Source of the DNA: Candidatus Micrarchaeota archaeon | GTDB taxonomy: Archaea; Micrarchaeota; Micrarchaeia; Micrarchaeales; CABMGC01 | Direction of reading: 5' to 3' | Assembly (NCBI GenBank): GCA_027365725.1 | Contig: DAHXMA010000012.1 | Coordinates: 50,488-114,487 of the forward strand | DNA length: 64,000 nt | In this document: piece by piece, positions 1-64,000 of the stretch | How positions within the stretch are numbered: position 1 is the first letter of the stretch | Layout: every line of letters starts with the position of its first letter | Translations under genes and position numbers: made by a program | Notes under the pieces: generated by a model | Seen by the model: the letters and a program-made list of their open reading frames with translations, nothing else | The model's database searches: none | What the model was told of the DNA's origin: nothing

Positions 1-1
1 T

Positions 2-232
2 GAGCCGTGGAAGCTTGCCGATGTTGACGAGCGCGCGGCTCGCGAAGTGCTATTTGCATGCGCAACCCTATGCAGGATGATAGGCATACTCGTATACCCA
101 TTCATGCCTGGTGCTGCCGAGAGGATGCTCGGATACATAGGCGAAAAGCCGTCTGGCTATGGCAAGGCGGTGGAAATACCGGCAAGCTTTAGCATAAAGG
201 AGCACGGGATACTGTTCAAGAAGATCGAGTAG
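2..232 (+). CDS. metG: Methionyl-tRNA synthetase, C-terminal fragment (5' part outside window)
   Basis: Frame is open from the window edge to TAG at 230-232. EPWKLADVDERAAREVLFACATLCRMIGILVYPFMPGAAERMLGYIG resembles the end of the class I MetRS anticodon-binding domain (PWKL...L.PFMP). Confidence 0.6.
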   Translation, partial: EPWKLADVDERAAREVLFACATLCRMIGILVYPFMPGAAERMLGYIGEKPSGYGKAVEIPASFSIKEHGILFKKIE

Positions 233-293
233 GCATGCCGGTTGGCCGCCAGTAATAGAGCCATATTTTTATACCTTGGGCACCAATCAATAA

Positions 294-345
294 GTGTGAT
301 GATCGAGAACTGTCTGATCCGTGATGACGATCTTGAGTGCTGATC
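294..345 (+). ncRNA. C/D box sRNA (2'-O-methylation guide)
   Basis: C box GTGATGA 296-302; 11-nt guide TCGAGAACTGT 303-313; D' box CTGA 314-317; 3-nt spacer; C' box GTGATGA 321-327; 12-nt guide CGATCTTGAGTG 328-339; D box CTGA 340-343. This is the canonical archaeal C-guide-D'-C'-guide-D layout. Exact ends are not determinable. Confidence 0.8.
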
Positions 346-348
346 TGC

Positions 349-570
349 ATGGGTACTATATCTAGAAGTGCCATAAGGAAGCTGGTAAAGAAGCATTTTG
401 ATGTTAATATCACCGAAGATGGGGCAGAGGAGATAGCCAAGATACTTGAGATCGAAGCCTCTAAAATATCTGATTTTGCGGTAAGGAACTCCAAGAAAAG
501 CGGGACCGGAAAGGTGACCAAGAAGGACATACGCGAATACGTAATAAAGGGCGGGGAATGGAAAGCGTAA
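349..570 (+). CDS. Archaeal histone (histone-fold DNA-binding protein)
   Basis: 73 aa from ATG 349. ISRSAIRKLVKK...ITEDGAEEIAKILEIEASKISDFAVRNSKKSGTGKVTKKDIREYV follows the HMf-type pattern (loop1-alpha2-...-RKT(v)..DI). The ORF-track GTG at 337 lies inside the sRNA guide. Confidence 0.75.
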   Translation: MGTISRSAIRKLVKKHFDVNITEDGAEEIAKILEIEASKISDFAVRNSKKSGTGKVTKKDIREYVIKGGEWKA

Positions 571-1112
571 TGCTGCATTTAAGCAGCTGCGGCAGGGTTT
601 TTACTGGGCTTTATCACAGGGAGAAGGATAAGTTCTTTTGCCTTGCTGAGCCAACGTCGTCTGGAGTCCTTGTTACGGAATTTAATTCTGAGGGGGAAGT
701 AGTGAATCAGGCATATGGCAGCAATGTAGATGCGCGCGGGTGTGTGGAAGGATATGTTGGGACAGGGATACAGTACATTGAAGTGAAGGCAGAATACCGC
801 GGAATCGTGATGAACGCAAAGTGCAGGAACTGCGGCGGAACTGGGCTTGTGCGGGAGCTTGACACGCACAAACTCTCTGAGATAAGAGATGTGCCTGTTG
901 TGCCCCTCTTTTTGTGCTCCTCATGCAAAAGCGCACACTATTCCCTTACTGATGCGTATCTGAGGAAACTCGTGGAATCGAACCGGGACCTTTTCGAAGC
1001 TGATGAGCTTGCTGGAATTTCCGCAGATATGAATGGGTCCATAAATACGCTGCAGGAGTACATAATAAGAATTTTTGCTTCCAAGAAGATTAGCAGGGCA
1101 ACGCCAAGATGA
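558..1112 (+). CDS. Hypothetical protein with CxxCGGTG / CxxC zinc-ribbon-like motifs
   Basis: 184-aa ORF with CRNCGGTGLV ... CSSCKSAH. An alternative ATG at 570 overlaps the histone stop (TAATG). No family recognised. Confidence 0.5.
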   Translation: MESVMLHLSSCGRVFTGLYHREKDKFFCLAEPTSSGVLVTEFNSEGEVVNQAYGSNVDARGCVEGYVGTGIQYIEVKAEYRGIVMNAKCRNCGGTGLVRELDTHKLSEIRDVPVVPLFLCSSCKSAHYSLTDAYLRKLVESNRDLFEADELAGISADMNGSINTLQEYIIRIFASKKISRATPR

Positions 1113-1116
1113 TCTT

Positions 1117-1368
1117 ATGCCTATAAACATATCTGAGCTTTACAACAAGAAGGTGCTAACCATGGGAGGCAGGATGCTTGGGGAGGTTAAGGGAGTGATG
1201 CTTAATATTGATAAGGGTGAGGTGTCGCATCTCCTGCTTAACAATGTGGAAATGCTTACCAGAAGCAGCAATGTGAGGGAAAACTTCATAAAAAACAGTG
1301 TAGCCTTCAGCAGGGTAAGGCGCGTATCCGAAACCATAGTGGTAAGCGAGATTCAGGATGCAAAGTAG
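1117..1368 (+). CDS. PRC-barrel domain protein
   Basis: MPINISELYNKKVLTMGGRMLGEVKGVMLNIDKGEVSHLLLNN is typical of small archaeal PRC-barrel proteins. ATG 1117 is preferred over the upstream ORF-track start. A paralog lies at 41427-41705. Confidence 0.6.
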   Translation: MPINISELYNKKVLTMGGRMLGEVKGVMLNIDKGEVSHLLLNNVEMLTRSSNVRENFIKNSVAFSRVRRVSETIVVSEIQDAK

Positions 1369-1385
1369 TATTTGCGCCTTTCATT

Positions 1386-1517
1386 TCAGCTTGTTGACAC
1401 TTCCTTTGATACAGAAGACCTTTTCTTTGCAAGCACCCTGTAACCGCAGTACTGGCATCTTATGAATTTGTCCAGGGATTTCGCTTCCCTTCCGCAGTGT
1501 AGGCATATGTAAGGCAT
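1386..1517 (-). CDS. rpoP: DNA-directed RNA polymerase subunit P (Rpo12/RpoP)
   Basis: 43-aa ORF below the ORF-track cutoff, translated by hand: MPYICLHCGREAKSLDKFIRCQYCGYRVLAKKRSSVSKEVSTS. It has the CxxC...CxxCG zinc ribbon followed by the R.L.K.R pattern of RpoP. It starts 5 nt after the upstream gene, downstream of L37ae as in many archaea. Confidence 0.7.
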   Translation of the reverse strand: MPYICLHCGREAKSLDKFIRCQYCGYRVLAKKRSSVSKEVSTS

Positions 1518-1521
1518 ATAA

Positions 1522-1887
1522 TCACTTGTTTTTAATATTTGACTTGAGCCACTTTGCAAGCTCCTGGTGTATGTTTGAAAAGCTTGTGTCTATCACGCGT
1601 ATGTTCATCCTCTGCTTAAACTCTTCCTCGTCAAGCATGAGCACCGGCGCGTATTCTGGCATGCGAGTGTAATGTACCTCGAGCCAGTGTATCTTTCCCC
1701 TTAGGTAGTCCCTGGCAACCTCATCGGTCATCGGCATGGATGAGAAGCTGAACAGTATTCCGTTTACCCAGTACAATGGCATTGTGCCTGCAGGGGTTAT
1801 CCTTTCCCTTAGCAGGTCGTCGCGGTTTATCTCCACTATTTCGTGGATTATGAGCTCTTCCGCAGGTGCGTATGTAATCTTTGCCAT
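1522..1887 (-). CDS. Conserved-looking hypothetical protein (121 aa) between L37ae and rpoP
   Basis: The likely start is MAKITYAPAEELIIHEIVE..., because the ORF-track start would overlap L37ae. It is tightly packed in the L37ae-rpoP operon. I recognise no family and see no obvious similarity to the Brix/IMP4 proteins that often occupy this slot. Confidence 0.5.
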   Translation of the reverse strand: MAKITYAPAEELIIHEIVEINRDDLLRERITPAGTMPLYWVNGILFSFSSMPMTDEVARDYLRGKIHWLEVHYTRMPEYAPVLMLDEEEFKQRMNIRVIDTSFSNIHQELAKWLKSNIKNK

Positions 1888-1894
1888 GCCAAAT

Positions 1895-2131
1895 CTACCT
1901 TGAAAGCAGCCTTGATACGGTCTCTCCTGCCGTAGTCTTAAAAGTATATGCGCCTCCAGCGAATGTCGAATTGCAGTGCCTGCAGCGCCATATTCCATTC
2001 ATTACCCTTTTTACAGCGACTTTTCCGCATAGGTCGCACCTGTACCTGCGGCGCTTGTCCGCGCCTACCGCAAGGAACCTCTTCCTGAGGCTGACTCCAT
2101 ATCTCACGTTGAAATTTGCCAAATCACTCAC
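1895..2131 (-). CDS. rpl37ae: Ribosomal protein L37Ae (eL43)
   Basis: RYGVSLRKR...YRCDLCGK..VKRV..GIWRCRHCNSTFAGGAY is the eL43 zinc ribbon. Confidence 0.9.
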   Translation of the reverse strand: MSDLANFNVRYGVSLRKRFLAVGADKRRRYRCDLCGKVAVKRVMNGIWRCRHCNSTFAGGAYTFKTTAGETVSRLLSR

Positions 2132-2918
2132 CTTTTATATTCTCGATATGCTTCCTTAGCTCTGTTGACTTGCTAAATGTTATGTCGATTAGGTTTTCTA
2201 TATCTTTCGGGGAAAATGACCCTGAAAGTCCTTTTTGCATTGCCCTGACGGCGTCCTTGTCATTTGATATGGTTAGCCTGGATGCCATGAAGAGCTCTTC
2301 GTTTCCGTCAGGATCGAGCACTATGCTTTCACCTATCTTTGCGAAAGTGCATGAGGTTATCATGTTGTTTGTCTTAAGCCTTCCAAGGTTCCCTTCCCTG
2401 ATGACTTTTCCGTCTTCGTATTTTGGCATTCTTGCGGTGGAAAGGGCCGCGACTGCTGCAAGTGTGCATGCATCGAACATGTTCCCATCGTAGTTTAGTA
2501 TGTATGCGTCTATGAAAAGGTCCCACACTTTTTCTTCCTCTAAAAACAGCGCCTTTGTGTCTATTATGCCTGATGCGCGTATGCCTCGGTCTGTGACCCT
2601 TGCAAGCTCTATGGCTTCTGGCGAAGGAGGGCCCATCTCAAAGCTTTCAGATGCTATAGGCAGCAGCTCTGCGGAAGTTATTATATTGCCCTCGTTTGGC
2701 TTGTCTGGCATTGGAGAGCCTATTCCAAGTTTTACTCCCACAAGTACCTTTGTTGAGCCTATTGTTACTTCTGCAGAGCCTTCGGCATTGGGAATCGTGC
2801 CGTGAGATATGCTTATCTGCCTGTAGTCGTTTGTGTCCCTGCCGTCCTCCCTGCGGCCTGAAGCTATTAGGTCGTGGATGTAGTTCTCGGTTACTGTGCT
2901 TATTTGCATGGAAATCAT
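2124..2918 (-). CDS. rrp42: Exosome complex component Rrp42 (RNase PH-like, non-catalytic)
   Basis: RNase PH fold sequence (REDGRDTNDYRQISI...GSAEVTIGSTKVLVGVK). ATGA overlap with the rrp41 stop at 2915-2918. Canonical rrp4-rrp41-rrp42 order. Confidence 0.85.
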   Translation of the reverse strand: MISMQISTVTENYIHDLIASGRREDGRDTNDYRQISISHGTIPNAEGSAEVTIGSTKVLVGVKLGIGSPMPDKPNEGNIITSAELLPIASESFEMGPPSPEAIELARVTDRGIRASGIIDTKALFLEEEKVWDLFIDAYILNYDGNMFDACTLAAVAALSTARMPKYEDGKVIREGNLGRLKTNNMITSCTFAKIGESIVLDPDGNEELFMASRLTISNDKDAVRAMQKGLSGSFSPKDIENLIDITFSKSTELRKHIENIKGE

Positions 2919-3655
2919 ATCTTATATTTTTCAAGCGTGCGCTCATAGGACAGCTTTAGAGCTGCCTTTTGTATATCGGATATCTTCTGTCCTGCCTTCT
3001 TCGCCATTTCAATGGCTCTTTTTATCTCTTCCTTTGTCATGTTTCCGTCCATCTGAAGCAGCAGTATGTCGCCTGTACGCGGGCTTATGGACAGTGGCAA
3101 GTCTGCGTCTGAATAGTTGTCTTCGATCTTGTTCATGTCAAGCACAAGTTCGCTGCCGACCTTTCCTACAGAGACGGCATAGGGTATGTCTGACATCGGA
3201 ATCCCTGAAGAAGCAAGGGCCACGGCAGCTGCGGTTATTCCGGCCGCCCTTGTGCCGCCGTCTGCCTGAAGCACGTCTATGAAAAGATCTATCTCGCTTC
3301 CTGGAAACTGCTCTAAAAGCATCACGTTCTCAAACGTCTCCTTTGTGACTTTTGATATCTCGGTTGACCTCCTGTTCGGACCAGTGCGCCCGTGCTCTTC
3401 TAAGGATGAGAAAGGTGACATCGCATATCTGCATTTTATTATGGCTCTCTCTGGGTCTGAGACGTGCTTTGGAAGCGCCTCTTTCGGCCCGTATACGCCA
3501 GCAAGTATCTTATTGTTTCCCCATTCTATGTAAGCGGATCCGATAGCATTCTTTATCACCTTTGCCTCTATGCGTATGTCCCTTAGCTCGTCCATTCCCC
3601 TGCCGTCTAGGCGCTTGCCGTTTATTATTAGCTCTGGTTTGTCGCTTCCTGACAT
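2915..3655 (-). CDS. rrp41: Exosome complex exonuclease Rrp41 (RNase PH)
   Basis: RLDGRGMDELRDIRIEAKV...GSAYIEWGNNKILAGVYGP...DVLQADGGTRAAGITAA is typical of Rrp41. Confidence 0.9.
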   Translation of the reverse strand: MSGSDKPELIINGKRLDGRGMDELRDIRIEAKVIKNAIGSAYIEWGNNKILAGVYGPKEALPKHVSDPERAIIKCRYAMSPFSSLEEHGRTGPNRRSTEISKVTKETFENVMLLEQFPGSEIDLFIDVLQADGGTRAAGITAAAVALASSGIPMSDIPYAVSVGKVGSELVLDMNKIEDNYSDADLPLSISPRTGDILLLQMDGNMTKEEIKRAIEMAKKAGQKISDIQKAALKLSYERTLEKYKI

Positions 3656-3656
3656 A

Positions 3657-4271
3657 TCATTTCACCTGATTGGATGGATCTGCACCAAGCATCGTCTTGA
3701 TCCGCTCTGTAAGTCCGTGGGTGTGGGCTTCGTCCTGTATCTTTAATATCGCATCTGTGGCAAGGTCTATGTTGCCGCCTTTAAGCCATATGACGCCGTT
3801 GAGCCCAACAGAAATCGTTGTCTTTGTGCCATCCATTATCTGTTTGAGCATTGAATTGCCCTTGCCGATTATTCTTGGGATTTTTGATGAGCTTACGGCC
3901 ATTAGCTTGCCGCCATTAAGCTTCATTGGCTTAAGCAGCATTACCGTGCCTCCTTTCTCAAGCTCCTTGACCGTGGCTGATACGATGTCCCCTACAGAAA
4001 GGTCTGTATCTATGAATTTCGTTAGTGCAAGTCCCTTGTAAGGTGAGTTAAGATTTATTACGTATATATTTGCTTTCTCCTCCTCGACGATGCCAATTAC
4101 GCTGTCCCCATGCCTTGGCTGCCATAAGCCCTCAAGAGGTATGACTGTCTTATGCTCTTCGTCAAAATATCCTAGCACACATGCGTATGTGCCGTTCTTG
4201 TCGGAGATGGTATTCTCTATCCTGATTGGGGTATTTACCAATTTTTCTCCAGGTACAACTATTCTCTGCAT
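3657..4271 (-). CDS. rrp4: Exosome RNA-binding subunit Rrp4 (S1 + KH)
   Basis: Start taken at MQRIVVPGEKL, because the upstream extension overlaps the SBDS gene. S1-like GDSVIGIV and KH IPRIIGKGNSMLKQI. Confidence 0.85.
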   Translation of the reverse strand: MQRIVVPGEKLVNTPIRIENTISDKNGTYACVLGYFDEEHKTVIPLEGLWQPRHGDSVIGIVEEEKANIYVINLNSPYKGLALTKFIDTDLSVGDIVSATVKELEKGGTVMLLKPMKLNGGKLMAVSSSKIPRIIGKGNSMLKQIMDGTKTTISVGLNGVIWLKGGNIDLATDAILKIQDEAHTHGLTERIKTMLGADPSNQVK

Positions 4272-4273
4272 TT

Positions 4274-4966
4274 TTACACCAGATTCCTTGATTGTGCGCT
4301 TCCTTTGGTGAAGTTGTTTAGTTTCTCGAAAAATTCCCCCTGCAGTCCTGCGGGGAACTCTAGAACCGCCTTCAATGCGCCGTTTGCCTGCCATTCTTCT
4401 GATTTTAGCCCGTATTGCTTGAGCATTCCGTAGCTTCTGTTGGCATATTCAGCAGGTATTACAACTTCCATCCTTGCTGTAGCAAACTTTATTGGAAGCA
4501 GCATATTTATCTTCTTTACTACTGCGTCAACCTGTTCGTTTGCTGTTTTAAAAGGGTCTATTGTGACTTTTGCTGTTTCCATTGCGTTTTCTATCCTTTG
4601 TATTGGATGCGGCGCGCCGGTGCGCGGATCTATGGAATTCCTTGCAATTATCTGTTCTATCTGCTTTCGCTTCTCCTCTGTAAGCTTCCTGTGCTGCTCT
4701 GTTGTTATTGGCACGTTGCCGTGCTTTAGTATGTATTCGGCTATTTTTGGTAGGTCTGTGGTAGCGAATATCTTTTTGAGTTTTTCTTGGCTTGGCTTCT
4801 CTCCTTTGTTTGCATTGGTAAACACTTCTTCTACCTGCAGCACAGACATCGCATCTGTGCGCTTGCCGGTTATGTACTCGTATGCCAGGTCGGAGTCAAC
4901 AAATATCTCGAAATGGTCCCCGCCGATTGAATATTTAGCTACTACCGTCTTTGCCATTTTATTCAC
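4274..4966 (-). CDS. sdo1: SBDS/Sdo1 family ribosome maturation protein
   Basis: VVAKYSIGGDHFEIFVDSDLAYEY... is the SBDS N-terminal FYSH pattern. Conserved position between rrp4 and psmA. Confidence 0.85.
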   Translation of the reverse strand: MNKMAKTVVAKYSIGGDHFEIFVDSDLAYEYITGKRTDAMSVLQVEEVFTNANKGEKPSQEKLKKIFATTDLPKIAEYILKHGNVPITTEQHRKLTEEKRKQIEQIIARNSIDPRTGAPHPIQRIENAMETAKVTIDPFKTANEQVDAVVKKINMLLPIKFATARMEVVIPAEYANRSYGMLKQYGLKSEEWQANGALKAVLEFPAGLQGEFFEKLNNFTKGSAQSRNLV

Positions 4967-4975
4967 AATGAAAAA

Positions 4976-5680
4976 TTAGAGATACGATTTTATCTTTTCT
5001 GGCTGAAGCACGACGAAGTCTTTGCCGTCTCGTATATAGCCTATGTCAACGTTTTCCTCGTTTATTGCAGTTTCGCTCGCCTTCTTTATTATCTTGAGCC
5101 CTAGTGCCATTGCGTCTTCAAAATTCATGTCCTGTTTGTAATCTTTCAGAAGCATTTCCGTTGCTGTTTTCTTGCCGCTGCCTATAGCATCTGCCCTGTA
5201 ACCAAGGAAAGACGCCCCAGGCTCGATTTCATACAGGCGTGGCTGGTCATCTATGCCGCCCAGAAGCAGGGATACGGCATAGGGACGCATGCCTCCAAAC
5301 TGCGTTGCCTGCATCATGTAGGCTGAAATGTTCTTTGCAAGAGATTCTATAGATTTCACTTCGTCAAAAACAAGCTTGTGGTTCTGCGTCTGGTTCCTTG
5401 CGGTGTCTATTATATGCAATCCGTCAGCAACCATGCCGCTGTACGTTGCGCCTATGCGTGAGTCTACCCTAAATACCTTTAGTATCGTTGACGGAACTGC
5501 CAATGGCTCGTTTATGTTCTTGTGGGCTACGAATATGACAGAATCGCTTGTTGTAAGCCCGACCGATGTGGCTCCTTTCCTCACGGCCTCCTTTGCGTAT
5601 TCTACCTGGAATAGCCTCCCGTCGGGGTTAAACATTACGCCTCTGTCATATGCTTGCACGTTTGGATACATAAATTGCAC
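4976..5680 (-). CDS. psmA: Proteasome subunit alpha
   Basis: YDRGVMFNPDGRLFQVEYAKEAVRKGATSVG is the hallmark N-terminus of the proteasome alpha subunit. The start may be the 4th codon (5671). Confidence 0.9.
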   Translation of the reverse strand: MQFMYPNVQAYDRGVMFNPDGRLFQVEYAKEAVRKGATSVGLTTSDSVIFVAHKNINEPLAVPSTILKVFRVDSRIGATYSGMVADGLHIIDTARNQTQNHKLVFDEVKSIESLAKNISAYMMQATQFGGMRPYAVSLLLGGIDDQPRLYEIEPGASFLGYRADAIGSGKKTATEMLLKDYKQDMNFEDAMALGLKIIKKASETAINEENVDIGYIRDGKDFVVLQPEKIKSYL

Positions 5681-6044
5681 CTTAATAATTAGAAAATTAT
5701 TACAATAATAATTATAAGCTCATCATAATTATATACTTTTGCTTTTGCAAGGGCAGGGTGATTTGAATACCTGGCTTTGAATTTGGGGATTTTGGTTAAC
5801 GCGCAGTCATGCAATGCGATTTCAAGCTTATGAAATGTGGGGGGCGTGTTTGCGGGTTTGTTGTTGCAAAACGGCTTTGCGGGGCGTACTGGCGTAGGGA
5901 CTAGAAAACTATATAAATAATGAGCATGTCATATCCTATGAACAATATTGCCTTACTGCAAGGTTGCCGCGGTTTGTGCTTCTGTTTTGTCTTGGGGTCA
6001 CAACGTTGAACGTAAGATATGCGCGGCTTTTGGAAGGCTTGGGA

Positions 6045-8018
6045 ATGCAGGAGCTGATAAAACTGCAGTGTGAAAAAGAGCTGGCGCTTAAGGAAAGCCT
6101 TGTTAAGACTGTATTTTATACCAACATAAAAAATGCGACAGACGTGCGCGCAGAAGACCTTCTAATAAACGGGAATGTGGTAGGCAAGGACGGCACACTT
6201 GTAGACTATATGGAAATATCAAACTTGCGCAGTGTCGCCAGAGTGCTTTCTGAGATTGGCAATAAAGAGATAGGAATTGAGGATATAAGTACTATTAGGG
6301 AGGCGCTACTTAAAGGGGTATACAGCCACGGAAAGTATCTTGGCGGGTTCAGGAGATACCGGCTGAGCGTTGGCACAATAATAACGCCTAAGGTCGATGA
6401 AATAGAGCAGGGGCTTAGGGGGCTAGTGGATTTGATCAACAAGGATTATGGATCAGGAGTGATGAACCTGCTCAATGCTATTGAATTCAACGCAAAATTC
6501 CTAGAGGTGCATCCTTTTGAAGATGGCGATGGACGAACGGCGCGGCTGCTGATGAATAATTACCTGATAGGCAGGGGCGTAAAGCCGGTGCATGTGTCTG
6601 CCGACGTTGAGCAGATATGGCCCGAGTGCCTGAGCGCTTATTACCTGAGCAGGGCCACAGGGCCTTACATGATTTCTGCAATAATGAATGTGATAGGGAA
6701 GGCAGGCATGGAAACGCTTGCAGATAGGGCTTTGGGTCTGGATAAAGACGACGCATATGAACTGTCATTGCGGACACTAATCCTTTCGTGCACAGGGGAT
6801 ATTGATTCCGTGGAGCTTAAAAGTGACGTGGAAAAAATGTACCGGCTTGGGCGCGGGCTTAAGGACAGGGAGATAGTTGGCAGTGCTTTGTGGATAGGCG
6901 CTCGCAATGGCTTTGGCGGGAAGATTGCCGCAGATGCATGCAAATCTGAAGATCCGATGGTGCGCGCAATGGGAGTTTACGCGGAAAGCTGCCTTGACTT
7001 TTCCAGATATAGGAAAAGCATTTTACATGCAGCATTTGCAGACCCAGAAGAGCGAGTGCGTATGGTTGCCGTGGCGCAGCTAGGCAACAACGGCGCACTT
7101 GGCGCTGGTGTTTTGAAGGATATAATTAAAAATGAGGAAAGCGAGCTCGTGCTTTTAGCTGCATCGAAATTTGCAGTAAAAACGTCAGAGCATAAAGGTA
7201 TGGTTGATATTGCGGAGGCGTTGATATCCTCGGGGAAGCATGAGCTTAGGGTAAGGGGGCATATACTAATGGCAGTTCATGCTGACAGCTCGTATTTGGC
7301 CAATATTATAGAAAATCGCCTGGGCTCTGAACCGGAAGAGATACGCAAGGGAGTTATAATAGAGCTGGGAAGGTGCGAAAGGCTAAATGACCAGTGCATA
7401 GCAGAGGCGCTGATCAAGGCGGCGCAGGAAGACAGGGTTATGCGGGAGTCTTTGCTTGGAGAGCTGATAGTAAGCAAAAACGTAAGCCGCGCGTATGAGC
7501 GGCTTTTTGACTGGATAATCTGCAGGGGTGACGGAGACGGAGTTGATGGATTTGGCAGGGCATATGCAGTGTACATGCTGGGGGAAAAGGCAGGCTATAG
7601 CGGCATAGAAGAGGCCGTCGGAAAGAGGGGCAGGGGGCTTGAGGGGTTTGAGCAGTTTGCTGGGGACCTTGTAAAATTAAGGGATACGGGCAGTACCAAT
7701 TGGCCTGAAGATGCGATTAAGGTGATATCAAGGCCAGGGAATGATATGGCGTTTGCCTGCCTTACTGAACTAGGCATTGTTTTAAGGCAGGGGGGAATGA
7801 ATTTGCTAAATGACGTAAATTCGAATGCAATCGTTGAGGCTGTCAGGAGGCTTGAATTAAGAGCAGAACGCAGGGGAAGCAAAACTGATGTGGTTGATTT
7901 AGTAATAATCGCGCGTGCACTGGAGCTTGGAATTGAAGAAAGGCGCAGGGAAAGAGTAGGTGTGCCTGTGCTAGGTGAAAGAAAGGAGAGAATTGCCCAT
8001 GGAGTTGCAGGTAGATAG
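6045..8018 (+). CDS. Fic (Fido) domain protein fused to C-terminal HEAT-like repeats
   Basis: Fic core motif HPFEDGDGRTAR at nt 6510-6545, a variant of HxFx(D/E)GNGRxxR with N replaced by D. The C-terminal ~400 aa carries repeated DPxxRxxxVxxLG-type HEAT/PBS-lyase-like units (DPMVRAMGVYAE, DPEERVRMVAVAQLG, EPEEIRKGVIIELG). Start is uncertain (TTG 5964 to ATG 6045). Confidence 0.8.
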   Translation: MQELIKLQCEKELALKESLVKTVFYTNIKNATDVRAEDLLINGNVVGKDGTLVDYMEISNLRSVARVLSEIGNKEIGIEDISTIREALLKGVYSHGKYLGGFRRYRLSVGTIITPKVDEIEQGLRGLVDLINKDYGSGVMNLLNAIEFNAKFLEVHPFEDGDGRTARLLMNNYLIGRGVKPVHVSADVEQIWPECLSAYYLSRATGPYMISAIMNVIGKAGMETLADRALGLDKDDAYELSLRTLILSCTGDIDSVELKSDVEKMYRLGRGLKDREIVGSALWIGARNGFGGKIAADACKSEDPMVRAMGVYAESCLDFSRYRKSILHAAFADPEERVRMVAVAQLGNNGALGAGVLKDIIKNEESELVLLAASKFAVKTSEHKGMVDIAEALISSGKHELRVRGHILMAVHADSSYLANIIENRLGSEPEEIRKGVIIELGRCERLNDQCIAEALIKAAQEDRVMRESLLGELIVSKNVSRAYERLFDWIICRGDGDGVDGFGRAYAVYMLGEKAGYSGIEEAVGKRGRGLEGFEQFAGDLVKLRDTGSTNWPEDAIKVISRPGNDMAFACLTELGIVLRQGGMNLLNDVNSNAIVEAVRRLELRAERRGSKTDVVDLVIIARALELGIEERRRERVGVPVLGERKERIAHGVAGR

Positions 8019-8889
8019 TTTGAAGGGCATAGTTTATACAAAAAAAGGAAATGATGCAAAGGAAGTTTTGTCAAAGATACGCAGATCTGATGCCTTGTTC
8101 GTGGACAAGGACGGCGTAATAGCGGACATCTCAGAATTGCTGTACATAAACAGGAGGCTTGGGTTTGAGGCAAATAACATGAAGTTTGAATACAGCAAGG
8201 AAACAAATTACATGCTTGGCGGAATTGGCGATAGGCATTTTGGCATATTGCAATCGACTCTTGCGTTCATAGCTTTCGACAGGCTCTTTGACAGCAAGCT
8301 CCGCAATAGGCCTGGAGCACATTCTAAGGATAGAGAATTTCAGGATATAATAAGGTCTAGCAATCCGGAGGATGTGATAGGCGATTTGATAAGGGGGCAT
8401 ACGTCTGCAGCAGACATCGAGCTAGCGGAGAGGATAAGACTATGGGACAACGGCGCGTTCTTCTCTTCTGATGAATCTGGAATTTATGTAAAACCGCACC
8501 GCGGGGCCAAGGAGGCATTATTTGGGCTCATTGATATGTACAAGGGGAAGGCAGGCATAGTTACAAACACTTATTCGAGCAAGGCAGCTGAACGGGATTT
8601 GCGCGCGTGCGGGTTTTCTGAAACTGAGCTGAAATCTGTTATAATTGTTTATGGTGCAAAAAAACCTTTGCCTGACGGGATCTTGAAGGCCGCTGGGATT
8701 GTGGGGGCGCGAGCCGAACAGTCTGTTTACGTTGGAGATTCGGTAATAGACCTGCGGGCCGCTAGAAACGCTGGCTCTTTGCCTGTTGGTGTTACTGGGG
8801 GTATGGGAACTCTGGGGCTGCTAAAATCTGAGAGGCCTGACATTATTTTGGATGGGCTGGAAAGTCTGCACATGGCGCTAAGGAAATAA
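7999..8889 (+). CDS. HAD-superfamily hydrolase (phosphatase-like) with large cap insertion
   Basis: Motif I FVDKDGVI, motif II GIVTNT, K in GAKKPLPDG, motif IV VGDSVIDLRAARNAG. The ATG at 7999 is preceded by aaggagag and overlaps the Fic stop (8016-8018) by 20 nt. Confidence 0.7.
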   Translation: MELQVDSLKGIVYTKKGNDAKEVLSKIRRSDALFVDKDGVIADISELLYINRRLGFEANNMKFEYSKETNYMLGGIGDRHFGILQSTLAFIAFDRLFDSKLRNRPGAHSKDREFQDIIRSSNPEDVIGDLIRGHTSAADIELAERIRLWDNGAFFSSDESGIYVKPHRGAKEALFGLIDMYKGKAGIVTNTYSSKAAERDLRACGFSETELKSVIIVYGAKKPLPDGILKAAGIVGARAEQSVYVGDSVIDLRAARNAGSLPVGVTGGMGTLGLLKSERPDIILDGLESLHMALRK

Positions 8890-8899
8890 TTTGCTGATT

Positions 8900-10183
8900 T
8901 TACAGAATGTCTGAAAGCCGCACCATCGCAAGTGGCACAAGCATCTCGTTTTCGCTTAGTCCGCCGTGGACTCCTTTTAGCTTTGGCTTCCTTCCTTTGA
9001 CATGTTCATACCAGATCAGCTCTCCTTCCCGCGGAAGCATTATTATGTCTCCTATCCTGTCAAGGAACTTTTGGCTTGGGCGCGAGGTGCCAAAAAGCCC
9101 CATGCGCACTGCGTCCTTTGAATACAGCACGCGCGCCTTGCCACTGAATTTTTTTGAAAGGTGCTCGTAGGCGTCTTTAAGATGACGCGGGTCTATGTGA
9201 AGGAATATGTTTCTTGGGCTGCCTGTGGGAAGGACCTTGCTTCCGTTATCCGAAGCCAAGTACCTGTGCAGTTTCCTATCAGAATTAAGGTATATCACCT
9301 TGTTTGGATAGAACATCGTGTGGCCATGGTCTGCCGTTATCATTATAAGGGTCTCTTTCGCCGCACGCCGTGATACCTTCTTTACCAGCTCCTGCTCAAA
9401 GGCCTCTGACACTGAAAGTATCTCGGCCCTGGACTCTTCGCTGAACGGCCCAAAGGCATGCGTGCTTTTGTCTATGCTGTCCGCATACATGTGTATATAT
9501 GCTCTGCTCTCTGAGGCTATCTTCTCCCTAAGGCGTATTACGCCGTCTGAAAGCTTGAGGTATGGTACTATTGAGCTTCCCCGCTTTGTGAGGCCAGTGT
9601 ATGCACTGCCGGAGATGTCCCGGCTCAGGATGGTGAATGACCTAACCTTGTGCTTCCTTAGGTGCTGGTATATGGTGCTTCCTTTATATAGGATGCTTGC
9701 ATTGAACCCAAGCTCTGTAAGCTCCGTCTTGCTTTTGTTTATAAATGAAGTGAATGGCAGGGAGTTTACTATCATCTTTATTTCTTTAAGATATACTATC
9801 CATTCCGGGAGCCCATGAGCTGCGGGTTCAAGCCCGGTGCTTATCGATGTTATGGCGACTGCGGTTGTTGATGGAAACGTGCTTGTTATTGGTATTACTA
9901 TGCCTTTTTTTGATATCCTCCCGAAAAAGCTTGCCGTATCGTTTGAATCAAGCCACATTTTGTAGCCAAATCCGTCAAGGAGTATGAGCACCACCTTTTT
10001 GATGCCTTTTAGGTTTATTCTTTTAGAATACAAACTCTCATCTATTGGGATCCCTTTTGGATTGACGCCGAGCAGGCTCGCTATCATATGTGGCACGTTT
10101 ACGAGCGACTGTCCGCGATACTTTGGATAAATTGAGTTGAAATTGCGCTTGTCCTTTCGGGGCGTCAGGTTTTTGAGGATCAT
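8900..10183 (-). CDS. Alkaline-phosphatase-superfamily phosphodiesterase / nucleotide pyrophosphatase family protein
   Basis: LILLDGFGYKMW (metal Asp), TSTFPSTTAVAITSISTG (nucleophile Thr region) and ITADHGH are typical of type I phosphodiesterase/NPP (COG1524-like). Confidence 0.7.
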   Translation of the reverse strand: MILKNLTPRKDKRNFNSIYPKYRGQSLVNVPHMIASLLGVNPKGIPIDESLYSKRINLKGIKKVVLILLDGFGYKMWLDSNDTASFFGRISKKGIVIPITSTFPSTTAVAITSISTGLEPAAHGLPEWIVYLKEIKMIVNSLPFTSFINKSKTELTELGFNASILYKGSTIYQHLRKHKVRSFTILSRDISGSAYTGLTKRGSSIVPYLKLSDGVIRLREKIASESRAYIHMYADSIDKSTHAFGPFSEESRAEILSVSEAFEQELVKKVSRRAAKETLIMITADHGHTMFYPNKVIYLNSDRKLHRYLASDNGSKVLPTGSPRNIFLHIDPRHLKDAYEHLSKKFSGKARVLYSKDAVRMGLFGTSRPSQKFLDRIGDIIMLPREGELIWYEHVKGRKPKLKGVHGGLSENEMLVPLAMVRLSDIL

Positions 10184-10302
10184 GTATGTCTAATGTATCA
10201 ATTAGCTTAATATTACTTTTTGGGCGCTGGATTTGGGATGGCCATCTAATTCCAATTTTAGCAAGATTTTTGTTATTTTGCAAGTATTGGGAAACCTTAT
10301 AA

Positions 10303-11358
10303 ATGACTGGGACATCATATCTTATGGTCTCGCAGATAGTCGGGGGAGTTGACGGGGCAGTTTCTAAAAGCCGCTTGCGGGCTGGGGAGTGTCACGTGCC
10401 TGTTGTCAATAAAAAGGACGCTGGAGCGCAGAGGGATCCTTTTTGCGACCCTGATGTAATAAAAAAGCAATATTGGATGGAGAGCGAAAGCTTCAAAGTC
10501 CTGTTTAACAGCAAGGCCCTTACTGCAGGTCATTCCTTGATTATTACAAAGAGGCATGCACTTGGGCTATTGGACCTTGATGCCGATGAGGCAAGAGAAC
10601 TTATGGCGGTTTTAAATGCCTCGCTAAATGTGGTGCTTAAGGAATATAACAACAATGAGCGCAACTATGACTTAAAGATAAGAAGCGGTGAATTCTCTGG
10701 AAGGACAGTTAACCATTTCCATCTGCACATAATACCTAGGAGGAAAGTGCCTGGGCCGGATGGCAATTATTGGTATGAGAATATTTATGAAAAATCATTG
10801 AGGCAGATTGACAGGCCGTTCCTTGACGACATACGCGAAGATGTGAAACGTCTCCGTAGGGGAGCGAGAGGAATTGTTCTGGACAAGGAGCCAGCCGGAT
10901 CTGGAACGCTTGGCAATGGTGTTTTGGCTAGGCCCCTGCGCGATGCGGTTTTCTACGAATCCGAAGGTTTTATTGTTGCTTATAATCCGGCTCCACTGGT
11001 AAGGGGACAGGCCCTTATAATACCTAGGAGAGAAATTAAGGACATATCAGAGCTAAATGCAAATGAAGTGTCTGACTTGATTGGAACTTATGTTGTGTCA
11101 ATGAGGGCCCTGCTTAAGGCTTATGGAGAAGGAAGTCGTTCTTACATAACTTCTATGCAGGTCGGCGGCTATGCCAGGATGCCTACAGATAGGATGCATA
11201 TTCACCTGATACCCAGGTCCAGGAATGATGTGTATTCGGGCCGCGACGATTACATGTATTTTGACATGTATGAAAGCGATAAAAAGGGTGCAGTCATGAC
11301 TGGCAAGGAAGTTTCAGAGGAGGTAAAAAGGCTAAAGCTCTTAATAAGAAGCAGGTAG
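10303..11358 (+). CDS. Tandem HIT (histidine triad) domain protein
   Basis: Two HIT-like halves. The first has a canonical triad (GHSLIITKRH ... VNHFHLHIIPR). The second is degenerate (GQALIIPRRE ... DRMHIHLIPR; the first His is lost). Confidence 0.75.
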   Translation: MTGTSYLMVSQIVGGVDGAVSKSRLRAGECHVPVVNKKDAGAQRDPFCDPDVIKKQYWMESESFKVLFNSKALTAGHSLIITKRHALGLLDLDADEARELMAVLNASLNVVLKEYNNNERNYDLKIRSGEFSGRTVNHFHLHIIPRRKVPGPDGNYWYENIYEKSLRQIDRPFLDDIREDVKRLRRGARGIVLDKEPAGSGTLGNGVLARPLRDAVFYESEGFIVAYNPAPLVRGQALIIPRREIKDISELNANEVSDLIGTYVVSMRALLKAYGEGSRSYITSMQVGGYARMPTDRMHIHLIPRSRNDVYSGRDDYMYFDMYESDKKGAVMTGKEVSEEVKRLKLLIRSR

Positions 11359-11464
11359 CTGCGCCTGCGCCCCTTCTTGTTTTCGATTCTGCAGTAGTAT
11401 ATATTGTGTCTTTTATTATTTTTCCACGTTTAATTAGCATAAAGTTAATAATGCATTTAGGCAA

Positions 11465-12292
11465 ATGTTATTGCTCAATCCTAAAGCAATGATGATTATT
11501 ATGGCAGAAAATACCGGACCAGAGCTACCTAAAAATGCGCACCCGTCAATATTGCAAGTTATAGAGCAGAGAAAGAACATACTGCAAAGGCTGTCCAACA
11601 TAAAGCACAAAATAGGCATATATAGCGCGAAGGGAGGGGTGGGCAAGACTACCGTTTCAGTAAATCTCGCGTATACGCTTAAGGAAATGGGCTTGCGCGT
11701 AGGGCTGCTTGACGCAGACGTTGATTGTCCAAACGTGACAATGTTCCTTGGATTGGAAGGCACGTTCCCTGACGAATATCCGTTGAAGCCCGTAGATAAG
11801 GACGGCCTTAAGGTGCTTTCAACGGCAATGTTCGTTGATGATAAAAACAAGCCGATAATATGGAGGGGACCGATGATAGGCAAGATGGTGAGGGAATTCT
11901 TGGACAACTCTGACTGGGGTGCGCTTGATTACCTCATAATAGACTTGCCTCCTGGCACTAGCGATGCACCATTGTCCATAATACAGCTTCTTGACCTGGA
12001 CGGGTTTGTACTTGTAACAACCCCGCAGCACATAGCCTCAGTAAATACAATACGCTCTGGGCTTATGGCGAAGAGGCTTGGGGTTGCCCTGCTTGGAGTA
12101 GTTGAAACTATGTCCGGGGATTCCCCAAAGGGCGCAGCGGAGGTTGCTTCTGCAATAGGGTGCGATATAATAGGCACAATAAAGGCTAGCAGCAAGTTTG
12201 GTGACCTAAGTGACCGCGGCCTTGTGCCGGTTAAGGAGGATGCCGAGATAAAAGAAGAATTTATAAGCATAGCAAAGAAAATAACAGGTTGA
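11465..12292 (+). CDS. Mrp/NBP35 (ApbC) family P-loop ATPase, Fe-S cluster carrier-like
   Basis: IGIYSAKGGVGKTTVSVNLAYTL...LLDADVDCPN...IIDLPPGTSD. Start is ambiguous (ATGs at 11465, 11492, 11501). Confidence 0.85.
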   Translation: MLLLNPKAMMIIMAENTGPELPKNAHPSILQVIEQRKNILQRLSNIKHKIGIYSAKGGVGKTTVSVNLAYTLKEMGLRVGLLDADVDCPNVTMFLGLEGTFPDEYPLKPVDKDGLKVLSTAMFVDDKNKPIIWRGPMIGKMVREFLDNSDWGALDYLIIDLPPGTSDAPLSIIQLLDLDGFVLVTTPQHIASVNTIRSGLMAKRLGVALLGVVETMSGDSPKGAAEVASAIGCDIIGTIKASSKFGDLSDRGLVPVKEDAEIKEEFISIAKKITG

Positions 12293-12305
12293 ACGCGGTG
12301 GTGAT

Positions 12306-13508
12306 TTGGCAGAGCTTTTTGACGATATATTCAAGGAATCAAAGATATTTGCGAACCGCGAAGTGCTGTCTCCCCATTATGTGCCGCACAATATAATGTT
12401 TAGGGACAAGCAGATGCAGGAGATAGCGAAGTACATGACGCCTTCGCTTAAGGGAGAGCGCGGAAGGAACCTTTTTGTTTACGGAAAGACAGGCACTGGA
12501 AAGACTTCGTGCATAAGAAGCGTGATAGAAAAGGTAAATGGGTTGCCCATATCCAAGGCCAGGATATCTTACATAAACTGCAGAATTTACAATTCGAGAT
12601 ACAGGATAATGAGCAAGATAATAAGCGATTATCTGCCTGCTTATGCAAAGAAGGGATATGGCATTGTTGACATATACGAAAGGGTGATTAATTGGATAGA
12701 GGAGGACGGCAAGATCCTTGTGGTTGTGCTGGATGAAATTGACGTGGTAAAAGACCTTGACGACCTTGTATATACCCTTACTAGAGCTAACGGCGACCTT
12801 AAAATGGGGGGCATTACGATTGTGGGCATATCGAACAAGGTTTCATTCAAAGAAGAGCTAGATCCCAGAAGCCTTTCCACACTTTATGAGAACGACCTTG
12901 CGTTCCCCCCGTACAATTCGAATGAGCTTGCAATGATACTCAAGGACAGGGTAGGCGTAGGGTTCAGGAAGGGGGTTGTTGAGGCGGCTGCAATTAACCT
13001 TGCTGCTGCGCTTGCGGCAAAGGAGAGCGGGGATGCTAGGCTTGCGCTAAAAATAATATCTAAGGCAGGCGAGCTTGCTGAAGAGAGGGGCTACGATATG
13101 GTAACTGCCGAGTGCGTAAGCGATGCTGCAAAATATGCTGACGAGGAAATAGCTTACGAAATAATAAATACCCTGCCCGAGCACCAGCAGCTTATAGTAT
13201 ATGCAATAGCCCTGCTTTCGATGCAGGGCAGCAGGTACAAGAGGCTTAGTGAAGAGGGAGACACCTATCTTTTCAGCGGAGACATCTATGAAAAATATGT
13301 GGCTGTGGCAAACTCACTTAAGAAAGAGCCTAAGAGTTCAAGGTGGTATAGGAAATATATATCTGACCTTGACATGCAGGGCATAATTGTGTCATATGAA
13401 TCTGGGAAGGGGATACGGGGCCATACAAAACTGATAAAGCTCTCGTATCAGGCTGAAAAGATAAAGGAAAGCATAGAGGCTACGCTGTCTAAGGAGGGAT
13501 CTGGTTGA
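12306..13508 (+). CDS. cdc6: Orc1/Cdc6 replication initiator
   Basis: Walker A VYGKTGTGKTSC, Walker B VVVLDEID, and a C-terminal winged helix region. TTG start, 13 nt after the Mrp stop. Confidence 0.9.
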   Translation: MAELFDDIFKESKIFANREVLSPHYVPHNIMFRDKQMQEIAKYMTPSLKGERGRNLFVYGKTGTGKTSCIRSVIEKVNGLPISKARISYINCRIYNSRYRIMSKIISDYLPAYAKKGYGIVDIYERVINWIEEDGKILVVVLDEIDVVKDLDDLVYTLTRANGDLKMGGITIVGISNKVSFKEELDPRSLSTLYENDLAFPPYNSNELAMILKDRVGVGFRKGVVEAAAINLAAALAAKESGDARLALKIISKAGELAEERGYDMVTAECVSDAAKYADEEIAYEIINTLPEHQQLIVYAIALLSMQGSRYKRLSEEGDTYLFSGDIYEKYVAVANSLKKEPKSSRWYRKYISDLDMQGIIVSYESGKGIRGHTKLIKLSYQAEKIKESIEATLSKEGSG

Positions 13509-14701
13509 GGATTGCCATACTTTCTGATTTTCATTTGGGCTACGAGAGGTTCAGGGCTGATGCTTATTCGCAGGCAGAAGAGGCCATGAGGAAGGCCTCG
13601 GAGATGTCAGACATGATAATTATACCTGGAGACATATTCGACAGCCGCATACCAAAGCCAGATGTCATAGCTGAAGCAATAACCCTTTTCAGGAACCTTT
13701 CAGGAAAGGAGTGGAAGGCAAAGGTAACTGGGTTTATTGGGGACGGGCGCAATTATTCGAATGTGCCAGTAATAGCAATACCTGGCACGCATGAAAGGAG
13801 GGCGCAGGATGCAGCAGACCCGGTGGACATATTGGGCTTGGCTGGGCTGCTTGTGGATGTGAGCAATGCAACTGCTGTTGTTGAGCTGGATGGTGAGCGT
13901 GTAGCTGTGCGGGGAATGGGAGGAATAGCAGACGATAGGTTCAAGGAAGTTGTAAGCGAAGCGAATCCTGGGCCGGTAAGCGGGGCGTTCAACATATTCG
14001 TGTTCCATGAGTCACTATATGAATTGCTTCCTTTCAACAGCAAGTTCATGAAATTCGATGAGCTGCCGGAAGGTTTCGATCTCTACGTAAATGGCCATAT
14101 TCACAGCAGATTTGAGGCAGATGTTCATGGGAAAAAGCTGCTAATCCCAGGAAGCACGGTAATAACTCAGCTTAAGCCTTCGGATCAGGGCAGGAAAGGA
14201 TTTTTTGTGTTTGATACAAAATCCGGAAAATATGAATTTATTGAGATAAATTCAAGGAGATTCGTGATTTCGGAAGTTGATCTCCAGAAGTGCGCCCCTG
14301 AAAGCTATGGGGACGCCTTATCGCACGCAGTAGATGAAGCAATAGGCGGCAAGCCTGACATTCCAATAGTGAGGCTAGTGGTGCCTGGCAATTTCGCGCA
14401 TGCTGAAAATTTTGAATTTGAAATAAGCACTATCCCAAAAAAATATGCAGGCCGTGCGATTGTGGAGGTAGCAAGGTCTCTAGTAAATGGAAAGCTCTTG
14501 GACACGCCCATGAATTCTGTTACTGGGGCTTTTGGGAACATGTCAGTAAAAGACTATGGGATGGGGGTCCTTGCTGATAAAGTGAAAATGCATGGTGTTG
14601 TGTTTGATGCGTTTGGAGCTATAGATCTATTTGAACTCTTGGGCCTTGACGAGCCTAGAGAACGGGTGGTTGAGCTTGCCCTTGAAAAGATGTTCGGTTA
14701 A
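13505..14701 (+). CDS. Mre11/SbcD-like calcineurin-fold phosphoesterase (putative DNA repair nuclease)
   Basis: MRIAILSDFHLGY, IIPGDIFD, IPGTHE (variant of GNHD), VFHE, NGHIH. TTG start overlaps the cdc6 stop (TTGA at 13505-13508). No Rad50 follows. Confidence 0.7.
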   Translation: MRIAILSDFHLGYERFRADAYSQAEEAMRKASEMSDMIIIPGDIFDSRIPKPDVIAEAITLFRNLSGKEWKAKVTGFIGDGRNYSNVPVIAIPGTHERRAQDAADPVDILGLAGLLVDVSNATAVVELDGERVAVRGMGGIADDRFKEVVSEANPGPVSGAFNIFVFHESLYELLPFNSKFMKFDELPEGFDLYVNGHIHSRFEADVHGKKLLIPGSTVITQLKPSDQGRKGFFVFDTKSGKYEFIEINSRRFVISEVDLQKCAPESYGDALSHAVDEAIGGKPDIPIVRLVVPGNFAHAENFEFEISTIPKKYAGRAIVEVARSLVNGKLLDTPMNSVTGAFGNMSVKDYGMGVLADKVKMHGVVFDAFGAIDLFELLGLDEPRERVVELALEKMFG

Positions 14702-16086
14702 TTAGGGGCGTTCTTCCTGTATTCCGCGTATTTAAGCAGCTGCGAGAGAGAGTGGACGGCCGCATATGGGGAATCGTATACAGGCAGGCCGGAGCTTTCC
14801 ATCATTATCTTGTGCATTCTTGTATAATCTGCCCCTATGCTGAGCACTATTAGTGGCTTTTCTGATTTTTCCTTGAAATTTATGAGCTTGGCGGCAACGC
14901 TTGAGTCTGCCCCTGGGGTTTGGAAGAGACATATGGCCAAAATTGAATCAATAGAGTCATCTGAATTGAAAACGGACAGAGCTTCTTCATATCTTTGGCT
15001 GCCTGCATCCCCTGCAAGGTCAAGCGGGTTCCTTATGTTTACAAGGGGTGGGAGATTGCGCCGGAGCGTTGTTTTGGATTTGTCTGATATTTCTGCGAGC
15101 TTGAGCGTGCCGGACATGCCAATCTCATCTGATGCTAGCACCCCTATCCCACCTCCGTTTGTTATGATTCCTACCCTGTTTCCCTTGGGAAAAGGCTCCG
15201 AATTGAAAATTTTGGCGTAGTTTAGCATGTCGCTTATGTCCTCTGCTATTGTAAACCCGAATTGCCTGAATACTGCTTCGTGGTCTTCGTAGCTGCCTGC
15301 TAGGGCCGCCGTGTGTGAATGGGCCGCGGCCTGCCCGGCAGAAGTCCTGCCTCCTTTTAGCACTATAACTGGCTTTTTGCGCGTTACCCGCCTTGCGGTT
15401 TCTATGAATGCTCTGCCTCTTTTTATGCCTTCAATGTACATTATTATTACTTTTGTGTCTGGGTCGTCGGCAAGGAAGTTTAGCAGGTCTACTTCGTCAA
15501 CCTGAGCCGCGTTGCCGTAAGAGATGAATTTAGAGAGCCCAAAGCCCTCTCCGGCTATAAGATCAAGAACTGTGCTGCCAACCGCCCCGCTTTGGCACAG
15601 GAAGCTTACGCCGCCGACCTGTGGCCTGCTAAGTTTGTATGTCGGCAGGAAAAGTGTGTCTATCCTTGACCTTGGGTCCATTACCCCGAGGCAGTTTGGG
15701 CCAAGGGTTGGCATGTTATATTTGTCTGCTATTGATTTAAGCTGCTCCTGCAGGTCCACGTTTCCTATCTCAGCGAATCCGCCACTTACAACTATGGTTG
15801 TTTTAACGCGAGCTTTGCCGCATTCCTCAAGTGTTTCTGGCACGAATTTGGCAGGTATTGCTATTACAGCAAGGTCTATGGTGTCTTTTATTTTAAGCAC
15901 GCTTTCATAGCATTTTATGCCCATGACTTCGGTTGCATTTTTGTTTACAGCGTATATCCTACCGGAATATCCGGCATTTAAATAATTCTGGAGTATTACG
16001 TGGCCTACTTTTCCAGGATCCCTAGAGGCGCCTATAATTGCTACGGATCGCGGTTTGAGCATTGGTGTAAGGTCCATTTTTGCCAT
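14698..16086 (-). CDS. acdA: Acetyl-CoA synthetase (ADP-forming), alpha subunit (CoA-binding + CoA-ligase domains)
   Basis: LKPRSVAIIGASRDPGKVGHVILQNY ... LGPNCLG ... SQSGA. Start taken at MAKMDL (16086), just downstream of the beta subunit stop. Confidence 0.8.
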   Translation of the reverse strand: MAKMDLTPMLKPRSVAIIGASRDPGKVGHVILQNYLNAGYSGRIYAVNKNATEVMGIKCYESVLKIKDTIDLAVIAIPAKFVPETLEECGKARVKTTIVVSGGFAEIGNVDLQEQLKSIADKYNMPTLGPNCLGVMDPRSRIDTLFLPTYKLSRPQVGGVSFLCQSGAVGSTVLDLIAGEGFGLSKFISYGNAAQVDEVDLLNFLADDPDTKVIIMYIEGIKRGRAFIETARRVTRKKPVIVLKGGRTSAGQAAAHSHTAALAGSYEDHEAVFRQFGFTIAEDISDMLNYAKIFNSEPFPKGNRVGIITNGGGIGVLASDEIGMSGTLKLAEISDKSKTTLRRNLPPLVNIRNPLDLAGDAGSQRYEEALSVFNSDDSIDSILAICLFQTPGADSSVAAKLINFKEKSEKPLIVLSIGADYTRMHKIMMESSGLPVYDSPYAAVHSLSQLLKYAEYRKNAPN

Positions 16087-16090
16087 ATTT

Positions 16091-16708
16091 TCACGTTTTG
16101 AGTATGCGAATATCAACGGCTTCGTAGCTTCCTTCGTGCACAACTATTGGGTTTAGGTCAACTTCTGTTATGCTTTCATTAGCCTGCAGCAGGGCTGACA
16201 TTGACATAAGTAGATTTTCGATCATTTTTCTGTTTTTGCCCTGATGCGTTATTACATCGCGCGATCTGAGCTGGTCTATCATGGCCGTGGCGTCGTATTT
16301 TGTTATTGGAACGGACCGTATTGCGAAATCCCTGAAAGCTTCAACATATATGCCCCCGAGCCCGATCAGGATCATCTTGCCGAATTGCTCGTCTGTCTTG
16401 CCTCCAAGTATTATTTCAATGCCGGGTTCAGACATTTTCTGGGCTATTATTTTGTATGGCTTTAGACTTGCCCCTTTTATCAAAAGTTCAGAATATGCTC
16501 TTGGTATTTGGTTTCCTTTGAGCCCAAGCTTAACCAGCCCCGCTTTGGATTTATGCAGCGCCTTTGAGGATATGAGTTTTAATACGATTGCGCCCCCAGA
16601 TGCGAATTCTGCGGCTTCGTCTTTTGAAGCCACATATCTGCTTTCTGCGCTTTTAATATGGTATCGATCCAATATGCGCTTTCCATCAAAATAGTCCAAT
16701 AATTCCAA
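16091..16708 (-). CDS. acdB: Acetyl-CoA synthetase (ADP-forming), beta subunit (ATP-grasp)
   Basis: ATP-grasp_5-type sequence (IVLKLISSKALHKSKAGLVKLGL ... GIEIILGGKTDEQFG ... DLNPI) immediately upstream of the alpha subunit. Confidence 0.75.
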   Translation of the reverse strand: MELLDYFDGKRILDRYHIKSAESRYVASKDEAAEFASGGAIVLKLISSKALHKSKAGLVKLGLKGNQIPRAYSELLIKGASLKPYKIIAQKMSEPGIEIILGGKTDEQFGKMILIGLGGIYVEAFRDFAIRSVPITKYDATAMIDQLRSRDVITHQGKNRKMIENLLMSMSALLQANESITEVDLNPIVVHEGSYEAVDIRILKT

Positions 16709-16721
16709 TTAATTACCATTT

Positions 16722-17378
16722 TTACAGTTTGGTTTTGAAAACATAGTAGGCCACAAGGGCAATCACTATAATAATAATTATTATTTGCAGGTACGGCCTC
16801 TTTTTGTTCTGTGGGAGTGGCAAGTCCGCTATTGTTGCTTCGTCGTTGTTTTGCTCTGCGTGTGCGGCAGGCTTTTGGGTTTGCACATTATTTTGCACCT
16901 GCGGCTGGGGATTTGATACTGCAGAGGATTTCGCTTTGATGAAGCCCTGGTCTGTAAGCAGAAGGTCTACTCCGCCGCTCTTTAAATCGTAAGTAAGTAG
17001 GCCTATTTTGTACAGTTTGTATATCCGCATTGCCAGATCCTTTGGCCGTATATTGAGTGTGTTCTGCAGGTCTATGGGGATTCTCTTTCCACCAGATATC
17101 TGAGTAAGCACGGCTTCGTCAAGTGCATCTATTGGTGCGGTTATCTGGGAGTCAGCTTCTGCTATAAGTGCCTTGCCGGCGTCTGTTATTGTAACGGTAT
17201 TTGGTCCAGGATAGGATGCAGTAAAATCTATTAGCCCTTTTTGCTTAAGGCTTCCTGCGGTGTTTGATGCGTCGAAGATGCTTGAGTTGATTGCGCTTCC
17301 CAGCTTCTCCAGCGTCGTGCCAGGAACTATCCTTAGCAGGCAAGCAAGATCCATAAAATTTACTTCGTCTGCCATCAA
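16722..17378 (-). CDS. Hypothetical tail-anchored protein with two wHTH-like repeats
   Basis: Two similar segments (GSLKQKGLIDF...VTITDAGKALI and IYKLYKIGLLTYD...LLLTDQGFIKA), a Q/N-rich linker, and a C-terminal hydrophobic helix (LQIIIIIIVIALVAYYVF). Confidence 0.5.
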   Translation of the reverse strand: MMADEVNFMDLACLLRIVPGTTLEKLGSAINSSIFDASNTAGSLKQKGLIDFTASYPGPNTVTITDAGKALIAEADSQITAPIDALDEAVLTQISGGKRIPIDLQNTLNIRPKDLAMRIYKLYKIGLLTYDLKSGGVDLLLTDQGFIKAKSSAVSNPQPQVQNNVQTQKPAAHAEQNNDEATIADLPLPQNKKRPYLQIIIIIIVIALVAYYVFKTKL

Positions 17379-17447
17379 ATCAATTGATTATTGTAAACAA
17401 TAATATAAAAGGATTGGGTGTTAAAGCTTATTGTTTGTTGTGGTATT

Positions 17448-18698
17448 TTGCAGATAAAGTTTCTTGGTGGAGCTGGCGAGGTAGGCAGATCGGGAATTCT
17501 CGTGCATGATATGAAGACCATGCTCTTGGATTATGGAATAAAGATAGATGGACATACCGAGTATCCGCTTCCTGCGGGAAGGATAGATGCATGCTTTGTA
17601 AGCCATGCGCATCTTGACCATAGCGGATATGCGCCGGTTGTCTATCAGGATGGGTTCCCTGATGCGTTTGCTACTGCTCCGACAATGAAGCTTGCCGAGC
17701 TTCTTATTGAGGATTCGATAAAGATACATAAGAGGAAGCATGAGCATGAACGCGTTCATAAAGCGCAGCTGAAGACGATGCTAAACAAGTATATGCCTTG
17801 TGAATATGGGAAGGGGTATGAATTTGGAGAATATACTGTTTCTATGCATGATGCAGGCCATATTTGCGGAAGCGCAGTTACTTCCATAGAGAAATACAAG
17901 GATGGGAAGAGACTGGTGTATACTGGCGATTTCAAGATAGAGAAACAGCTTCTGGAGGGCGGCGCAGATATAGTGAAGAGCGATGTGCTGCTTCTAGAAT
18001 CTACATATGCAGGTAAGAACCATCCGGACAGGGAAAAAATGGCAATGCAGATGGTGGAGGAGATAAAGGAAACTGTTGACAACGGCGGAATTGCGCTGCT
18101 GCCGGTGTTTGCTGTGGGCAGAGCGCAGGAGATGCTGGCACTAATGAATAAGAACGGCCTTATCGAACGCACATTTGTTGATGGAATGGCCAAGACCGCA
18201 ACAGAAATAGTTGAATCTTTCCCAGAGTTTATACGGAATGAAGGATTGCTTAGGGGTGCGGTAGAAAAGGTTAGAAAGGTTAGGGACAGCCGGAACAGGC
18301 TTAACGCATTGGAGGGGGGAAATATAATACTTACAACGTCCGGCATGCTTAATGGCGGGCCGGTGCTTGATTACATAACACGGCTAAACCGCCACTCAAG
18401 GATATTCCTTACTGGATACCAGGTTGAAGACTCAAATGGAAGCAGGCTCATGCAAGGCTTGCCTCTTGACATAGATGGAAGGAAATACCGTGTCAAGACT
18501 CCATTCAAAGTTTATGATTTCTCTGCGCACGCAGGAAAAGATGAACTGCATAAGTATGTTAGGGAGAGCGGCCCGAGCACAGTAATATGCGTGCACGGAA
18601 GCCAGGAAAACACCTCTGCTTTCGCTGAAGAGTTGAAACTTGAGGGCTTCAATGCCATAGCGCCAAGGCAGGGCGATGTTATAGACATTGATTTCTGA
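17448..18698 (+). CDS. Beta-CASP family metallo-beta-lactamase-fold ribonuclease (aCPSF2/RNase J-like)
   Basis: IKFLGGAGEVGRSG, HAHLDHSG and ESTYAG motifs, with a beta-CASP C-terminal region. Start is probably TTG 17448 (ORF track GTG 17418). Confidence 0.8.
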   Translation: MQIKFLGGAGEVGRSGILVHDMKTMLLDYGIKIDGHTEYPLPAGRIDACFVSHAHLDHSGYAPVVYQDGFPDAFATAPTMKLAELLIEDSIKIHKRKHEHERVHKAQLKTMLNKYMPCEYGKGYEFGEYTVSMHDAGHICGSAVTSIEKYKDGKRLVYTGDFKIEKQLLEGGADIVKSDVLLLESTYAGKNHPDREKMAMQMVEEIKETVDNGGIALLPVFAVGRAQEMLALMNKNGLIERTFVDGMAKTATEIVESFPEFIRNEGLLRGAVEKVRKVRDSRNRLNALEGGNIILTTSGMLNGGPVLDYITRLNRHSRIFLTGYQVEDSNGSRLMQGLPLDIDGRKYRVKTPFKVYDFSAHAGKDELHKYVRESGPSTVICVHGSQENTSAFAEELKLEGFNAIAPRQGDVIDIDF

Positions 18699-18700
18699 TT

Positions 18701-19054
18701 TTAGGCCTCTTCTTCGAAATCAGAAGATTCGTCTTCTGAGTCTGCTGGCTTTGAAGCATCGCCTTTCCCTACAACCTCTATCTTGCCATACTTGCCTGCA
18801 GATAGTTGTGGGGTGCCTTTGAACTCGTTTACATATCCTTTGGTTATGCGGATTTTGTCACCTACTGAAACGGCCTCTATATCCTTTCCCCATAATGACA
18901 TTGCTATTGTGCCTGTGTCGTCTTTGATTGTTATGTTTGCCACATTGAGCCTTTTTCCATATTTTGTTATAACTTCTCTTGGATCCTGCTTCTCTATTAC
19001 TGTAGCTTCAACATCTACATCTGACGCTCCTGCCTTTAAATCGCTTATATTCAT
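18701..19054 (-). CDS. ssb: Single OB-fold ssDNA-binding protein (SSB/short RPA) with acidic C-terminal tail
   Basis: 117 aa. OB-fold pattern (VDVEATVIEK...RLNVANITIKDDTGTIAMSLWGKD) and an acidic tail (ADSEDESSDFEEEA), as in crenarchaeal-type SSB. Confidence 0.65.
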   Translation of the reverse strand: MNISDLKAGASDVDVEATVIEKQDPREVITKYGKRLNVANITIKDDTGTIAMSLWGKDIEAVSVGDKIRITKGYVNEFKGTPQLSAGKYGKIEVVGKGDASKPADSEDESSDFEEEA

Positions 19055-19195
19055 AATATCGCCGAAATTAATAGTATTAAATTAGATAAACTATATTAAT
19101 CTTCGGTATTTATGGTGTTCTGAACAAATTAGTAGAGGTTGCTGTGATTTGGGTCAAAATGTCGCCGGTGCAGGCGCTTGGGAGATGGAAGTAAT

Positions 19196-19273
19196 TGGCG
19201 GACCCGGAGGGATTTGAACCCTCGACTTGCTGGTTAAGAGCCAGCCACTCTGACCAAACTGAGTTACGGGTCC
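19196..19273 (-). tRNA. tRNA-Lys (anticodon CUU), CCA encoded
   Basis: Hand-folded cloverleaf: acceptor GGACCCG/CGGGTCC, anticodon stem GCTGG/CCAGC, loop CTCTTAA, T-arm GAGGG-TTCAAAT-CCCTC, 3' GCCA. Confidence 0.9.
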
Positions 19274-19325
19274 AGCAGGAATATTTGCCGTGCTAGTTTT
19301 ATTATGCCTTTGTAATATGTTTATG

Positions 19326-20027
19326 TCATTCTTCAATCGGCCTAAGCAGCTTATATGGTATTTCTTCTTTGCGCACGTGGTTTATTTTTTCTCGTATGTC
19401 ATCAGGCATTCTTTCATAATTGCTTTCCAATATGACGGTATTATTTGCGGGATCAAGCACATAGTCTTTGTTGTTTATTTTCATTTTTACAACGCTGTGG
19501 AAGGATACGTCTAGGTCAGCATATCCTATAAGCTTCATTACGGAGTAGCGTGGTATTTCTTGGCTAAAGTTTGCTTTGTCAAGCTCAAGCATTACACACA
19601 ATATTGCTGCCTGGCCGACACAAACGTCTTTGCCAAGATTTATTATAAATTCGGTTGAAGGAATGACATGTTTTTCTGTTTTAAAATTTGAATTTTGGGT
19701 TGGGGTGTTTTGTGTATAAATGCTGTTGTATTCATATTTTATGGCGCGAGACACGAAATCTGTTATTTGGTGGGCTCTTTCTATTTTCTTTTTGCAAGGA
19801 TTCTCCAAAAGGAAGCGGTTGTATAGATTTATGGAATTGGTGCCTATCACAACCCGTATTGCGGCGTCAAGCTCGCCGTGTGAAAGGCGGCTCAGGCTTA
19901 TGTCCCTCCCAATTATGTCTTCTGGCCTGAGTTCTATTGGGCGTCTGGCAAGAATCACCGAATAGCGTATTTCGTCTATGGTTATCGGTGCGCCTTCTGT
20001 CATGCAGAATCTGGGCGTAGGTGTCAT
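19326..20027 (-). CDS. Hypothetical protein, possible transglutaminase-like (papain-fold) Cys-His-Asp core
   Basis: GKDVCVGQAAILCVMLE ... IPRYSVMKLIGY...VSFHSVVKMKINNKDYVLDPANN mirrors the G.C..fa.l....GIPaR.v.Gy....HaW.ev....W...DP pattern. Judged by eye only. Confidence 0.45.
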   Translation of the reverse strand: MTPTPRFCMTEGAPITIDEIRYSVILARRPIELRPEDIIGRDISLSRLSHGELDAAIRVVIGTNSINLYNRFLLENPCKKKIERAHQITDFVSRAIKYEYNSIYTQNTPTQNSNFKTEKHVIPSTEFIINLGKDVCVGQAAILCVMLELDKANFSQEIPRYSVMKLIGYADLDVSFHSVVKMKINNKDYVLDPANNTVILESNYERMPDDIREKINHVRKEEIPYKLLRPIEE

Positions 20028-20075
20028 TTTTGTCTATTTGAATACTTTTTTGTCATATATATTCTTTTTGTGCAC

Positions 20076-21413
20076 CTATTTGTCTTCTGTTTTCAGCTTG
20101 CTTAGATAGTTTTTTATTATGTTGTCAAAATCGGCTGATTTTGGTGATAGCTCGTATGACACCTGCACTATTGGCTTGTTGACGTTTATTATGTGGCGCA
20201 GGTTGGTCGGAGTGGCAGATATAACAACATCGCAGTCAGCAGCGTTTATTGTGGCTTCAAGATCCCTTATTTGCTTTGAGCTGTACCCCATTGCCGGTAG
20301 CTCTTTTGAGAGGGATGGGTATTTTGAAAATGTTTCCTTTATGGAGCCTATGGCGTATTCTTTTGCGGTTATTATGTTTCTTGCCCCGTAAGTTTTTGCC
20401 GCAACTGTCGCGGCGCCGAATTTCATGTTGCCGTGGGTTATTGTTGGGCCATCCTCTACCAAGAGCGCGCTTTTTCCTTTTATGCTGGCCGGATTGTCTA
20501 CTGAAATTATGGAATCGGCAAGTATTACTTTTGCTTTTGAGTTTATGCTTTTAAGACCTGATGTTACTTTTTCTATTTCGTCCTTTGTTGCTGAATTTGC
20601 CTTGTTTATTATTAATATGTCTGCCAGCCTTACTAAAGTCTCTCCGGGGTAGTATGTAAGTTCATTTCCTGCTCTTAGCGGATCTGCCACTACAATAAGT
20701 ATGTCTGATTTATAGAATGGTGCGTCATTGTTGCCTCCGTCCCATATTATTATGTCGGCTTCGTTTTCGGCTTCAGATAATATCCTTGCGTAATCAACTC
20801 CAGCATATACAACGGTTTTGTTCATTATGTGCGGCTCGTATTCTTCCCTTTCCTCTATTGTTGTTTTGTATTTTTCAAGGTCTGATAGTTTTGAAAACCG
20901 CTCTGTAATTTGATCTTTTAGATTGCCGTACGGCATTGGGTGGCGTATTACGACTACACGCAAGCCCATCTTTTTTAAAAGGCTTGAAACATACCTAGAT
21001 GTCTGGCTTTTGCCAACGCCTGTCCTTACTCCGCATACGCTTATTATGGGTTTTTTAGACCTTATCATTGATTTTTCTGGTGCGCTTATTATGAAATCTG
21101 CGCCGCTGGCATTCACTATGCTGGCTTTGTTGCCCAAATCATTATATGAAACATCGCTGTAAGCCATTATACACTCATCTACCGTGTTTGCCTGTATTAG
21201 CTTTGGTAAGCTTGATTCATCAAATATTGGTATTCCTTTTGGATATAGCTTGCCGCTTAGCTCTTTTGGATAGGTCCTGTCTGTTATGTAAGGTATCTGC
21301 GCTGCAGTGAAAGCAATTACCTCGTATTCGGGCTTGTCACGAAATAGGGTATTGAATATGTGAAAATCCCTTCCTGCCGCGCCAATTATTATGATTTTCC
21401 TTCTAACGGACAT
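20076..21413 (-). CDS. COG2403-type predicted GTPase (cyclic 2,3-diphosphoglycerate synthetase-like domain family)
   Basis: KIIIIGAAGRDFHIFNTLFRD..YEVIAFTAAQIP, CGVRTGVGKSQTSRYV, IRHPMPYG, TIEEREEYEPHI and WDGGNND match my recollection of this conserved archaeal/bacterial family. Confidence 0.6.
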   Translation of the reverse strand: MSVRRKIIIIGAAGRDFHIFNTLFRDKPEYEVIAFTAAQIPYITDRTYPKELSGKLYPKGIPIFDESSLPKLIQANTVDECIMAYSDVSYNDLGNKASIVNASGADFIISAPEKSMIRSKKPIISVCGVRTGVGKSQTSRYVSSLLKKMGLRVVVIRHPMPYGNLKDQITERFSKLSDLEKYKTTIEEREEYEPHIMNKTVVYAGVDYARILSEAENEADIIIWDGGNNDAPFYKSDILIVVADPLRAGNELTYYPGETLVRLADILIINKANSATKDEIEKVTSGLKSINSKAKVILADSIISVDNPASIKGKSALLVEDGPTITHGNMKFGAATVAAKTYGARNIITAKEYAIGSIKETFSKYPSLSKELPAMGYSSKQIRDLEATINAADCDVVISATPTNLRHIINVNKPIVQVSYELSPKSADFDNIIKNYLSKLKTEDK

Positions 21414-21518
21414 GCTTTACTATTAAATCCCATAATTAATTAGGTTTTTGGGCAGGCGTGCGGCTTCGGATATTATTATCGACGATATTGCCGCCTGAAA
21501 AGGTTTATATTACTTTAA

Positions 21519-23465
<1,947 letters not shown>

Positions 23466-23467
23466 TC

Positions 23468-25864
23468 ATGCAGGAAATAATAAACGTATCGCTTGAGGAT
23501 GAGCTGCAGTCTAGTTATATAGACTATGCTATGAGCGTTATAATAAGCAGGGCAATACCTGATGCGCGGGACGGATTAAAACCGGTACAGCGCAGAATCC
23601 TGTATTCAATGTATAACATAAAGAACTTCCATGAGCAGCCCACTAAGAAAAGTGCCAGAATTGTTGGAGAAGTGATAGGAAAGTTTCATCCTCACGGAGA
23701 TACGGCAATATATGATGCTTTGGCGCGTCTTGCGCAAGATTTCTCTATGAATCATATGCTTGTTGAAGGCCAGGGAAACTTTGGTTCTGTAGACGGCGAC
23801 CCGCCAGCTGCAATGAGGTACACAGAAGTAAGGCTTACTAAGATTGCAGAGGAAATGCTTGAAGATATAGAAAGAGAAACTGTCCAGTTCATTCCAAATT
23901 TTGATAATACAGAAACCGAGCCGCTTGTGCTTCCATCAAAAGTTCCTAATCTGCTTGTGAATGGCGCAACGGGGATTGCTGTTGGAGTGGCTACTAGCAT
24001 GCCGCCACACAATTTAGGGGAGGTTTGTGATGCAATAATATTAAGGTTAAATAAGAATGATGCGACCGTAGACGACATACTAAACATAATAAAAGGCCCT
24101 GATTTTCCTACCGGCGGGGTAGCGGTTATGTCTGAGAGTGCATATAACGGATATAGATATGGAAGGGGGCAGCTGAGCATTAAGGCGAAGGCAGACATAG
24201 ATGAAAAGAACAAGCAGATTGTGATTAGAGAAATACCTTACAATGTCAACAAATCGAATTTGATGCAGACAATGGCTGAGCTTGCAAGAGACAAGAGGAT
24301 TGTTGGTTTAAAAGACATAAGAGACGAAAGCGACAAGGAAGGCATAAGGATAGTTATAGATTTCAAAGAAGAGGCGGCAGGAGAGCAGATACTGAACATG
24401 CTGTATAAATTCACGCAGCTTCAGGTGACTTTCCCATTGATTAATTTGGCTGTTATAGGTAAGGCCTTGAAAAATCTCAATGTGCTTCAGATAATTGATA
24501 CATTTATAGCACACAGGAGGGAAGTTGTTTTAAAAAGAAGCCGATATGAGCTCGGTGTGGCGCAGAGCAGGCTGCATATTGTAGAGGGACTTATCATAGC
24601 CATAGAGAATATAGATAAGGTGATATCTTCTATAAAGGCCAGTGCCGAAACTGCCGCTGCGAAGAAGCGGCTTTCTGAAGAATTTGGATTAACTGAAAAG
24701 CAGGCAATTGCAATACTGGACATGAAGCTTGGTAGGCTTACGCACCTTGAAAGCAACTCTCTTAAAAACGAAAAACAGCAGCTCGAAGAAAAAGTCAGCT
24801 ATTATAACAAGGTGATTTCAAGCCCAGATGCAATTGACGGAATAATAAAGCAGGAAACTGAGGATATAAGGAAGAAATTTTCTAGGCCAAGGAGGACGGA
24901 AATAGTCTATTCTGAGGATGGAGCGGATATAACAAACGAGGACACCATAAGCAATGAAAGGGTCACCATAATACTTACAAACAGCGGATATGTTAAAAGG
25001 CTTGGTATAGGCAATTTCCGCGAGCAGGGGAGGGGAGGAAAGGGAATTATATCGATAAACCTAAAGGAAGGAGACTATGTAAAGCAAATTATAACGTGCA
25101 ACAATAAAGATTTCATAATAGGCATAACAAACCTGGGCAGAGCTTATTGGATAAAGGCATATAATATACCAGAAAGTGGCAGGTATTCTGAAGGAAAGGC
25201 TATTGTAAATCTTGTTGATACAAAAGATGAAAAAATAATAAGCATGTTCAATGCGCAGGAATTTGCTGGATCTAAGATCATGTTCCTAACGGCAAAGGGG
25301 CTTGTTAAGAAAGTGGATGCTGGCCTTTTTTCAAGGCCGCGTGCAGGGGGCATACGGGCGATAAGCATTAGGGAAGGTGACGTTGTTGCAGACGCAATAA
25401 TGTATTCGAAGCAGAGATATGTTGTTATATCTACAGTAAACGGGAAGGCCATAAAATTTGCCGAGTCTAAAATCAGGGCGATAGGCAGAAGCGGAATGGG
25501 AGTTCGGGGAATACGGATTAAGGGAGGGGACCAAGCAAAGAACATAATTGCTGTTGACGATGCTGGGAGTATACTTGCAGTTACCGAAAACGGCTATGGG
25601 AAGGTTACGGATGTAGGGAAATACCGGCTGCAGAGTAGGGGAGGGGGAGGAGTCATTGGCATAAGAGTAAATCAAAAAACCGGCAAGGTTGCCGAAAATC
25701 TTTATGTAAGTGGAAATGAAAATGTAGTGCTGATAAATTCGGCAGGTATAAGCATAACATTCCCTGTTAGCGAAATAAGAAAGACCGGAAGGGCTGCAAG
25801 CGGGGTCAGGCTTATGCATATTGCACCGGGAATAAAGGTTGTGGGAGCCGCAATAATTGGTTAG
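23468..25864 (+). CDS. gyrA: DNA gyrase subunit A
   Basis: SYIDYAMSVIISRAIPDARDGLKPVQRRILY, AAMRYTE (active-site Tyr region), and C-terminal beta-pinwheel repeats. Starts 3 nt after gyrB. Confidence 0.95.
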   Translation: MQEIINVSLEDELQSSYIDYAMSVIISRAIPDARDGLKPVQRRILYSMYNIKNFHEQPTKKSARIVGEVIGKFHPHGDTAIYDALARLAQDFSMNHMLVEGQGNFGSVDGDPPAAMRYTEVRLTKIAEEMLEDIERETVQFIPNFDNTETEPLVLPSKVPNLLVNGATGIAVGVATSMPPHNLGEVCDAIILRLNKNDATVDDILNIIKGPDFPTGGVAVMSESAYNGYRYGRGQLSIKAKADIDEKNKQIVIREIPYNVNKSNLMQTMAELARDKRIVGLKDIRDESDKEGIRIVIDFKEEAAGEQILNMLYKFTQLQVTFPLINLAVIGKALKNLNVLQIIDTFIAHRREVVLKRSRYELGVAQSRLHIVEGLIIAIENIDKVISSIKASAETAAAKKRLSEEFGLTEKQAIAILDMKLGRLTHLESNSLKNEKQQLEEKVSYYNKVISSPDAIDGIIKQETEDIRKKFSRPRRTEIVYSEDGADITNEDTISNERVTIILTNSGYVKRLGIGNFREQGRGGKGIISINLKEGDYVKQIITCNNKDFIIGITNLGRAYWIKAYNIPESGRYSEGKAIVNLVDTKDEKIISMFNAQEFAGSKIMFLTAKGLVKKVDAGLFSRPRAGGIRAISIREGDVVADAIMYSKQRYVVISTVNGKAIKFAESKIRAIGRSGMGVRGIRIKGGDQAKNIIAVDDAGSILAVTENGYGKVTDVGKYRLQSRGGGGVIGIRVNQKTGKVAENLYVSGNENVVLINSAGISITFPVSEIRKTGRAASGVRLMHIAPGIKVVGAAIIG

Positions 25865-25866
25865 TC

Positions 25867-28683
25867 TTAGTCAAACTTCCAATATTTGCGGTTCTTTATA
25901 AAATTCCTTTGGGCGTCTATTATGTCGGTAAAGAACATTTTGTAATCACTCCGTAGGTATCGTAGCGTCCTTGCGGCAGTGTCCAGGCCTATTCCATATA
26001 CTGAAAGTGCAATTATTGCGCGGTAGCCGTATGCGTCTATAAAACTTGCTTGCCTTAGTATTTCCTTGTGTATTTTTGATTCGTTTGTTGTGAGGCGTTT
26101 GTGATTTTGTGTTTTTATTAGTATTTTGTTGTATTCGTCAGAATATATTGCCACTAGAGGGCTTTTGCAGCTCTGGCACAGTATCTTTTTGTCTTCTTTT
26201 ACGTGTATTTTTTCGTTGAAGATGTGGCCGCAAAATGTGCAGATCATCCTTTCGCTTTTTCCTTCAAACTTGTCAAACATGTTTTCTATTAGGCTTGCTC
26301 TTTGAGCCGCTGAGATTAGTTCGCCAAAGCTAAATGTTGATTGCAATATTGCAGTAGAAAGCGGGGATGGGGATTTGTTGGCTTTGATTATCCTTATTTC
26401 GCCGGTGCGTATCTTGTTTATTATTGGGCCGATTATACCCATTTCAAAATAGTTTTTGTTAAGATCTCTTATTGTTTCGTCTGATATTGGTGAGTTCTCA
26501 TAAAAACTTAGGAGGCGGTTTGCCATTGACCTGGTTATTGGAGCTGATTTATCTATCACTCCGAAAAGCTTTGCAGCCTGTATGAATTTGTACCTAAAGA
26601 GATCGGAGTCGTAAATAATGTGAATGTCGTTAATGTTTATGACCTTTAGTTCGTTGAGTATTTTTTCTGTATCGGGCAGCCTCGTAAGGCCAGTATAATC
26701 GAAAATTAAGGCGTACGGTGTTGCTTTCACATTTATTTTTGTGCCTGCGACAGAAGAAGCTGTTGCTGATAGGATTTTAGCTATAAAGTCGTTTGCATTT
26801 TTACCGTAAGGCATGTATGCTATTGCACAGCTGTCAAGTTCCTCTATTGTTATGGTGTTTTTATCTATGTTAATGAACTCTTTGTTTTTTTGTATAAATT
26901 TCTCAAGGGCGTCTTGCGTGTTTGTGTCTATTTTTGGTTGCGTGTTTGGTATTCCTATCTTGAGATAATCATAAACCTTGGAGGCTATTTCTAAAGATAC
27001 TGGTATGTCCTCCCCTTCCCAGTCTGGCACAGCCGCAGTAATGTCATCGCTGGGTTCTACATATATCGTTCCGTCTTCTATACTTATTGCTTTCCAGGGA
27101 AAGCCTTTTGTTATAAAAACGGATCCGGCGTCTATGTAGTTCGAAACGAACTCTTCATCAAGAGAGGATATGGCCTTATTGTCTGCTGCAACCTTTACTA
27201 TAAATTTTGAATTGTCTGGGATTACGCTGATCTTGTTTATAAAATATTTCCTTCCACGTGGCCCTAGGGATATTGTGCTATTATCGTCATTTATGAGGCG
27301 AAGGTCTGATATCAGGGTGCAGACTTTATCGAAGTTTTCTTGTTTTAAGCTTGAGTAGGCATATGTTTTTTTTATTATTTTAAATGCCGAATCTCGACTT
27401 ATTTTTCTATATTCCAGTGCCATTGCGATTATCTGATTTGCAAGTACGTCAAGCGCGTTTTTTTCAACTTCGCGTTTTTCCAACTTGAATGAAAGTGCCG
27501 CTTCTGATATGGCTATTGATTCTAAGGCGTCTAGTTCTGATGTGGCAATGATCTGGCCAGATGTTGTCTTTGATTCGCTGTGCCCTGCCCTTCCTACTCT
27601 TTGTATAAGGCGGGTTACTTGTTTTGGCGATCCGTATTGTATTACAAGGTCCACTGCGCCTATGTCTATTCCTAGCTCAAGCGAGCTTGTGGCTAGTATG
27701 GCTTTTATTTTTCCTTCCTTGAATGCGTTTTCTGTGCTTATACGCTCTTCCCTGTCTATTGAGCTGTGATGTATCCCTATTTTTCCGAAATCGAAAGATT
27801 TTCCTATTATTATAAGCTTGCTGCCTATTGATTCTACTGCCTGGCGCGTATTTGCGAATACTAAGCTTGCTTTTGAATTGTTTATGAGCGTGGCTACTCG
27901 CATAACGCGTGAATAAGATCTCACATCCAAGCCCAATAACTGCCGCAGGTTCCTGTTTTCATTTTCTGGTGCCATTGGTAATTCTATGGTTATGTTTATG
28001 TCTTTTTTTGTTTTTGATGAGATTGTGCTGTAGTTTCTTTCGTTGAATAAAAATTTTGCTGCGTCTCCTATGTTGCCTATTGTTGCACTTATTCCTATGC
28101 GCTGATACCCAATAGAGAGTTCTTCCAATCTTTCTAACGCAACCGAAAGCTGTGCTCCTCGCTTGTTGTAATACAATTCGTGGATTTCGTCAACTATCAC
28201 TGTTTTAATATTTGATAGGCTTTTTCTTAGGTTTTTTGAAAGCAGAAGGTTTTGTATTGTCTCTGGGGTTGTTATCAAGAGCTGGGGAGGGTTGGTTGAC
28301 TGTCTTCTCCTCTCGCTTTGTGGCGTGTCGCCATGCCTTGTAGATATGCTTATTGCAAGCTCGGAACCAAGCCATGACAGGCGTTTCATCAGGTCCCGGT
28401 TAAGTGAGCGCAGTGGCGTTATATAAAGTGCCATTATGCCTGCTTTGTTGTCAGAGCAAAGGATCTTTTTAAGGGTTGGAAGTATTGCAGCCTCTGTTTT
28501 TCCGCTTCCCGTGGGCGCAGTTATTATGCAGTTTTCTCCTGCCTCTATTTTTGGTATTGCTGCAACCTGTATTTCAGTGAAATCTTTAAATCGGGTAAGG
28601 AAAAGTTTGTACGGGTCATTATGCATTTCATCAGGTTTATTTTGTAACTTCAGCGAATCCTTCGGTTTTTTGCCCTTTGCCAT
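25867..28683 (-). CDS. lhr: Lhr-type large SF2 helicase (DEAD/DEAH box, Lhr-core plus C-terminal extension)
   Basis: TAPTGSGKTEAAILP, VIVDEIHEL, SATIGN, QRVGRAGH. 938 aa with a Cys-rich segment (CTFCGH...CQSCKS). An alternative start at 28626 would remove the overlap with the upstream gene. Confidence 0.85.
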   Translation of the reverse strand: MAKGKKPKDSLKLQNKPDEMHNDPYKLFLTRFKDFTEIQVAAIPKIEAGENCIITAPTGSGKTEAAILPTLKKILCSDNKAGIMALYITPLRSLNRDLMKRLSWLGSELAISISTRHGDTPQSERRRQSTNPPQLLITTPETIQNLLLSKNLRKSLSNIKTVIVDEIHELYYNKRGAQLSVALERLEELSIGYQRIGISATIGNIGDAAKFLFNERNYSTISSKTKKDINITIELPMAPENENRNLRQLLGLDVRSYSRVMRVATLINNSKASLVFANTRQAVESIGSKLIIIGKSFDFGKIGIHHSSIDREERISTENAFKEGKIKAILATSSLELGIDIGAVDLVIQYGSPKQVTRLIQRVGRAGHSESKTTSGQIIATSELDALESIAISEAALSFKLEKREVEKNALDVLANQIIAMALEYRKISRDSAFKIIKKTYAYSSLKQENFDKVCTLISDLRLINDDNSTISLGPRGRKYFINKISVIPDNSKFIVKVAADNKAISSLDEEFVSNYIDAGSVFITKGFPWKAISIEDGTIYVEPSDDITAAVPDWEGEDIPVSLEIASKVYDYLKIGIPNTQPKIDTNTQDALEKFIQKNKEFINIDKNTITIEELDSCAIAYMPYGKNANDFIAKILSATASSVAGTKINVKATPYALIFDYTGLTRLPDTEKILNELKVININDIHIIYDSDLFRYKFIQAAKLFGVIDKSAPITRSMANRLLSFYENSPISDETIRDLNKNYFEMGIIGPIINKIRTGEIRIIKANKSPSPLSTAILQSTFSFGELISAAQRASLIENMFDKFEGKSERMICTFCGHIFNEKIHVKEDKKILCQSCKSPLVAIYSDEYNKILIKTQNHKRLTTNESKIHKEILRQASFIDAYGYRAIIALSVYGIGLDTAARTLRYLRSDYKMFFTDIIDAQRNFIKNRKYWKFD

Positions 28684-30229
28684 CTAAGGTGTAGTTGAGG
28701 TACATGTGCAGAGGTATGTTTATGGGTATTATGCTGCTGTTTATGATTTTGCCATAGTTATAGCAGGGGGATGGCACAGACGTCGTACTTCCTGGGGCAA
28801 GAGTTACGTTAATCTTTGAAAATGTTGTGTTGCCTATCAAAGAGCATGCTATTCCGGTTAGTATTATGGTGCTGTTATAGCTGTCCGCAAGGGTAAGATT
28901 AATAATAAGGTTTGGTGGTTTTGTTTGGAAGAATGGATTTGAACAGGTTATGTTTGAATTGAATACGCAAGAATCCGCGTAGGCAGATACAAAGGATATG
29001 TGTTGTCCGGTAAAGTTATAGCTGCCTATTAGCTTAAGTGAGTAATTGAATCCCGATTGTGATGCGTTTGACTCGGGTATCCACCAGACACTTGCATTAT
29101 AGCTTCCTTGAAGGCGTTCAAGCTGGTCAAGTATCACGTTGCCTTGTAGCAGCTGGTTGTCGCAATAAGAAATGTTGCTTATATTCAATATGTTACCGTA
29201 ACAAATGTTGCTAAAATTCTCGCCGTGCATTATACTTTCAAAAACTATTGAATTGCTTTCTAAGGAGAGGTCTCCAGAGTATGTAAGATTTTGTGATATG
29301 CCAGTATAATTTAGTATTGACGCGTTTTTATTTTTAAGGAGTGTGGATGTTTGTTTTCCGCTTGGCAAAAGGTGAGTAAAGTTTTTGTTTATGTACGAGG
29401 TGCAGTTTTCTCCAAATATTGAAACCAGTATTTTTGTCCATCCGCCAGAATACCACGCGCACAAGGTCGTGCTGTTGCCAAAGTCAATTGTTGTAATGCC
29501 TCTTGATTGGCTTTGGTTTATTCCTTCCCCTATGGCGGCTTCTGATATAGAGGAATTTGAAATATATCCCTGTATCCAAACCGCCGCGAGTGTGTAGTTT
29601 TTATAATACGCGTGGGAAACGTAGATTTTGCTTATATACTGTGAATATACATCAATTACCGGGTATAGGAAGGAGTTAACTTCCTGAGACCCTGTTAGAT
29701 ACAGGTATTTTGTGAAATTGTCAAAATATAGAGACGCAACATATCCTCTTGAATTCATGTTAAATGTATCAAGGCCGTCTGTTCCGTTGGGAAAGTTGAT
29801 TTGCGGTGCTGGAATTTCTTGCTGCAAAACACGCACTGTTGTTTTTGCGTATGAATCTTGCCTATTTATTATATTGTACAGGTGGCCTGGGTCTGCTTCG
29901 GCTTCTATTAAATACTCGCCAGGGGAGGTGGGAGTATAGTTAAAGTCTACTGTTGCTTGTTTCCCAGAAGGAAGATACGCACGATAAATTCTTGTTGTGT
30001 TTCCGTTTATGTATAGGCCTATTGAAATGTTGTTTATTGTGGATTGTCCTGTGTTGTTTATCTTTATTGGTATTGTTACCTTTTGATAGGGATAGGTTGT
30101 GTAGTTATTGCTTTGCATTTGGATGCTTATTGAAAGGGTTGGCTGATAATAAAACCTGAAATATGACGCGATGGCTATTAGTATAACTATAAACACGGCC
30201 CAGAGGTATATTTCTTTTATTTTTACCAT
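28637..30229 (-). CDS. Secreted/surface protein, N-terminal TM/signal anchor, extremely rich in N-glycosylation sequons
   Basis: N-terminal hydrophobic helix (IYLWAVFIVILIAIASYF). N/S/T/Y-rich. About 30 N-x-S/T sequons by hand count in 530 aa. No family recognised. Confidence 0.6.
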   Translation of the reverse strand: MVKIKEIYLWAVFIVILIAIASYFRFYYQPTLSISIQMQSNNYTTYPYQKVTIPIKINNTGQSTINNISIGLYINGNTTRIYRAYLPSGKQATVDFNYTPTSPGEYLIEAEADPGHLYNIINRQDSYAKTTVRVLQQEIPAPQINFPNGTDGLDTFNMNSRGYVASLYFDNFTKYLYLTGSQEVNSFLYPVIDVYSQYISKIYVSHAYYKNYTLAAVWIQGYISNSSISEAAIGEGINQSQSRGITTIDFGNSTTLCAWYSGGWTKILVSIFGENCTSYINKNFTHLLPSGKQTSTLLKNKNASILNYTGISQNLTYSGDLSLESNSIVFESIMHGENFSNICYGNILNISNISYCDNQLLQGNVILDQLERLQGSYNASVWWIPESNASQSGFNYSLKLIGSYNFTGQHISFVSAYADSCVFNSNITCSNPFFQTKPPNLIINLTLADSYNSTIILTGIACSLIGNTTFSKINVTLAPGSTTSVPSPCYNYGKIINSSIIPINIPLHMYLNYTLDGKGQKTEGFAEVTK

Positions 30230-30231
30230 TT

Positions 30232-30702
30232 TTATCGCGTTGGTGGTTTATTTTTAAGATCTTTTATTACTTTTCCTATTTTGCTTGCTGCTTCTGTGAA
30301 TTTTGATTCGAACACAAACCGTATCCAGTTTTCTGGGTCGAACCTGTTTCCGCTCTCTGGGTGGGTAAAATAGAACTTTCCTGATGCGTTTTCTATATAC
30401 CCCATGTTTTTCATTCTGAGTAAATGATATCTTAGGGTTTTTTCGTTTATTTCCTCCCAGTTTGAAGTTATGTATTCCTGCAATTCTTTTACTGTTGGGT
30501 CTGTGTTCCTTATGAATTGAAAATTCACAAGCGCATCAAGCACGGCGATGGCGCTTTGGCGCGATTCTCCTGGGTTTATTATACCAAGGGAAAGGGCCAG
30601 CCACCTGGCAGACGCTCTTCTGGTTTCTAATATCTGGTCTGTGAGCTTTAGATTCCTTAATGTGAATTCATTTTCTATTAAAGACGCTTCGCTAATATAC
30701 AA
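30232..30702 (-). CDS. Putative winged-helix transcription regulator
   Basis: KTLRYHLLRMKNMGYIENASGKFYF resembles a wHTH recognition helix plus wing. TTG start. The stop lies 2 nt before the start of the 28637-30229 gene. Confidence 0.45.
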   Translation of the reverse strand: MYISEASLIENEFTLRNLKLTDQILETRRASARWLALSLGIINPGESRQSAIAVLDALVNFQFIRNTDPTVKELQEYITSNWEEINEKTLRYHLLRMKNMGYIENASGKFYFTHPESGNRFDPENWIRFVFESKFTEAASKIGKVIKDLKNKPPTR

Positions 30703-30777
30703 AACAACATCTCTGATACAAATATAAGTCTATGCAAACATACTTAGTGTATTGACTAAATTTATATATGTGATTGC

Positions 30778-31131
30778 ATGCCTCAGGAAAACAATGAAAA
30801 GGATATGGAGCGGCTTGTAAAGGATTATCAGCTCACGCAAGAACAGTTGCGCCTATATTCCATACAGCTTGAGCAGTTTAAAGCCCAGAAGGCGGAGTTG
30901 GAGAGGGCAAAGGAAGAGCTTGGAACGGCGTCTGGAAAAGTGTATATAAGCGTTGGTGGAGTAATAGTAGAAACAACAAAGGAAAAGGCAGTTTCGGATG
31001 TGGCGGATCGGCTTGAATTATCAGATACAAGAATAGCTGCAGCTACAAAACAATACAACGAATTGCGGTCTCGCGAAAAGACCCTGAGTGAAAAAATAAC
31101 AGAAATTTATAAATCCAGTAAACCTGGATAA
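30778..31131 (+). CDS. pfdB: Prefoldin beta subunit
   Basis: 117 aa coiled-coil/beta-hairpin/coiled-coil pattern (LQLEQFKAQKAELERAKEEL...KVYISVGGVIVETTKEKAV...). Confidence 0.8.
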   Translation: MPQENNEKDMERLVKDYQLTQEQLRLYSIQLEQFKAQKAELERAKEELGTASGKVYISVGGVIVETTKEKAVSDVADRLELSDTRIAAATKQYNELRSREKTLSEKITEIYKSSKPG

Positions 31132-31154
31132 TTGTTTGCCCACTTTTCATATTT

Positions 31155-31649
31155 ATGAGATATTTTGACATTGTTAAATTTGATGTTGATGCCGCTTTGA
31201 CAAAGCGCCTTGGGTATCATAAAGTTTATGTTGTGGGGAAGGATCTGGAGATATGTCACGGTACCGAAGGGCTGCCAGGGCCAAAGATTGTCTTGGGTTG
31301 GGATCCTGGAGTGCTTGCGCGGTCGTTAAAGCAACCGGATGTTGTTGGTATGGTGTTCGAGGGTAAAGAGCTTAATAGGAAGCTTATAGAAAAGGCCGCA
31401 GAGCTGGAAAAAAACGTGTTTGTCCCTATAAGGAACCTGCTTTCATACGATATTGGTGAGCGCGTGTATGAAATGAGGCGGGTTGGTGATGTTGTTGCGG
31501 CGTGCCATAAGCTAGGGGCGCGTGCAAAACTTATAACGCTTGCAGAGGATGTGGCAGATATTATTTCTGTTGGTCAATTAAAGGAGCTGTCTTGCTTGTT
31601 TTCTGAAGATGGATACGCGCTGCCTGTATTTGATGGTGGGTTAATATGA
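31155..31649 (+). CDS. rnp3: RNase P protein component 3 (Rpp30-like), short form
   Basis: MRYFDI... start and NVFVPIRNLL...R...KLGARAKLITLAED pattern. Overlaps the pop5 start by 4 nt. Shorter (164 aa) than typical Rpp30. Confidence 0.55.
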   Translation: MRYFDIVKFDVDAALTKRLGYHKVYVVGKDLEICHGTEGLPGPKIVLGWDPGVLARSLKQPDVVGMVFEGKELNRKLIEKAAELEKNVFVPIRNLLSYDIGERVYEMRRVGDVVAACHKLGARAKLITLAEDVADIISVGQLKELSCLFSEDGYALPVFDGGLI

Positions 31650-31966
31650 TATTGCGTAGAAAAAGCAGATATGTGCTTGTGGAAGTTTCCTGCAAGGCCG
31701 ATTTGAATTCTTCCGAAATAAAAAAAGATGTGATGCTTTCTTTAACAAAAGAACTTGGAGGGTTGGGCAGGCTCCGCGCCGGCCCGAAGATCGTTTGGTG
31801 TGACTCTGATTCTAGGTTTATTGTGCGGGTTAATAGGGGTTATGAGAAGGCCGTTGTATTGGCTTTTGCATTTATTAAAAAACTTGGCAGTGTGCGGGCA
31901 GGGTTTTATACGCTTGGGGTATCTGGAAGCATAAGAAGCCTTATAGAGAGCTGCCGTGTTGTTTAG
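31646..31966 (+). CDS. rnp2: RNase P protein component 2 (Pop5)
   Basis: LRRKSRYVLVEV......LTKELGGLG......FIVRVNRGYEKAVVLAFAFI......LGVSGSIRSL matches the Pop5 pattern. Confidence 0.7.
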   Translation: MILRRKSRYVLVEVSCKADLNSSEIKKDVMLSLTKELGGLGRLRAGPKIVWCDSDSRFIVRVNRGYEKAVVLAFAFIKKLGSVRAGFYTLGVSGSIRSLIESCRVV

Positions 31967-32040
31967 CGTTTTTGGTCTTGTTGTTATAGATTAAAAGCTA
32001 GTGAAAATGACAATTAGTTTTCAGTGTGCCGAGGTGTTGT

Positions 32041-32742
32041 TTAGGCGTGACTTTTAATTGTTGATTCCTTGAAAAGCAAAATTGTTTCTTCTCTGTTTAA
32101 GGTTGTGTACGGTTTTCCACACGCGCTGCATGTAAATCCTGATTCGAAGGCGCTGTCAAAAGGAAGCACAATTTTTGCGCTTGGATAACATTTTTTGCAT
32201 ATAAAGAAATCGTTGCAGTTGTTTGGAAGGATGGGGTCTTGTGACGCGTTTGCCGCTGCTTCTATAATCTTAACATAATCCTCGATCTTTCCGTCATTGA
32301 GTTTCCAGTTAAAAATAAGCCAGCCTTTATTGTCCTTGTTAACATCGTATTTCACTATTCCGTAGCTGTTTAGTATGTTTAGTGTGCGTCTTGCGTCGTT
32401 TACTTTTACATTAAGCTTTAATGCAAGGTCTTCGTCGGTTTTTGGTTCCTTTGTCAATTCTAGCAGTATGTCTGTGGCTATTGCGCCTGCTTTTGTATTT
32501 ATGTCGGAAGAGAATGTTGGGCTTTGAATTATTGTTATTGACTTTGTGTGTGTTTCTATGTTCTGCGCCTGCTTTTGATTCTTGGTATACTTTGCTGGTC
32601 TTGGTTTGTGCGGGGCTGGGGCCTTTTGTTTAATTTGTGCTTTCTTTGTGTTTTTGCTGTGTTTTGGCTTCTTTGAGGTGTTTTTGGCACTGTTCTTAGA
32701 GATGTGATGTGTGCGTTTCTTTGTGTTTTTCATATATATCAT
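32041..32742 (-). CDS. tfe: Transcription factor E (TFE alpha) with lysine-rich N-terminal extension
   Basis: wH domain (DILLELTKEPKTDEDLALKLNVKVNDARRTLNILNSYGIVKY) and zinc ribbon (FFICKKC...FTCSACG). About 65 aa of K/P/Q/T-rich extra N-terminus. Confidence 0.8.
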   Translation of the reverse strand: MIYMKNTKKRTHHISKNSAKNTSKKPKHSKNTKKAQIKQKAPAPHKPRPAKYTKNQKQAQNIETHTKSITIIQSPTFSSDINTKAGAIATDILLELTKEPKTDEDLALKLNVKVNDARRTLNILNSYGIVKYDVNKDNKGWLIFNWKLNDGKIEDYVKIIEAAANASQDPILPNNCNDFFICKKCYPSAKIVLPFDSAFESGFTCSACGKPYTTLNREETILLFKESTIKSHA

Positions 32743-32908
32743 CAGGCAGCCAAATTGTGTGTTTGGGTATGTTGTTTATGTCAGAGCTTATATATAAATA
32801 TATCCTAATTTAAGCAAAGTTTGGAGAATTGGTTGTTATTTTGAGACTTTGTACGTGTTGCGCTTGCACAACTACAGCAGCGCACGCTGCTGGTAGGAAG
32901 GACGCTGC

Positions 32909-32919
32909 TTTTTATATTT
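32909..32919 (+). promoter_or_regulatory. TATA-box-like element upstream of tRNA-iMet
   Basis: TTTTTATATTT is centred ~29 nt upstream of the tRNA 5' end (32943), the usual archaeal TATA-to-TSS spacing. Preceded by palindrome CAGCAGCGCACGCTGCTG (32875-32892). Confidence 0.4.
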
Positions 32920-32942
32920 GTTAGGAGATATCTTCTGTGTGT

Positions 32943-33017
32943 AGCGAGGTAGGGTAGCCTGGAGTGCCCGCCGGGCTCATAACCCGGAGATCGGAGGTTC
33001 AAATCCTTCTCTCGCTA
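32943..33017 (+). tRNA. Initiator tRNA-Met (anticodon CAU)
   Basis: Acceptor AGCGAGG/TCTCGCT with A1:U72. Anticodon stem CCGGG/CCCGG (three G:C pairs next to the loop), loop CTCATAA, T-arm GGAGG-TTCAAAT-CCTTC. CCA is not encoded. Confidence 0.85.
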
Positions 33018-33039
33018 CGTAACCTATAAGCCCCCACAC

Positions 33040-33140
33040 TTCCACTATTCGCGTATCTTTTATTATATAGTACCATAATAATTGCAAGCTAAATGTAATA
33101 AATATGCCAAAAACCGAAAATTTGATATAAAATAGTGGAA
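33040..33140. repeat. 10-bp perfect inverted repeat flanking an AT-rich 81-bp spacer
   Basis: TTCCACTATT (33040-33049) and AATAGTGGAA (33131-33140). The AGTGGAA core resembles the ORB core (cCAGTGGAAa) from memory. The right copy overlaps the TATA/leader of the 33157 gene. A 10-mer inverted pair is not statistically compelling on its own. Confidence 0.35.
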
Positions 33141-33156
33141 CTGCACCCTGATACAC

Positions 33157-33624
33157 ATGATAGAAACAGAGATAAACACGAACGCAATATACAATATGCT
33201 TAAAAACGAGCAGAAGTCCGGAGAACTCTTGCCAATTAAAAAAGACTTCTATTCAAAAATAGCTGAAAAGCTTACTGGCGCCTCAGAGGATCAAGGAGAG
33301 CAAAAAAACCTTTTAAAAGTAATAAATGCCCTAAAAGAGCGCAGGAAACAGAAAATTCTCGTATATCTAGCATACGATAAAGACCTTCCCTCCCCAATCC
33401 CTTCAGAAGAAGAAGATTTATATATGCAAATAAAAAACATATTAAACAAGAACGACACCACACAGAAGCCAACAAAATTAAAAATCACAAAAACAATACC
33501 GCAAATAATAACACAGACAGGAAGCAAGCTGGGGCCGTACGAACAAAACGAAATAGTCTATATTTACGATAACACAGACACAAAATTTATAATAGAAAAC
33601 AAACTCGGAGAAATAGTATTATAA
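33157..33624 (+). CDS. GINS subunit-like protein (Gins51/Gins15 family candidate)
   Basis: SGELLPIKKDFYSKI...LLKVINALKERRKQKILVYLA...SEEEDLYMQI follows the GINS A-domain pattern, and C-terminal GPYEQNEIVYIYDNTDTKFIIENKLGEIV resembles the B-domain. Judged by eye only. Confidence 0.5.
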   Translation: MIETEINTNAIYNMLKNEQKSGELLPIKKDFYSKIAEKLTGASEDQGEQKNLLKVINALKERRKQKILVYLAYDKDLPSPIPSEEEDLYMQIKNILNKNDTTQKPTKLKITKTIPQIITQTGSKLGPYEQNEIVYIYDNTDTKFIIENKLGEIVL

Positions 33625-33635
33625 TGGCGATGTAA

Positions 33636-33917
33636 ATGAAGATAAACAAGGAACTTATGTTATACTGCCCACACTGCAACAAACACACAAAACACACACT
33701 TAGAAACTACAACAAAAAACCACAGCGCGGACTAAGCCTAGGAACACGCCGACACAACCGTGCAATAAAAGGATATGTAGGAAGCATAGAACCAAAAATT
33801 CATCCAAAAAAGCTTGGCAAAAAACAAAAACTAATTACCGAATGTCAAGTGTGCAAGAAACACGGAGAGAAAGTAGTTGGCATGAGGACCAAGAAAAAGA
33901 TTGAGATAAGCAGGTAA
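33636..33917 (+). CDS. rpl44e: Ribosomal protein L44e (eL42)
   Basis: YCPHCNKHTKHT...GTRRHNRAIKGYVGS...ECQVCKK is the eL42 zinc-ribbon pattern. Confidence 0.9.
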   Translation: MKINKELMLYCPHCNKHTKHTLRNYNKKPQRGLSLGTRRHNRAIKGYVGSIEPKIHPKKLGKKQKLITECQVCKKHGEKVVGMRTKKKIEISR

Positions 33918-33921
33918 GTCA

Positions 33922-34689
33922 TTGATAATACCAAAAACACTGCCTGACGTGGGAGACCTTGTAATAATAAAAATCACAAAAATAATGCCTCACGGGGCCT
34001 ATTGCAAACTAACAGAATACAACATAGACTCCTATCTACCCATATCAGAAGTGTCTTCTGGTTGGATTAAGAACATCCACGAGTTCATAAAGGAGGGCCA
34101 GCAGGACGTGGCAAAAGTAATTTTTGTGGACAAGGAAAAAAACTCAGTAGACATATCCTTAAAAAAAGCAACAACAAAGGACAAAAAAGACAAAATCAAC
34201 GAATTCGGCCTCGAAAAACGTGCAGAAGCCATATTCAACAAATCAATAGACCTATCAAAGCAACAAAACCACAAACAGGAAATACTTGCAGAGGTAGCAA
34301 AAAAGTTCAAAACATACAACGAGCTAGTCAACCTGGCATTTGAGGGCAGCGATCCATTATCCACAACAAATTACAAGGAATTTAGAACAGCGTTTTATGA
34401 TTTTGTTAAAAAAACGATAAAGCCTAAAGTATATTCTGTTGCTTATAATGTAGATTTGATGTCAACTGATGTAAAAACCGGAGGAATAAACCAAATAAAA
34501 AGCACGCTCAAAGCAATAGAAACAACAGGCATAAACGTGCTCTATGTGGGCGCTCCCAGATACCGCTTTATCTCCACAGATTCCAGCTATCCCAAAGCGG
34601 AAGAAAAAATCAAAAAAGCCCAACAAATACTAGAGAGGACAAAGAAAATCTCATTTTCCATGAAGGGAATAAAATCGGCTCAAACATGA
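33922..34689 (+). CDS. eif2a: Translation initiation factor aIF2 alpha subunit
   Basis: LPDVGDLVIIKITKIMPHGAYCKLTEYNIDSYLPISEVSSGWIKNIHEFIKEGQ is the S1 domain of aIF2alpha. TTG start. No S27e lies between L44e and this gene. Confidence 0.85.
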   Translation: MIIPKTLPDVGDLVIIKITKIMPHGAYCKLTEYNIDSYLPISEVSSGWIKNIHEFIKEGQQDVAKVIFVDKEKNSVDISLKKATTKDKKDKINEFGLEKRAEAIFNKSIDLSKQQNHKQEILAEVAKKFKTYNELVNLAFEGSDPLSTTNYKEFRTAFYDFVKKTIKPKVYSVAYNVDLMSTDVKTGGINQIKSTLKAIETTGINVLYVGAPRYRFISTDSSYPKAEEKIKKAQQILERTKKISFSMKGIKSAQT

Positions 34690-35441
34690 ACAAAACAAGA
34701 ATTTATTTTAATTCAAAAATAAAAACAAAGAGCTCAATCGCCGTTGTAGGTCTTCCCGGAATAGGAAGCGTAGGCAGCCTCGTCGGTGAATATCTAAAGA
34801 ACGAGGTCAGAGCAAAACGCATTGCAACCCTATATTCTCCCCATTTCATACACCAGACAATAATGCTAAAAAATGGATATACCCGCCTAATAAGCAACAG
34901 GTTTTACGCAAAAACCGTAAACGGCAGAACCATAATAATACTAATCGGCGACACACAAGCAACAACACCAGAGGGACAGTATGAAGTTAACGACACCATA
35001 GTAAAATTTCTGAAGAAACTGGGCTGCAAAACAATATATACTATTGGGGGATACAGTGCAGGAAACTATAGCATACAAAACCCCAAAGTATTTGGCGTTG
35101 CATCGGATAAGCAAACCAAGACAGAGCTAGAAAAGAGTGGCATAGTCTTTGGCAAAACATTCGGGGCAATATGGGGATCTGCCGGCCTAATTGTTTCTTT
35201 TGCAAAAATGCACAGAATACGCTCAGCATGCATAATGGGAGAAACAAGCACACTAGAAATAGATGCAAACGCAGCAAAAGCCGTTCTAACGGCAATGGCA
35301 AAGGTTTTAAAGATAAACATAAACCTAGACAACATAGATAAAATAAAGAAAGAAACAGACCGCCTTATAAAGGAAATTGAAGAAGCAGCCGCAGTTCCGC
35401 CACAAAACGTGCAAAAAGAAAACTTTCCATACATAAGATAA
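34686..35441 (+). CDS. PAC2-family proteasome assembly chaperone (PbaA/B-like)
   Basis: SIAVVGLPGIGSVGSLVGEYL...IILIGDTQATTPEGQYEV...IYTIGGY matches the PAC2/COG1938 pattern. 4-nt overlap with eif2a. Confidence 0.65.
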   Translation: MNKTRIYFNSKIKTKSSIAVVGLPGIGSVGSLVGEYLKNEVRAKRIATLYSPHFIHQTIMLKNGYTRLISNRFYAKTVNGRTIIILIGDTQATTPEGQYEVNDTIVKFLKKLGCKTIYTIGGYSAGNYSIQNPKVFGVASDKQTKTELEKSGIVFGKTFGAIWGSAGLIVSFAKMHRIRSACIMGETSTLEIDANAAKAVLTAMAKVLKININLDNIDKIKKETDRLIKEIEEAAAVPPQNVQKENFPYIR

Positions 35442-35442
35442 C

Positions 35443-37182
35443 TTACCTTTTCCTTAACACAAGCCTCAGCACAACAAAAACGGCAAGTACAACTATTAAA
35501 TACACCAGATATTGCAAAATAACTTGAAGTTGCAATCCTATTTGGCCCAAATTAAAAGAGACCGCCCCACCAGGGTTAATAACATATGCTGCCGTTGTTG
35601 CCGGCGCCGTGTAAGTAGAAGAGTTAGATATATATTGCGCTGAAGAGTTTATTTCGTTGCTTGAAAACATTTGAACATACGGGTTTAATTTTCCTACAGT
35701 AACAAAAGCCCCGTCCCCGTTTTTAGATGCAGCGACCATAAGTCCGCCAGCAGTCTCCTTTGTATCTAACCCAAACGCAAAAGCAGAAGGAAAAGGCACA
35801 AGCCTGCCCTGGCTGTAATAATATAGCCACAAAAGAGCACCCATCCTATAAAATTTTGCCTCTGCGCCATTAGACGACCCACCAAAAACAAACTCCGCAT
35901 CATAATAATTTCCAGTCAAATTAGCTCCGGACGGAGTGAGGAAAAACGGAGAAACCAGTATACTTGAATTGTGATATCCTCTAAAAACCACCCTATCATA
36001 GTAAATCATGGGCTGCAACCCGGCCACACCATTTTTCATGATTTGATATCCAAAAGACACCACAGTACCGTTATATGTGTTGTTTTCGGTTACGACCAGT
36101 TTCAACTTCAGCGGCAAAGAATAATCAATAAAACCGACCGGATAAGAATAAGCATAAAACTGTTGTCCAAAACAGTCACTACACACGCTTAAATTACCTT
36201 CCCCATAAAGACTACCCGAAGCCACGCTGGCATACGGCAACGTATTATTCCATATATTGTCTACAAGATAAAATCTATCCGAACTTGTGTTAAAATCAGC
36301 AACGTTTTGAAGCCAAAAAACCTGCTCCCTTCCGTTTGTTTTTGTCTGCATTTCCACATTAAGCTGCAAGCCGTCTCCAAACTCAGACCCATTTTGCAAT
36401 AAGCCCGTATTGTTTGCATACATGGAAGTAATATTTGCAACACCAACAACCCCGCTTGTATTTATCTGGTAAGCAAACATATGTCCCTGTTTATCATACA
36501 GCCCATAACTTGCAACACCTATCGGATTGGAGTAATTAGACACATACTCAAACGGATTTATCAACGTGCTTGTATTTGAAATTCCCAGCAAAACAGTTTC
36601 AGGAAATTCTGAAGAAAGATAAACAGACTGATTCCCACGGTTCAAAGTAAAATTCAAAAACTCAAGATTCGCACTACCGTTCAAATATACTGGCTGCCCA
36701 GAAACATTTACCACCGTGTGGTCCTGCCGAAAGCCGCTATCAGAAAGCACGGTTATGTTAACCACGCTGTAATTATTAAGACCAAAAAAATAGGCGTGCG
36801 TTCCACCCGGACTTATAATACGAGCATCCGTGGTGTTGAACGGCGTCGCCCCAGCATAAATAACCACACCATCAGCAGCATAAAAAATCACAGTGTATTT
36901 TCCAGGTTCAGCCCCTATTTCATAAATTCCAGTTCCAACGCTTTTATTATACACTTCATATACTGGATTTCCTTGCTCCCAAGAGCTAAATTCGGAAGAA
37001 GGCACAACAACCAGATCAACATTTGAACTAGAATTAATCCCAACAAAAATGCTCGATCCTCTGCCCACAGTAAGGTTGTAATATATAAAATAACCTGCGT
37101 TCAGGCTTTGTTGTGCATATGCTACTCCTGCAAAAACAAGCACACAAAAAACCATAAACACAGAAATTTTTAGCCAAGACAT
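35443..37182 (-). CDS. Thermopsin-family (peptidase A5) extracellular protein with signal peptide and C-terminal TM anchor
   Basis: NPIGVASYGLY, LQLNVEM...VFWLQNVADFNTSSDRFYLVDNIWNNT, YYDAEFVFGGSSNGAEAKF and FGLDTKETA parallel the Sulfolobus thermopsin blocks as I recall them. Signal peptide MSWLKISVFMVFCVLVFAGVAYA from ATG 37182 (ORF-track TTG at 37200). C-terminal helix LVYLIVVLAVFVVLRLVL. Confidence 0.75.
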   Translation of the reverse strand: MSWLKISVFMVFCVLVFAGVAYAQQSLNAGYFIYYNLTVGRGSSIFVGINSSSNVDLVVVPSSEFSSWEQGNPVYEVYNKSVGTGIYEIGAEPGKYTVIFYAADGVVIYAGATPFNTTDARIISPGGTHAYFFGLNNYSVVNITVLSDSGFRQDHTVVNVSGQPVYLNGSANLEFLNFTLNRGNQSVYLSSEFPETVLLGISNTSTLINPFEYVSNYSNPIGVASYGLYDKQGHMFAYQINTSGVVGVANITSMYANNTGLLQNGSEFGDGLQLNVEMQTKTNGREQVFWLQNVADFNTSSDRFYLVDNIWNNTLPYASVASGSLYGEGNLSVCSDCFGQQFYAYSYPVGFIDYSLPLKLKLVVTENNTYNGTVVSFGYQIMKNGVAGLQPMIYYDRVVFRGYHNSSILVSPFFLTPSGANLTGNYYDAEFVFGGSSNGAEAKFYRMGALLWLYYYSQGRLVPFPSAFAFGLDTKETAGGLMVAASKNGDGAFVTVGKLNPYVQMFSSNEINSSAQYISNSSTYTAPATTAAYVINPGGAVSFNLGQIGLQLQVILQYLVYLIVVLAVFVVLRLVLRKR

Positions 37183-37218
37183 ATAAAATATATTTACCAA
37201 TCAATTAAATAAATATGG

Positions 37219-37303
37219 GCGCCAGTAGTCTAGCCTGGCAGGACTTCGCCTTCCCAAAAATTGGAAAAAGGCGAAAACCCGGGTTCAAATCCCGGCTGGC
37301 GCA
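37219..37303 (+). tRNA. tRNA-Gly (anticodon CCC) with 12-nt intron at canonical position 37/38
   Basis: Acceptor GCGCCAG/CTGGCGC + A, D-arm GTCT-AGCCTGGCA-GGAC, anticodon stem TCGCC/GGCGA enclosing 19 nt. Fold: TTCC/GGAA 4-bp helix flanked by 3-nt bulges CAA and AAA. Removing 37257-37268 gives loop TTCCCAA. T-arm CCGGG-TTCAAAT-CCCGG. An AT-rich TATA-like stretch lies at 37183-37195. Confidence 0.8.
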
Positions 37304-37372
37304 TTTATCATCATCATCCAACAAGCAGTTATATAATCTAAAGCATCAAATAATAAAATCAAGGCCGATTTT

Positions 37373-38284
37373 ATGGCAAACAATCAATATACCTGGTTTG
37401 ATGGTAAGTATATACCAACGGAAGAAGCAAAAGTCAGTATACTGACACATTCTCTGCAATACGGCAGCGGCATTTTTGAAGGCATAAGGGCATACGACAC
37501 CCCCAAAGGCCCAGCGATATTCCGGCTTCAAGACCACATCAAACGTTTCTTTGACACGGCGAAAATATACCGAATCAACTTAAAATTTACTAGAGCAGAG
37601 ATAGAGAAAGCGACAACAGAGCTGCTAAGGCGCAATAAACTTGCCGACGCCTATATCCGCCCATTCGCGTTTTATAACAGTGTGGGTATAGGATTCAGTA
37701 CGGAAGGAAAACCAATAAGCGTTACAATATCTGCGGTTCCTTTCGGAAGCCTCTTCGGAGACAAAAAGGAGCTCAGATGCAAGATATCTTCATGGCACAG
37801 AATAAACTCTTCGATACTTCCGGCTGGCGCAAAGGCAAGCGGGAATTATATAAACTCCATATTGGCTTCAAAGGAGGCCAAAGACTCCGGGTATGACGAA
37901 GCAATACTGTTTTCCAATTCAGGCAAGACCCTGGCAGAAGGCCCAGGGGAAAACATCTTTATTGTAAAAAACGGAATCTTGATAACCCCTCCCGAATCCG
38001 CAGACATACTAATAGGCATAACACGGGATACTGTAATACAAATAGCAAAGGCAAAAGGCATAATGGTAATTGAACGCGACATAAGAAGGGAAGAGATGTA
38101 TACTTGCGACGAAGCCTTTTTTTCAGGCACAGCTGCAGGAATAACTTCAATAATATCTGTCGACTCTGTAGATATCGGAGATGGGAAAAAAGGGCCAATA
38201 ACCTCCAAAATAGCCACAGAATACAAAATGATAGTAAGCGGCAAAGACCACAGCCACTCCGGCTGGCTCACTTTTGTTAAATAA
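37373..38284 (+). CDS. ilvE: Branched-chain amino acid aminotransferase (class IV)
   Basis: WFDGKYIPTEEAKVSILTHSLQYGSGIFEGIRAY...FRLQDHIKRF...TRD is typical of IlvE. Confidence 0.85.
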   Translation: MANNQYTWFDGKYIPTEEAKVSILTHSLQYGSGIFEGIRAYDTPKGPAIFRLQDHIKRFFDTAKIYRINLKFTRAEIEKATTELLRRNKLADAYIRPFAFYNSVGIGFSTEGKPISVTISAVPFGSLFGDKKELRCKISSWHRINSSILPAGAKASGNYINSILASKEAKDSGYDEAILFSNSGKTLAEGPGENIFIVKNGILITPPESADILIGITRDTVIQIAKAKGIMVIERDIRREEMYTCDEAFFSGTAAGITSIISVDSVDIGDGKKGPITSKIATEYKMIVSGKDHSHSGWLTFVK

Positions 38285-38302
38285 ATTCAACGCCCAACAA
38301 CA

Positions 38303-39946
38303 TTAGGTACTTGTAAGGCTTTCTTCTGCGAGGAGCTGGCCAGAGCCATATATTTGCCTTCTTGGAGCCGTAAACTGCGCAATGCCCCAAAACACAACCG
38401 CATAAGCAGCAACAGCTACCATATCATATGGAAACTGCACAAGTCCCACACCGCCCGTACCACTTCCGCCAGCATACGAAAGTCCGATCAGGCCAATAAC
38501 AAACAAAGGTATCCATACAGAATGCTTCAGGCCAAGGTTCCTCCACCCTGACCGGTTAGCCTGATAAATATAAAACACGCTGCCTATCAGTGTAGCTCCC
38601 AAAGCATAAAGCGTTGTTGGATATGTTGCCCAGTATATGAGGAGTGTTGACATAACAAACGCAACAAGCGACCACGCATTCACATACGGTATCCTAAACG
38701 GCCTTTTAATTTCCGGGTAAAGGCGTCTCAAGGCTGGCAGAGAAGCCGAAACAAGAGCAAAATTAACTACAGCGGCAACAACTACGAAATCCACAAGCGA
38801 GTACCACGATGGAAGAGGGATTATGAACACTACGGCAAGCACTGCAGCAAGCGCCAGAGACCACACCGGAACACCATCTCTATTCACTTTAGAAAAAATC
38901 CTTGGAAATGCGTTTTCCTTTGAGAAACCAAATATTATCCTAGCCGCCCCTGTCAGATAAACTCCAAAAGTGCCGAAAGGCGAAAAAATAGCAAAAAGCA
39001 AAGCAAGAACAACAAGCGCACCAAGGGCAGAAGCCGCAAACGCAGAAACCGTGCCCGCCCCCACATGCATAAGGTCGGCAAGAGGCGAGCTTAGTGCACT
39101 AACGCTGCTCCAAGTTCCCGGTGCAACACCAAGTGCGCTCCAGCTTACCGCACCAACAATAACAATAGCCATAAGCACATAGAACACGCTTTGGACTAAA
39201 AGCGTTGTCCCTATAGCAAGGGGCACGTTCTTCTTTGGATTTTTCATTTCCCCAGCCATATCTGCAACCTGCCTATATCCACCAAAAGAGAACAATATCC
39301 CAGTAGCCGGTATCGCTATAAGCACTCCTGCCCATCCATAAGGAACAAAGCCAGTACTTGTAAAATTACTTGAATGGAACAAGAATAGCGGGACAAGCAC
39401 TATGAATAATATAACTGCCGCTATTTTTAGATATGTCAACCATGAGTTAAATCTACCGAATTTAGAAACCCCCATCAAATTCAGTATTGCAAAGAAAATA
39501 GTTATTATTATAGCAACAATTACTCCCAAAGGCGTAAGGAGGCCGATGCCACCAACCACATGATATAAGCTAGGTATCCAGTACGACGCATACTGCGCAA
39601 CAGCAACGCCCTCTATTGCTGGTATTATTGCGGACCAAAGGAACAGCGCCCAACCAGATAAGAACCCGCCGTAGCTTCCATACACATAATACCCTATCCT
39701 TGCGCTTATGCCGCCCTTAGGCACCATCGATGCAATCTCTGCATAAGGCACCGTTATAAAGGCTATCATTATTGCTGCTATTATCCACGACACTATAACT
39801 GCGGGCCCTGCGTATGCCGTCCCGCCAGCAGCCGCAAAAAGTATTCCAGAACCTATGGCTCCGCCTATCCCTATTAATGCCGCATCCCTTAAGGTAAGCG
39901 CCCTTTTAAGCCCATGCCTTATAGCATTTACTCTACGCGCAGCCAT
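38303..39946 (-). CDS. APC-superfamily amino acid/polyamine permease
   Basis: 547 aa with about 12+ hydrophobic helices. N-terminal LTLRDAALIGIGGAIGSGILFAAAG is typical of APC transporters. Confidence 0.8.
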   Translation of the reverse strand: MAARRVNAIRHGLKRALTLRDAALIGIGGAIGSGILFAAAGGTAYAGPAVIVSWIIAAIMIAFITVPYAEIASMVPKGGISARIGYYVYGSYGGFLSGWALFLWSAIIPAIEGVAVAQYASYWIPSLYHVVGGIGLLTPLGVIVAIIITIFFAILNLMGVSKFGRFNSWLTYLKIAAVILFIVLVPLFLFHSSNFTSTGFVPYGWAGVLIAIPATGILFSFGGYRQVADMAGEMKNPKKNVPLAIGTTLLVQSVFYVLMAIVIVGAVSWSALGVAPGTWSSVSALSSPLADLMHVGAGTVSAFAASALGALVVLALLFAIFSPFGTFGVYLTGAARIIFGFSKENAFPRIFSKVNRDGVPVWSLALAAVLAVVFIIPLPSWYSLVDFVVVAAVVNFALVSASLPALRRLYPEIKRPFRIPYVNAWSLVAFVMSTLLIYWATYPTTLYALGATLIGSVFYIYQANRSGWRNLGLKHSVWIPLFVIGLIGLSYAGGSGTGGVGLVQFPYDMVAVAAYAVVFWGIAQFTAPRRQIYGSGQLLAEESLTST

Positions 39947-40172
39947 CCGAAGCCCTTTTCATACCCGATAAACTTTGCTCATGAGTATTTATATTACTTT
40001 TCAACAAGAAATTTCATTACAAAATCGCTATTTCTATTACCGAAACGCCAAAAATCATCCAGCCAAACAGAACAAATCAAAGCACAACGGACAATCAAAA
40101 AGCTGTCTATGCGATTTCGTGATCAGGCCCGGTTTTGTACCATGGCCTGCGCTTGCAATCGAAAATTTGGTT

Positions 40173-40247
40173 TGCTCCCATCGGGATTTGAACCCGAGTT
40201 GCGGGGTTGAAAGCCCCACGTCCTTGGCCGGACTAGACGATAGGAGC
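40173..40247 (-). tRNA. tRNA-Glu (anticodon UUC)
   Basis: GCTCCTA/TGGGAGC acceptor, D-arm GTCT-AGTCCGGCCA-AGGAC, anticodon stem TGGGG/CCCCG, loop CTTTCAA, T-arm TCGGG-TTCAAAT-CCCGA. CCA is not encoded. Confidence 0.9.
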
Positions 40248-40820
40248 ATGCCAGCTGTTAACTATTGAAAATACCTCTTCTTTAATTGCATCTATGCTCT
40301 TTGTACCATCTATTATATTGCTTTTGTATTCCAGCGCAAGCTTTTTGTACATCTTCCTTGTATCCTCCAGGAACCTTATCCGCTCGAAATAAGCTTTGCC
40401 TCTGCCACGCGCCTCTACCCTACCCATTGCTGTTTTCGGCTCTATGTCGAACACAAATGTAATATCCGGTTTTATGAACCTGTCATTTACATCGCGTAGC
40501 CACCTTTCATCCAGGCCGCTCGCCTTTCCGTAAGCTATTGTTGAGAAAAAATACCTGTCCGTTATCACCACCGCGCCTTGCTTCAACCTCGGTTTTATTA
40601 GATTCTCTACATGAAATGACCTGTCAGCCGCAAAAAGAAGCTGCACGGCCATGGGGTTTATTTTCTTCTTCTTTATAAGCTTCTTTATAAAATTTCCTAT
40701 GTCGCCCTGTGTTGGCTCCCTAGTCAAGACGCAGTCTTGCTTAGCCGACAGCTCATTGAAAAGCAGCTTCGCTTGGGTTGATTTCCCAGAGCCGTCTATT
40801 CCCTCAAAAGATATGAACAT
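40233..40820 (-). CDS. tmk: Thymidylate kinase
   Basis: MFISFEGIDGSGKSTQAKLL... with a DRY-like region (ITDRYFFSTIAYG). The last 15 nt overlap the 5' end of tRNA-Glu. Confidence 0.85.
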   Translation of the reverse strand: MFISFEGIDGSGKSTQAKLLFNELSAKQDCVLTREPTQGDIGNFIKKLIKKKKINPMAVQLLFAADRSFHVENLIKPRLKQGAVVITDRYFFSTIAYGKASGLDERWLRDVNDRFIKPDITFVFDIEPKTAMGRVEARGRGKAYFERIRFLEDTRKMYKKLALEYKSNIIDGTKSIDAIKEEVFSIVNSWHAPIV

Positions 40821-40882
40821 ATTTAAACAATTGGCTTGAAAGGTATTTTAATATTTAACATCAAGATAAAATCGTTGAGCAA

Positions 40883-41419
40883 ATGATACTTTCTGATTTT
40901 GACCTTGAAAGCATGATAAAGGAGAAGAGGCTTGTTATTAAGCCGTTCGCAAAGGAGATAATACGGGAGAATGGCCTTGACCTACGGCTGTCCGACCAGG
41001 TTGCAAGGCACAACCCAGGACGCGACACAGGATTTTTAATAGACCCCTCAGATCCCAGCACGCTAAAGGATGAGTACGTACTGGAAAGGATGCCAAAGGG
41101 CATAATAGTAAACCCCGGCACACAGGTCCTTTTATCAACAATAGAGTTTGTTGGCCTTCCAGACAATCTAGTTGGCTTCGTGGAGCTGAGAAGCACATGG
41201 GCAAGGCACGGTTTGTTTGTCCCTCCAACAATAATAGATGCAGGGTTCTCCGGCACAATAACGCTAGAGGTATTCAACAGCAGCAGATTCCCCATACTTC
41301 TAAGGCCCAAGGTAAGGTTTGCGCACGTGATATTTGCAACCACGCTCAATCGTGTAAGGAATGCCTATAGTGGAACATACCTTAACCAAAAAGGAGTGTT
41401 CCTTCCAAAGAAGCTCTGA
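40883..41419 (+). CDS. dcd: dCTP deaminase (dUTPase superfamily)
   Basis: MILSDFDLESMIKEKRLVIKPF...GLDLRL...GFVELRSTWARHGL...IDAGFSGTITLE. Confidence 0.85.
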   Translation: MILSDFDLESMIKEKRLVIKPFAKEIIRENGLDLRLSDQVARHNPGRDTGFLIDPSDPSTLKDEYVLERMPKGIIVNPGTQVLLSTIEFVGLPDNLVGFVELRSTWARHGLFVPPTIIDAGFSGTITLEVFNSSRFPILLRPKVRFAHVIFATTLNRVRNAYSGTYLNQKGVFLPKKL

Positions 41420-41426
41420 AAAAAGC

Positions 41427-41705
41427 CTACCTTGCCAGATCGTCCACTTCGTCCTTCCTTGCCTCCTGCGAAGTCACCAGCGGAGAAGAAACAAGCACAA
41501 CATCGCTCACATTCTTTACGTTCTTATACAGTATGCTCTTGTTTTTTAGGACCATCTTTGAATCCCCCTTCGCGGTTTTCCAAGGCACCATAAGCAGCCT
41601 GCTCAGTTCGCCCCGCTCAAGGTCAATTATTATGTCTTGGACTTCGCCCAAGTACTGTCCAGCATCACTATATATATCCATACGATATATTTCAGAGAGT
41701 TTCAT
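41427..41705 (-). CDS. PRC-barrel domain protein (paralog of 1117-1368)
   Basis: MKLSEIYRMDIYSDAGQYLGEVQDIIIDLERGELSRLLM. Start taken at the internal ATG. The upstream ORF-track extension looks non-coding. Confidence 0.6.
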   Translation of the reverse strand: MKLSEIYRMDIYSDAGQYLGEVQDIIIDLERGELSRLLMVPWKTAKGDSKMVLKNKSILYKNVKNVSDVVLVSSPLVTSQEARKDEVDDLAR

Positions 41706-41902
41706 GATATTCGCCCTGATAGTAATTACGAATAAGCATTTATAAATCTTTTTAAACGTCGGTGAACTTCCACTTATACCCCATTTACAGGAAACCGGCC
41801 GCTTTAGCGCACAATACGGCAAAGAATGCCTTTTCAGCCATGCACGCACAAATATATAAAAATCCAAACACCAAACAAATATCTGGATATAGGCAAGATT
41901 GA

Positions 41903-42163
41903 ATGGTACAAGTACAAAAAATAAGCTATCTTCCAGCCGCAGAGGTGTTTGCAGTGCTAGGTGTCATATCTGGCGTCATAGGCGGCATTCTGATACTTAT
42001 ATCAGGAGCAGCAGTAGGGGGCATCGTTGGCGGCAGCGTTGGATTTCTGGGTTTTGCCCTTTCAATCGTGGCCGGCGCAATAGAGGGTTTCATAGGCGGA
42101 GCAGTATTTGCACTACTATACAACTTCGTCATAGTGCGCTTTATTAAACTCGAAGTAAACTAA
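41903..42163 (+). CDS. Small glycine-zipper membrane protein
   Basis: 86 aa, two hydrophobic segments packed with GxxxG/GG motifs (GVISGVIGGILILISGAAVGGIVGGSVGFLGFALSIVAGAIEGFIGGAVFALL). Confidence 0.45.
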   Translation: MVQVQKISYLPAAEVFAVLGVISGVIGGILILISGAAVGGIVGGSVGFLGFALSIVAGAIEGFIGGAVFALLYNFVIVRFIKLEVN

Positions 42164-42274
42164 TCCGAACTGTACCGCAACATGAGCCACCAGTATGTTT
42201 ATGGTACCAGCCGAGCACAGAAAAGACCAAATCATCACGCAAAATATATAAAATCCAAAAAACAAAACCAACAT

Positions 42275-42538
42275 ATGAAATTTAGCGAAAAACTTATAGC
42301 AAAGGCAATAAATTCAAAAACCACACATTTCCTTGACACGGTAAGAACAGGATGGAACAGCTACAGCTTCATATTCTATATCGGAGGCATATCCGCAATA
42401 CTGGGCGGAATATTCGGCCTTAGTGGCTGGCTTTCAATAATAGTAATCCTGTTTTTCTTCTACTTCGCAGGCAGGTTCATCCAAAGGCTTGAGGCAGAAA
42501 GGAGCGCGGCGCGCAAAAAGAAACACACAAGGCAATAA
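42275..42538 (+). CDS. Small membrane protein, hypothetical
   Basis: From the internal ATG (MKFSEKL...): two TM helices, then a basic tail (RSAARKKKHTRQ). The ORF-track start at 42182 is less plausible. Confidence 0.4.
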   Translation: MKFSEKLIAKAINSKTTHFLDTVRTGWNSYSFIFYIGGISAILGGIFGLSGWLSIIVILFFFYFAGRFIQRLEAERSAARKKKHTRQ

Positions 42539-42557
42539 TAGCTTTGGTCCCGGAGCA

Positions 42558-43724
42558 CTACGGCTGCATCCAGTCTATCTCATAATATTCGTTCGGGCTG
42601 CCCTTGAGCTTTATTTGCCTTACTCTATAGTAAGTAACTGACGTTTCCCTATCAGCTATTGCAAGTACAAGGTCAAGGCCTGCGTCATCCGCTGCCTTTA
42701 TCGCGTTTGCAAATTCATTACCACCAATATATTCCTCTTCGCTTAGGGACAGCATGGCAAATTTTGGCCTGTCCTTCTTCGGGTTGTCTGCATCGCTTCC
42801 CTGCCTATGGTACAATAAATAATCTATTGATGCAGTTGCAGGCTTAGTTCTACCCGGGACAGCCAGGATAAAAGTCTTCCTTACTGAATGCGCAACGCGT
42901 ATAACGCGCGCCCACTCGGATATTAATAGCTTAGAATTCTTTGGGAATACGTGTATAACATGCTTAGAATGAATCCAATCCTTCCCTTCAGCCCCTCCAC
43001 CAAAGGGCTTCGCTCCGGAGAAATATACGCGGAAATGGGTGCCGAATTTAAACCCAGTCTTTATTACATAGCCTCTCTCCCTCCAATCTGCGTAGACCCC
43101 GTATAACTTAGAAAAATCACTTCTCCTTGAGGAGGCTGCCACTATCACCCCCCCAACAGAGGTGTTCTTCAGTTTCAGCATCTTTCTTCGGCAAAGGAAA
43201 ACAGTTTCATAGGCATCAAGCTTATTCAGCCTGCCCCTATCTACGGCCTTATAGGACCCGTATTGGCCAAACCAGAAATCATCGTACAGCGCCTTCCCGG
43301 CTTTACTATCATCAACAATTGTTATAAGGTCTGACTTAAAGAATATTCCAGCTACCGAAAAACGCGGCATTTTCAAAGGAGTCATGGGATACTCCTTCTG
43401 CTGCCTTGCGCTGCCGCGCATGCCGTCTTTGGGCTCCACTATCACCAGCCCACGATCCCTCCAGTCCTTATATGTAAAGTATCTGGCAGCGAACTTTTTA
43501 GCCTTCAGAAAACCAGAAGCCATCTCGTTGAAACTTACCAACCCACGCTCAGACCGACATTCAGCATTCCTCACATCTATAAGGTAAAGCGCCTCTTCAG
43601 CCGTAAGCTCAACAGTCCCTCCCTCACGTTTCCTGCCAAAATATCCACGCATGGCAGCATCGACTCCGGCAGGATCCGATACAATGAACTTTCCTCCAGA
43701 ATAATATATATTTATCATTAACAT
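42558..43724 (-). CDS. endA: tRNA-splicing endonuclease, multi-unit (three-unit, epsilon-type-like) form
   Basis: Unit 1: EndA N-domain-like (GYFGRK...LTAEEALYLID...YFTYKDWRDRGLVI) without a catalytic C-domain. Unit 2: full unit with catalytic motifs (VYADWRERGYVIKTGFKFGTHFRVY, HSKHVIHV, SVRKTFILAV). Unit 3: an extra C-domain-like segment (LDLVLAIADRETSVTYYRVRQI). Confidence 0.8.
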   Translation of the reverse strand: MLMINIYYSGGKFIVSDPAGVDAAMRGYFGRKREGGTVELTAEEALYLIDVRNAECRSERGLVSFNEMASGFLKAKKFAARYFTYKDWRDRGLVIVEPKDGMRGSARQQKEYPMTPLKMPRFSVAGIFFKSDLITIVDDSKAGKALYDDFWFGQYGSYKAVDRGRLNKLDAYETVFLCRRKMLKLKNTSVGGVIVAASSRRSDFSKLYGVYADWRERGYVIKTGFKFGTHFRVYFSGAKPFGGGAEGKDWIHSKHVIHVFPKNSKLLISEWARVIRVAHSVRKTFILAVPGRTKPATASIDYLLYHRQGSDADNPKKDRPKFAMLSLSEEEYIGGNEFANAIKAADDAGLDLVLAIADRETSVTYYRVRQIKLKGSPNEYYEIDWMQP

Positions 43725-43750
43725 CCTTCTGCAAAACAGAGCAAAGCCAA

Positions 43751-44608
43751 TTACCTATGAAAATTTATAAAGTACATTGGAGCGACAATGCTATAAAACG
43801 CGACTATTCCAATCAAAACAGCAAAATATGCAACAATACCAAGTATTGGAACAAAACCAACCAACCCCCCAACAATCCCCGCGCACACAACAAAAACCCA
43901 GGCTATTACAAAAGTGCCAATTATGTTGCCCCACTCATTAACAAAAATGCGTAATCCATCATGCAAGGCTCTGGCCACGTCACGCTTTCCCAACACTATT
44001 AACGAAGGGCCAAGCCAGAAGACTCCGCTAACCAGCACTTCCACAACAATCCAAAGAAGAAACACTATTGCGTCAATTGTAAGGACTCCAAGGTCTAAAG
44101 CGAGGTGCGTGGCAGCATGCCCACCAGCCCCACTACCAAAAATAAGTCCCCAGGAATACAATAATACTGAAATAAACATCAAAAACACAAGCAGCCAAGC
44201 CGCCCCATAAACGCATTCGTATCCAAGAAGCGCAAAATACTTTTTTAAAGACGCCCCGAACGCTCTGCGCAGGGAAATCTTCCGTGACCCAAACTGATAG
44301 CACAGGTGCACATATGCCCCCCTGACCAACGTGTCAAGACACAACAGAACAACAATCCAAACTCCAATGATCAGGGCCGAAGCAGAAATGCCATTCCCCA
44401 GGCTTGCTATGATGCCTGACCCAGCGACGGCGAAAGAGTTTATCATGGAAAGTGCGATTGTGGCTAATGCAACCATATACACCGCCACAAGCAACAGTGC
44501 CGGTATCAAAGCCTTTGGTTGATTTAATATCGCCTTTACCGAAGAAGCACAAACATCAAATATATCCATGAGGAATTTCTGAGTATTCAAATTTAAAAGG
44601 TTTGCCAA
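43751..44608 (-). CDS. Multi-pass membrane protein, hypothetical
   Basis: 285 aa with about 6-7 hydrophobic helices. No family recognised. Confidence 0.5.
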   Translation of the reverse strand: MANLLNLNTQKFLMDIFDVCASSVKAILNQPKALIPALLLVAVYMVALATIALSMINSFAVAGSGIIASLGNGISASALIIGVWIVVLLCLDTLVRGAYVHLCYQFGSRKISLRRAFGASLKKYFALLGYECVYGAAWLLVFLMFISVLLYSWGLIFGSGAGGHAATHLALDLGVLTIDAIVFLLWIVVEVLVSGVFWLGPSLIVLGKRDVARALHDGLRIFVNEWGNIIGTFVIAWVFVVCAGIVGGLVGFVPILGIVAYFAVLIGIVAFYSIVAPMYFINFHR

Positions 44609-44626
44609 TCAGATATAGTCGATTAA

Positions 44627-45250
44627 ATGCTACTTGATGACTTCCGTAGCGGAATAATTGCAGTGCTTCATCCAAGCGGAATCACTTCAAAAATGACTGT
44701 GCGAAACGCCATTCTAACATATTATAAGTTTTCCGCAATACCCATGGTTCTTGCCTTGATAGTAGCACTTCTTATAAGCTCTTACCTTGCCACGATAGTT
44801 AGCCTATCTCCAACCAGCCAGCTGATTGGCGGCTCGGCTGCACTTACAATTGCTTTTTATAGGAAAGTCCTATTCCTCCTGGTGACTCTTCCAATATTAA
44901 TGCCGATATTCTTGCTCGTCCTTGCCGGAATAATGCATGCAATTGGAGGATCCCTGAAAATCTTTAAAGAGGGCTTCTCACGGACCTTCACTGCCGTCGT
45001 ATTTGCAAATTTCGCAACGCTTCTTTTTTGGTTCACATTCGTATCTTTAATAGACATCGGCGGAATAATCTACTTTGTGGCTTTCATTTACAGCATATAT
45101 GTTCTAGTGGTTGCACTCTCAAAACAGCACGAAATAACGAAGCTTAACGCATTTTTTGTAGGAGTCCTCTCATTTTTCGTGGTGCTAATAATACTTTCAC
45201 TGCTTTCGGCCGGATTTACATACGCCATTGCGTCTGCCGGCACGGCATGA
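44627..45250 (+). CDS. Multi-pass membrane protein, hypothetical (Yip1-like topology?)
   Basis: 207 aa with about 5 hydrophobic helices. Divergent from the 43751-44608 gene with an 18-nt spacer. Confidence 0.5.
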   Translation: MLLDDFRSGIIAVLHPSGITSKMTVRNAILTYYKFSAIPMVLALIVALLISSYLATIVSLSPTSQLIGGSAALTIAFYRKVLFLLVTLPILMPIFLLVLAGIMHAIGGSLKIFKEGFSRTFTAVVFANFATLLFWFTFVSLIDIGGIIYFVAFIYSIYVLVVALSKQHEITKLNAFFVGVLSFFVVLIILSLLSAGFTYAIASAGTA

Positions 45251-45385
45251 CCAGAACGGCCTGTTCTGCCACACCGCGCCCAAGCCCAAAGCGCAAAACG
45301 TTTTTATAGAAATGCCTGTCAATAACAAAACGATTGCGTGGAAAATAACAAACTGCAAAACGCCTCACTAGTGCCTGAGCCGCAC

Positions 45386-46366
45386 ATGCCGCAAGGCCTA
45401 GCGCAGACGATGAAAAAACAAGGCTACCATTTTGTCGGCCGCCATTCGGCAACAAAGATATGCAACTATACTGCAAGCAGCCTAAAAAAGAAAACCATAA
45501 ACCACACATGCTACAAACACAGATTCTACGGGATAAGGAGCTGGAGATGCATACAGGCTACCCCTGCCATAGGCTGCAATCTCGCATGCTCCTTCTGCTG
45601 GAGGATCATACCGGAGGAGGAAGGATTCAAGTGGAACGAGCTAAATGCCATCGGCGAATGGGACGATCCCGAAATGATTGTTGAGGGCCTTATAAAGGAG
45701 CATAAGCGGATAATAAGCGGCTACGGCGGGCATGCAGACGTTGACAAAGCCAGATGGGACGAGGCGCAGGATCCAGCACATGTCGCGCTAAGCCTCACGG
45801 GAGAGCCCCTTTTCTATCCAAAAATAAGCATGCTAATAGATGCATTTCACAAGCGCAAGATAAGTACATTCCTTGTAACCAACGGCACGATGGTAAACGC
45901 GCTAAAGAAGCTTACAACCCTCCCCACGCAGCTTTATGTTTCCGTGCAGGCACCAAACAAAGAGGTCTATGAAAAGGTCACCAGGCCAAAAACGCCAAAT
46001 GCCTGGAACAGCTTCCAAGAATTCCTAGATGTTTTCTCAAAGCTTCAAACAAGGCGTGTATTCAGGCTTACCCTGGTAAACGGGGTAAATATGGTAGACG
46101 CAGACGGATATGCAAAACTTATGGCAAAAGGCAAGCCCCACTATGTAGAAGTAAAGGGCTTCGTATATGTTGGAGGGGCCAGGAACAAGGAGCGCGGCCT
46201 GTCATATTCACAGATGCCTCGCAACGAAGACATACGCGCGTTTGCCGAAGAGATATCAAAAAAATCAGGATACATACTGGCAGACTATCACGAGAGCAGC
46301 AACATTGCATTATTGTGCTCTGACAGCGAAGCTGCAAGGAAAAGGATAATAGATTTTGAAAAATAG
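45386..46366 (+). CDS. taw1: tRNA 4-demethylwyosine synthase (radical SAM, Taw1/TYW1)
   Basis: KKQGYHFVGRHSATKICNYT...CYKHRFYGIRSWRCIQATPAIGCNLACSFCWR is typical of archaeal TYW1. Start is ATG 45386 or GTG 45338. Confidence 0.8.
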   Translation: MPQGLAQTMKKQGYHFVGRHSATKICNYTASSLKKKTINHTCYKHRFYGIRSWRCIQATPAIGCNLACSFCWRIIPEEEGFKWNELNAIGEWDDPEMIVEGLIKEHKRIISGYGGHADVDKARWDEAQDPAHVALSLTGEPLFYPKISMLIDAFHKRKISTFLVTNGTMVNALKKLTTLPTQLYVSVQAPNKEVYEKVTRPKTPNAWNSFQEFLDVFSKLQTRRVFRLTLVNGVNMVDADGYAKLMAKGKPHYVEVKGFVYVGGARNKERGLSYSQMPRNEDIRAFAEEISKKSGYILADYHESSNIALLCSDSEAARKRIIDFEK

Positions 46367-46377
46367 CCATCATTTTT

Positions 46378-47424
46378 ATGCCAAAGACGTTTAACATAGC
46401 CAAAGTAGACACAATAGGCAAAAAATCGGATTATAAGAAGGCGGTCCATTCTGCCCGTTCTGCTGTCTACACGATACTTGGGCTTAGCTTTATCGTATTC
46501 GTTGCAATAGCGGCAATAGCCATATCCAATGAAGGACTGTACAATTTTATCTCAACCCTAAAGTCAGTAAACATCCAGCTATACGCGCTTTCGCTTGTGA
46601 TAATATTCACAAGCTATACTATCCGATACCCGAAGTGGTCAATGTATCTTAAGAAGCTTGGAGTCAGACTGCCGTTTTCAAAGAACTACATAATCTACAT
46701 GTCAATGTATTCAATGGACATGACGCCCGGCCGCTGGGGCAGGGCCATAGTATCGTATACCATAAACATGCTAACAAAAATGCGGTTCGCAAAGACATTC
46801 CCTGCCGTAGTCGCCGACATATTCACCGATTTCCTCGGCTTCGCGGTGATAACAAACGCAATGGCAATTGTTGTTGGCAAATTCGTACTGCTCTCATTCC
46901 TGATAACCTTCCTGCTCATCGTGCCGTTTTTCTTCATCTACGTGCAAAGGCCTTTCGACTATGTAAAGACAAAATTCAAAATGTTCAGGAAAAAATTCAG
47001 GTTCCTAAAGCGGCTTGACATAATTTTCTATACAGCAACATTGTATTTCAAGCACAACAAAAAGCTTCGTGGAACTACCTTCTTATACTCAATGATATTT
47101 ACTATACCAAGCATGTTATTGAACGGCATGGCCTTTTACATCACAATACTCGCGTTTGGCGTGCCGCTCAGCCCCACCTTAATCCCGACAGTGCTCTTTA
47201 TATTCACGTTCTCGCTTGTTCTTGGAATGATATCTGGCATACCCGGTACCCTGGGAATAACCGATGCGGCAATGATAAGCCAATTGCAACTGTTCTTTCC
47301 TGCAACCATAACGCTTGGCCTTGCAGCCGCAATAACCATATTCTTCAGAATAGCAAGCGTGTGGTTTGTGCAGGGCTTCGGGTTTGTCTCACTATTATAC
47401 ACCATGAAGTACTGGAAGGACTGA
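46378..47424 (+). CDS. Multi-pass membrane protein, possibly UPF0104/LPG-synthase-TM (flippase-like) family
   Basis: 348 aa with about 8 helices. Overall layout resembles flippase-like domain proteins. Weak assignment. Confidence 0.45.
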   Translation: MPKTFNIAKVDTIGKKSDYKKAVHSARSAVYTILGLSFIVFVAIAAIAISNEGLYNFISTLKSVNIQLYALSLVIIFTSYTIRYPKWSMYLKKLGVRLPFSKNYIIYMSMYSMDMTPGRWGRAIVSYTINMLTKMRFAKTFPAVVADIFTDFLGFAVITNAMAIVVGKFVLLSFLITFLLIVPFFFIYVQRPFDYVKTKFKMFRKKFRFLKRLDIIFYTATLYFKHNKKLRGTTFLYSMIFTIPSMLLNGMAFYITILAFGVPLSPTLIPTVLFIFTFSLVLGMISGIPGTLGITDAAMISQLQLFFPATITLGLAAAITIFFRIASVWFVQGFGFVSLLYTMKYWKD

Positions 47425-47470
47425 CAAGCAATCAAATCCCACAAGCAAATTTTGTAGAATATAATTAAAT

Positions 47471-47815
47471 ATGAAAACCTCACACAACAAAGTGGTTTGT
47501 ATGGCTTTAAACATGAAGACCGCAGCCGCACCAACGGACAGAGCAATGGATAGTCCCGCAGCGATGCTCAAGCGTGTAAACGCCGACGCAGAAAAGTGCG
47601 AGTGGGACAGCGGCAAGTCTAAGGTATATTCAAGGGCAGAAGCCCAAGCCGTAAGGCTTAGCGGGGCATGCTACCGGAGTTCACGCCTTAAAGATGGAAT
47701 TGAATATGAAAAACTCGCTTCTGTATTTGCCAAAAAGGCTGCAGAGCTTAGCTTTAGATCCCTCAGGCAGGAAAAACCAGAAAACAGCAATTTAAAATCA
47801 GTAATCAGGTGCTGA
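47471..47815 (+). CDS. Hypothetical protein
   Basis: 114-aa ORF with no recognisable family. 3' end overlaps the convergent dph5 by 18 nt. Coding status uncertain. Confidence 0.3.
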   Translation: MKTSHNKVVCMALNMKTAAAPTDRAMDSPAAMLKRVNADAEKCEWDSGKSKVYSRAEAQAVRLSGACYRSSRLKDGIEYEKLASVFAKKAAELSFRSLRQEKPENSNLKSVIRC

Positions 47816-48568
47816 GCTATAAAACAGCCGCAGCATCTCCTCCTCTGCGAAGTTTGGCTTGCACGGAACAATCATGCACGAAGCTGCAGGCGCATCCTGC
47901 TTAATTCCACGTGCTGAATGGAATTCCGTATAAACTATCTTTCGCAAGTCAGTTCCAATGCCGGTGAGGAACATAACCCTGGTTTTGTCGTCCAGTACCT
48001 TTTTGCCACCGTCCTGAGCAGACGTTATTATTCCGTATGCCTCCTCTATTTTCATAGGCACCCCATCTCGTATGTCAAACAAAACCAGCGTATGTTGCCC
48101 ATTATTAATATTCCCACTTATCGTATCAAGAAATGACCTTGGCTTGTACTTTTCTGTCCAGAAAGGCACAGTGGTGGTTGGCCCAAACCTATAAACGTCA
48201 AGCCCGCTTTCCCCAATTGCAGCGGACAGGATCGATGGCGCATGCACTACATCATACGCTATTCCAAGCCGTGCAGCTTCAATAAGCAGTATGTGGTGGG
48301 TCGTGGCAATTAATGGATCCCCAGGCACCAGTATTGTAAGCAGGCCGTTTTTTGCAGGCTCAAGGGTGATACCAGCCTTCTCCTCCATGTCACTTCTCCC
48401 TATCTTCCTTATCTTTCTGCCACACTCCCTCTCTATGAATTCTACTGCCCCTTCAGGAATTATCGATGTATAGCAATCGATAAGGACGGCATCTGAAACC
48501 TTTATTATATCAATGGCTTTTGCAGAAATATCGCCCGCATCCAAGCCAATGCCCACAAGAGCAAGCAT
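47798..48568 (-). CDS. dph5: Diphthine synthase
   Basis: MLALVGIGLDAGDISAKAIDIIKVSDAVLIDCYTS...VPGDPLIATTH is the tetrapyrrole-methylase fold of Dph5. Confidence 0.85.
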   Translation of the reverse strand: MLALVGIGLDAGDISAKAIDIIKVSDAVLIDCYTSIIPEGAVEFIERECGRKIRKIGRSDMEEKAGITLEPAKNGLLTILVPGDPLIATTHHILLIEAARLGIAYDVVHAPSILSAAIGESGLDVYRFGPTTTVPFWTEKYKPRSFLDTISGNINNGQHTLVLFDIRDGVPMKIEEAYGIITSAQDGGKKVLDDKTRVMFLTGIGTDLRKIVYTEFHSARGIKQDAPAASCMIVPCKPNFAEEEMLRLFYSSAPDY

Positions 48569-48578
48569 CTAATCCCAA

Positions 48579-49529
48579 TCAGTCGCTTATTCCTTCTGGA
48601 GTTATCTTTATAACCGCCTCTCCCTCAGGCAGGTTCGGAGAGTCAACGAGCCTTACTATGCGCTTATCCTCCTTGCTTTTGCGCATATAAAGCCTAGTTG
48701 TTGCAGCGTGAGCAACTATATTTCCGCCAACAGGAGTCGTAGGATCACCAAAAAGTATTGCCGGATTATCCATAACCTGGTTTGTTATGTATACTGCAAG
48801 GTCAAAGGTATCGGCAAGCTTCTGCAACTTGTGTATATGCATGTTCAATTTGCCTTGCCTTTCATTAAGCGCCCCCCGGCCTATGAATTCTGACCTGAAC
48901 AGCGACATAAGCGAATCTACCACTATCAGCTTTATGTTTTCCTCCCTCACCAGCTTGTCAGCCCTCTCAACCGCAAGTATCTGCTGGTCAGTGGTTGTTG
49001 CCCTTACAACAAGTATGCCTTCAAGCGCATGCTTCGGGTCAAGCCCTTCTGCCTTAGCCATCTGCTCTATTCGGTCGGGTCTGAATGTCCCTTCAGTGTC
49101 TATGAAAAGCGTCTTTCCTCCAAGCCCCCCGCTTTCGACAGGCTTCTGCACATTTACCGATAGCTGGAAGCCGAACTGCGTCTTTCCTGAAGCAAATTTT
49201 CCATACGCTTCGGTTATTGCATTTGCTTCTACCCCTCCTCCAAGCAGGTCATCAAGGCTTTTTGCACCTGTCTTTATTTTACCCAAAGCCATTCTCTTAT
49301 CGTTTACTTCGGATGCGGTCTTGTATTCCAACGTTGTTGCCTGCTTTGCGGCATCCACAGCCTGCTTTGCAGCTTCAAGCTTCATTCCCGCAACCTCAAC
49401 AAGCTCATGTGGCGATGCAGTTGCAATCTTTTCTATGTTATCATATCCAAGCTGTTTAAGCTTTTCAGCAGTGGTTGGCCCTACCCCAGGCAGGTCTTCA
49501 AGCTCCTTTACACCTTTTTCCTTAGCCAT
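48579..49529 (-). CDS. radA: DNA repair and recombination protein RadA
   Basis: HhH N-domain (LEDLPGVGPTTAEKLKQLGY), Walker A (GKFASGKTQ), Walker B (LIVVDSL). Confidence 0.95.
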   Translation of the reverse strand: MAKEKGVKELEDLPGVGPTTAEKLKQLGYDNIEKIATASPHELVEVAGMKLEAAKQAVDAAKQATTLEYKTASEVNDKRMALGKIKTGAKSLDDLLGGGVEANAITEAYGKFASGKTQFGFQLSVNVQKPVESGGLGGKTLFIDTEGTFRPDRIEQMAKAEGLDPKHALEGILVVRATTTDQQILAVERADKLVREENIKLIVVDSLMSLFRSEFIGRGALNERQGKLNMHIHKLQKLADTFDLAVYITNQVMDNPAILFGDPTTPVGGNIVAHAATTRLYMRKSKEDKRIVRLVDSPNLPEGEAVIKITPEGISD

Positions 49530-49967
49530 TCACTGCACCAAAATGAGTTCAAGATTAGTGAGATTAATTACGCAGCGAAGAAATATAAAGCCGCTTGGGA
49601 GCCCGCAAAACAGGCATTCTGCCACAGCCAAGTTAAATCATAATCAAGACAGATACGATCCAAGGGCAGATAAAAGGAAGAGGCCAGCAACACGCATAAA
49701 TGCTTGTGCTGGCAAGGCGACCAGTTATACTCCTCCATGATAGAGAACTCGTACTTTACTATGCCATAATGCCTTTAAAAAACTTCCTGAATAGTGGAAT
49801 TTACGGTCCAATATTCCATAAGTTTGAAACATAAACATGTGGCTGCGGCATCATGAAACTCTATAGCTGCGGCCAAAAACCGCTATAAGCAAGCCAGGCA
49901 ACGTCTTGCAAGCCAAAGTCGACTTTCCTGCAAACATTATAAATAATATTCACGCAAAGAACTAACT

Positions 49968-50654
49968 ATGGCATCCATATTCACCCTTGACCTTGGCGGT
50001 GTATTGTTGGCGATAATATTCGGCGTTGCAACATTCTACTTCGGACTGCAGCTATGGTGGTTTTTTATAGCTCTACTTATAGATTTTCTAGTTCTATCTT
50101 CAATAGTGACAAAAGCAAGGGAGCAGGAAAAGACCGGAATCAGGGGCTACGGCAAGGTCAGGGGATGGAAAAATGTCGTGGCTAATGGCCTTGTCCCGGT
50201 AATTGTCGTATTGGCATATTTCATCTACATAAACTTTATAGGAATCTCACCGATTCATGAAACATACGTGGTTTTCTCCTTCATAGCCGCAGTATCAGCA
50301 ATAACCGCAGACAAGTTTGCAAGTGAGCTTGGTGTCTTCGGGCCCCAGCCAGTAGACATCCTAACAAGGCGCAAAGTGCGCAAAGGCACATCTGGTGGTG
50401 TGACCTGGGTAGGATCTCTTTTTGGCTTAATTGGCGCAGCGCTTATAGCAGCAAACGCGTTTGCATTGGGAGCATCAATATACATCTTCGCTATAATAAT
50501 AATCTCCGGAGCAATAGGGAACATAATAGACTCGATATTCGGGCATTTTGAGGAAAAAGGAATTGGAAATAAGTACACTTCAAACATACTATGTTCCATA
50601 GCCGGTGCAATATCGTGCGCCTTGCTGCTCTTGTACATAATGCCATATCTGTAA
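49968..50654 (+). CDS. DUF92/TMEM19-family integral membrane protein
   Basis: NVVANGLVP, DKFASELG and GTSGGVTWVGSLFG motifs, as recalled for the DUF92 (TIGR00297) family. Confidence 0.6.
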   Translation: MASIFTLDLGGVLLAIIFGVATFYFGLQLWWFFIALLIDFLVLSSIVTKAREQEKTGIRGYGKVRGWKNVVANGLVPVIVVLAYFIYINFIGISPIHETYVVFSFIAAVSAITADKFASELGVFGPQPVDILTRRKVRKGTSGGVTWVGSLFGLIGAALIAANAFALGASIYIFAIIIISGAIGNIIDSIFGHFEEKGIGNKYTSNILCSIAGAISCALLLLYIMPYL

Positions 50655-50709
50655 CTAAGATCGCCAGAGCCGCAAGCCTGATGCAGATGCCAATGCAAGG
50701 TCGAAACCA

Positions 50710-51582
50710 ATGACGCAGACACCAAGACAAATAGATTTTACTGACCCGGACAGGAAAGTCAGCCTGGCCGAGCTCAAATCCATCGCATCTGCAGTAAGGC
50801 ACGACATAATTGCAATGCTCGGCGAATCAAAATCAGGCCACCCTGGCGGATCACTTAGCTGCACAGATATCCTCGTGTCACTATATTTCAAAAAGATGAG
50901 GCATGACCCAAGCAATCCAAAGTGGCCAATGCGCGACAGGCTTCTACTATCAAAAGGCCACGCAGCCCCAGCGCTTTATGCTACCCTATCTGAAGCCGGA
51001 TATTTCGCAAAAAGCGAGCTTAGCACATTAAGAAAACTTAATACGCGGCTCCAGGGCCACCCAGATCCAACGAAGCTTCCTGGCGTGGAGATACCTGGCG
51101 GACCTGAAGGCATAGGCCTTTCCGAAGGCATAGGGATGGCCATAGCTTCGAACATTGAACGCGACGGCGTGAAGATATACGTTATACTTGGCGACGGAGA
51201 GCTGGATGAAGGGGAAATTTGGGAGGCGGCAATGGCCGCGCCAAAATTCAGGCTAAGCAATCTTGTAGCCATAGTGGATCTTAACGGCCTTCAGCAGGAG
51301 GGCAGGACCGGAGATATAATGCCATCATCACCTGTCCCTGAAAAATTCAGGGCCTTCAACTGGAATGTGATAGAAACTGACGGAAATGACATAGACTCTG
51401 TGCTGGGCGCATTGGAAAATGCAGGCAAAAACACGTCAGGCCCAACAGTAATAATAGCAAAAACGACCAAGGGCAAAGGTGTAAGCTTCATGGAAAACAA
51501 TGTAGAATACCACAGCAAGACGCTTACCCCAGAACTTGTCGAAGCGGCGCTGAAACAGGTAGACGGCCAAAGGGTAGTATGA
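50710..51582 (+). CDS. tktA: Transketolase, N-terminal subunit
   Basis: GHPGGSLS, SKGHAAPALYA, GSLGQ-equivalent GPEGIGLSEGIGMA, GDGELDEGEIWEA. Confidence 0.9.
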   Translation: MTQTPRQIDFTDPDRKVSLAELKSIASAVRHDIIAMLGESKSGHPGGSLSCTDILVSLYFKKMRHDPSNPKWPMRDRLLLSKGHAAPALYATLSEAGYFAKSELSTLRKLNTRLQGHPDPTKLPGVEIPGGPEGIGLSEGIGMAIASNIERDGVKIYVILGDGELDEGEIWEAAMAAPKFRLSNLVAIVDLNGLQQEGRTGDIMPSSPVPEKFRAFNWNVIETDGNDIDSVLGALENAGKNTSGPTVIIAKTTKGKGVSFMENNVEYHSKTLTPELVEAALKQVDGQRVV

Positions 51583-52509
51583 ATGGATGCTGCAAAAGAG
51601 TCACTGCGGGAGGCTTATGGCGCAGTGCTTGAAGAGATAGGGTCCGATATCAACGTTGCAGTCGTAGGCGCAGACACCACAGAATCGCTCTGCACCAGCG
51701 GATTTGGCAAGAAATATCCCAGCCGGTTCTTCAATGTCGGAATAGCAGAGCAGAACATGGTTGGCATTTCCGCAGGCCTTGCGCTCTATGGAAAAACTGT
51801 GTTCTGCGGCACATATTCTGTATTCATGGAGCGCGCAATAGACCAGATACGCAACACCATAGCGTACTGCAACCTTGACGTAAAGATGGTATGCTCGCAT
51901 GCGGGAATATCCGTAGGACCGGACGGCGGCAGCCACCAGACAATAGAAGACATAGCTATAATGAGGTCAATACCAAGAATGAGCGTAATGGTGCCTTCAG
52001 ATGCATATTCAACAAAAATGCTTGTCCATCAGGCCTATTCCACAAAAGGTCCGTTTTACATAAGGCTTTCGCGCTCCAGCCTTCCTGCGCAATATCGCTC
52101 CGGTGAAATGCCAATAGGCAAATCCAATGTGATAATGGAAGGAAGCGACATATCCATACTCGCATGTGGTATCATGGTGCCAGAGGCATTAGCAGCAGCG
52201 CAGGAACTGCAGAAAGAAGGCATATCATCAAGGGTTATAGACATGTATTCGATAAAGCCAATAGACACCGCCGCAATACTGCAAGCCGCAAAAGACACAG
52301 GAAGGATAATAACTGCAGAAGACCACAACATAATAGGAGGATTGGGATCCGCAGTTGCAGAAACAATATCAACTGCACATCCTGTGAAATTAGGCATGAT
52401 TGGGGTAAAAGACAGATTCGGCGAATCAGGCACGCCGCAGGAGCTCATGGCAAAATACAATATATCTTCCCTAGATATAATAAACATGGCAAAAGGAATG
52501 ATGCAATGA
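51583..52509 (+). CDS. tktB: Transketolase, C-terminal subunit
   Basis: FFNVGIAEQNMVGISAGLA...HAGISVGPDGGSHQ. Starts directly after the N-subunit stop. Confidence 0.9.
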   Translation: MDAAKESLREAYGAVLEEIGSDINVAVVGADTTESLCTSGFGKKYPSRFFNVGIAEQNMVGISAGLALYGKTVFCGTYSVFMERAIDQIRNTIAYCNLDVKMVCSHAGISVGPDGGSHQTIEDIAIMRSIPRMSVMVPSDAYSTKMLVHQAYSTKGPFYIRLSRSSLPAQYRSGEMPIGKSNVIMEGSDISILACGIMVPEALAAAQELQKEGISSRVIDMYSIKPIDTAAILQAAKDTGRIITAEDHNIIGGLGSAVAETISTAHPVKLGMIGVKDRFGESGTPQELMAKYNISSLDIINMAKGMMQ

Positions 52510-53168
52510 AAATATTCATAGATAGTGCAAACATACGGCTTATAGACTCTTTCATGGGCATGGGTATAGTCGACGGTGTCACAACAAATCCATCCTTGCT
52601 TGCAAAGGAAAACTCAGACCCCACAGTGCAGGTAAAAAAAATCCTTAAGCTGGTGCCAGGGCACGTGAGCATAGAGGTTGTGTCAACAGAGTACGAAAAG
52701 ATGGTAAGGGAGGCCACTGCAATATCAAGGCTCGGCCGAAATGCCGTTGCAAAAATTCCCATGACAAAAGACGGCATGCGCGCCGTAAGGACATTATCAA
52801 ATGCAGGAGTAAAAACAAACGTTACCTTAATATTTTCATCAGCGCAGGCCATACTTGCTGCCAAGGCAGGCGCAACCTACGCAAGCCCTTTCATCGGACG
52901 GCTTGATGACATAGGAACAAACGGCATGGAGCTTGCAAGGGATATCATAAGCATTTACCGCAACTATTCGATAAAGACCAAGGTGCTTGTTGCAAGCATA
53001 AGGAACCCAATGCACGTAATAGATGCTGCCAAGGCAGGAGCCGACGTGGTGACACTCCCTCCAGAGATCCTGAGCCTGATGTTCTCCCACCCACTTACAG
53101 ACTCCGGACTTAAAAAGTTCCTCTTAGACTGGAGCGGGCTTGCAGCAAAATTCAAAAAGTGGTTCTAG
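52506..53168 (+). CDS. tal: Transaldolase / fructose-6-phosphate aldolase family (short TalC-type)
   Basis: MKIFIDSANI...VDGVTTNPSL...IKIP.T..G...NVTLIFS...ASPFIGRLDD. ATGA overlap with the tktB stop. The ORF-track N-terminal extension (52164-) is an artefact. Confidence 0.9.
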   Translation: MKIFIDSANIRLIDSFMGMGIVDGVTTNPSLLAKENSDPTVQVKKILKLVPGHVSIEVVSTEYEKMVREATAISRLGRNAVAKIPMTKDGMRAVRTLSNAGVKTNVTLIFSSAQAILAAKAGATYASPFIGRLDDIGTNGMELARDIISIYRNYSIKTKVLVASIRNPMHVIDAAKAGADVVTLPPEILSLMFSHPLTDSGLKKFLLDWSGLAAKFKKWF

Positions 53169-53170
53169 GC

Positions 53171-54037
53171 CTATATGCCTATTATGATAAATATAAGGTT
53201 GCCAAACAGCAGAGAAACAACCACGCCAATGAATATGAACACAGAAAACGGAACAGAGTCCCTGTATACGGGAAGCTTAATCCTTGAGCCAGAAAGCTCC
53301 TTTATGACGTTCTTCGTTGCAAGCCTTCCAAAATGCCTGCTCCTCTTTGCCAAAGCCGCCAGGGACCGTTTGTCAAGCAGGTTTACCGCTATCATGTCGC
53401 CATGCTCAAGCTCTCCTGGCCGTATGAAGTCAACCATGCCCAGATATATGTATTTTTCATAAATAAGTACGAACGCAGACGCAACGGCAAGAACTATTAT
53501 CAGTATTTCCCCAGCAAGCGCCATCCCGTATGCATACTGCAAAAGTATTGTAAACACTATATATGCCGCAATAAGCGCAATCGCAGGCCTCACCTTCTTC
53601 ATATCGGGCCTAGGAGGCTTTCCTCTCCTGCCCTTTATCCCTACATAATATATCGGTATGAACAGTAGCGAAAAATACCCCGCTGCCACTATCACCGATA
53701 TTATGAATGGTATGCCGAACTGATAGCTGCTGCTGTAAAACGGAGTAAGCTGCCTTGGCAGCACAAGAGATATGAATACAAATTCTATGACGTCGCCTCC
53801 ACCCAGCAGACCACCCCTGTAGAAAACGTATCCAAACGCGCCTATTACGCCAGCCACAACAATGTCAAAAACAAGCGCAGTGCCGAAATTGAGTGCAACT
53901 GCAACTGCAATACCTATTGCCAAGCTGAGGTATACGAACCAGTTAGGCACATTCCTTCTATTAAATACGTCGTAAAACGCGTATATCAGGGTTACAATAA
54001 CGAGTATCGTAATCTCTATTTCCTTATAAACAATCAT
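53171..54037 (-). CDS. A24-family prepilin/preflagellin peptidase (FlaK/PibD-like)
   Basis: Two catalytic-Asp motifs in TM context: AFYDVFNRRNVPNWF and LLGGGDVIEF. Polytopic membrane protein. Start taken at MIVYKEIE. Confidence 0.65.
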   Translation of the reverse strand: MIVYKEIEITILVIVTLIYAFYDVFNRRNVPNWFVYLSLAIGIAVAVALNFGTALVFDIVVAGVIGAFGYVFYRGGLLGGGDVIEFVFISLVLPRQLTPFYSSSYQFGIPFIISVIVAAGYFSLLFIPIYYVGIKGRRGKPPRPDMKKVRPAIALIAAYIVFTILLQYAYGMALAGEILIIVLAVASAFVLIYEKYIYLGMVDFIRPGELEHGDMIAVNLLDKRSLAALAKRSRHFGRLATKNVIKELSGSRIKLPVYRDSVPFSVFIFIGVVVSLLFGNLIFIIIGI

Positions 54038-54193
54038 ACTTAGACAAAAGTCTTTTTGTAGGAAAAGTTTAAAAATGTGACCTACAATATGAATGTGGAA
54101 GTGTTGTAGATGCAAGCAAGACTTGGTAACGTAATTGGTCATGGAATGTGGCTAGCTTCGCCTTTGGGTATGAATTACGTCTTCAATAAGTCA

Positions 54194-54259
54194 GCAACAA
54201 TATGCAACTACATAATATTTGTTGCATAAGAGCAACAATACGGATTTTTTGGTGCTCTT
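54194..54259. promoter_or_regulatory. Operator-like repeats upstream of the wHTH gene
   Basis: GCAACAATAT (54194-54203), its inverted copy ATATTTGTTGC (54215-54225), GCAACAATAC (54232-54241), and the inverted pair AAGAGCA/TGCTCTT (54228-34 / 54253-59) abutting ATG 54260. Confidence 0.3.
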
Positions 54260-54589
54260 ATGCATGTACAAACTACTAGTATTGAAAATGTCGGTCAGCT
54301 TAGGCTGACAGACAAAGAGCTTATGCTAATGTATGAAATAGGACTCAACCTGATTCCTACCGCTACGGATTTCGTAGACTATGTCTCTTCAAAGTACCAG
54401 GTATCCCAAAGCGGAGTATGGTACACGCTCAAGAAGCTCAAGAAGGAGAGCTTAGTGGATTTTATGGAAAAGGGAGAAGGTCCAAAACCGCTCGGCCTGA
54501 CCGAACTGGGAATGTCCGTGATACGCGGCAAGATAACAGATGTGCAGCACAGGCAGTACCACCACGTTACAATGTCAGTAAAGGCATAG
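54260..54589 (+). CDS. Winged-helix transcriptional regulator
   Basis: VSQSGVWYTLKKLKKESLVDFMEKGEGPKPLGLTELG is an HTH recognition helix plus wing pattern. 109 aa. Confidence 0.55.
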   Translation: MHVQTTSIENVGQLRLTDKELMLMYEIGLNLIPTATDFVDYVSSKYQVSQSGVWYTLKKLKKESLVDFMEKGEGPKPLGLTELGMSVIRGKITDVQHRQYHHVTMSVKA

Positions 54590-54616
54590 AGATACCCCTG
54601 CCCCAGCGCTACGCAC

Positions 54617-55213
54617 TTATTTCGGGTCCCGCTCCTTAACCTTTTTTACTACCTTGCCTATGTTGTCTTCAAGCGCCCTGACTGTCGAAGTATTCGCTAT
54701 AACATAATCTGCGTCCTTTATTATATGCATTATCCCATGCCTTTCCTCTGACCTTGCCTTCATGAATCCCCGCTTCTCCCTTGTATCAAGCCACATGAAA
54801 TCTTTCATGTCCTTTGGGTCTTCCGGCTTTCCCCTTGCCTTAAGCCTGCCAAACCTGGTCTTTATCGGGGCCAGAAGCGCTACAATGTATATGTCCTTTA
54901 TGCGTTTTTTGAGATAGTCCATCTCATATGTGCTCCTTATTCCCATTATTGCAACATGATCCTTATTTTTGCGTATTTTACTGAATGCATATCTTGCATA
55001 GACGTCCTTGCCGTATTTCTGCCTTATCTTCCTTGTAAACTCCCGCGTTCCTATGGGATCGAACCGCGATATGTGATTTTTCCGAAGAAGTTCCCTCCAT
55101 ATATCCCCAAGCTCTATGACTTCAAAACCGCGTTTTTTGAGCATGTCTGCCGAAAGGCTCTTACCAGAGCCAGGCAGCCCAACAACAGTAATAACCACCT
55201 TCCCTTTTTTCAT
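54617..55213 (-). CDS. P-loop nucleotide kinase (UPF0200/adenylate-kinase-like, dephospho-CoA-kinase-related)
   Basis: VITVVGLPGSGKSLSADMLKKRGFEVIELGDIWRE. Start taken at MKKGKVV. The upstream ORF-track extension overlaps the next gene. Confidence 0.55.
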   Translation of the reverse strand: MKKGKVVITVVGLPGSGKSLSADMLKKRGFEVIELGDIWRELLRKNHISRFDPIGTREFTRKIRQKYGKDVYARYAFSKIRKNKDHVAIMGIRSTYEMDYLKKRIKDIYIVALLAPIKTRFGRLKARGKPEDPKDMKDFMWLDTREKRGFMKARSEERHGIMHIIKDADYVIANTSTVRALEDNIGKVVKKVKERDPK

Positions 55214-55223
55214 AACTATGGCC

Positions 55224-55553
55224 TCAATGTATTTTAGACCCAAGCGGCATGTCCCTATCCGGCACAAGCAAAGATATGCCACCGCTTTCGCCAGCCGCAA
55301 GGAGCATGCCCTCAGATTCAACCCCGGCTATGGCCTTGTGATCTAGATTTACTATGCACACAACCTTTTTATCAACCAGGTCCTCCTTCGCGTAGCTGTC
55401 CTTTATCCCAGCGACAATAATTTTAACGCCATAATCTCCCCCAAAATCTATCTCAAGCTTATATAGCGGCTTTCGTGCCCCGTCAATTTCACTTGCGCTT
55501 CTTATTGAACCCACGCGCAGGTCCAGCATAGCAAAAGTATCTATCGTCACCAC
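55224..55553 (-). CDS. tRNA-binding domain protein (Trbp111/CsaA-like)
   Basis: TIDTFAMLDLRVGSIRSASEIDGARKPLYKLEIDFG...VCIVNL...GVESEGMLLAA is an OB-fold tRNA-binding domain. Probable GTG start near 55553. Confidence 0.7.
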   Translation of the reverse strand: MVTIDTFAMLDLRVGSIRSASEIDGARKPLYKLEIDFGGDYGVKIIVAGIKDSYAKEDLVDKKVVCIVNLDHKAIAGVESEGMLLAAGESGGISLLVPDRDMPLGSKIH

Positions 55554-55598
55554 AAAAAGCACAAAATAAATTAACCACCAAGTTATATATATTAACGC

Positions 55599-56132
55599 AT
55601 GCGAGCATTCATATCCCTGGATGTGCCACAATTCATTCGCTCAAAACTGCACGAATTTGGCGCTTCGATACCTGGAAAAATATCAATAGTGCCTGAAAGC
55701 AATATGCACATAACCCTTCAATTCCTAGGAGAAATAAATAACGCCTCAATTGAAAAAGCAGAAGCTGCGATAGGAGGCATTCATAGCCTAAAATTTTCAG
55801 TTGATGTCAGCGGCATAAGCTTCTTCGGGAACGAAAGCATGCATACCATATACGCAAAGATTAATGACAACGGAGCTTCAAAGCATCTGTACTTGGAACT
55901 TCAGCAGCGGCTTAGCGAAAACGGAATAAACCCGCAGCATGAGCACAGTTACGTTCCGCATATAACTCTTGCCAGAGTAAAGCAGCCTTCACAGGAAACA
56001 GCCGCATTCATAAGCAGAAACTCCGAAGTGTCATTCGGCGCGTTTGTTGCCGACACAGTTTCACTAAGGCAAAGTATTGCTACTGCACTGGGTCCGTCCT
56101 ATTCAAGCCTTTATGAAAGAAAGCTTCTTTAA
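55599..56132 (+). CDS. thpR: RNA 2',3'-cyclic phosphodiesterase (2H phosphoesterase, LigT/ThpR)
   Basis: Two H-x-T-x motifs: NMHITLQFLG and VPHITLARV. Confidence 0.8.
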   Translation: MRAFISLDVPQFIRSKLHEFGASIPGKISIVPESNMHITLQFLGEINNASIEKAEAAIGGIHSLKFSVDVSGISFFGNESMHTIYAKINDNGASKHLYLELQQRLSENGINPQHEHSYVPHITLARVKQPSQETAAFISRNSEVSFGAFVADTVSLRQSIATALGPSYSSLYERKLL

Positions 56133-56693
56133 GCTGCCCTTAAATTCGTCAACTGTGGTCTTGTTTGCCAGCTCCCCTGGCCTGTAAATCCTATTAAGCA
56201 AGAAAAGGTTGTAAGGCAGCCCTGTCTTTGTGTCTATTGCAATATTCCTAGTATCAGTGCCAAACAGATCAACCTCAACCATCATGCACTTTATCTTTTT
56301 GGCAAAATAATCAATACCCGCCAATGGGTCAGCATACCCGTTTTGCAATCCAATGAGCCTTATTTCCAGGTTAGGGTTGCGTATTCTTTTAAGCACCGAA
56401 ACTATTCCAGACATTTCTCTCTCAGTCATTGCGCTTCCTGCACGCAGCGCTACAGTTTCCCTGTTGTTGACATTGTAGAACTCTACTAGCAAGTCATATG
56501 AAATCTCCTTTGCAATTATGTACCTCTTAGCTTCATTATACGCCGTGTGCAGGATGTTGCCAAGCTCCAGATGCACTGCCCGGTCTTCGACCATGGCCAA
56601 TGATGTATGTTTCCTATCACTATATCTCATTTCAAGGCCCCCATCCGTCGCCCCATTAGCAATCCTTGACCTGTACAACTGCCAGAAATCCAA
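56103..56693 (-). CDS. Hypothetical protein
   Basis: 196-aa ORF with no family recognised. 3' end overlaps the convergent thpR by 30 nt. Confidence 0.4.
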   Translation of the reverse strand: MDFWQLYRSRIANGATDGGLEMRYSDRKHTSLAMVEDRAVHLELGNILHTAYNEAKRYIIAKEISYDLLVEFYNVNNRETVALRAGSAMTEREMSGIVSVLKRIRNPNLEIRLIGLQNGYADPLAGIDYFAKKIKCMMVEVDLFGTDTRNIAIDTKTGLPYNLFLLNRIYRPGELANKTTVDEFKGSLKKLSFIKA

Positions 56694-56917
56694 AATACCG
56701 CCTTTACAAATATATGCAATATCTTGTTTATAACCTTTTCACAAGCGAATGGGATAAAGCGCTTGCATGCCCCAAACAAGCAGTTTTGTCAGGCAAATGT
56801 CAAACCGTGCCGCAAAATAGGCCCGAAACCTTGTAGGCTCTATTTTTAAACCTAAACATAGTACAAAAGCATTAAAGTCAAAGCAAACTACCGTAAATCA
56901 GACATCACGCTGATCGA

Positions 56918-58246
56918 ATGGAATCAACAGTAATGTTCAAGCGTATTGGAGCAAGGGCTCGCGCCGCAGACCGCAGCAAATGCATAGACTCTGCCTTCTC
57001 ACAACTTTTAGGCCACATAGACAATAACGGCTTCACAAAAGCGTCCCTGACCTATGAATGGTATGGCGCTTCATGGTTCAGGGATTCTTCAATGGTTGTG
57101 CTTGGCCTTTTGGACTGTGCAGAGATGTATTCCAGCAAAAACCCAGAAAAATATTCAGAAGCAGTAACAAATGCAGGAAAAATCCTAGATTTCATGTGGC
57201 TTGTCACAGCGGAAAACCTACACAAAATCTCAGCAGCCAACACGCTCGACAAAGACTCAAAGCACTTCAAAGCACTAGACAACCATCTCCCAGCAAGGGT
57301 AAACCCAAAAGGGGGTTATTTCAGCATTGAATCAAACGGCAGGAACTATTCAGACCAGTCGGAAGCCGGGAAGGATAGCTGGCTTAGGCAGTACGATTCA
57401 ATACCCCTTATTTTCATAGCGACCGATAAATTCATTGAAGCCTTCGGGCAAAAGGCACTGCCTCAGCGCGCTGTCGAAAACATAAGGCAGGCATTTCCGG
57501 AAACCATAAAATACATATCAAGAGTATATGACACCCCGTGCTCAAACGCCTGGGAGCTAGACTGGTCTGAAATGCACTCTTATACAGTTGCATCCATATC
57601 CAGCGGAATGAAATCTGCCGCGCGAGTTGCCGAAAAACTAGGAATAACTGCAGACCAAAAATTCATTGCAAGCAAGGCTGCAGATATAGACAAATTCTTG
57701 GAATCAACCTTCATAAGGGAAGGAATACTGTGCAAATCTGCAAAAATAAACGGAAAATTGTCATACACCGACCGTAACATGCCAGTTGACGCATCTGAGA
57801 TATTCATCTTTTCCCTGTTCAAGCCAGCCCTGCCCGCGGAAGTGGAGAAAAACACGATTGCAAAGATAGAAAGCGACCTTTTCGCAGGCAATACCCTCCC
57901 AATACGGTTTGAAGGGGACACTTATTTTACAGGGGGCAGGTGGCTGCTTTGCGGACTGGAATTTGCAAGATACTGCGCAGACAAAGGAAACATTGGCAAA
58001 TCAGGCAAAATAATAAAACACATAGAATCAAGGTATTCTGCTTATGGAATGATGCTGCCTGAGCAGGAGATAACAAACGTAGCCAGCCCCAAAGGCGACC
58101 CGGACCACTATCTTGAAAAGAACGGAAACTCGCCAATATCAGACCTTGCCTGGTCCGAGGCCGAATACCTGCGTGCAGTGTGTGCATACTCCAAGCGCCT
58201 GCAGGTAAGCGGCATTGCTGCATTGTCAAAAACACTCCGGCGCTAA
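56918..58246 (+). CDS. Glycoside hydrolase family 15 (glucoamylase/trehalase-like)
   Basis: YEWYGASWFRDSSMVVLGL, SNAWELDW and (alpha/alpha)6-barrel-length sequence, typical of archaeal GH15. Confidence 0.75.
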   Translation: MESTVMFKRIGARARAADRSKCIDSAFSQLLGHIDNNGFTKASLTYEWYGASWFRDSSMVVLGLLDCAEMYSSKNPEKYSEAVTNAGKILDFMWLVTAENLHKISAANTLDKDSKHFKALDNHLPARVNPKGGYFSIESNGRNYSDQSEAGKDSWLRQYDSIPLIFIATDKFIEAFGQKALPQRAVENIRQAFPETIKYISRVYDTPCSNAWELDWSEMHSYTVASISSGMKSAARVAEKLGITADQKFIASKAADIDKFLESTFIREGILCKSAKINGKLSYTDRNMPVDASEIFIFSLFKPALPAEVEKNTIAKIESDLFAGNTLPIRFEGDTYFTGGRWLLCGLEFARYCADKGNIGKSGKIIKHIESRYSAYGMMLPEQEITNVASPKGDPDHYLEKNGNSPISDLAWSEAEYLRAVCAYSKRLQVSGIAALSKTLRR

Positions 58247-58380
58247 AAACGGCTCAATTTTACCCATTTCGGCGCATTTATAAACAAACGCGGCACAGAC
58301 GAATATTTATATATATTTCAGTGCAAGTATCAAGCAAGTATCAATTTACTTATACCTAGTTTTGGAAGCGCCGGGTTATC

Positions 58381-58950
58381 ATGAAGTTATCAGTGCTAGA
58401 AAACGATGACAGGTCATTGAAGTTCGAGCTAGACGGAACCAACTTTTCCTTTGCAAATGCTCTAAGACGCACAATGATAAACAATGTAGGGTGCCTGGCG
58501 ATAGACTCCGTAACATTTTATGAGAATTCAAGCGCAATGTTCGACGAATACATAGCGCACAGGATAGGACTTATACCAATACACACCCCAAAGGGCTACG
58601 ACGAGAAGGACGAGGTGGTATTCTCTCTTTCTGCAGAGGGCCCAGCAACAGTGATGTCAAAGGATCTAATAAGCACTTCAAAGGATGTTAAAGTTGCAAA
58701 CGGTAATATACCAATAATAAAGCTTGCGCAAGGCCAGTCAATAAAGCTTGACGGCAAAGCCATATTCAGCAGCGCCATCAAAAGCTCAAAGTTCCAGCCC
58801 GGCCTTGTCACATACAAAGCAAAAAGCGAAGGCAAGTTCGAGTTTTATATTGAGACCTTTGGCCAAATGCCGCCACTGGAGATAGCGCACAGGGCGCTAA
58901 ATATAATAAGCGATAACTTAAAAGATGTAAGCAAAGAAATCAAGAAATAG
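58381..58950 (+). CDS. rpoD: DNA-directed RNA polymerase subunit D (Rpo3), short form
   Basis: FANALRRTMINNVGCLAIDSVTFYENSSAMFDEYIAHRIGLIPI. 189 aa, i.e. no Fe-S-cluster domain insertion (as in some methanogens). Confidence 0.85.
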   Translation: MKLSVLENDDRSLKFELDGTNFSFANALRRTMINNVGCLAIDSVTFYENSSAMFDEYIAHRIGLIPIHTPKGYDEKDEVVFSLSAEGPATVMSKDLISTSKDVKVANGNIPIIKLAQGQSIKLDGKAIFSSAIKSSKFQPGLVTYKAKSEGKFEFYIETFGQMPPLEIAHRALNIISDNLKDVSKEIKK

Positions 58951-58958
58951 TGCCTCAT

Positions 58959-59048
58959 GCAGGGGTGGCAGAGCTTGGCCAAATGCGCTGGCTTGAGGGG
59001 TCAGTAGCTTTAGTGCTTGCGTGAGTTCAAATCTCACCCCCTGCACCA
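58959..59048 (+). tRNA. tRNA-Leu (anticodon GAG), CCA encoded
   Basis: Acceptor GCAGGGG/CCCCTGC, anticodon stem CTGGC/GTCAG, loop TTGAGGG, long variable arm, T-arm GTGAG-TTCAAAT-CTCAC, ACCA 3' end. Confidence 0.85.
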
Positions 59049-59060
59049 CAGAGTGGAAAA

Positions 59061-59408
59061 ATGGAGAACATAGAAAATTCAAAAATCAGCAGATGGGTCG
59101 CAGCGATAGAGCGCGCAAGGCCCGGCTCAAAGAACCAGAAGAAGCTCAGCTACCTGATAAGGCTTGCCACCAGGCCGAAGCGCTCAAGGCCGAGCGTGAA
59201 CATAGACAAGCTTGAAAAGCTTGCAAAGGAGAATGATAGCATAATAATACCTGGCAAGGTTCTCGGCGCAGGCAGAATAAGCAAGAAGCTTAACATATGC
59301 GCAGTGGACTTCACCAGCAGCGCAATTGAAAAGCTCAAGGGCTCCGGATGCCGCATTGTAAGCATAGAAGACGCAATAAAGGACAAGGCATCAAGAATAA
59401 TAATATAA
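59061..59408 (+). CDS. rpl18e: Ribosomal protein L18e
   Basis: RLATRPKRSRPSVNIDKL...IIIPGKVLGAGRISKKLNICAVDFTSSAIEKL is the L18e pattern, in the conserved position after rpoD. Confidence 0.85.
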   Translation: MENIENSKISRWVAAIERARPGSKNQKKLSYLIRLATRPKRSRPSVNIDKLEKLAKENDSIIIPGKVLGAGRISKKLNICAVDFTSSAIEKLKGSGCRIVSIEDAIKDKASRIII

Positions 59409-59410
59409 AA

Positions 59411-59866
59411 ATGACAACCATGGCAGTACACAAAACAGCTGCGATGTTCAGGAGGGCAGGGCCGCTGTTTATATTGGACCAGAAATCAAACTATCAGGAA
59501 ACCATAAGCATCCTTGAGCTAAGCGGCCTTTCACCAATATCATCAAAGGCAGCGCTATCCCATTCAAAGGAACTTATAGAAAACCTCAAAGGAAAGGGCT
59601 TTTATTTATCCGACAAGGAGATATCGGTTGACGGAATGATGACTTTCGACGGCAAAGGAAACATGCATCGCGCAACAAATAGCGAGAGCGTTGACCAAAG
59701 GGTCCGTGTATGGCCCGGGAAAGGAGCCGTGTATCTGCACGTATCCGAAGAGGCGCTTGGCAACAGGCGCTTTGCACTGTTCGGAGAGCGCCAGGCCTCA
59801 TGGAACGCAGACGTTGTGGTCGGAGTAAGGAAAAGGCAGCCAATAAAAGATGCAAAAAGGGAATGA
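59411..59866 (+). CDS. Hypothetical protein inserted between L18e and L13
   Basis: 152 aa from ATG 59411 (MTTMAVHKTAAMFRRAGPLF...). No family recognised. Same strand and tightly packed within the r-protein cluster. Confidence 0.45.
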   Translation: MTTMAVHKTAAMFRRAGPLFILDQKSNYQETISILELSGLSPISSKAALSHSKELIENLKGKGFYLSDKEISVDGMMTFDGKGNMHRATNSESVDQRVRVWPGKGAVYLHVSEEALGNRRFALFGERQASWNADVVVGVRKRQPIKDAKRE

Positions 59867-59954
59867 AGCCAGCAATCAAAAAGGATTTAAGACGCAAAGC
59901 CATATGAATAGTAATAAAAATGAGATAAGCAGAAGCCTACAAAAGAGGATAATA

Positions 59955-60386
59955 ATGGATTATGTAATTGATGGATCAAATAAGGTGGTTGGCAGAGTGG
60001 CTAGCGTAGCTGCCAAGCTGCTCCTCCAGTCAAACAACGTTTCAATAGTTAATGCAGAGAGCATGATTATAACCGGGCACGAAAAGGACATAATGGAGAA
60101 ATATAAACGCCTAATCGAGCTCAAGGACAAGGCGAACCCCGAGCACTCTCCCTACTGGCCAAGGCGGCCGGACATGTTTGTCAAGCGCATAATACGCGGA
60201 ATGCTCCCTTACAAGAAGCCAAGCGGCAAATCTGCATTCAAGAGGCTCAGGGTTTATGTCGGCTATCCAGAAGAGCTAAAGAATACAAAAGTAATGAAAA
60301 CTGAAGCCAAGGACCCAAGGGAGATATTCGAGCGATTTGTATATATAAAGGATCTCACCTCAAAGCTTGGATATAGAGTCAGATAA
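59955..60386 (+). CDS. rpl13: Ribosomal protein L13 (uL13)
   Basis: VIDGSNKVVGRVASVAAKLLL...VSIVNAESMIITG...RIIRGMLPYKKPSGKSAFKRLRVYVG. Start is ATG 59955 (or 59904). Confidence 0.85.
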   Translation: MDYVIDGSNKVVGRVASVAAKLLLQSNNVSIVNAESMIITGHEKDIMEKYKRLIELKDKANPEHSPYWPRRPDMFVKRIIRGMLPYKKPSGKSAFKRLRVYVGYPEELKNTKVMKTEAKDPREIFERFVYIKDLTSKLGYRVR

Positions 60387-60388
60387 TC

Positions 60389-60943
60389 ATGGCTAACGAA
60401 ACAAAAACCGGTTTAGAAAACCTTGACAAAGAGTTAAGCGCGCTTTATCAGCCAAAAGCAACCTCTGCAAGGCCACAGCAGCGCAAAAGCACAACGGATT
60501 CCAAATCATCAAAGCGCAAGCCAGCAGCAAAGAAGCCCTTCCAGGCAAAGGGCAAACGCAAAAGGGCAATAGCAAGGGCCACACTGACTCCAGGTGGCAG
60601 CGGAAAAATAACAGTCAATGGCATAGACATAAACCTTTTCAGGCCAAAGGAGATAAGGGAGCTAGTGCTTGAACCCATAAGGGCCACACGGGCAGCTGCA
60701 GCAGTGGCAGGACGCTCAGACATATCCGTGAATTCTCGCGGCGGAGGATTCAGTGGCCAGGCACAGGCAGCGCGTACGGCAATTGCAAAAGTGATCGTTG
60801 CTGCATCTTCATCTCCAGAGTCGCTAAGGAGCTTTTACATGGAATATGACAGGAACCTGCTTATAGACGACACACGGCGCGTGGAGCCAAAGAAATTCAA
60901 GGGGCCTAAGGCACGTGCAAGATTCCAGAAGTCGTATAGATGA
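60389..60943 (+). CDS. rps9: Ribosomal protein S9 (uS9) with ~55-aa basic N-terminal extension
   Basis: GKRKRAIARATLTPGGSGKITVNG ... KKFKGPKARARFQKSYR is the uS9 core. It is preceded by a K/S/T/Q-rich segment with no internal Met. Confidence 0.9.
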   Translation: MANETKTGLENLDKELSALYQPKATSARPQQRKSTTDSKSSKRKPAAKKPFQAKGKRKRAIARATLTPGGSGKITVNGIDINLFRPKEIRELVLEPIRATRAAAAVAGRSDISVNSRGGGFSGQAQAARTAIAKVIVAASSSPESLRSFYMEYDRNLLIDDTRRVEPKKFKGPKARARFQKSYR

Positions 60944-60952
60944 TGTGATAAA

Positions 60953-61153
60953 ATGATGATACCTGTAAGGTGTTTCTCATGCGGCCAAGTCATAGGTGAC
61001 AAGTGGGAAGAGTTTAATGAGAGAGTTAACATAAAGAAGGAAGATCCGAGCAAGGTGCTGGAGCAGCTAAAAGTAAGCAGGTACTGCTGCAAACGCATGC
61101 TCATATCCCATGTAGACCTTATTGATGATGTCATAAACTACAGCAGGAAATAA
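60953..61153 (+). CDS. rpoN: DNA-directed RNA polymerase subunit N (Rpo10)
   Basis: [20 protein letters not shown]...[16 protein letters not shown]. Confidence 0.9.
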
Positions 61154-61192
61154 TGTAAACTTTAAAAGAAACTATGTTGAATATAGAAACAA

Positions 61193-61286
61193 GGGGTCGT
61201 CTGCTAGCTTGGTTAGGCTCTGTGCTTAGGGAGCATAAGACCCGAGTTCAAAATGGCCCAAAACCATGAAAATCTCGGCGACCCCG
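61193..61286 (+). tRNA. tRNA (Pro-like; anticodon reads AGG) with 20-nt non-canonical intron in the T-loop (59/60)
   Basis: Acceptor GGGGTCG/CGACCCC, anticodon stem TGTGC/GCATA, loop TTAGGGA, variable AGAC, T-stem CCGAG (61242-46)/CTCGG (61274-78) enclosing 27 nt. Fold: TTCA/TGAA 4-bp helix, 3-nt bulges AAA and AAT on opposite strands, inner TGG/CCA stem. Excising 61253-61272 yields T-loop TTCAAAT. Confidence 0.7.
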
Positions 61287-61299
61287 ATTGGTGTTAAAC

Positions 61300-61914
61300 A
61301 TGACTAACGAACTGTTGATCGACCAGGCCACATATCTTGAGGCAGGGATACACATAGGCACAAAGATAAAGACCCCGGGGATGAAGAGGTTCATATACAA
61401 GATAAGGGAGGACGGACTGTACCTGCTCGAACTCAACACTATAGACCAGAGGATAAGGGAAGCGGCAAAGCTTCTTGCGCAGTACGAGCCAAAGGACATA
61501 GTTATAACTGCGTCAAGGATATACGCCATAGCTTCAGCATCAAAATTCGCAGAAATAACTAAATCAAAGCTTCTTGTAGGAAGGGTCATACCAGGCACAT
61601 TTACAAATCCAAACAGGGAAGACTACATAGAGCCAGGCATAGTCCTGCTGAGCGACACCAGGAACGAGCGCCAGGCGGTAAAGGAAGCAAGCTCTACCGA
61701 CATACCTATAATAGCTCTATGCGACACCGACAACTGGATAAAGTTTGTTGACCTTGTGGTTCCGTGCAACAATAAGGGAAGGCGCGCATTGGCACTTATC
61801 TATTTCCTACTTGCAAGGGAATTCCAAAAAGAGAAAGGGTTAATAAAAACAAACGAGGAATTCACGTATAAGGTCTCTGACTTTGAAGCAAAGGTCGAGA
61901 TGAAGGCGAAGTAA
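61300..61914 (+). CDS. rps2: Ribosomal protein S2 (uS2)
   Basis: LLIDQATYLEAGIHIGTK...RFIYKIREDGLYLLEL...ALCDTD. ATG 61300 lies 14 nt after the tRNA. Confidence 0.9.
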   Translation: MTNELLIDQATYLEAGIHIGTKIKTPGMKRFIYKIREDGLYLLELNTIDQRIREAAKLLAQYEPKDIVITASRIYAIASASKFAEITKSKLLVGRVIPGTFTNPNREDYIEPGIVLLSDTRNERQAVKEASSTDIPIIALCDTDNWIKFVDLVVPCNNKGRRALALIYFLLAREFQKEKGLIKTNEEFTYKVSDFEAKVEMKAK

Positions 61915-61926
61915 TTGCTGCGCGAA

Positions 61927-62454
61927 ATGAAACTACAGCCGGCCGTAGACTTTATCAGTGCGTACGGCATGGCCATACTTGTTGTAATTGTCGCACTGCT
62001 TGCAATATCTGCCATAGCTCTACGCACTCCAAAGGCGCCTTCATGCATATCTCCGCCCGGATTTAACTGCGACTACATATCGATAAATTCCACCGGCATA
62101 CTCACAGCAAAGTTCTCCCAGGCAATAGGGTCGCAGATAACCATAGACGGAGCAGCGTGCGATGCGCAGCAAAACTATACATACGACTCCCCGCTATACG
62201 GGAATGTTGGCGTAGGCGCAAACTCCTTATACTATCCTGCGCCTCTGTCTGCGCAGGGCCATTATCCCCCGGGCAACACAATATACAGCGGCAGTTCTTA
62301 CGTCTTGTACGTGCCTTGCTATGGAGTAAGCGGCCAGCAGGCATCCGGTGCGCTGGGCAGCCAATTCACAGGCTATTTATGGCTAAATTACTCAATATCA
62401 GGATATGGCAGCCAAATACAGAAAATTGCCACTTTTACTGCAGAATATTCATAA
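61927..62454 (+). CDS. Archaeal type IV pilin-like protein (class III signal peptide candidate)
   Basis: MKLQPAVDFISAYGMAILVVIVALLAI resembles the QxSxExxxL class III signal motif followed by a hydrophobic helix. The mature part is G/S/Y/N-rich. Confidence 0.5.
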   Translation: MKLQPAVDFISAYGMAILVVIVALLAISAIALRTPKAPSCISPPGFNCDYISINSTGILTAKFSQAIGSQITIDGAACDAQQNYTYDSPLYGNVGVGANSLYYPAPLSAQGHYPPGNTIYSGSSYVLYVPCYGVSGQQASGALGSQFTGYLWLNYSISGYGSQIQKIATFTAEYS

Positions 62455-62470
62455 AGTGCCAATAATCAAA

Positions 62471-63583
62471 TCAAAAAACACCAAACCTCCTGCCTCCGCG
62501 CTGGCTAGGCTCTCCCTCCCTGCCCTTCCTGAACTCTTCAATCAAGTTCCTTTCCGTCTGCGTCATGGACTTTGGAAATTCTACATTTACTATCACTATT
62601 TCATCTCCAATGCCCCCAGAATTGAAATGCTTTATGCCCCAGCCTTTCATTACCAGCCTTGATCCCGGCGCAGTGCCCTGCGGTATGTCAACTTCCTTAG
62701 GCCCTTCCAAAGAAGGCACCCGTGCCTTACCGCCCAAAATTGCCGTGTAAAACGGCACCTTTGCGTTGGCTATTATATTGTATCCCTCGCGCTTTAGCTC
62801 TGCATCCTCCCTCTCTCTTATTTCTATGTAAAGGTCTCCGCTGCCGTCCCTGCCGAAATCCCCCATGCCCCTTAGCTTGAGCCTTGTGCCGCTGCTTATT
62901 CCTGCCGGTATTTTCACCTGGACCTTTTCCGTAGCTACAACGCCTCCCTTTCCGCTGCACACCCTGCATTTTCTTTCATATACCCTTCCCGTGCCAGAGC
63001 ACCTATTGCACGTGGTTGTTGTCTGTATCCTGCCGAAGAAAGACTCTCTGACCACGGTAACGCTGCCGCTTCCGCCGCATTCTGGGCATTTTAAGACCTT
63101 CGCTCCAGGCTCCCCCCCGCTTCCGCCGCACCGGTCGCATTCCTTTATATGCTTTATCTCAATCTCTTTTGATGCGCCTCTGGCAGATTCCAGCAGGGAT
63201 ATGTCAAGCCTATACAGTATGCTTCCTCCGACTTCGCCACCCTGCTGGCCCCCTCCAAACATCTGGCTGAATATATCATCCCCTCCAAAGCCAAAGTTTA
63301 TTCCCATATCCTTTAGCAGGTCCTGGATGTTCGACCCTCTGAATATGTCGTCAGTAGTGTACCTTCTGCTGAACCCTTCCGGCCCGTCTGCATCATACTG
63401 CTTCCTCTTTTCCTGGTCGCCCAGCACTGCGTAGGCCTCGTTTATCTGCTTAAATTTCTCCTCCGCCTCCTTGCTTTTATTCCTGTCTGGATGGTATTTT
63501 AGCGCAAGCTCACGGTATGCCTTCTTTATAGATTCCTGATCAGCGTCCTTTGGAACTCCAAGGACGCTGTAATAGTCAACCAT
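62471..63583 (-). CDS. dnaJ: Chaperone DnaJ
   Basis: J domain ([33 protein letters not shown]), G/F region, and four CxxCxGxG zinc motifs. Confidence 0.95.
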
Positions 63584-63594
63584 TTATAGCACTG

Positions 63595-64000
63595 CTACTT
63601 TTTAACCTTGAAATCCGCATCTACCGAACCATCCTCTCCCGGCCCGCTGCCGCTTCCGTTACCTGCCCCTGCGCCGCCTTCTCCTTTCTCGCTTCCGCCG
63701 TCTCCGTGATACATCTGTGCGCCAATCTCCTGGAGAGCGTTCCTGAGGTTCTCATATTTCGCCTTTATCTGAGACGTGTCATTGCCTTTAAGCGCCTCCT
63801 CAAGCTCGCTTTTCGCCCCATCCACCTTGTCATACACTTCTTTAGGTATCTTGTCCTTGAACTCCTTGAGCGTTTTAGATGTGGTGTAGACCATAGTCTC
63901 TGCCTCATTCCTTGCCTGCGCCGCCTCAAGCACAGCCTTGTCTTCTTCAGCATGCGCCTCAGCCTCCTTTACCATGCGGTCTATGTCTTCCCTATTCATC
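63595..64000 (-). CDS. dnaK: Chaperone DnaK, C-terminal fragment (5' part outside window)
   Basis: EDIDRMVKEAEAHAEEDK...EARNEAETMVYTTSKTLKE is the DnaK lid/C-terminal region. The frame is open to the window edge. Confidence 0.9.
   Translation of the reverse strand, partial: MNREDIDRMVKEAEAHAEEDKAVLEAAQARNEAETMVYTTSKTLKEFKDKIPKEVYDKVDGAKSELEEALKGNDTSQIKAKYENLRNALQEIGAQMYHGDGGSEKGEGGAGAGNGSGSGPGEDGSVDADFKVKK

Follow-up and report, generated by a model that had tools for sequence, protein, structure and literature searches.

A box C/D guide RNA directly ahead of the histone gene in Micrarchaeota, with a D guide predicted to act on the wobble position of tRNA-Leu(CAA)

Among the proteins that act on tRNA-Leu(CAA) is FTSJ1. 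The methylated wobble cytidine of this tRNA (Cm34) is produced by protein-only systems, TrmL in bacteria and Trm7 in eukaryotes (PMC4033218). In Pyrococcus, box C/D sRNAs have been predicted for the first anticodon position of tRNA-Leu(CAA) (PMC7994747). The RNA described here resembles the archaeal guides for tRNA wobble positions (the Pyrococcus tRNA-Leu(CAA) sRNA, Haloferax sR-tMet and the guide in the tRNA-Trp intron) in having four boxes and a 12-nt guide. It differs from them in its host, which belongs to the DPANN phylum Micrarchaeota, where C/D sRNAs are undescribed in the literature searched. As in the Pyrococcus sRNA, the nucleotide opposite the fifth guide position from box D (N+5) is C34, and one apparently functional guide is combined with a variable one. 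The sRNAs of Thermococcus have the same guide core as the present RNA, and its presumed equivalence to the Pyrococcus sRNA rests on this together with a review (PMC7994747). The D' guide, unlike the D guide, shows no relation to its Thermococcales counterpart. TrmL and Trm7/FTSJ1 place the same mark on the same nucleotide, but they do so as stand-alone enzymes, whereas specificity is predicted to be RNA-guided here.

Archaeal sRNA genes often abut or overlap open reading frames (ORFs) and are co-transcribed with them (PMC7994747, PMC6009581, PMC3491384). The present sRNA is similar to the 'category 1' sRNAs of Pyrobaculum (Lui et al. 2018), to those of Tripp et al. 2017 and to those of Nanoarchaeum equitans (Randau 2012) in that it lies on the same strand as the gene, the protein gene apparently has no promoter of its own, the sRNA would be either cut from the mRNA or kept on it, and its two ends do not pair with each other. 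The Pyrobaculum sRNAs have the start codon of the gene within their C' box or D guide, and the guide so overlapped has mostly lost its target, whereas here the whole sRNA is outside the ORF and its guide is conserved. Unlike these ORF-abutting sRNAs, it is partnered with one particular gene, that of a histone, across many species of a phylum. The predicted K-turn-forming element near the translation start has a counterpart in the L7Ae-bound 5' UTRs of the l7ae and nop5-fibrillarin mRNAs (Daume et al. 2017, PMC5539422). Those K-turns are simple, mask the Shine-Dalgarno site and autoregulate genes of RNP proteins; here a predicted complete guide RNA precedes a chromatin protein gene that has no Shine-Dalgarno site. 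The components of the locus are already known, namely box C/D sRNAs, the Thermococcales guide for the tRNA-Leu(CAA) wobble position and co-transcribed sRNAs that abut ORFs. The fixed pairing of sRNA and histone, the sRNA in Micrarchaeota and the breadth of conservation of its D guide were not found described in the searched literature.

The window, which is the whole 64-kb stretch of DNA that was analysed, begins with the following features.

2-232, + strand: 3' end of the methionyl-tRNA synthetase gene, upstream of the sRNA
266-273, + strand: TATA-like element TTTTTATA, a putative promoter element that starts 30 nt upstream of the C box
293-296, + strand: predicted transcription start, at the C box or 1-3 nt upstream of it
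296-302, + strand: C box GTGATGA (RTGATGA is kept in 22/22 histone-linked orthologs)
303-313, + strand: D' guide TCGAGAACTGT, 11 nt, probably an orphan
314-317, + strand: D' box CTGA
318-320, + strand: D'-C' spacer TCC, 3 nt (3-9 nt in orthologs)
321-327, + strand: C' box GTGATGA (RTGATGA in orthologs)
328-339, + strand: D guide CGATCTTGAGTG, 12 nt, with its core GATCTTGAGT at 329-338
340-343, + strand: D box CTGA
344-348, + strand: linker TCTGC, 5 nt, from the D box to the start codon, without a Shine-Dalgarno motif
349-570, + strand: archaeal histone gene, 73 aa, the first gene behind the sRNA
558-1112, + strand: ORF of 184 (or 180) aa that overlaps the histone gene, probably in the same operon, with a weak zinc-finger match only
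1117-1368, + strand: PRC-barrel ORF, 83 aa, probably the last gene of the operon

Judged by its sequence, the element at 296-343 is a genuine box C/D guide RNA from an archaeon of the Micrarchaeaceae (DPANN). It has terminal C (RUGAUGA) and D (CUGA) boxes and, between them, D' and C' boxes; its guides of 11 and 12 nt and its 3-nt spacer agree with the class, in which guides measure about 10-12 nt and the spacer 3 nt or more. It stands above chance and persists in relatives whose flanking DNA has diverged. A strict four-box regular expression applied to both strands of the window matched once, at 296-343, and matched none of 400 first-order Markov random sequences of the same composition. With one mismatch permitted in C and C', and NTGA permitted for D', the site was again the sole match in the window (random mean 0.03). 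The sequence-only reading had described a canonical C/D box sRNA and no second convincing one in the window. The former description is confirmed, the boxes being kept in relatives and chance being excluded, and the latter holds at the sensitivity of the strict and relaxed expressions. The coordinates that it gave for the boxes, the guides and the ATG are all correct.

Twelve Rfam families align to positions 292-351 at permissive thresholds, all of them archaeal C/D sRNAs and all on the + strand. The best match, to sR2, scores 27.4 bits against a gathering score of 42 (E 2.8e-4), and no Rfam family reaches its gathering threshold in this interval, because the similarity is limited to the boxes. 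Since the Rfam models are guide-specific for other genera, these scores exclude only the families named. The sRNA has no terminal stem and gives no thermodynamic structure signal (z = -0.49); unpaired 5' and 3' ends are usual for archaeal sRNAs (PMC3491384). The genes of Nop5, fibrillarin and L7Ae are absent from the window, and a tblastn search with approximate query sequences gave no match to fibrillarin or L7Ae in the window or its flanks, which are a small part of the genome.

The sRNA is situated in a gap of 116 nt between the methionyl-tRNA synthetase and histone genes. Four species were reached through histone homology: that of the window and those represented by contigs L011/12, L013-15 and L016/17. 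These four species share the boxes, the order of the boxes and every one of the 12 bases of the D guide (CGATCTTGAGTG); divergence is seen in the flanks and intergenic DNA, the spacer and the D' guide. The 11-nt D' guide of the window, TCGAGAACTGT, corresponds to TCGAGAACTTGT, CCGAGAACTTGT and TCTAGAATACGT, of 12 nt, in the three closest relatives, the histone proteins of which have 68-72% identity to the window protein. The 11 contigs of the window's own species differ in the upstream half of the gap only. The boxes are conserved in 22 Micrarchaeota orthologs, the four histone-anchored species included; the part of this conservation that is independent of the guide pattern described below comes from the four species, which are fairly close to one another.

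An rRNA target had been expected, but the core of the D guide is instead complementary to the anticodon arm of tRNA-Leu(CAA). The core GAUCUUGAGU pairs with ACUCAAGAUC, which is positions 31-40 of this tRNA. The complement of the D guide, CACUCAAGAUCG, comprises the anticodon loop C32-U33-C34-A35-A36-G37-A38 with the flanks A31 and U39-C40, and the pairing runs from U338-A31 to G329-C40. The fifth nucleotide upstream of box D (counting G339 as 1) is G335, which pairs with the wobble nucleotide C34. The guide is antisense to the anticodon arm and C34 lies five nucleotides from box D, as in a wobble guide of the Thermococcales type. Pairing of the outermost guide bases would imply that C30 and C40 are mismatched in the stem of the tRNA. 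In archaeal C/D RNPs of known structure, however, no more than about 10 bp are formed by a 12-nt guide, so that the functional site would be ACUCAAGAUC. The D guide is thus predicted to direct 2'-O-methylation at C34 of the tRNA-Leu(CAA) of this lineage, which assigns a testable target (Cm34) to an unannotated RNA gene of a DPANN lineage.

Genes of tRNA-Leu(CAA) were located by a search for ACTCAAGATC followed, at tRNA distance, by the T-loop GTTCRAATC. This search matched 73 stretches of viral contigs, and ARAGORN finds tRNA-Leu(caa) at the match in four of the six viral-contig loci that were checked. A second scan, to which an archaeal-type D loop was added (the D loop/arm being modelled on the tRNA-Leu(GAG) of the window), gave eight metagenome loci, all eight of which are tRNA-Leu(caa). 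The genes have G30-A31-CUCAAGA-U39-C40 in common, and their positions 27-29 and 41-43 are variable. On the metagenome contig L097 a tRNA-Leu(CAA) that matches the core 10/10 lies 2.3 kb from a complete 23S rRNA of archaeal type. For a random 10-mer, the probability of coinciding with some 10-mer of a tRNA set is estimated at ~0.003.

The tRNA-Leu(CAA) genes that give the perfect match of 10 bp, with N+5 at C34, belong to other organisms. The eight metagenome genes were considered as possible genes of this lineage and were set aside, none being shown to be from Micrarchaeota. The neighbours of two low-GC loci, L095 and L099, are glycine-cleavage genes, which suggests Thermoplasmatales. Neither tRNA-Leu(CAA) nor tRNA-Leu(UAA) was found in 368 kb of Micrarchaeota DNA, comprising the window, 10 kb on each side of it and 29 loci. 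Nearly all archaea carry tRNA-Leu(CAA) and the window includes a tRNA of the C34 type, Lys-CUU, for which reasons a tRNA-Leu(CAA) is likely to be present in this lineage. Its gene may have an intron that interrupts the site.

The D' guide (complements ACAGUUCUCGA and ACAAGUUCUCGA) is probably an orphan, to judge from its short length, its variability among relatives and the searches for a target. In other Micrarchaeota it consists of 8-11 nt of unrelated sequence. Neither the window nor E. coli rRNA nor the archaeal 23S rRNA of L097 offers a target for it. Two candidates were rejected: the site where the variable arm of tRNA-Leu(CAA) meets its T stem gave 0 matches in genome contigs, and tRNA-Glu(CUC) was discarded in view of the GGGG/CCCC anticodon stem of the tRNA-Glu(UUC) in the window. 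A variable D' guide fits the usual pattern of tRNA-directed sRNAs, most of which have one working guide and one without a target (PMC7994747, PMC6009581). Where both guides had been taken as functional 11- and 12-mers, the D guide is upheld through its 10-nt core, its outer two positions being variable, and the D' guide is left without a target. Against the 16S, 23S and 5S rRNAs of E. coli both guides gave weak matches only, and neither has a good site in the 23S rRNA of L097, which is from another lineage; the best pairing of the core there has 7 Watson-Crick and 2 G-U pairs. The window was said to include six tRNAs, but ARAGORN and Rfam find five. None of the five matches either guide, as had been stated, because tRNA-Leu(CAA) is not in the window.

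The pattern GATGA-N-GATCTTGAGT-N-CTGA was scanned through one genome per species. It was matched in at least 120 species genomes, compared with about 4 expected by chance (an estimate from the size of the collection), and at least 119 of the loci are labelled archaeal, from about eight lineages. The matches listed comprise 29 loci in Micrarchaeota, 43 in Nitrosopumilaceae and other Nitrososphaerota, 27 in Thermoplasmatota, eight in Thermococcales, two in Heimdallarchaeota, one in Hadarchaeota, one in DHVE2 and eight in unclassified Euryarchaeota or archaea. The sole locus labelled bacterial lacks the other boxes and is probably a chance match. Of the 119 archaeal loci among the matches listed, 111 show the full C-D'-C'-D layout, and this correct spacing of C and D' boxes upstream shows that the conserved element is a D guide belonging to a complete sRNA. 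Across the loci any base can occupy guide positions 1 and 12, and all four bases occur at position 12 within Micrarchaeota, which is the free variation expected of unpaired positions. That the 10-nt core is invariant in the at least 120 loci follows from the search pattern itself, but its recurrence across phyla does not.

The D' guides that accompany the common D guide are lineage-specific: ACGAACCCTT in Thermoplasmatota, CCTCGGCAG in Thermococcus and CCTATCCCT in Nitrosopumilaceae. Eight Thermococcus/Thermococcaceae genomes among the matches listed have the GATCTTGAGT guide in a full four-box sRNA. One guide is thus common to eight or more archaeal lineages, among which are Asgard and DPANN archaea. 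According to reviews, no single rRNA site is targeted in every species studied. The D guide is among the more widely conserved C/D guides.

The 73-aa ORF behind the sRNA is an archaeal histone on the basis of profile comparisons. A profile built from 22 orthologs matches HMfA best (E 7.5e-10) and also HMfB, HPhA and others, over the full length. PF00808 matches 18 of the 22 members, and the window protein alone falls just below the Pfam cut-off. Identical copies of the ORF are found on 16 metagenome or genome contigs, and one homolog with 68-72% identity is named Candidatus Micrarchaeaceae archaeon. The gene order kept in relatives is MCM (minus strand), methionyl-tRNA synthetase, the gap with the sRNA, histone, the 180-aa ORF, PRC-barrel, RpoP, L37ae and exosome.

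The histone ORF begins 1-29 nt after the D box in 22 Micrarchaeota species, the distance being 4-5 nt in 14 of them. These species are made up of 18 of the 29 Micrarchaeota loci found with the guide (among the matches listed) and the four histone-anchored species. The linkage was found in none of the 91 loci of other phyla among the matches listed. Every ortholog has M-(A/G)-x-I-(S/P) as its N-terminus, encoded from the equivalent of position 349 onwards. The GTG at 337, inside the D guide, is therefore not the start of the gene and stays the mere alternative as which it had been noted. The ATG within the C' box, annotated as the start in L016/L017, is likewise dismissed by the shared N-terminus, which corrects gene starts annotated inside the sRNA.

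In about 19 of the 22 Micrarchaeota orthologs, the 8-mer that most resembles a TATA box starts 27-36 nt upstream of the C box. The A+T content of the 22 orthologs is ~0.8 at positions -35 to -22 from the C box and is lower on both sides. In N. equitans, box A lies 26 nt upstream of the transcription start (PMC3491384). With the usual archaeal spacing of ~26-27 nt, the position of the TATA-like element predicts that transcription begins at the C box or 1-3 nt before it. Inside the sRNA no TATA element is conserved in the interval where the promoter of a leaderless histone mRNA would be situated and where the window scores 3 of 8. An internal histone promoter was considered and rejected: it is not conserved, most orthologs scoring 3-5 of 8 there. 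A scan for bacterial-type promoters and terminators found none, but is not relevant to an archaeon. The sRNA and histone genes are on the same strand, less than 25 nt apart (the gap being 5 nt), with a single putative promoter upstream of the pair. The TATA-like box upstream and the fixed short distance from the D box to the histone thus point to one transcript, with the sRNA followed by the histone, and the two are predicted to be co-transcribed. The earlier proposal of a promoter shared with the histone gene agrees with these results.

Transcription would start from the TATA box at 266-273, at or just before the C box, and would run on into the histone gene 5 nt past the D box, probably also through the two ORFs behind it. 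The proteins L7Ae, Nop5 and fibrillarin would bind the leader as it is transcribed, and the RNP would define the stable sRNA. The ten central nucleotides of the D guide (GAUCUUGAGU) would pair with A31-C40 of tRNA-Leu(CAA) and direct a 2'-O-methyl group to C34; action on tRNA-Leu(UAA) is also conceivable, through a G-U pair at position 34. The D' half of the RNA is most likely structural only. The mRNA part would either stay attached or be released by a cut or trimming beside the D box, giving an almost leaderless histone mRNA of the kind translated by archaeal ribosomes without a Shine-Dalgarno site. The expression of the sRNA, its binding by the RNP proteins and the processing step are predictions, as are co-transcription with the histone and a tRNA-Leu(CAA) of this lineage that has the same arm and is methylated. 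As a whole, the explanation by a guide RNA for C34 of tRNA-Leu(CAA) that is also the leader of the histone transcript is held with good confidence. The conserved unit is a natural case in which an sRNA and a translatable mRNA would be released from one transcript, and it poses the question of whether an sRNP beside the start codon controls translation.

Two alternatives concern the target and the transcript. The D guide could have a conserved rRNA site or some other RNA as its target, in which case the match to tRNA-Leu(CAA) would be coincidental. Most archaeal C/D guides aim at rRNA (PMC7994747), the rRNAs compared were those of E. coli and one archaeal 23S rRNA from another lineage, and positions 2089-2100 of E. 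coli 23S rRNA (CACUGAACAUUG) form 9 Watson-Crick pairs and 1 G-U pair of 12. A target other than the tRNA is nevertheless highly improbable: the 10/10 match puts N+5 on the known methylated wobble position of a described C/D sRNA target, an event for which the estimated coincidence of a random 10-mer with the tRNA set is so small (~0.003), the 23S rRNA of L097 is without a good site, and a variable partner guide is typical of tRNA guides. It is also conceivable that the sRNA and the histone are separate adjoining units, the sRNA ending at the D box and a leaderless histone mRNA being made from an internal promoter. Leaderless mRNAs are common in archaea, and an A/T-rich D'-C' spacer lies ~28-33 nt before the ATG in L011 (ATTTTATG), L118 (ATTAAATG) and L207 (CTGATATA). 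However, this interval is not TATA-like in the window and most orthologs (3-5 of 8), the gap of 1-5 nt is too short for a T-run terminator, and a strong, position-fixed TATA element is present upstream of the C box, so that two separate units are unlikely.

Greater weight attaches to the proposal that the element is mainly a regulatory leader, its guide function being secondary, and that the output of the histone (operon) follows the supply of free RNP proteins, by blocked ribosome access or by protection of the 5' end. The boxes predicted to form the K-turns stop 5 nt short of the AUG, in a leader that has no Shine-Dalgarno site, and an RNP at this distance should hinder initiation on unprocessed transcripts, which is the basis of the proposal. 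The distance from the D box to the start is short and constrained (4-5 nt in 14/22) without a Shine-Dalgarno site, and the linkage to the histone is maintained in 22 Micrarchaeota species. In Sulfolobus, L7Ae represses translation through K-turns in 5' UTRs (PMC5539422), and sRNP assembly on sense-overlapping sRNAs of Pyrobaculum has been proposed to hinder initiation (PMC6009581). The same guide is, however, present without the histone at 11 of the 29 Micrarchaeota loci and in ~90 genomes from other phyla (among the matches listed), and its retention where it is unlinked to the histone shows that selection acts on the guide itself. A role of the K-turns only would need no invariant guide core. 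Guide and regulatory roles are, moreover, compatible with each other. A mainly regulatory element is therefore possible, although doubtful, and the guide RNA for tRNA-Leu(CAA) carried on the histone transcript is preferred.

A more speculative extension of the guide-RNA explanation, and a rather improbable one, is that the C/D RNP, formed over the 5'-terminal 50 nt of the transcript of the histone operon in Micrarchaeota, is a working part of histone expression. The RNP would either mark the cut that gives the leaderless histone mRNA or act as a cap-like and occluding particle that sets histone output by the availability of L7Ae, Nop5 and fibrillarin. If true, the supply of a chromatin protein would be coupled to the machinery of RNA modification and ribosome biogenesis in a reduced genome. 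In some other Micrarchaeota (L197, L143) the same sRNA is situated 5-9 nt before a different ORF.

The window histone gene, whose start codon lies just downstream of the box C/D sRNA, is followed by two further open reading frames (window coordinates):

558-1112, ORF of 180/184 aa, having a Cys-rich, zinc-ribbon-like segment and belonging to no Pfam family
1117-1368, PRC-barrel ORF, next after the 180/184-aa ORF

The histone gene overlaps at its end with the first of these. The synteny of the histone, the 180/184-aa ORF and the PRC-barrel ORF is kept in all relatives, and the three genes probably form a single operon situated behind the sRNA promoter. The histone orthologs with notable annotations are:

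L016 197-433 and L017 196-432, histone ortholog (proteins P0005, P0002), annotated length 78 aa
L013-L015 3001-3210, histone ortholog P0007, 69 aa, JGI name "HJR/Mrr/RecB family endonuclease"

The annotated start in L016 and L017 is an ATG situated within the C' box of the sRNA (gtgATGAcg). The conservation of the N-terminus implies that translation begins instead at a TTG, 4 nt 3' of the D box, and the annotated N-terminal extension is thus sRNA sequence. The JGI name given to P0007 looks like a misannotation.

The same sRNA is found in front of other genes. In the Micrarchaeota locus L197, a 258-aa ORF beginning MIKLVSWNVNGIRA, which by its appearance may be an exonuclease III-type protein, starts 5 nt 3' of the sRNA, and in L143, also from Micrarchaeota, a 232-aa ORF starts 9 nt downstream of it. 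Micrarchaeota copies of the sRNA seem generally to abut a start codon. The orthologous sRNA of Nitrosopumilaceae (L101, L110, L127, L128, L132 and about 35 further loci) has a clear terminal stem, GCAGGC...GCCTGC, and is followed after about 42 nt by a conserved 139-aa ORF (MKSLTEYLTF...), which is a further lineage-specific pairing of the sRNA with a gene. The copy in L205, a contig labelled "Proteobacteria bacterium", is typical of Nitrosopumilaceae, and the contig is therefore probably mis-binned. The guide match in L160, labelled "uncultured bacterium", is probably due to chance, because the remaining boxes are absent.

In Thermoplasmatota, a sequence-conserved hairpin, AGATATGC-loop-GCATATCT, with GCAA and a T-run behind it, occurs 10-25 nt after the D box (L124, L136, L139, L145, L156, L176, L179, L187, L198, L210 and L216). 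This hairpin could be a terminator or another small RNA.

The sRNA also varies around its D' half. In three Micrarchaeota loci (L121, L167 and L208) the D' and C' boxes are separated by an inserted GC-rich hairpin some 20 nt long, and the D' guide starts TCGAGGTATTG, its TCGAG opening resembling the start of the window D' guide. The six bases with which the D-guide core opens (GATCTT) recur in the 8-nt D' guide of L104 and L130, GATCTTTT, a repetition that might be the trace of an internal duplication.

The tRNA and rRNA genes concerned are:

window 37219-37303, tRNA-Trp(CCA), 85 nt
L097 4391-4476, tRNA-Leu(CAA)
L097 6808-9718, 23S rRNA

The window tRNA-Trp(CCA) gene appears to contain a short A-rich insert 3' of the anticodon; this insert is no C/D guide. 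L097 and L098 are metagenome contigs with a GC content of 56-58%. In both, some 2.3 kb separate the 23S rRNA gene from tRNA-Leu(CAA), which is downstream of it.

Follow-up and report, generated by a model that had tools for sequence, protein, structure and literature searches.

A strand-composition switch at conserved ORB-like boxes suggests a replication origin in a Micrarchaeota archaeon

Genes and features at the locus

The DNA analysed here (the window, 64,000 nt) comes from a Micrarchaeota (DPANN) archaeon and has a G+C content of about 45%. Near its middle, the base composition of the + strand changes sign between tfe and a gins gene. The features relevant to this switch are, in window coordinates:

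1..32742, left domain; + strand G/T-rich in either gene orientation
12306..13508, + strand, Orc1/Cdc6 initiator gene (Pfam Cdc6_lid and Cdc6_C), 19.5 kb left of the boxes
32041..32742, - strand, tfe (TFIIE-alpha homologue; Pfam PF02002, E = 9e-8), last gene of the left domain
32743..33156, switch interval; 414 nt without genes, within which the composition changes sign
32943..33018, + strand, tRNA-iMet (CAT) found by ARAGORN and Rfam, 12 nt upstream of box 1
33031..33053, - strand, ORB-like box 1; + strand CCCCCACACTTCCACTATTCGCG, G-rich strand CGCGAATAGTGGAAGTGTGGGGG (core plus G-string)
33054..33130, no strand, AT-rich spacer of 77 nt with 79% A+T, candidate DNA unwinding element (DUE)
33131..33150, + strand, ORB-like box 2 (AATAGTGGAACTGCACCCTG), in the opposite orientation to box 1, ending 6 nt before the gins51 start codon
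33157..33624, + strand, gins51/gins15-type gene for a GINS subunit; it opens both the right domain and the Gins15-L44E-aIF2alpha cluster
33157..64000, right domain; + strand C/A-rich in either gene orientation

In the tRNA-iMet sequence, the A1:U72 pair and the GGG/CCC anticodon stem, both hallmarks of initiator tRNAs, are readable.

At the sequence level, the product of the gene to the right of the switch yields a weak match to PF27418 and sequence-profile matches to GINS entries of the PDB at only E = 0.13-0.17. Its AlphaFold model (pLDDT 77) consists of four helices followed by strands. The top PDB match of this model in Foldseek is 3anw_A (E = 2.3e-6, 'protein complex essential initiation of DNA replication'); the remaining top structural matches are to GINS chains, either from CMG complexes or from archaeal GINS. 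As modelled, the protein appears to have the Gins51/Gins15 fold with an alpha-helical A domain and a small beta B domain. The structure match agrees with the GINS-like identity proposed in the first-pass annotation. As an argument for an origin, the position of the gene is weak, since Gins15-L44E-aIF2alpha is a pan-archaeal gene cluster (Berthon et al., 2008, PMC2643942). As in this cluster, gins51/15, L44e and aIF2alpha are contiguous and co-oriented, here directly right of the switch. In contrast to it, S27E, Nop10, PCNA and PriS are located outside the cluster, PAC2 follows aIF2alpha, and the promoter region of the cluster doubles as the candidate origin.

The best PDB matches of the initiator are Cdc6-1 of S. 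solfataricus (2qby_A, 4e-64) and ORC1 of A. pernix (2v1u_A, 2e-58), whereas Cdc6-3 matches more weakly (2e-24). By sequence, the local Orc1 is of the ORB-binding Orc1-1 type: It is closest to two initiators that have been co-crystallised with ORB. We presume that it is the trans-acting partner of the boxes. Most mapped archaeal origins have the initiator gene directly adjacent; here, it is 19.5 kb away from the candidate, which counts against an origin. In the regions beside orc1 in the window, neither a large intergenic region nor a box, ORB-like repeats or a skew sign change was found.

The neighbourhood is dense in core genes for replication and translation (orc1, mcm, gins, gyrBA, SSB, radA, r-proteins and RNAP), with mcm about 35 kb from the switch. 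All r-protein and RNAP operons are directed away from the switch. Gene orientation had been named among the origin-like signs. Indeed, genes directed away from the site make up 54 of the 90, a marginal excess (p = 0.036) that shrinks to 52.6% by coding bases; such a weak overall bias speaks against an origin. Likewise, the estimate that about two thirds of the right-hand genes are on the + strand agrees with the count (30/49), but not with the coding length (about 50%).

The strand-composition switch

Over the whole + strand, GC and AT skew are +0.133 and -0.090 in 1-32742, and -0.093 and +0.128 in 33157-64000. Gene orientation was controlled for with 90 curated genes between -7.8 and +73 kb (the window, extended by 10 kb in each direction along the same contigs). 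At fourfold-degenerate third positions, read on the + strand, the skews are:

Left domain, + genes: GC skew +0.21, AT skew -0.08
Left domain, - genes: GC skew +0.19, AT skew -0.37
Right domain, + genes: GC skew -0.22, AT skew +0.35
Right domain, - genes: GC skew -0.29, AT skew +0.12

Intergenic DNA has the same signs (GC/AT skew +0.12 / -0.13 left, -0.13 / +0.17 right). Because the flip is seen in both gene orientations, at fourfold sites and in intergenic DNA, transcription and codon usage are excluded as its cause. The change at 32-33 kb, first noticed in hand tallies, is real; the four tallies of single 60-nt lines were all exact on recount.

A strand-stratified likelihood scan places the best change point between TFE (end 32742) and the GINS gene (start 33157). 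The log-likelihood gain amounts to 302.6, compared to a maximum of 110 in 500 permutations of gene order. At the nucleotide level, the cumulative maxima of G-C (32966) and T-A (33064) bracket box 1 and are located at the module or inside it, the latter within the spacer. The compositional step spans less than 420 bp, and tfe already has the full left-type amplitude (+ strand GC3 +0.31, AT3 -0.42). The amplitude peaks less than 5 kb from the site (GC4 0.34-0.43, AT4 0.46-0.55) and falls to 0.15-0.22 at distances of 30-42 kb in either direction. Left-type polarity extends to at least -7.8 kb and right-type polarity to at least 73 kb, as seen in the contig extensions (L011 and L013, respectively).

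Two ORB-like boxes around an AT-rich spacer

The first-pass annotation had described a sharp switch at an AT-rich spacer with inverted repeats. The switch is indeed sharp, and the spacer is flanked by two boxes that share the core AATAGTGGAA; the inverted pair (33037-33049 / 33131-33143) is 92% complementary at a distance of 81 nt. The whole module comprises about 120 bp between the tRNA-iMet gene and the gins51 start codon. Box 1 (PWM score 25.1 bits; core invariant in 10 species) is the only one with a G-string. It has AGTGGAA and the G-string in common with the euryarchaeal ORB consensus GTTCCAGTGGAAAC-AAA----GGGGG (PMC1868953). Box 2 (23.9 bits, conserved in 10 species) overlaps the presumed gins promoter. 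Its AGTGGAACT is identical over 9 contiguous nt to the Pyrococcus mini-ORB TTCCAGTGGAACT (PMC1904270). The module has no more than two boxes, each with a single half of the canonical TTCCA-N-TGGAA dyad, which counts against an origin.

Three strong boxes (at least 19 bits) are present in 83 kb, two of which are the switch pair, and only this pair is arranged in inverted orientation around an AT-rich spacer. The same box is found in the mcm promoter, 6 nt upstream of a TATA-like element (position 8140 of L011, 19.3 bits). Furthermore, a conserved ncRNA (6-7 species), divergent from DUF92 and upstream of radA, has the same 9-10-mer about 10 nt from its palindromic TATA box. Given these places beside TATA boxes at the mcm and ncRNA/radA promoters, the box could be a transcription-factor site, another observation that argues against an origin.

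Adjoining box 1, the spacer contains a conserved TTATTATAT(T)A element. Among species, this TTATTATATTAT element and the A/T-rich character are conserved, whereas the remaining spacer sequence diverges. The richest 70-nt A+T stretch of the spacer ranks fourth within the window. At 5672-5975, the intergenic stretch with the highest A+T content in the window, there are neither ORB-like repeats nor a skew sign change. An Rfam search of the spacer with E up to 10 yielded nothing beyond the tRNA.

Conservation in related species and assemblies

Ten Micrarchaeota species share the inverted boxes and the AT-rich spacer, even though their GINS proteins are only 51-64% identical. The module was found between tRNA-iMet and gins51 at the loci of 8 GTDB species and on a metagenome contig (L067). 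The position of tRNA-iMet beside box 1 is kept in all related species, and in the other species the cores of the two boxes are about 83-102 bp apart. A metagenome-wide scan for box 1 (CCNNANTTCCASTATTCG) returned at least 120 stretches, nearly all of them chance matches in unrelated DNA; among the matches listed, only L067 has the box pair and the AT-rich spacer.

A comparison of synteny had been proposed as a check. In relatives, the skew switch is found at the same spacer; this includes three whose left flank is inverted, the breakpoint being between tfe and the tRNA. The inverted orthologues (gyrA, gyrB, Lhr, hyp445, TFE, RadA, TP-methylase and DUF92) have coding-strand GC3 and AT3 skews that follow their present orientation relative to the site. 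Orthologues that face the other way have the reverse coding-strand skew; the bias is therefore set by the position relative to the site.

Two distant Micrarchaeia with higher GC content (L142, from an 853-kb contig, and L143) lack boxes and orientation-independent skew near orc1. This result counts against the origin reading, and the module is known from the present clade. In both, orc1 is directly followed by the hyp17x-Pop5 pair, which adjoins tfe in the window; this shows rearrangement and gives no verdict on polarity.

Origin, terminus or operator sites

The joint skew change had been interpreted as a change in replication-fork polarity, with origin or terminus left open. The change in fork polarity is supported, and an origin is now favoured: The switch is probably a compact Orc1-dependent chromosomal replication origin with an A/C-rich leading strand. 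We infer that the Orc1-1-type initiator binds both boxes. The AT-rich spacer would melt, MCM would be loaded, and forks would depart from the module in both directions. Left of the site, the + strand would be the lagging strand, right of it the leading strand. Strand-specific mutation would make the leading strand A/C-rich and the lagging strand G/T-rich at silent and non-coding sites.

Four observations favour an origin over a terminus: The AT-rich spacer with its conserved inverted ORB-like boxes coincides precisely with the switch, an initiator gene of the Orc1-1 type is encoded at a distance of 19.5 kb, the composition changes abruptly with an amplitude that peaks at the site, and no dif-like site is present. 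A peak with decay on both sides is the pattern expected of a fixed origin, not of a collision zone. The module has ORB-like repeats (one dyad half each) and inverted boxes around an AT-rich element, as archaeal ORB-DUE origins do. Furthermore, module and position are conserved among relatives and the composition switch is centred on the site.

A terminus of conventional polarity, with G/T-rich leading strands and forks converging at a spacer whose boxes are unrelated or form a fork barrier, is unlikely. The change from positive to negative GC and keto skew with a cumulative maximum at the site is the terminus pattern of bacteria and Pyrococcus, and under this convention the sign argues against an origin. 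In the termination region of many bacteria, a single sharp skew jump is detected (PMC3459929), and an abrupt drop in GC skew at a constant intergenic location is a feature shared with a bacterial terminus with dif. The first-pass annotation gave the sign correctly, but the convention under which it would mean a terminus is not universal: Haloarchaea and yeasts deviate from it. The sign of the skew is not diagnostic in archaea, where polarity differs between lineages. The dif site comprises 28 bp, with two 11-bp inverted arms and a 6-bp centre (PMC4640148). In contrast to a dif terminus, ORB-like boxes are present here, and no dif-like 11-N(5-8)-11 palindrome (at least 9 of 11 matches) was detected in window 32700-33200. 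The scan of the relatives yielded only non-conserved A/T-rich matches in three of them, at a background rate of 0.55 per kb. We know of no role of ORB-like boxes flanking an AT-rich stretch at termini. Moreover, forks would presumably meet imprecisely and so blur the switch, whereas the step is sharp here and keeps to this spacer even where the flanks are rearranged between species. A terminus would be expected far from the initiator, variable and gene-poor; here, core informational genes are packed around the site, and orc1, mcm, gins and the core genes of translation would all lie close to the terminus. A sequence-defined terminus, at which forks converge on a conserved cis-element and the inverted boxes act as a polar barrier or Orc1-bound fork trap, is disfavoured and slightly less probable still; to our knowledge, no site-specific termination system exists in Archaea.

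It is similarly improbable that the switch is an origin whose AATAGTGGAA boxes are operators of a transcription factor for gins, mcm and the ncRNA by radA, with other, unrecognised sequences as the true initiator sites. The boxes at the mcm and ncRNA promoters and the overlap of box 2 with the gins promoter would fit such operators. On the other hand, the inverted arrangement is exclusive to the switch pair, the ORB-typical G-string occurs on box 1 only, and the likeness to published ORBs together with an Orc1-1-type initiator fits Orc1 binding. Archaeal Orc1 paralogues also act as transcription regulators (PMC9738581); operator and initiator-site roles are therefore not exclusive.

A chimeric assembly at the tRNA or a recent large inversion that joined DNA of opposite skew is very improbable. 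Seven of 10 contigs with the GINS gene stop within the tRNA or shortly behind it (window 32964-33031), probably due to near-identical tRNAs of co-occurring relatives. However, three independent ENA assemblies are collinear across the junction with 99.6-99.98% identity, and the same tRNA-iMet/box/gins51 junction exists in nine other species from GTDB or metagenomes, four of which also share the left flank. This refutes the assembly join suggested initially. As for the suggested inversion endpoint, an inter-species breakpoint does lie here, but the inversion is not the cause of the skew because the polarity of the inverted orthologues matches where they now lie rather than their ancestral state.

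Comparison with known systems

The probable origin resembles Pyrococcus oriC, Sulfolobus oriC1, Aeropyrum ori1 and haloarchaeal oriC1 (ORB + DUE), where inverted boxes flank an AT-rich stretch, too. It shares with such origins the box core AGTGGAA(C) plus G-string, a nearby Orc1-1-type initiator, a composition switch at the site and clustered replication genes. It differs in that the initiator gene is adjacent there and distant here, and in that the candidate has just two boxes with half a dyad each, within about 120 bp between a tRNA gene and gins51.

If the site is an origin, its polarity is opposite to that of bacteria and Pyrococcus, whose leading strands are G/T-rich. Haloarchaeal leading strands have an excess of C (Norais et al., 2007, PMC1868953), and those of the yeasts S. 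cerevisiae, K. lactis and C. albicans are A/C-rich (PMC3459929). The A/C-rich leading strand proposed here would be like these. A mapped H. volcanii origin is located at a maximum of the third-position cumulative GC skew (PMC12999951); likewise, the present site is at a maximum of the third-position and non-coding cumulative GC skew. On average, the excess of G per kb is 7-8 in archaea and 23-25 in bacteria (PMC12999951). Compared with the known origins of inverted polarity, the amplitude here is far larger (about +59 per kb left and -42 right) and the lineage is DPANN. Archaeal ORB-type origins as such are known; what is unusual is the strength of the skew for an archaeon.

Implications

The boxes could serve as an anchor for genome start coordinates and enable skew-based checks of MAG assemblies in the clade as well as peak-to-trough growth-rate estimates from metagenomes. 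A literature search aimed at Micrarchaeota/ARMAN found no paper on a replication origin or skew for this phylum. The locus provides a concrete candidate origin for an unstudied clade: a 120-bp module, conserved in the clade and apart from orc1. According to a recent generalisation, archaeal chromosomes are largely without strand-specific mutational skew (PMC12999951). At least one archaeal lineage with very strong, orientation-independent silent-site asymmetry runs against it. If the site is an origin, it has the polarity of yeasts and haloarchaea, and would add to the evidence on why archaeal/eukaryotic-type replisomes can produce one polarity or the other.

Strand composition switches in one spacer

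In 2-kb sliding profiles, GC skew on the + strand is positive between ~5 and 33 kb and negative between 33 and ~50 kb; the sign of AT skew also switches at 33 kb. A composition flip at ~32-33 kb had been proposed in the first-pass annotation. Its four 60-nt hand tallies are exact on recount, and the flip itself is borne out by the sliding profiles, fourfold-degenerate sites and intergenic DNA. The annotation had also suggested stratifying third-position skew by gene strand. This was done for fourfold-degenerate third positions of 90 genes (-7.8 to +73 kb, read on the + strand), and a sign change is present for both + and - genes. The gene map was based on ORFs, Pfam matches and gene calls on matching public contigs, from which the window was also lengthened by ~10 kb per side.

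Skews at fourfold sites on either side of the switch
Left side, + genes: GC skew +0.21, AT skew -0.08
Left side, - genes: GC skew +0.19, AT skew -0.37
Right side, + genes: GC skew -0.22, AT skew +0.35
Right side, - genes: GC skew -0.29, AT skew +0.12

Intergenic DNA has the same signs as the fourfold sites on each side. Since both gene strands and intergenic DNA agree, GC and AT skew contain a component of about +/-0.2 that is independent of gene orientation. An ordinary coding-strand A excess is superposed on it. A strand-stratified likelihood scan places the best change point between tfe (end 32742) and the GINS gene (start 33157), with a gain of 302.6 versus at most 110 in 500 gene-order permutations. 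The cumulative curves have their maxima at 32966 (G-C) and 33064 (T-A), and the step is less than 420 bp wide. Skew amplitude is highest within 5 kb of the site (GC4 0.34-0.43, AT4 0.46-0.55) and declines on either side to 0.15-0.22 at distances of 30-42 kb. The excess of G per kb is about +59 on the left and -42 on the right; averages are 7-8 in archaea and 23-25 in bacteria (PMC12999951).

The switch is not caused by an assembly join or an inversion

Both alternatives had been raised in the first-pass annotation, and neither accounts for the switch. The window matches 49321-113320 of a 206-kb ENA contig, and three independent assemblies span 31-35 kb collinearly with 99.6-99.98% identity. 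Seven other contigs carrying this GINS gene (L003, L004, L006-L010; independent metagenome and Logan) end at 32964-33031, inside the initiator tRNA or at most 13 nt past it, and L006 departs from the window within this tRNA. These ends probably reflect assembly-graph branching at a tRNA that is nearly identical among co-occurring relatives with different left flanks.

The gene order tRNA-Met(CAT)-GINS-L44e-aIF2alpha-PAC2 is found in all eight other species loci. Four loci with the left flank of the window have the same flip. In three others (L019-L021), the left block (window 19196-32742; tRNA-Lys ... gyrBA ... Lhr ... tfe) runs in the opposite orientation, and a breakpoint separates tfe from tRNA-iMet. 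There, with Lhr, gyrA, gyrB, hyp445 and tfe turned around, the flip of GC3 and AT3 still keeps both its direction and its spacer. On the right, the block 44627-50654 (Yip1 ... LPG-synthase ... TP-methylase, radA, DUF92) is inverted in the window lineage and displaced by ~10 kb compared to the eight related species (L014-L021). Both rearrangements are intra-arm, and skews have re-equilibrated in both blocks: among orthologues that differ in orientation (gyrA/B, Lhr, hyp445, TFE, RadA, TP-methylase, DUF92), coding-strand skew tracks the present orientation relative to the site. Reoriented genes thus carry the local polarity, and the bias must therefore be imposed continuously by position, as replication polarity predicts.

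A conserved module at the switch

Between the tRNA and the GINS gene, all species compared have a spacer with two conserved boxes, inverted relative to each other:
33031-33053, box 1, CCCCACAnTTCCACTATTCGYG
33131-33150, box 2, AATAGTGGAAnTGnACCCTGG

The 83-102 bp between the box cores are A/T-rich and otherwise diverged among species; the window spacer has 79% A+T. A conserved element, TTATTATATTAT, adjoins box 1 within the spacer. On its G-rich strand, box 1 reads CGAATAGTGGAAnTGTGGGG. The euryarchaeal origin recognition box (ORB) consensus is GTTCCAGTGGAAAC-AAA----GGGGG (PMC1868953), and a Pyrococcus mini-ORB is TTCCAGTGGAACT with the invariant motifs TTCC and GAA (PMC1904270). Compared to published ORBs, both boxes have the AGTGGAA(CT) core and box 1 the G-string, whereas the second dyad half is absent from both. 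Scanned over 83 kb, a weight matrix derived from the boxes scores at least 19 bits at only three sites, namely boxes 1 and 2 and a site in the mcm promoter. At the switch, no dif-like 11-N-11 palindrome was found, and the tRNA is the sole Rfam match. Its A1:U72 pair and GGG/CCC anticodon stem, read from the sequence, are those of an initiator tRNA.

Upstream of tfe (32780-32895), a stretch conserved in L014-L017, TATATAAATA..TAATTT.AGCAAA...TTGTACGTG, and a perfect GC-rich palindrome present only in the window (CAGCAGCGCACGCTGCTG, about 32876-32893) may represent a promoter, 5' UTR or small hairpin.

Replication genes around the site

An Orc1/Cdc6 gene is located in the left domain:
12306-13508, Orc1/Cdc6 gene

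Its product is most similar, among solved structures, to S. solfataricus Cdc6-1 (4e-64) and A. pernix ORC1 (2e-58), the two initiators crystallised on ORB DNA; the match to Cdc6-3/ORC2 types is far weaker. The mcm gene lies ~35 kb left of the site, just beyond the window. Within +/-20 kb of the site, an SSB-like OB protein, gyrB/gyrA, Lhr, radA, thymidylate kinase and dCTP deaminase are encoded. By fold, the gene initially called GINS-like encodes a Gins51/15-type subunit (top match 3anw_A, E = 2e-6; GINS chains of CMG complexes and archaeal GINS come next). Its adjacency had been considered origin-like. The adjacency is real but by itself no origin evidence, because the gene, which here heads the cluster, is part of the known pan-archaeal Gins15-L44E-aIF2alpha cluster (PMC2643942). 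Gene orientation, also invoked for an origin, shows a marginal bias: r-protein and RNA-polymerase operons are all directed away from the site, as are 54 of 90 genes (p = 0.036) but only 52.6% of coding bases.

In two distant Micrarchaeia (L142, 10001-12073; L143, 9180-12085), a hyp17x-Pop5 (RNase P) pair directly follows orc1. In the window, 18 kb separate this pair from orc1, and it adjoins tfe and the candidate origin. This arrangement hints that orc1 and the tRNA-iMet/gins51 spacer may formerly have been nearer each other. At 84% A+T, a 70-nt stretch in the intergenic region 5672-5975, between the proteasome-alpha/exosome operon and Fic, is the richest in the window; the G-rich segment after it may be structured. 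The homologous position in L143 is directly upstream of the ParA-orc1 operon. Neither ORB-like boxes nor a skew sign change were found at 5672-5975.

A tRNA gene at 37219-37303 was called tRNA-Trp(CCA) by ARAGORN. When aligned with its syntenic counterparts in six relatives, it instead proves to be tRNA-Gly(CCC) with a 12-nt intron directly 3' of the anticodon. In L021, the syntenic tRNA was assigned an impossible anticodon; its intron occupies the corresponding position and is 14 nt long.

Origin or terminus?

By the rule derived from bacteria and Pyrococcus, a cumulative GC-skew maximum marks a terminus, and the maximum at the site fits this reading. This rule is not universal: haloarchaeal leading strands have an excess of C (PMC1868953), a mapped H. 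volcanii origin lies at third-position and non-coding cumulative GC-skew maxima (PMC12999951), and in yeasts the leading strand is rich in A and C (PMC3459929). An origin is favoured by four observations: two ORB-like boxes in inverted orientation enclose an AT-rich stretch exactly at the switch and are conserved in 10 species; the step is narrow and stays in its spacer despite rearranged flanks, and for archaea no defined termination site is on record (PMC4640148); skew amplitude is greatest beside the site and falls off on both sides; and initiator, helicase and core informational genes are nearby. We consider a terminus improbable and the site a likely replication origin, with an A/C-rich leading strand. 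Against an origin, orc1 is not next to the site and only two boxes are present. Such boxes and orientation-independent skew were not found around orc1 of two distant, higher-GC Micrarchaeia.

ORB-like boxes at promoters and a putative small RNA

The ORB-like core (G/A)AATAGTGGAA recurs beside TATA-like elements in the promoter of mcm and near a conserved ncRNA that lies upstream of radA:
L011 (left extension of the window) 8138-8153, window coordinate about -1305, mcm/metRS intergenic region upstream of mcm, 19.3 bits
49789-49804, + strand, beside the TATA box of the small RNA near radA, position kept in 6-7 species

The box near radA is accompanied by a further dyad, TTCCAAAnnnATGGAA, conserved in 6-7 species. 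Due to this recurrence, the boxes may also be read as the operator of a replication-gene regulator. Their distribution suggests that genes of replication and repair share a regulator, possibly Orc1 itself, since paralogues of Orc1 have regulatory roles in other archaea (PMC9738581).

The ncRNA corresponds to a ~86-nt element in the DUF92/radA intergenic region (49667-49752, - strand) that is nearly invariant in all 8 species. This element, with a TATA box ~27 nt upstream and the layout ACGAGTTCTCTATCATGGAGGAG...GCCAGC-hairpin-GCTGGCCTCTTCC followed by a T-run, is also present in L014 (16267-16352), L015 (15918-16003), L016 (12756-12840), L017 (10446-10531), L018 (6352-6431), L020 (15812-15895) and L021 (15896-15980). 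Its consensus fold comprises 16 pairs, two with compensatory changes, and it has no Rfam match at E up to 10. It probably represents a so far undescribed small RNA with transcription running toward radA.

Conclusions

ORB/DUE origins, skew switches at origins and an inverted polarity in some archaea are already known. New are a concrete origin candidate for Micrarchaeota, a compact one that lies apart from orc1 and is fused to the gins51 promoter, and the evidence that silent-site strand asymmetry in this lineage is unusually strong for an archaeon.

Follow-up and report, generated by a model that had tools for sequence, protein, structure and literature searches.

The interval between rpoN and ribosomal protein S2 in this stretch of DNA raises the question of whether a sequence that tRNA finders miss is a working gene for tRNA-Pro and, if so, how an ultrasmall archaeon uses a proline tRNA with adenosine at position 34. 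According to reviews, Archaea make little or no use of A34 (e.g. PMC8879553). The first-pass annotation of the window (the whole 64,000-nt stretch that was analysed) had proposed a tRNA with an intron in its T-loop and with anticodon AGG, in a slot where a tRNA is common. Its readings of the acceptor stem, the anticodon arm, the T-stem with 27 enclosed nucleotides, the variable region and G37 all agree with the window, and the slot between rpoN and S2 does hold an orthologous tRNA-Pro in 75 of the 80 related species-level genomes of Micrarchaeota; when metagenomes are included, about 120 orthologues occupy the same position. The evidence described below indicates that the locus is very probably a functional, independently promoted tRNA-Pro(AGG) gene, with a transcript spliced by EndA and a product that decodes CCU and CCC.

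Table 1. Features of the tRNA-Pro locus and of the splicing endonuclease gene, in window coordinates
Feature	Position	Strand	Basis or remarks
TATA-like box TTTAAAA	61161..61167	+	26-32 nt upstream of tRNA 5' end
tRNA-Pro(AGG) gene, Micrarchaeota	61193-61286	+	sequence; 94 nt; intron-split in T-loop
5' exon	61193..61252	+	sequence; ARAGORN call of spliced form; covariation
Acceptor stem GGGGTCG / CGACCCC	61193-61199 / 61279-61285	+	sequence
Anticodon AGG	61228..61230	+	A34 = 61228; G35-G36 = 61229-61230
G37	61231	+	sequence; anticodon flanked by U33 and G37
hBHBh' motif	61242..61278	+	outer helix = T-stem CCGAG/CTCGG
T-stem CCGAG / CTCGG	61242-61246 / 61274-61278	+	27 nt enclosed
BHB central helix TTCA / TGAA	61247-61250 / 61267-61270	+	sequence; 4 bp
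BHB bulges AAA and AAT	61251-61253 and 61271-61273	+	sequence; 3 nt each
BHB inner helix TGG / CCA	61254-61256 / 61264-61266	+	sequence; 3 bp, 7-nt loop
Intron ATGGCCCAAAACCATGAAAA	61253..61272	+	20 nt; T-loop 59/60 junction
3' exon	61273..61286	+	T-loop nucleotide 60 (T), T-stem and acceptor 3' strands, discriminator G
Discriminator G	61286	+	sequence
Shine-Dalgarno-like GGTG and ATG of ribosomal protein S2	61290..61302	+	4-14 nt past tRNA 3' end
EndA, three-unit epsilon2-type, 388 aa	42558..43724	-	Pfam tRNA_int_endo and tRNA_int_endo_N

The 5' exon (Table 1) contains the 5' strand of the acceptor stem, the D arm, the anticodon arm, a 4-nt variable region, the 5' strand of the T-stem and TTCAAA (positions 54-59). 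In the window the anticodon stem TGTGC/GCATA surrounds the loop TTAGGGA, and the 3' exon has no encoded CCA. The D stem is weak: in 40 of 45 distinct orthologue sequences it contains the mismatch U10.U25. Judged by its sequence, the TTTAAAA box is likely an archaeal promoter; nearly all orthologues have an equally spaced A/T box upstream (TTAAAAA, ATAAATA or GATAAAAA). GGTG lies just 5' of the S2 start in most orthologues, and S2 is presumably co-transcribed with the tRNA.

The interrupted T-arm forms a strict hBHBh' motif, with two 3-nt bulges on opposite strands, 4 bp between them, and both an outer and an inner helix. When the 20 nt are deleted in silico, ARAGORN calls a 74-nt tRNA-Pro(agg) with the T-loop TTCAAAT, identical to that of two naturally intronless orthologues (L052 and L091), and the cloverleaf of this spliced form is borne out by covariation as well. 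The proposals that a T-loop intron lies at 59/60 within a strict BHB, and that cutting after the second nucleotide of each bulge rebuilds the T-loop, are thus sustained by in-silico excision, by the geometry of the orthologues and by covariation. With A-runs on either side, the splice junction can be placed from sequence alone only to within about 3 nt; its assignment to 59/60 comes solely from the BHB cutting rule. Among shuffles of the 20-nt insert, the central helix is recovered in 0.7%, and its combination with an inner helix of 3 bp or more in a fraction of 5e-6.

The precursor escapes the usual detectors. ARAGORN makes no call with its intron option either on or off, and Rfam yields no match at the gathering threshold (29 bits for the tRNA family, RF00005) or at E <= 10, as expected from the 20-nt insert in the T-loop. 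The intronless orthologue L052 (2661-2734) scores 52.7 bits against the Rfam tRNA model. The missed precursor reflects what these detectors are able to recognise and does not count against the gene. No further disrupted tRNA was found in the whole window by a permissive Rfam pass.

The orthologues provide a natural series of insert arrangements. Among 123 that could be parsed, 84 have an insert at 59/60 only, 31 have inserts at both 53/54 and 59/60, 6 have one at 53/54 only, and 2 have none. The inserts are 11-33 nt long, and in-silico splicing produces the T-loop TTCAAAT in all 123 cases; the two intronless genes read exactly TTCAAAT. In the genome-derived set with a 59/60 insert (71 loci plus the window, or 72 genes), every gene has a fully paired (4/4) central helix and 3-nt bulges, and in some orthologues the inner helix consists of a single pair closing a GNRA-type tetraloop.

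These comparisons bear on the possibility that the 20 nt are retained, either as an enlarged structured T-loop of the mature tRNA or as part of some other structured RNA. Thermodynamic prediction leans that way, in that the nearest-neighbour minimum free energy fold (-35.8 kcal/mol) is a plain hairpin in an enlarged loop and lacks the central BHB helix; for the cloverleaf combined with the BHB, the evaluated energy is -27.0 kcal/mol. This fold was not counted against the BHB because an A/U-rich helix of 4 bp is marginal by itself and the comparative support is strong. Retention is hard to reconcile with inserts that range from 0 to 33 nt among orthologues while their flanks always rebuild TTCAAAT, or with the finding that the only constrained insert positions are those of the BHB central helix and bulges. 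An unspliced T-loop is also incompatible with the conserved contacts between the T-loop and the D-loop. In addition, the gene for a matching epsilon2 EndA lies nearby, and the ARMAN-2 orthologue of this enzyme has been seen to cleave a 59/60 intron in vitro (PMC3239211). Retention is accordingly rated highly improbable.

Covariation supports both the cloverleaf and the splicing motif. Across the orthologues, 95.6% of cells in the cloverleaf pair, and 8 pairs are changed on both sides, compared to 1.8 in shuffles (0 of 500 reach 8) and 0-2 in a control with slid partners. Compensatory changes occur in all four cloverleaf stems, and two pairs of the T-stem that are changed on both sides span the insert. 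For the BHB, analysed in the subset with 21-nt inserts, 99.6% of cells pair (81.7% when shuffled and 28-49% when slid), and all 5 pairs of the inner helix covary. On the intron side of the central helix the only substitution is A to G, so that pairing with the exon U is kept. The mature sequence, which exists in 45 distinct versions, is 94% conserved per column.

Could the locus nonetheless be a decaying pseudogene, its T-loop broken by an insertion and its product either not expressed or not functional? The failure of tRNA finders on the precursor and the U.U mismatch in the D stem might suggest so, as might one related locus (L079) that carries a decayed relic in the same slot, beside a tRNA-Pro(GGG) gene. 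However, a decaying gene would not be expected to combine the column conservation and the four-stem compensation just described with BHB geometry that all orthologues with an insert maintain even though the insert sequence is otherwise free to vary, with a conserved TATA-like box upstream, and with codon usage adapted to the anticodon (see below). The pseudogene reading is already contradicted by the conservation data, and we regard it as extremely improbable.

The A at position 34 is genuine. It is present in six independent assemblies of the organism; five are identical over the 94 nt, and the sixth differs only at one base of the D stem. The anticodon loop reads YTAGGGN in all 75 genome orthologues, and a metagenome scan with this tRNA body pattern returned 51 copies, all with A34; G, C and U did not occur at this position. 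G35, G36 and G37, the last being the site of m1G37, are invariant in the 45 distinct orthologue sequences. The first-pass annotation had named a G at 61228 as the observation that would overturn its assignment of AGG (Pro); the six assemblies all retain A, and the genomic and metagenomic copies concur. A sequencing or assembly error hiding a true GGG anticodon would restore the archaeal norm of G34 and would match the ARMAN-2 homologue, which was published as GGG (PMC3239211), but in the face of these independent copies that explanation is refuted and retains practically no probability. A misregistered anticodon loop was likewise considered and rejected: compensatory changes in the 5-bp stem (G-C to C-G, G-U to A-U and U-A to C-G) fix a 7-nt loop, YUAGGGN.

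A34 is confined to tRNA-Pro. The tRNA-Leu of the window (58959-59048) has the anticodon GAG, as does that of 78 related loci. The search for a tRNA-Pro(GGG) came up empty in the 64 kb of the window and, with the exception of L079, in 0.78 Mb of related loci; L079 has a conventional tRNA-Pro(GGG) gene beside the relic mentioned above and lacks an intact AGG gene. A plus-strand fragment at L079 had been entertained as a two-intron orthologue with G34, but was rejected and is read as a relic, because the acceptor 5' strand and the D arm are missing and the 3' side of the T-stem is unpaired.

Proline codon usage has shifted in parallel with the anticodon. Codons were counted in conserved ribosomal and RNA polymerase genes at 77 phylogenetically related loci. 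The ratio U/(U+C) is 0.68 for proline, compared to 0.15-0.53 in every other Y-ending box, so that U is preferred over C in the proline box only (CCU > CCC). The proline excess is seen in 68 of 74 loci; L079, which is the sole control locus with a clear G34 gene, uses 3 CCU and 12 CCC. CCC still makes up 14% of the proline codons in highly expressed genes. The preference for U is compatible with A34 and I34 alike, and does not separate the two decoding models.

The first-pass annotation had also pointed to a candidate endonuclease at 42558-43724, and this gene proved to encode a full-length epsilon2 EndA. Residues 2-388 align to residues 3-387 of ARMAN-2 EndA (PDB 4FZ2) with E = 1.7e-139, and the 388-aa protein has the single-chain architecture of the epsilon2 class (about 390 aa, with alphaN, catalytic alpha and betaC units). 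The catalytic residues Y234/H252/K283 correspond to Y236/H251/K282 of ARMAN-2, the ASL lysine K159 (in GSYK) to K161, and the pocket K222 and L10 D358 to K224 and D357, the L10-pocket pair being needed for dimerisation. K161, K224, Y236/H251/K282 and D357 have been tested experimentally in the ARMAN-2 enzyme (PMC3239211, PMC3488258), and all of the tested residues are kept in the window protein. By analogy, this EndA is expected to be the enzyme that excises the intron. The accompanying claim that such an intron requires an enzyme of broad specificity did not survive: a strict hBHBh' does not in itself need one, and the alpha4 and alpha'2 classes of EndA recognise strict motifs too (PMC3488258).

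Neither the T-loop intron nor A34 is a new feature, since each was previously published for ARMAN lineages. Fujishima et al. (2011) described an ARMAN-2 pre-tRNA-Pro with T-loop introns at 53/54 and 59/60 (PMC3239211, Fig. 1C). ARMAN-2 (Ca. Micrarchaeum acidiphilum) belongs to the same phylum, and its pre-tRNA-Pro resembles the window gene in amino acid identity, in a strict hBHBh' at 59/60 and in the presence of an epsilon2 EndA. Its two-intron layout is that of 31 of the 123 orthologues, whereas the window gene has the 59/60 intron only. Its published anticodon is GGG, in contrast to AGG in the window gene and every orthologue, a comparison in which ARMAN-2 is known by its label only; ARMAN-2 S2 is absent among the 120 S2 homologues listed. 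In vitro, the ARMAN-2 EndA cleaves pre-tRNA-Cys at its 59/60 intron in the T-loop (PMC3239211, PMC3488258). That substrate shares the intron position with the window gene and is cut by the enzyme to which the window EndA aligns, but it is a different tRNA with a relaxed hBH motif rather than a strict hBHBh'.

For A34, the closest precedent is the tRNA-Pro(AGG) reported in ARMAN-4 and ARMAN-5 by Fujishima et al. (2011; PMC3239211), where archaeal tRNA-Pro genes with A34 replace the G34 isoacceptor, as is proposed here. These Parvarchaeota differ in several respects: they belong to another DPANN phylum, have an EndA of the alpha4 type and few disrupted tRNAs (PMC3239211), and carry A34 in tRNA-Leu(AAG) as well. 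Thermoproteales and other Crenarchaeota also have BHB introns outside 37/38, including in the T-loop, together with an EndA of broad specificity (PMC3488258). Their (alpha-beta)2 enzyme comes from an unrelated lineage and has a Crenarchaea-specific loop instead of the ASL, a difference interpreted as convergence (PMC3488258). The suggestion that non-canonical introns belong mainly to Thermoproteales and some DPANN lineages fits here in its DPANN part, namely Micrarchaeota, while Thermoproteales is not the lineage concerned. Non-canonical BHB introns in Crenarchaeota tRNAs were reportedly described by Marck and Grosjean in 2003.

The following pathway is proposed for the window gene, in which we infer cleavage, ligation and aminoacylation with proline. 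The primary transcript would contain the 20-nt intron, and in the precursor a helix would form between T-loop nucleotides 54-57 (UUCA) and the UGAA that lies close to the 3' end of the intron; the T-stem outside it and UGG/CCA inside it would complete the strict hBHBh'. A homodimeric epsilon2 EndA would cut after the second nucleotide of each bulge, an RNA ligase would join the exons to give the T-loop UUCAAAU, and CCA would be added post-transcriptionally. The mature tRNA-Pro(AGG) would take the place of the tRNA-Pro(GGG) of other archaea and decode CCU and CCC. Most likely, on a modest balance of probability, A34 remains unmodified; CCU would then be read in Watson-Crick mode and CCC by a protonated A.C wobble, in the manner of the Salmonella GGG-to-AGG mutant of tRNA-Pro. 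According to the account of that mutant (Chen et al. 2002) in PMC6103715, tRNA-Pro(AGG) with unmodified A34 reads CCC efficiently. It involves the same anticodon change in the same codon box, but is a bacterial laboratory mutant and not an archaeon.

The gene and its splicing would be the same if A34 were instead converted to inosine by an unrecognised archaeal wobble deaminase, with IGG reading CCU, CCC and CCA as in eukaryotes. Strict fixation of A34 and the continued use of CCC in highly expressed genes would suit such a conversion. Reviews hold that an encoded A34 almost always becomes I34 (PMC6103715), and the ARMAN-4/-5 pattern of A34 without G34 has been likened to the eukaryotic strategy (Fujishima et al. 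2011; PMC3239211). The eukaryotic tRNA-Pro(IGG) made by ADAT2/3 serves the same codon box, but by a eukaryotic pathway. Against inosine, a scan of the 64-kb window and of 0.78 Mb of related loci, which amount to a small fraction of each genome, detected no signature of a CDA-fold deaminase; the H/C-A-E ... PCxxC zinc motif matched DnaJ zinc fingers and nothing else. Wobble inosine is, to our knowledge, unreported in Archaea, and a literature search for A34 or a tRNA adenosine deaminase in Micrarchaeota or DPANN brought up no relevant report. The restriction of A34 to tRNA-Pro implies that no dedicated enzyme is needed, and unmodified A34 in tRNA-Pro suffices in Salmonella (PMC6103715). Inosine is the main alternative, a possible but rather unlikely state of this tRNA. 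Taken together, the Salmonella mutant and the eukaryotic tRNA show that service of CCU and CCC by a proline tRNA with anticodon AGG is possible whether it is deaminated or not.

The novelty lies in the fixation of A34 throughout a clade of Micrarchaeota and in the matching codon usage. The A34 tRNA-Pro is fixed in about 75 species-level genomes and 51 metagenome contigs, with a shift to CCU, and what had been a passing remark on ARMAN-4/-5 in 2011 becomes a clade-wide, selectable trait. The orthologue series, which spans no intron, 59/60 or 53/54 alone, and both introns, is a natural record of the gain, loss and minimisation of T-loop introns with the BHB motif as the sole constraint. The example further illustrates why the genomes of Micrarchaeota are under-annotated by standard tRNA finders. 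In its boldest and doubtful form, the finding would mean that a large Micrarchaeota clade swapped the universal archaeal G34 proline tRNA for one in which an undiscovered archaeal wobble deaminase turns A34 into inosine; if true, I34 decoding would be documented in Archaea for the first time, with an origin independent of bacterial TadA and eukaryotic ADAT2/3. In a milder version, if true, unmodified A34 would be routine in free-living cytoplasmic translation, which would break the archaeal no-A34 rule. Co-cultures of Micrarchaeota exist, placing the choice between wobble inosine and a tolerated, unmodified A34 in Archaea within reach of tRNA-seq.

The 27-nt T loop of the tRNA-Pro(AGG) gene contains a bulge-helix-bulge (BHB) splicing motif in its strict form (hBHBh'), and the bases that the first-pass annotation had read across the gene proved correct throughout (see table). 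Along the 5' strand the motif runs from outer helix to central helix to 5' bulge, and on the 3' strand the 3' bulge adjoins the outer helix; the T arm here has the layout that the anticodon arm shows in a canonical 37/38 BHB. When the 20-nt insert was shuffled, 0.7% of trials gave the central helix again; a fraction of 5e-6 gave it together with an inner helix of 3 bp or more. A-runs beside the insert leave the junction uncertain by up to 3 nt from sequence alone, and it was set at 59/60 because of the BHB cutting rule.

Features of the tRNA-Pro(AGG) gene and of other elements in the window
Feature	Window position	Strand	Sequence or size	Remark
tRNA-Pro(AGG) gene	61193-61286	+	94 nt
Acceptor stem		+	GGGGTCG/CGACCCC
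D arm		+	TGCT/GGCT	U10.U25 mismatch (61202/61219); loop with A14, G18-G19, A21
Anticodon stem		+	TGTGC/GCATA	loop TTAGGGA
Anticodon base 34	61228	+	A
Variable region		+	4 nt
T stem		+	CCGAG/CTCGG	loop 27 nt, usually 7
BHB central helix	61247-61250/61267-61270	+	TTCA/TGAA
BHB bulges	61251-61253, 61271-61273	+	AAA, AAT	3 nt each, opposite strands
BHB inner helix		+	TGG/CCA	loop 7 nt
Proposed intron	61253-61272	+	20 nt	59/60
Shine-Dalgarno-like motif	61290-61293	+	GGTG
S2 start codon	61300	+
tRNA-Leu(GAG)	58959-59045	+
Predicted EndA ORF	42558-43724	-	388 aa	N-terminal and catalytic tRNA-intron endonuclease domains
Probable tRNA-Gly(CCC)	37219-37303	+	85 nt	12-nt intron
C/D-box sRNA-like element	292-351	+	C and C' GTGATGA; D' and D CTGA	all four boxes present
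Probably spurious ORF	216-578	-		overlaps the sRNA-like element

Of 45 distinct orthologue sequences, 40 share the U10.U25 mismatch and the remaining five have G10.U25; G10 is the norm in archaeal tRNAs. [quoted passage not shown]

ARAGORN called five other tRNAs in the window and missed this one, making no call on its unedited sequence with or without the intron option, and an Rfam search of the window gave no match here even at E <= 10. Once the 20 nt are deleted, ARAGORN recognises a tRNA-Pro(agg) of 74 nt whose T loop is TTCAAAT; the intronless orthologue of the related locus L052 reaches 52.7 bits with the Rfam tRNA model (gathering score 29). A negative from a default Rfam run is weak evidence, because tRNA-Leu(GAG), at 47.8 bits in a permissive run, was missing from the gathering-threshold run on the same window, where it was presumably dropped by speed filters.

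The default ARAGORN annotation of another gene, at 37219-37303, as tRNA-Trp(cca) is probably wrong. With the intron option the call becomes tRNA-Gly(ccc), and in that reading the BHB rule fits (central helix TTCC/GGAA, bulges CAA and AAA), with the intron AAAATTGGAAAA at 37/38 and a mature loop TTCCCAA; the acceptor GCGCCAG, too, resembles that of a tRNA-Gly. The C/D-box sRNA-like element matches Rfam sR2 at 27.4 bits (E = 0.052), below the gathering score of 42.

Genes around the tRNA follow the order rpoD, tRNA-Leu(GAG), L18e, L13, S9, rpoN, tRNA-Pro(AGG), S2. A search with the S2 protein retrieved 80 loci, nearly all labelled Micrarchaeota (63-92% identity), which places the window in a Micrarchaeota (DPANN) genome. 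With the 55 nt at the tRNA 5' end as BLAST query, 75 of the 80 genome loci yielded an orthologue immediately ahead of S2, and one further copy is cut by a contig end. Among the 123 orthologues parsed, from genome loci and 51 metagenome contigs, an insert lies at 59/60 only in 84, at both 53/54 and 59/60 in 31 and at 53/54 only in six, and is absent from two (L052 and L091). The 59/60 insert is 11 to 33 nt long and freely variable in sequence, and excision by the BHB rule leaves TTCAAAT in all parsed orthologues, the same T loop as in the naturally intronless genes.

In 45 distinct spliced sequences, 95.6% of cloverleaf cells are paired; both partners have changed in eight pairs, a number reached in 0 of 500 shuffles (mean 1.8), and slid partners give 0-2; two of the eight are T-stem pairs that span the insert. 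In the genome-derived set of 71 loci and the window, every gene with a 59/60 insert (72 of 72) has a fully paired central helix (4/4) and two 3-nt bulges. For the genes with 21-nt inserts, a subset free of gaps, 99.6% of BHB cells are paired, compared with 81.7% when shuffled and 28-49% when slid; all five inner-helix pairs covary, and in the central helix the intron strand varies solely from A to G, so that the invariant uridines of the exon stay paired. Nearly all orthologues have an A/T-rich TATA-like box 26-33 nt ahead of the gene. Taken together, conservation, covariation, the BHB and the TATA-like box exclude a pseudogene or a chance structure, and the comparison argues strongly that the insert is removed, not retained. 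The T-loop BHB insert and AGG anticodon first noticed in this gene are confirmed, and its interpretation as an intron-bearing tRNA-Pro(AGG) gene is supported.

The second insert, at 53/54, occurs in genome loci L012, L013, L016, L020, L022, L034, L035, L039, L040, L044, L046, L056, L062, L069, L070 and L075 and in metagenome loci such as L090 and L103. It is 11-22 nt long, always ends in CGGGAA, and in L098 and L128 contains a tandem duplication (ATTAAACGGGAATTAACGGGAA). Its BHB takes CCCG, which spans the variable region and the T stem, as central helix; because T-stem bases are used, the two BHBs would compete for that stem and need sequential processing. Among the shortest introns, 13-nt inserts at 59/60 (for example L023, L047, L059, L013 and L016), the inner helix is a single covarying pair (A-T, G-C, C-G or T-A) that closes a GNRA-like tetraloop (GAAA, GAGA, GCAA). 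These introns look like repeated minimisation to the acceptance limit of the endonuclease.

The predicted endonuclease aligns end to end with PDB 4FZ2 (E = 1.7e-139), the three-unit epsilon2 EndA of Candidatus Micrarchaeum acidiphilum ARMAN-2. All residues with a mutagenesis-proven role in the ARMAN-2 enzyme are kept: the catalytic triad Y234, H252 and K283 (ARMAN-2 Y236, H251, K282), the ASL lysine K159, in GSYK (K161), and the dimerisation pair K222 and D358 (K224, D357). In the proposed precursor fold, T-loop nucleotides 54-57 would pair with UGAA of the intron, the epsilon2 dimer would cleave each bulge 3' of its second nucleotide, and ligation would restore the T loop; CCA would be added to the transcript. 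Cleavage of this precursor by the window EndA is predicted from a close experimental analogue, since ARMAN-2 EndA cleaves the 59/60 intron of pre-tRNA-Cys in vitro (PMC3239211). The first-pass statement that non-canonical introns need a broad-specificity enzyme was overstated for a strict hBHBh' (PMC3488258), although the co-occurrence of intron and enzyme is real.

The S2 start codon lies 13 nt past the tRNA discriminator base. The intervening Shine-Dalgarno-like motif recurs in most orthologues, and no T-run terminator was found at 61287-61302, from the tRNA to the S2 start. The S2 mRNA may arise from a tRNA-S2 co-transcript via 3' tRNA processing.

The usual archaeal base at position 34 is G, and it had been considered that resequencing might show G at 61228; this did not hold, since six of six independent assemblies have A34. 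All six carry the same S2 protein, five with an identical 94-nt tRNA gene and the sixth with one D-stem base different. The anticodon loop is YTAGGGN in 75/75 genome orthologues, its register fixed by compensatory changes in the anticodon stem, and a degenerate pattern of the tRNA body found 51 matches with A34 in the metagenome collection and none with C, G or T. A34 is proline-specific, the neighbouring tRNA-Leu being GAG in the window and 78 related loci. In locus L080, ARAGORN calls a tRNA-Ser(aga) with a 15-nt intron (1185-1287) in the slot held by tRNA-Leu(gag) in 78 other loci; this is probably a misparsed intron-containing tRNA-Leu, and if real would be a second A34 tRNA.

In L079, a more distant Micrarchaeota genome, the region at about 2748-2985 contains a conventional intronless tRNA-Pro(GGG) between rpoN and S2 on the opposite (minus) strand, and of the intron-bearing gene just a decayed relic, which suggests that AGG and GGG genes are functionally interchangeable. 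Acceptor and D arm are missing from the plus-strand relic, in which an anticodon hairpin of the GGG type and the two T-loop insert patterns are still present; it has an 11-nt anticodon-arm sequence in common with the functional gene, and the locus looks like gene replacement or recombination. In L050, rpoN directly abuts S2 with no tRNA in between (proline codons 1 CCU vs 14 CCC), and in L057 the upstream context differs; in these two the tRNA-Pro gene must lie elsewhere in the genome or be of another type.

Codon usage in seven conserved genes around the tRNA (rpoD, L18e, L13, S9, rpoN, S2 and DnaJ; 77 loci) shows the U-ending codon exceeding the C-ending one in the proline box only, with U/(U+C) of 0.68 for proline and 0.15-0.53 for all other four-fold boxes and two-fold pyrimidine pairs. 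The proline excess is seen in 68 of 74 loci (median +0.24), whose phylogenetic relatedness inflates nominal p-values; L079, with its GGG gene, has 3 CCU vs 12 CCC, the clean control group being this single genome. The direction of the shift is that predicted for a working A34 or I34 anticodon. CCC makes up about 14% of proline codons, so it must still be read. Deamination to inosine is a serious alternative, because other organisms usually convert an encoded A34 and because the search of the window and 0.78 Mb of related loci, in which no deaminase signature appeared, covered less than one tenth of any one genome. An unmodified A34 in the mature tRNA is nevertheless favoured, because of that negative result, because A34 occurs in a single tRNA here, and because a tRNA-Pro mutant of Salmonella (GGG to AGG) whose A34 is unmodified matches the wild type in the efficiency of CCC reading, via a protonated A.C pair (PMC6103715).

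From ARMAN-2, Fujishima et al. (2011, PMC3239211) described a pre-tRNA-Pro whose 53/54 and 59/60 introns both have a strict BHB, a 59/60 intron in tRNA-Cys and the epsilon2 endonuclease, and from ARMAN-4 and ARMAN-5 they described A34 in tRNA-Pro(AGG) and tRNA-Leu(AAG), so that the window gene is a further case of a known type, of modest novelty. The ARMAN-2 tRNA-Pro is labelled GGG in that paper, in contrast to AGG here; this means either that ARMAN-2 falls outside the A34 clade, for which the L079 relic of GGG type leaves room, or that the label should be checked again. In the literature searched, there appears to be no report of A34 fixed across a large Micrarchaeota clade, of its limitation to proline in such a clade, or of Micrarchaeota proline codon usage tracking it.
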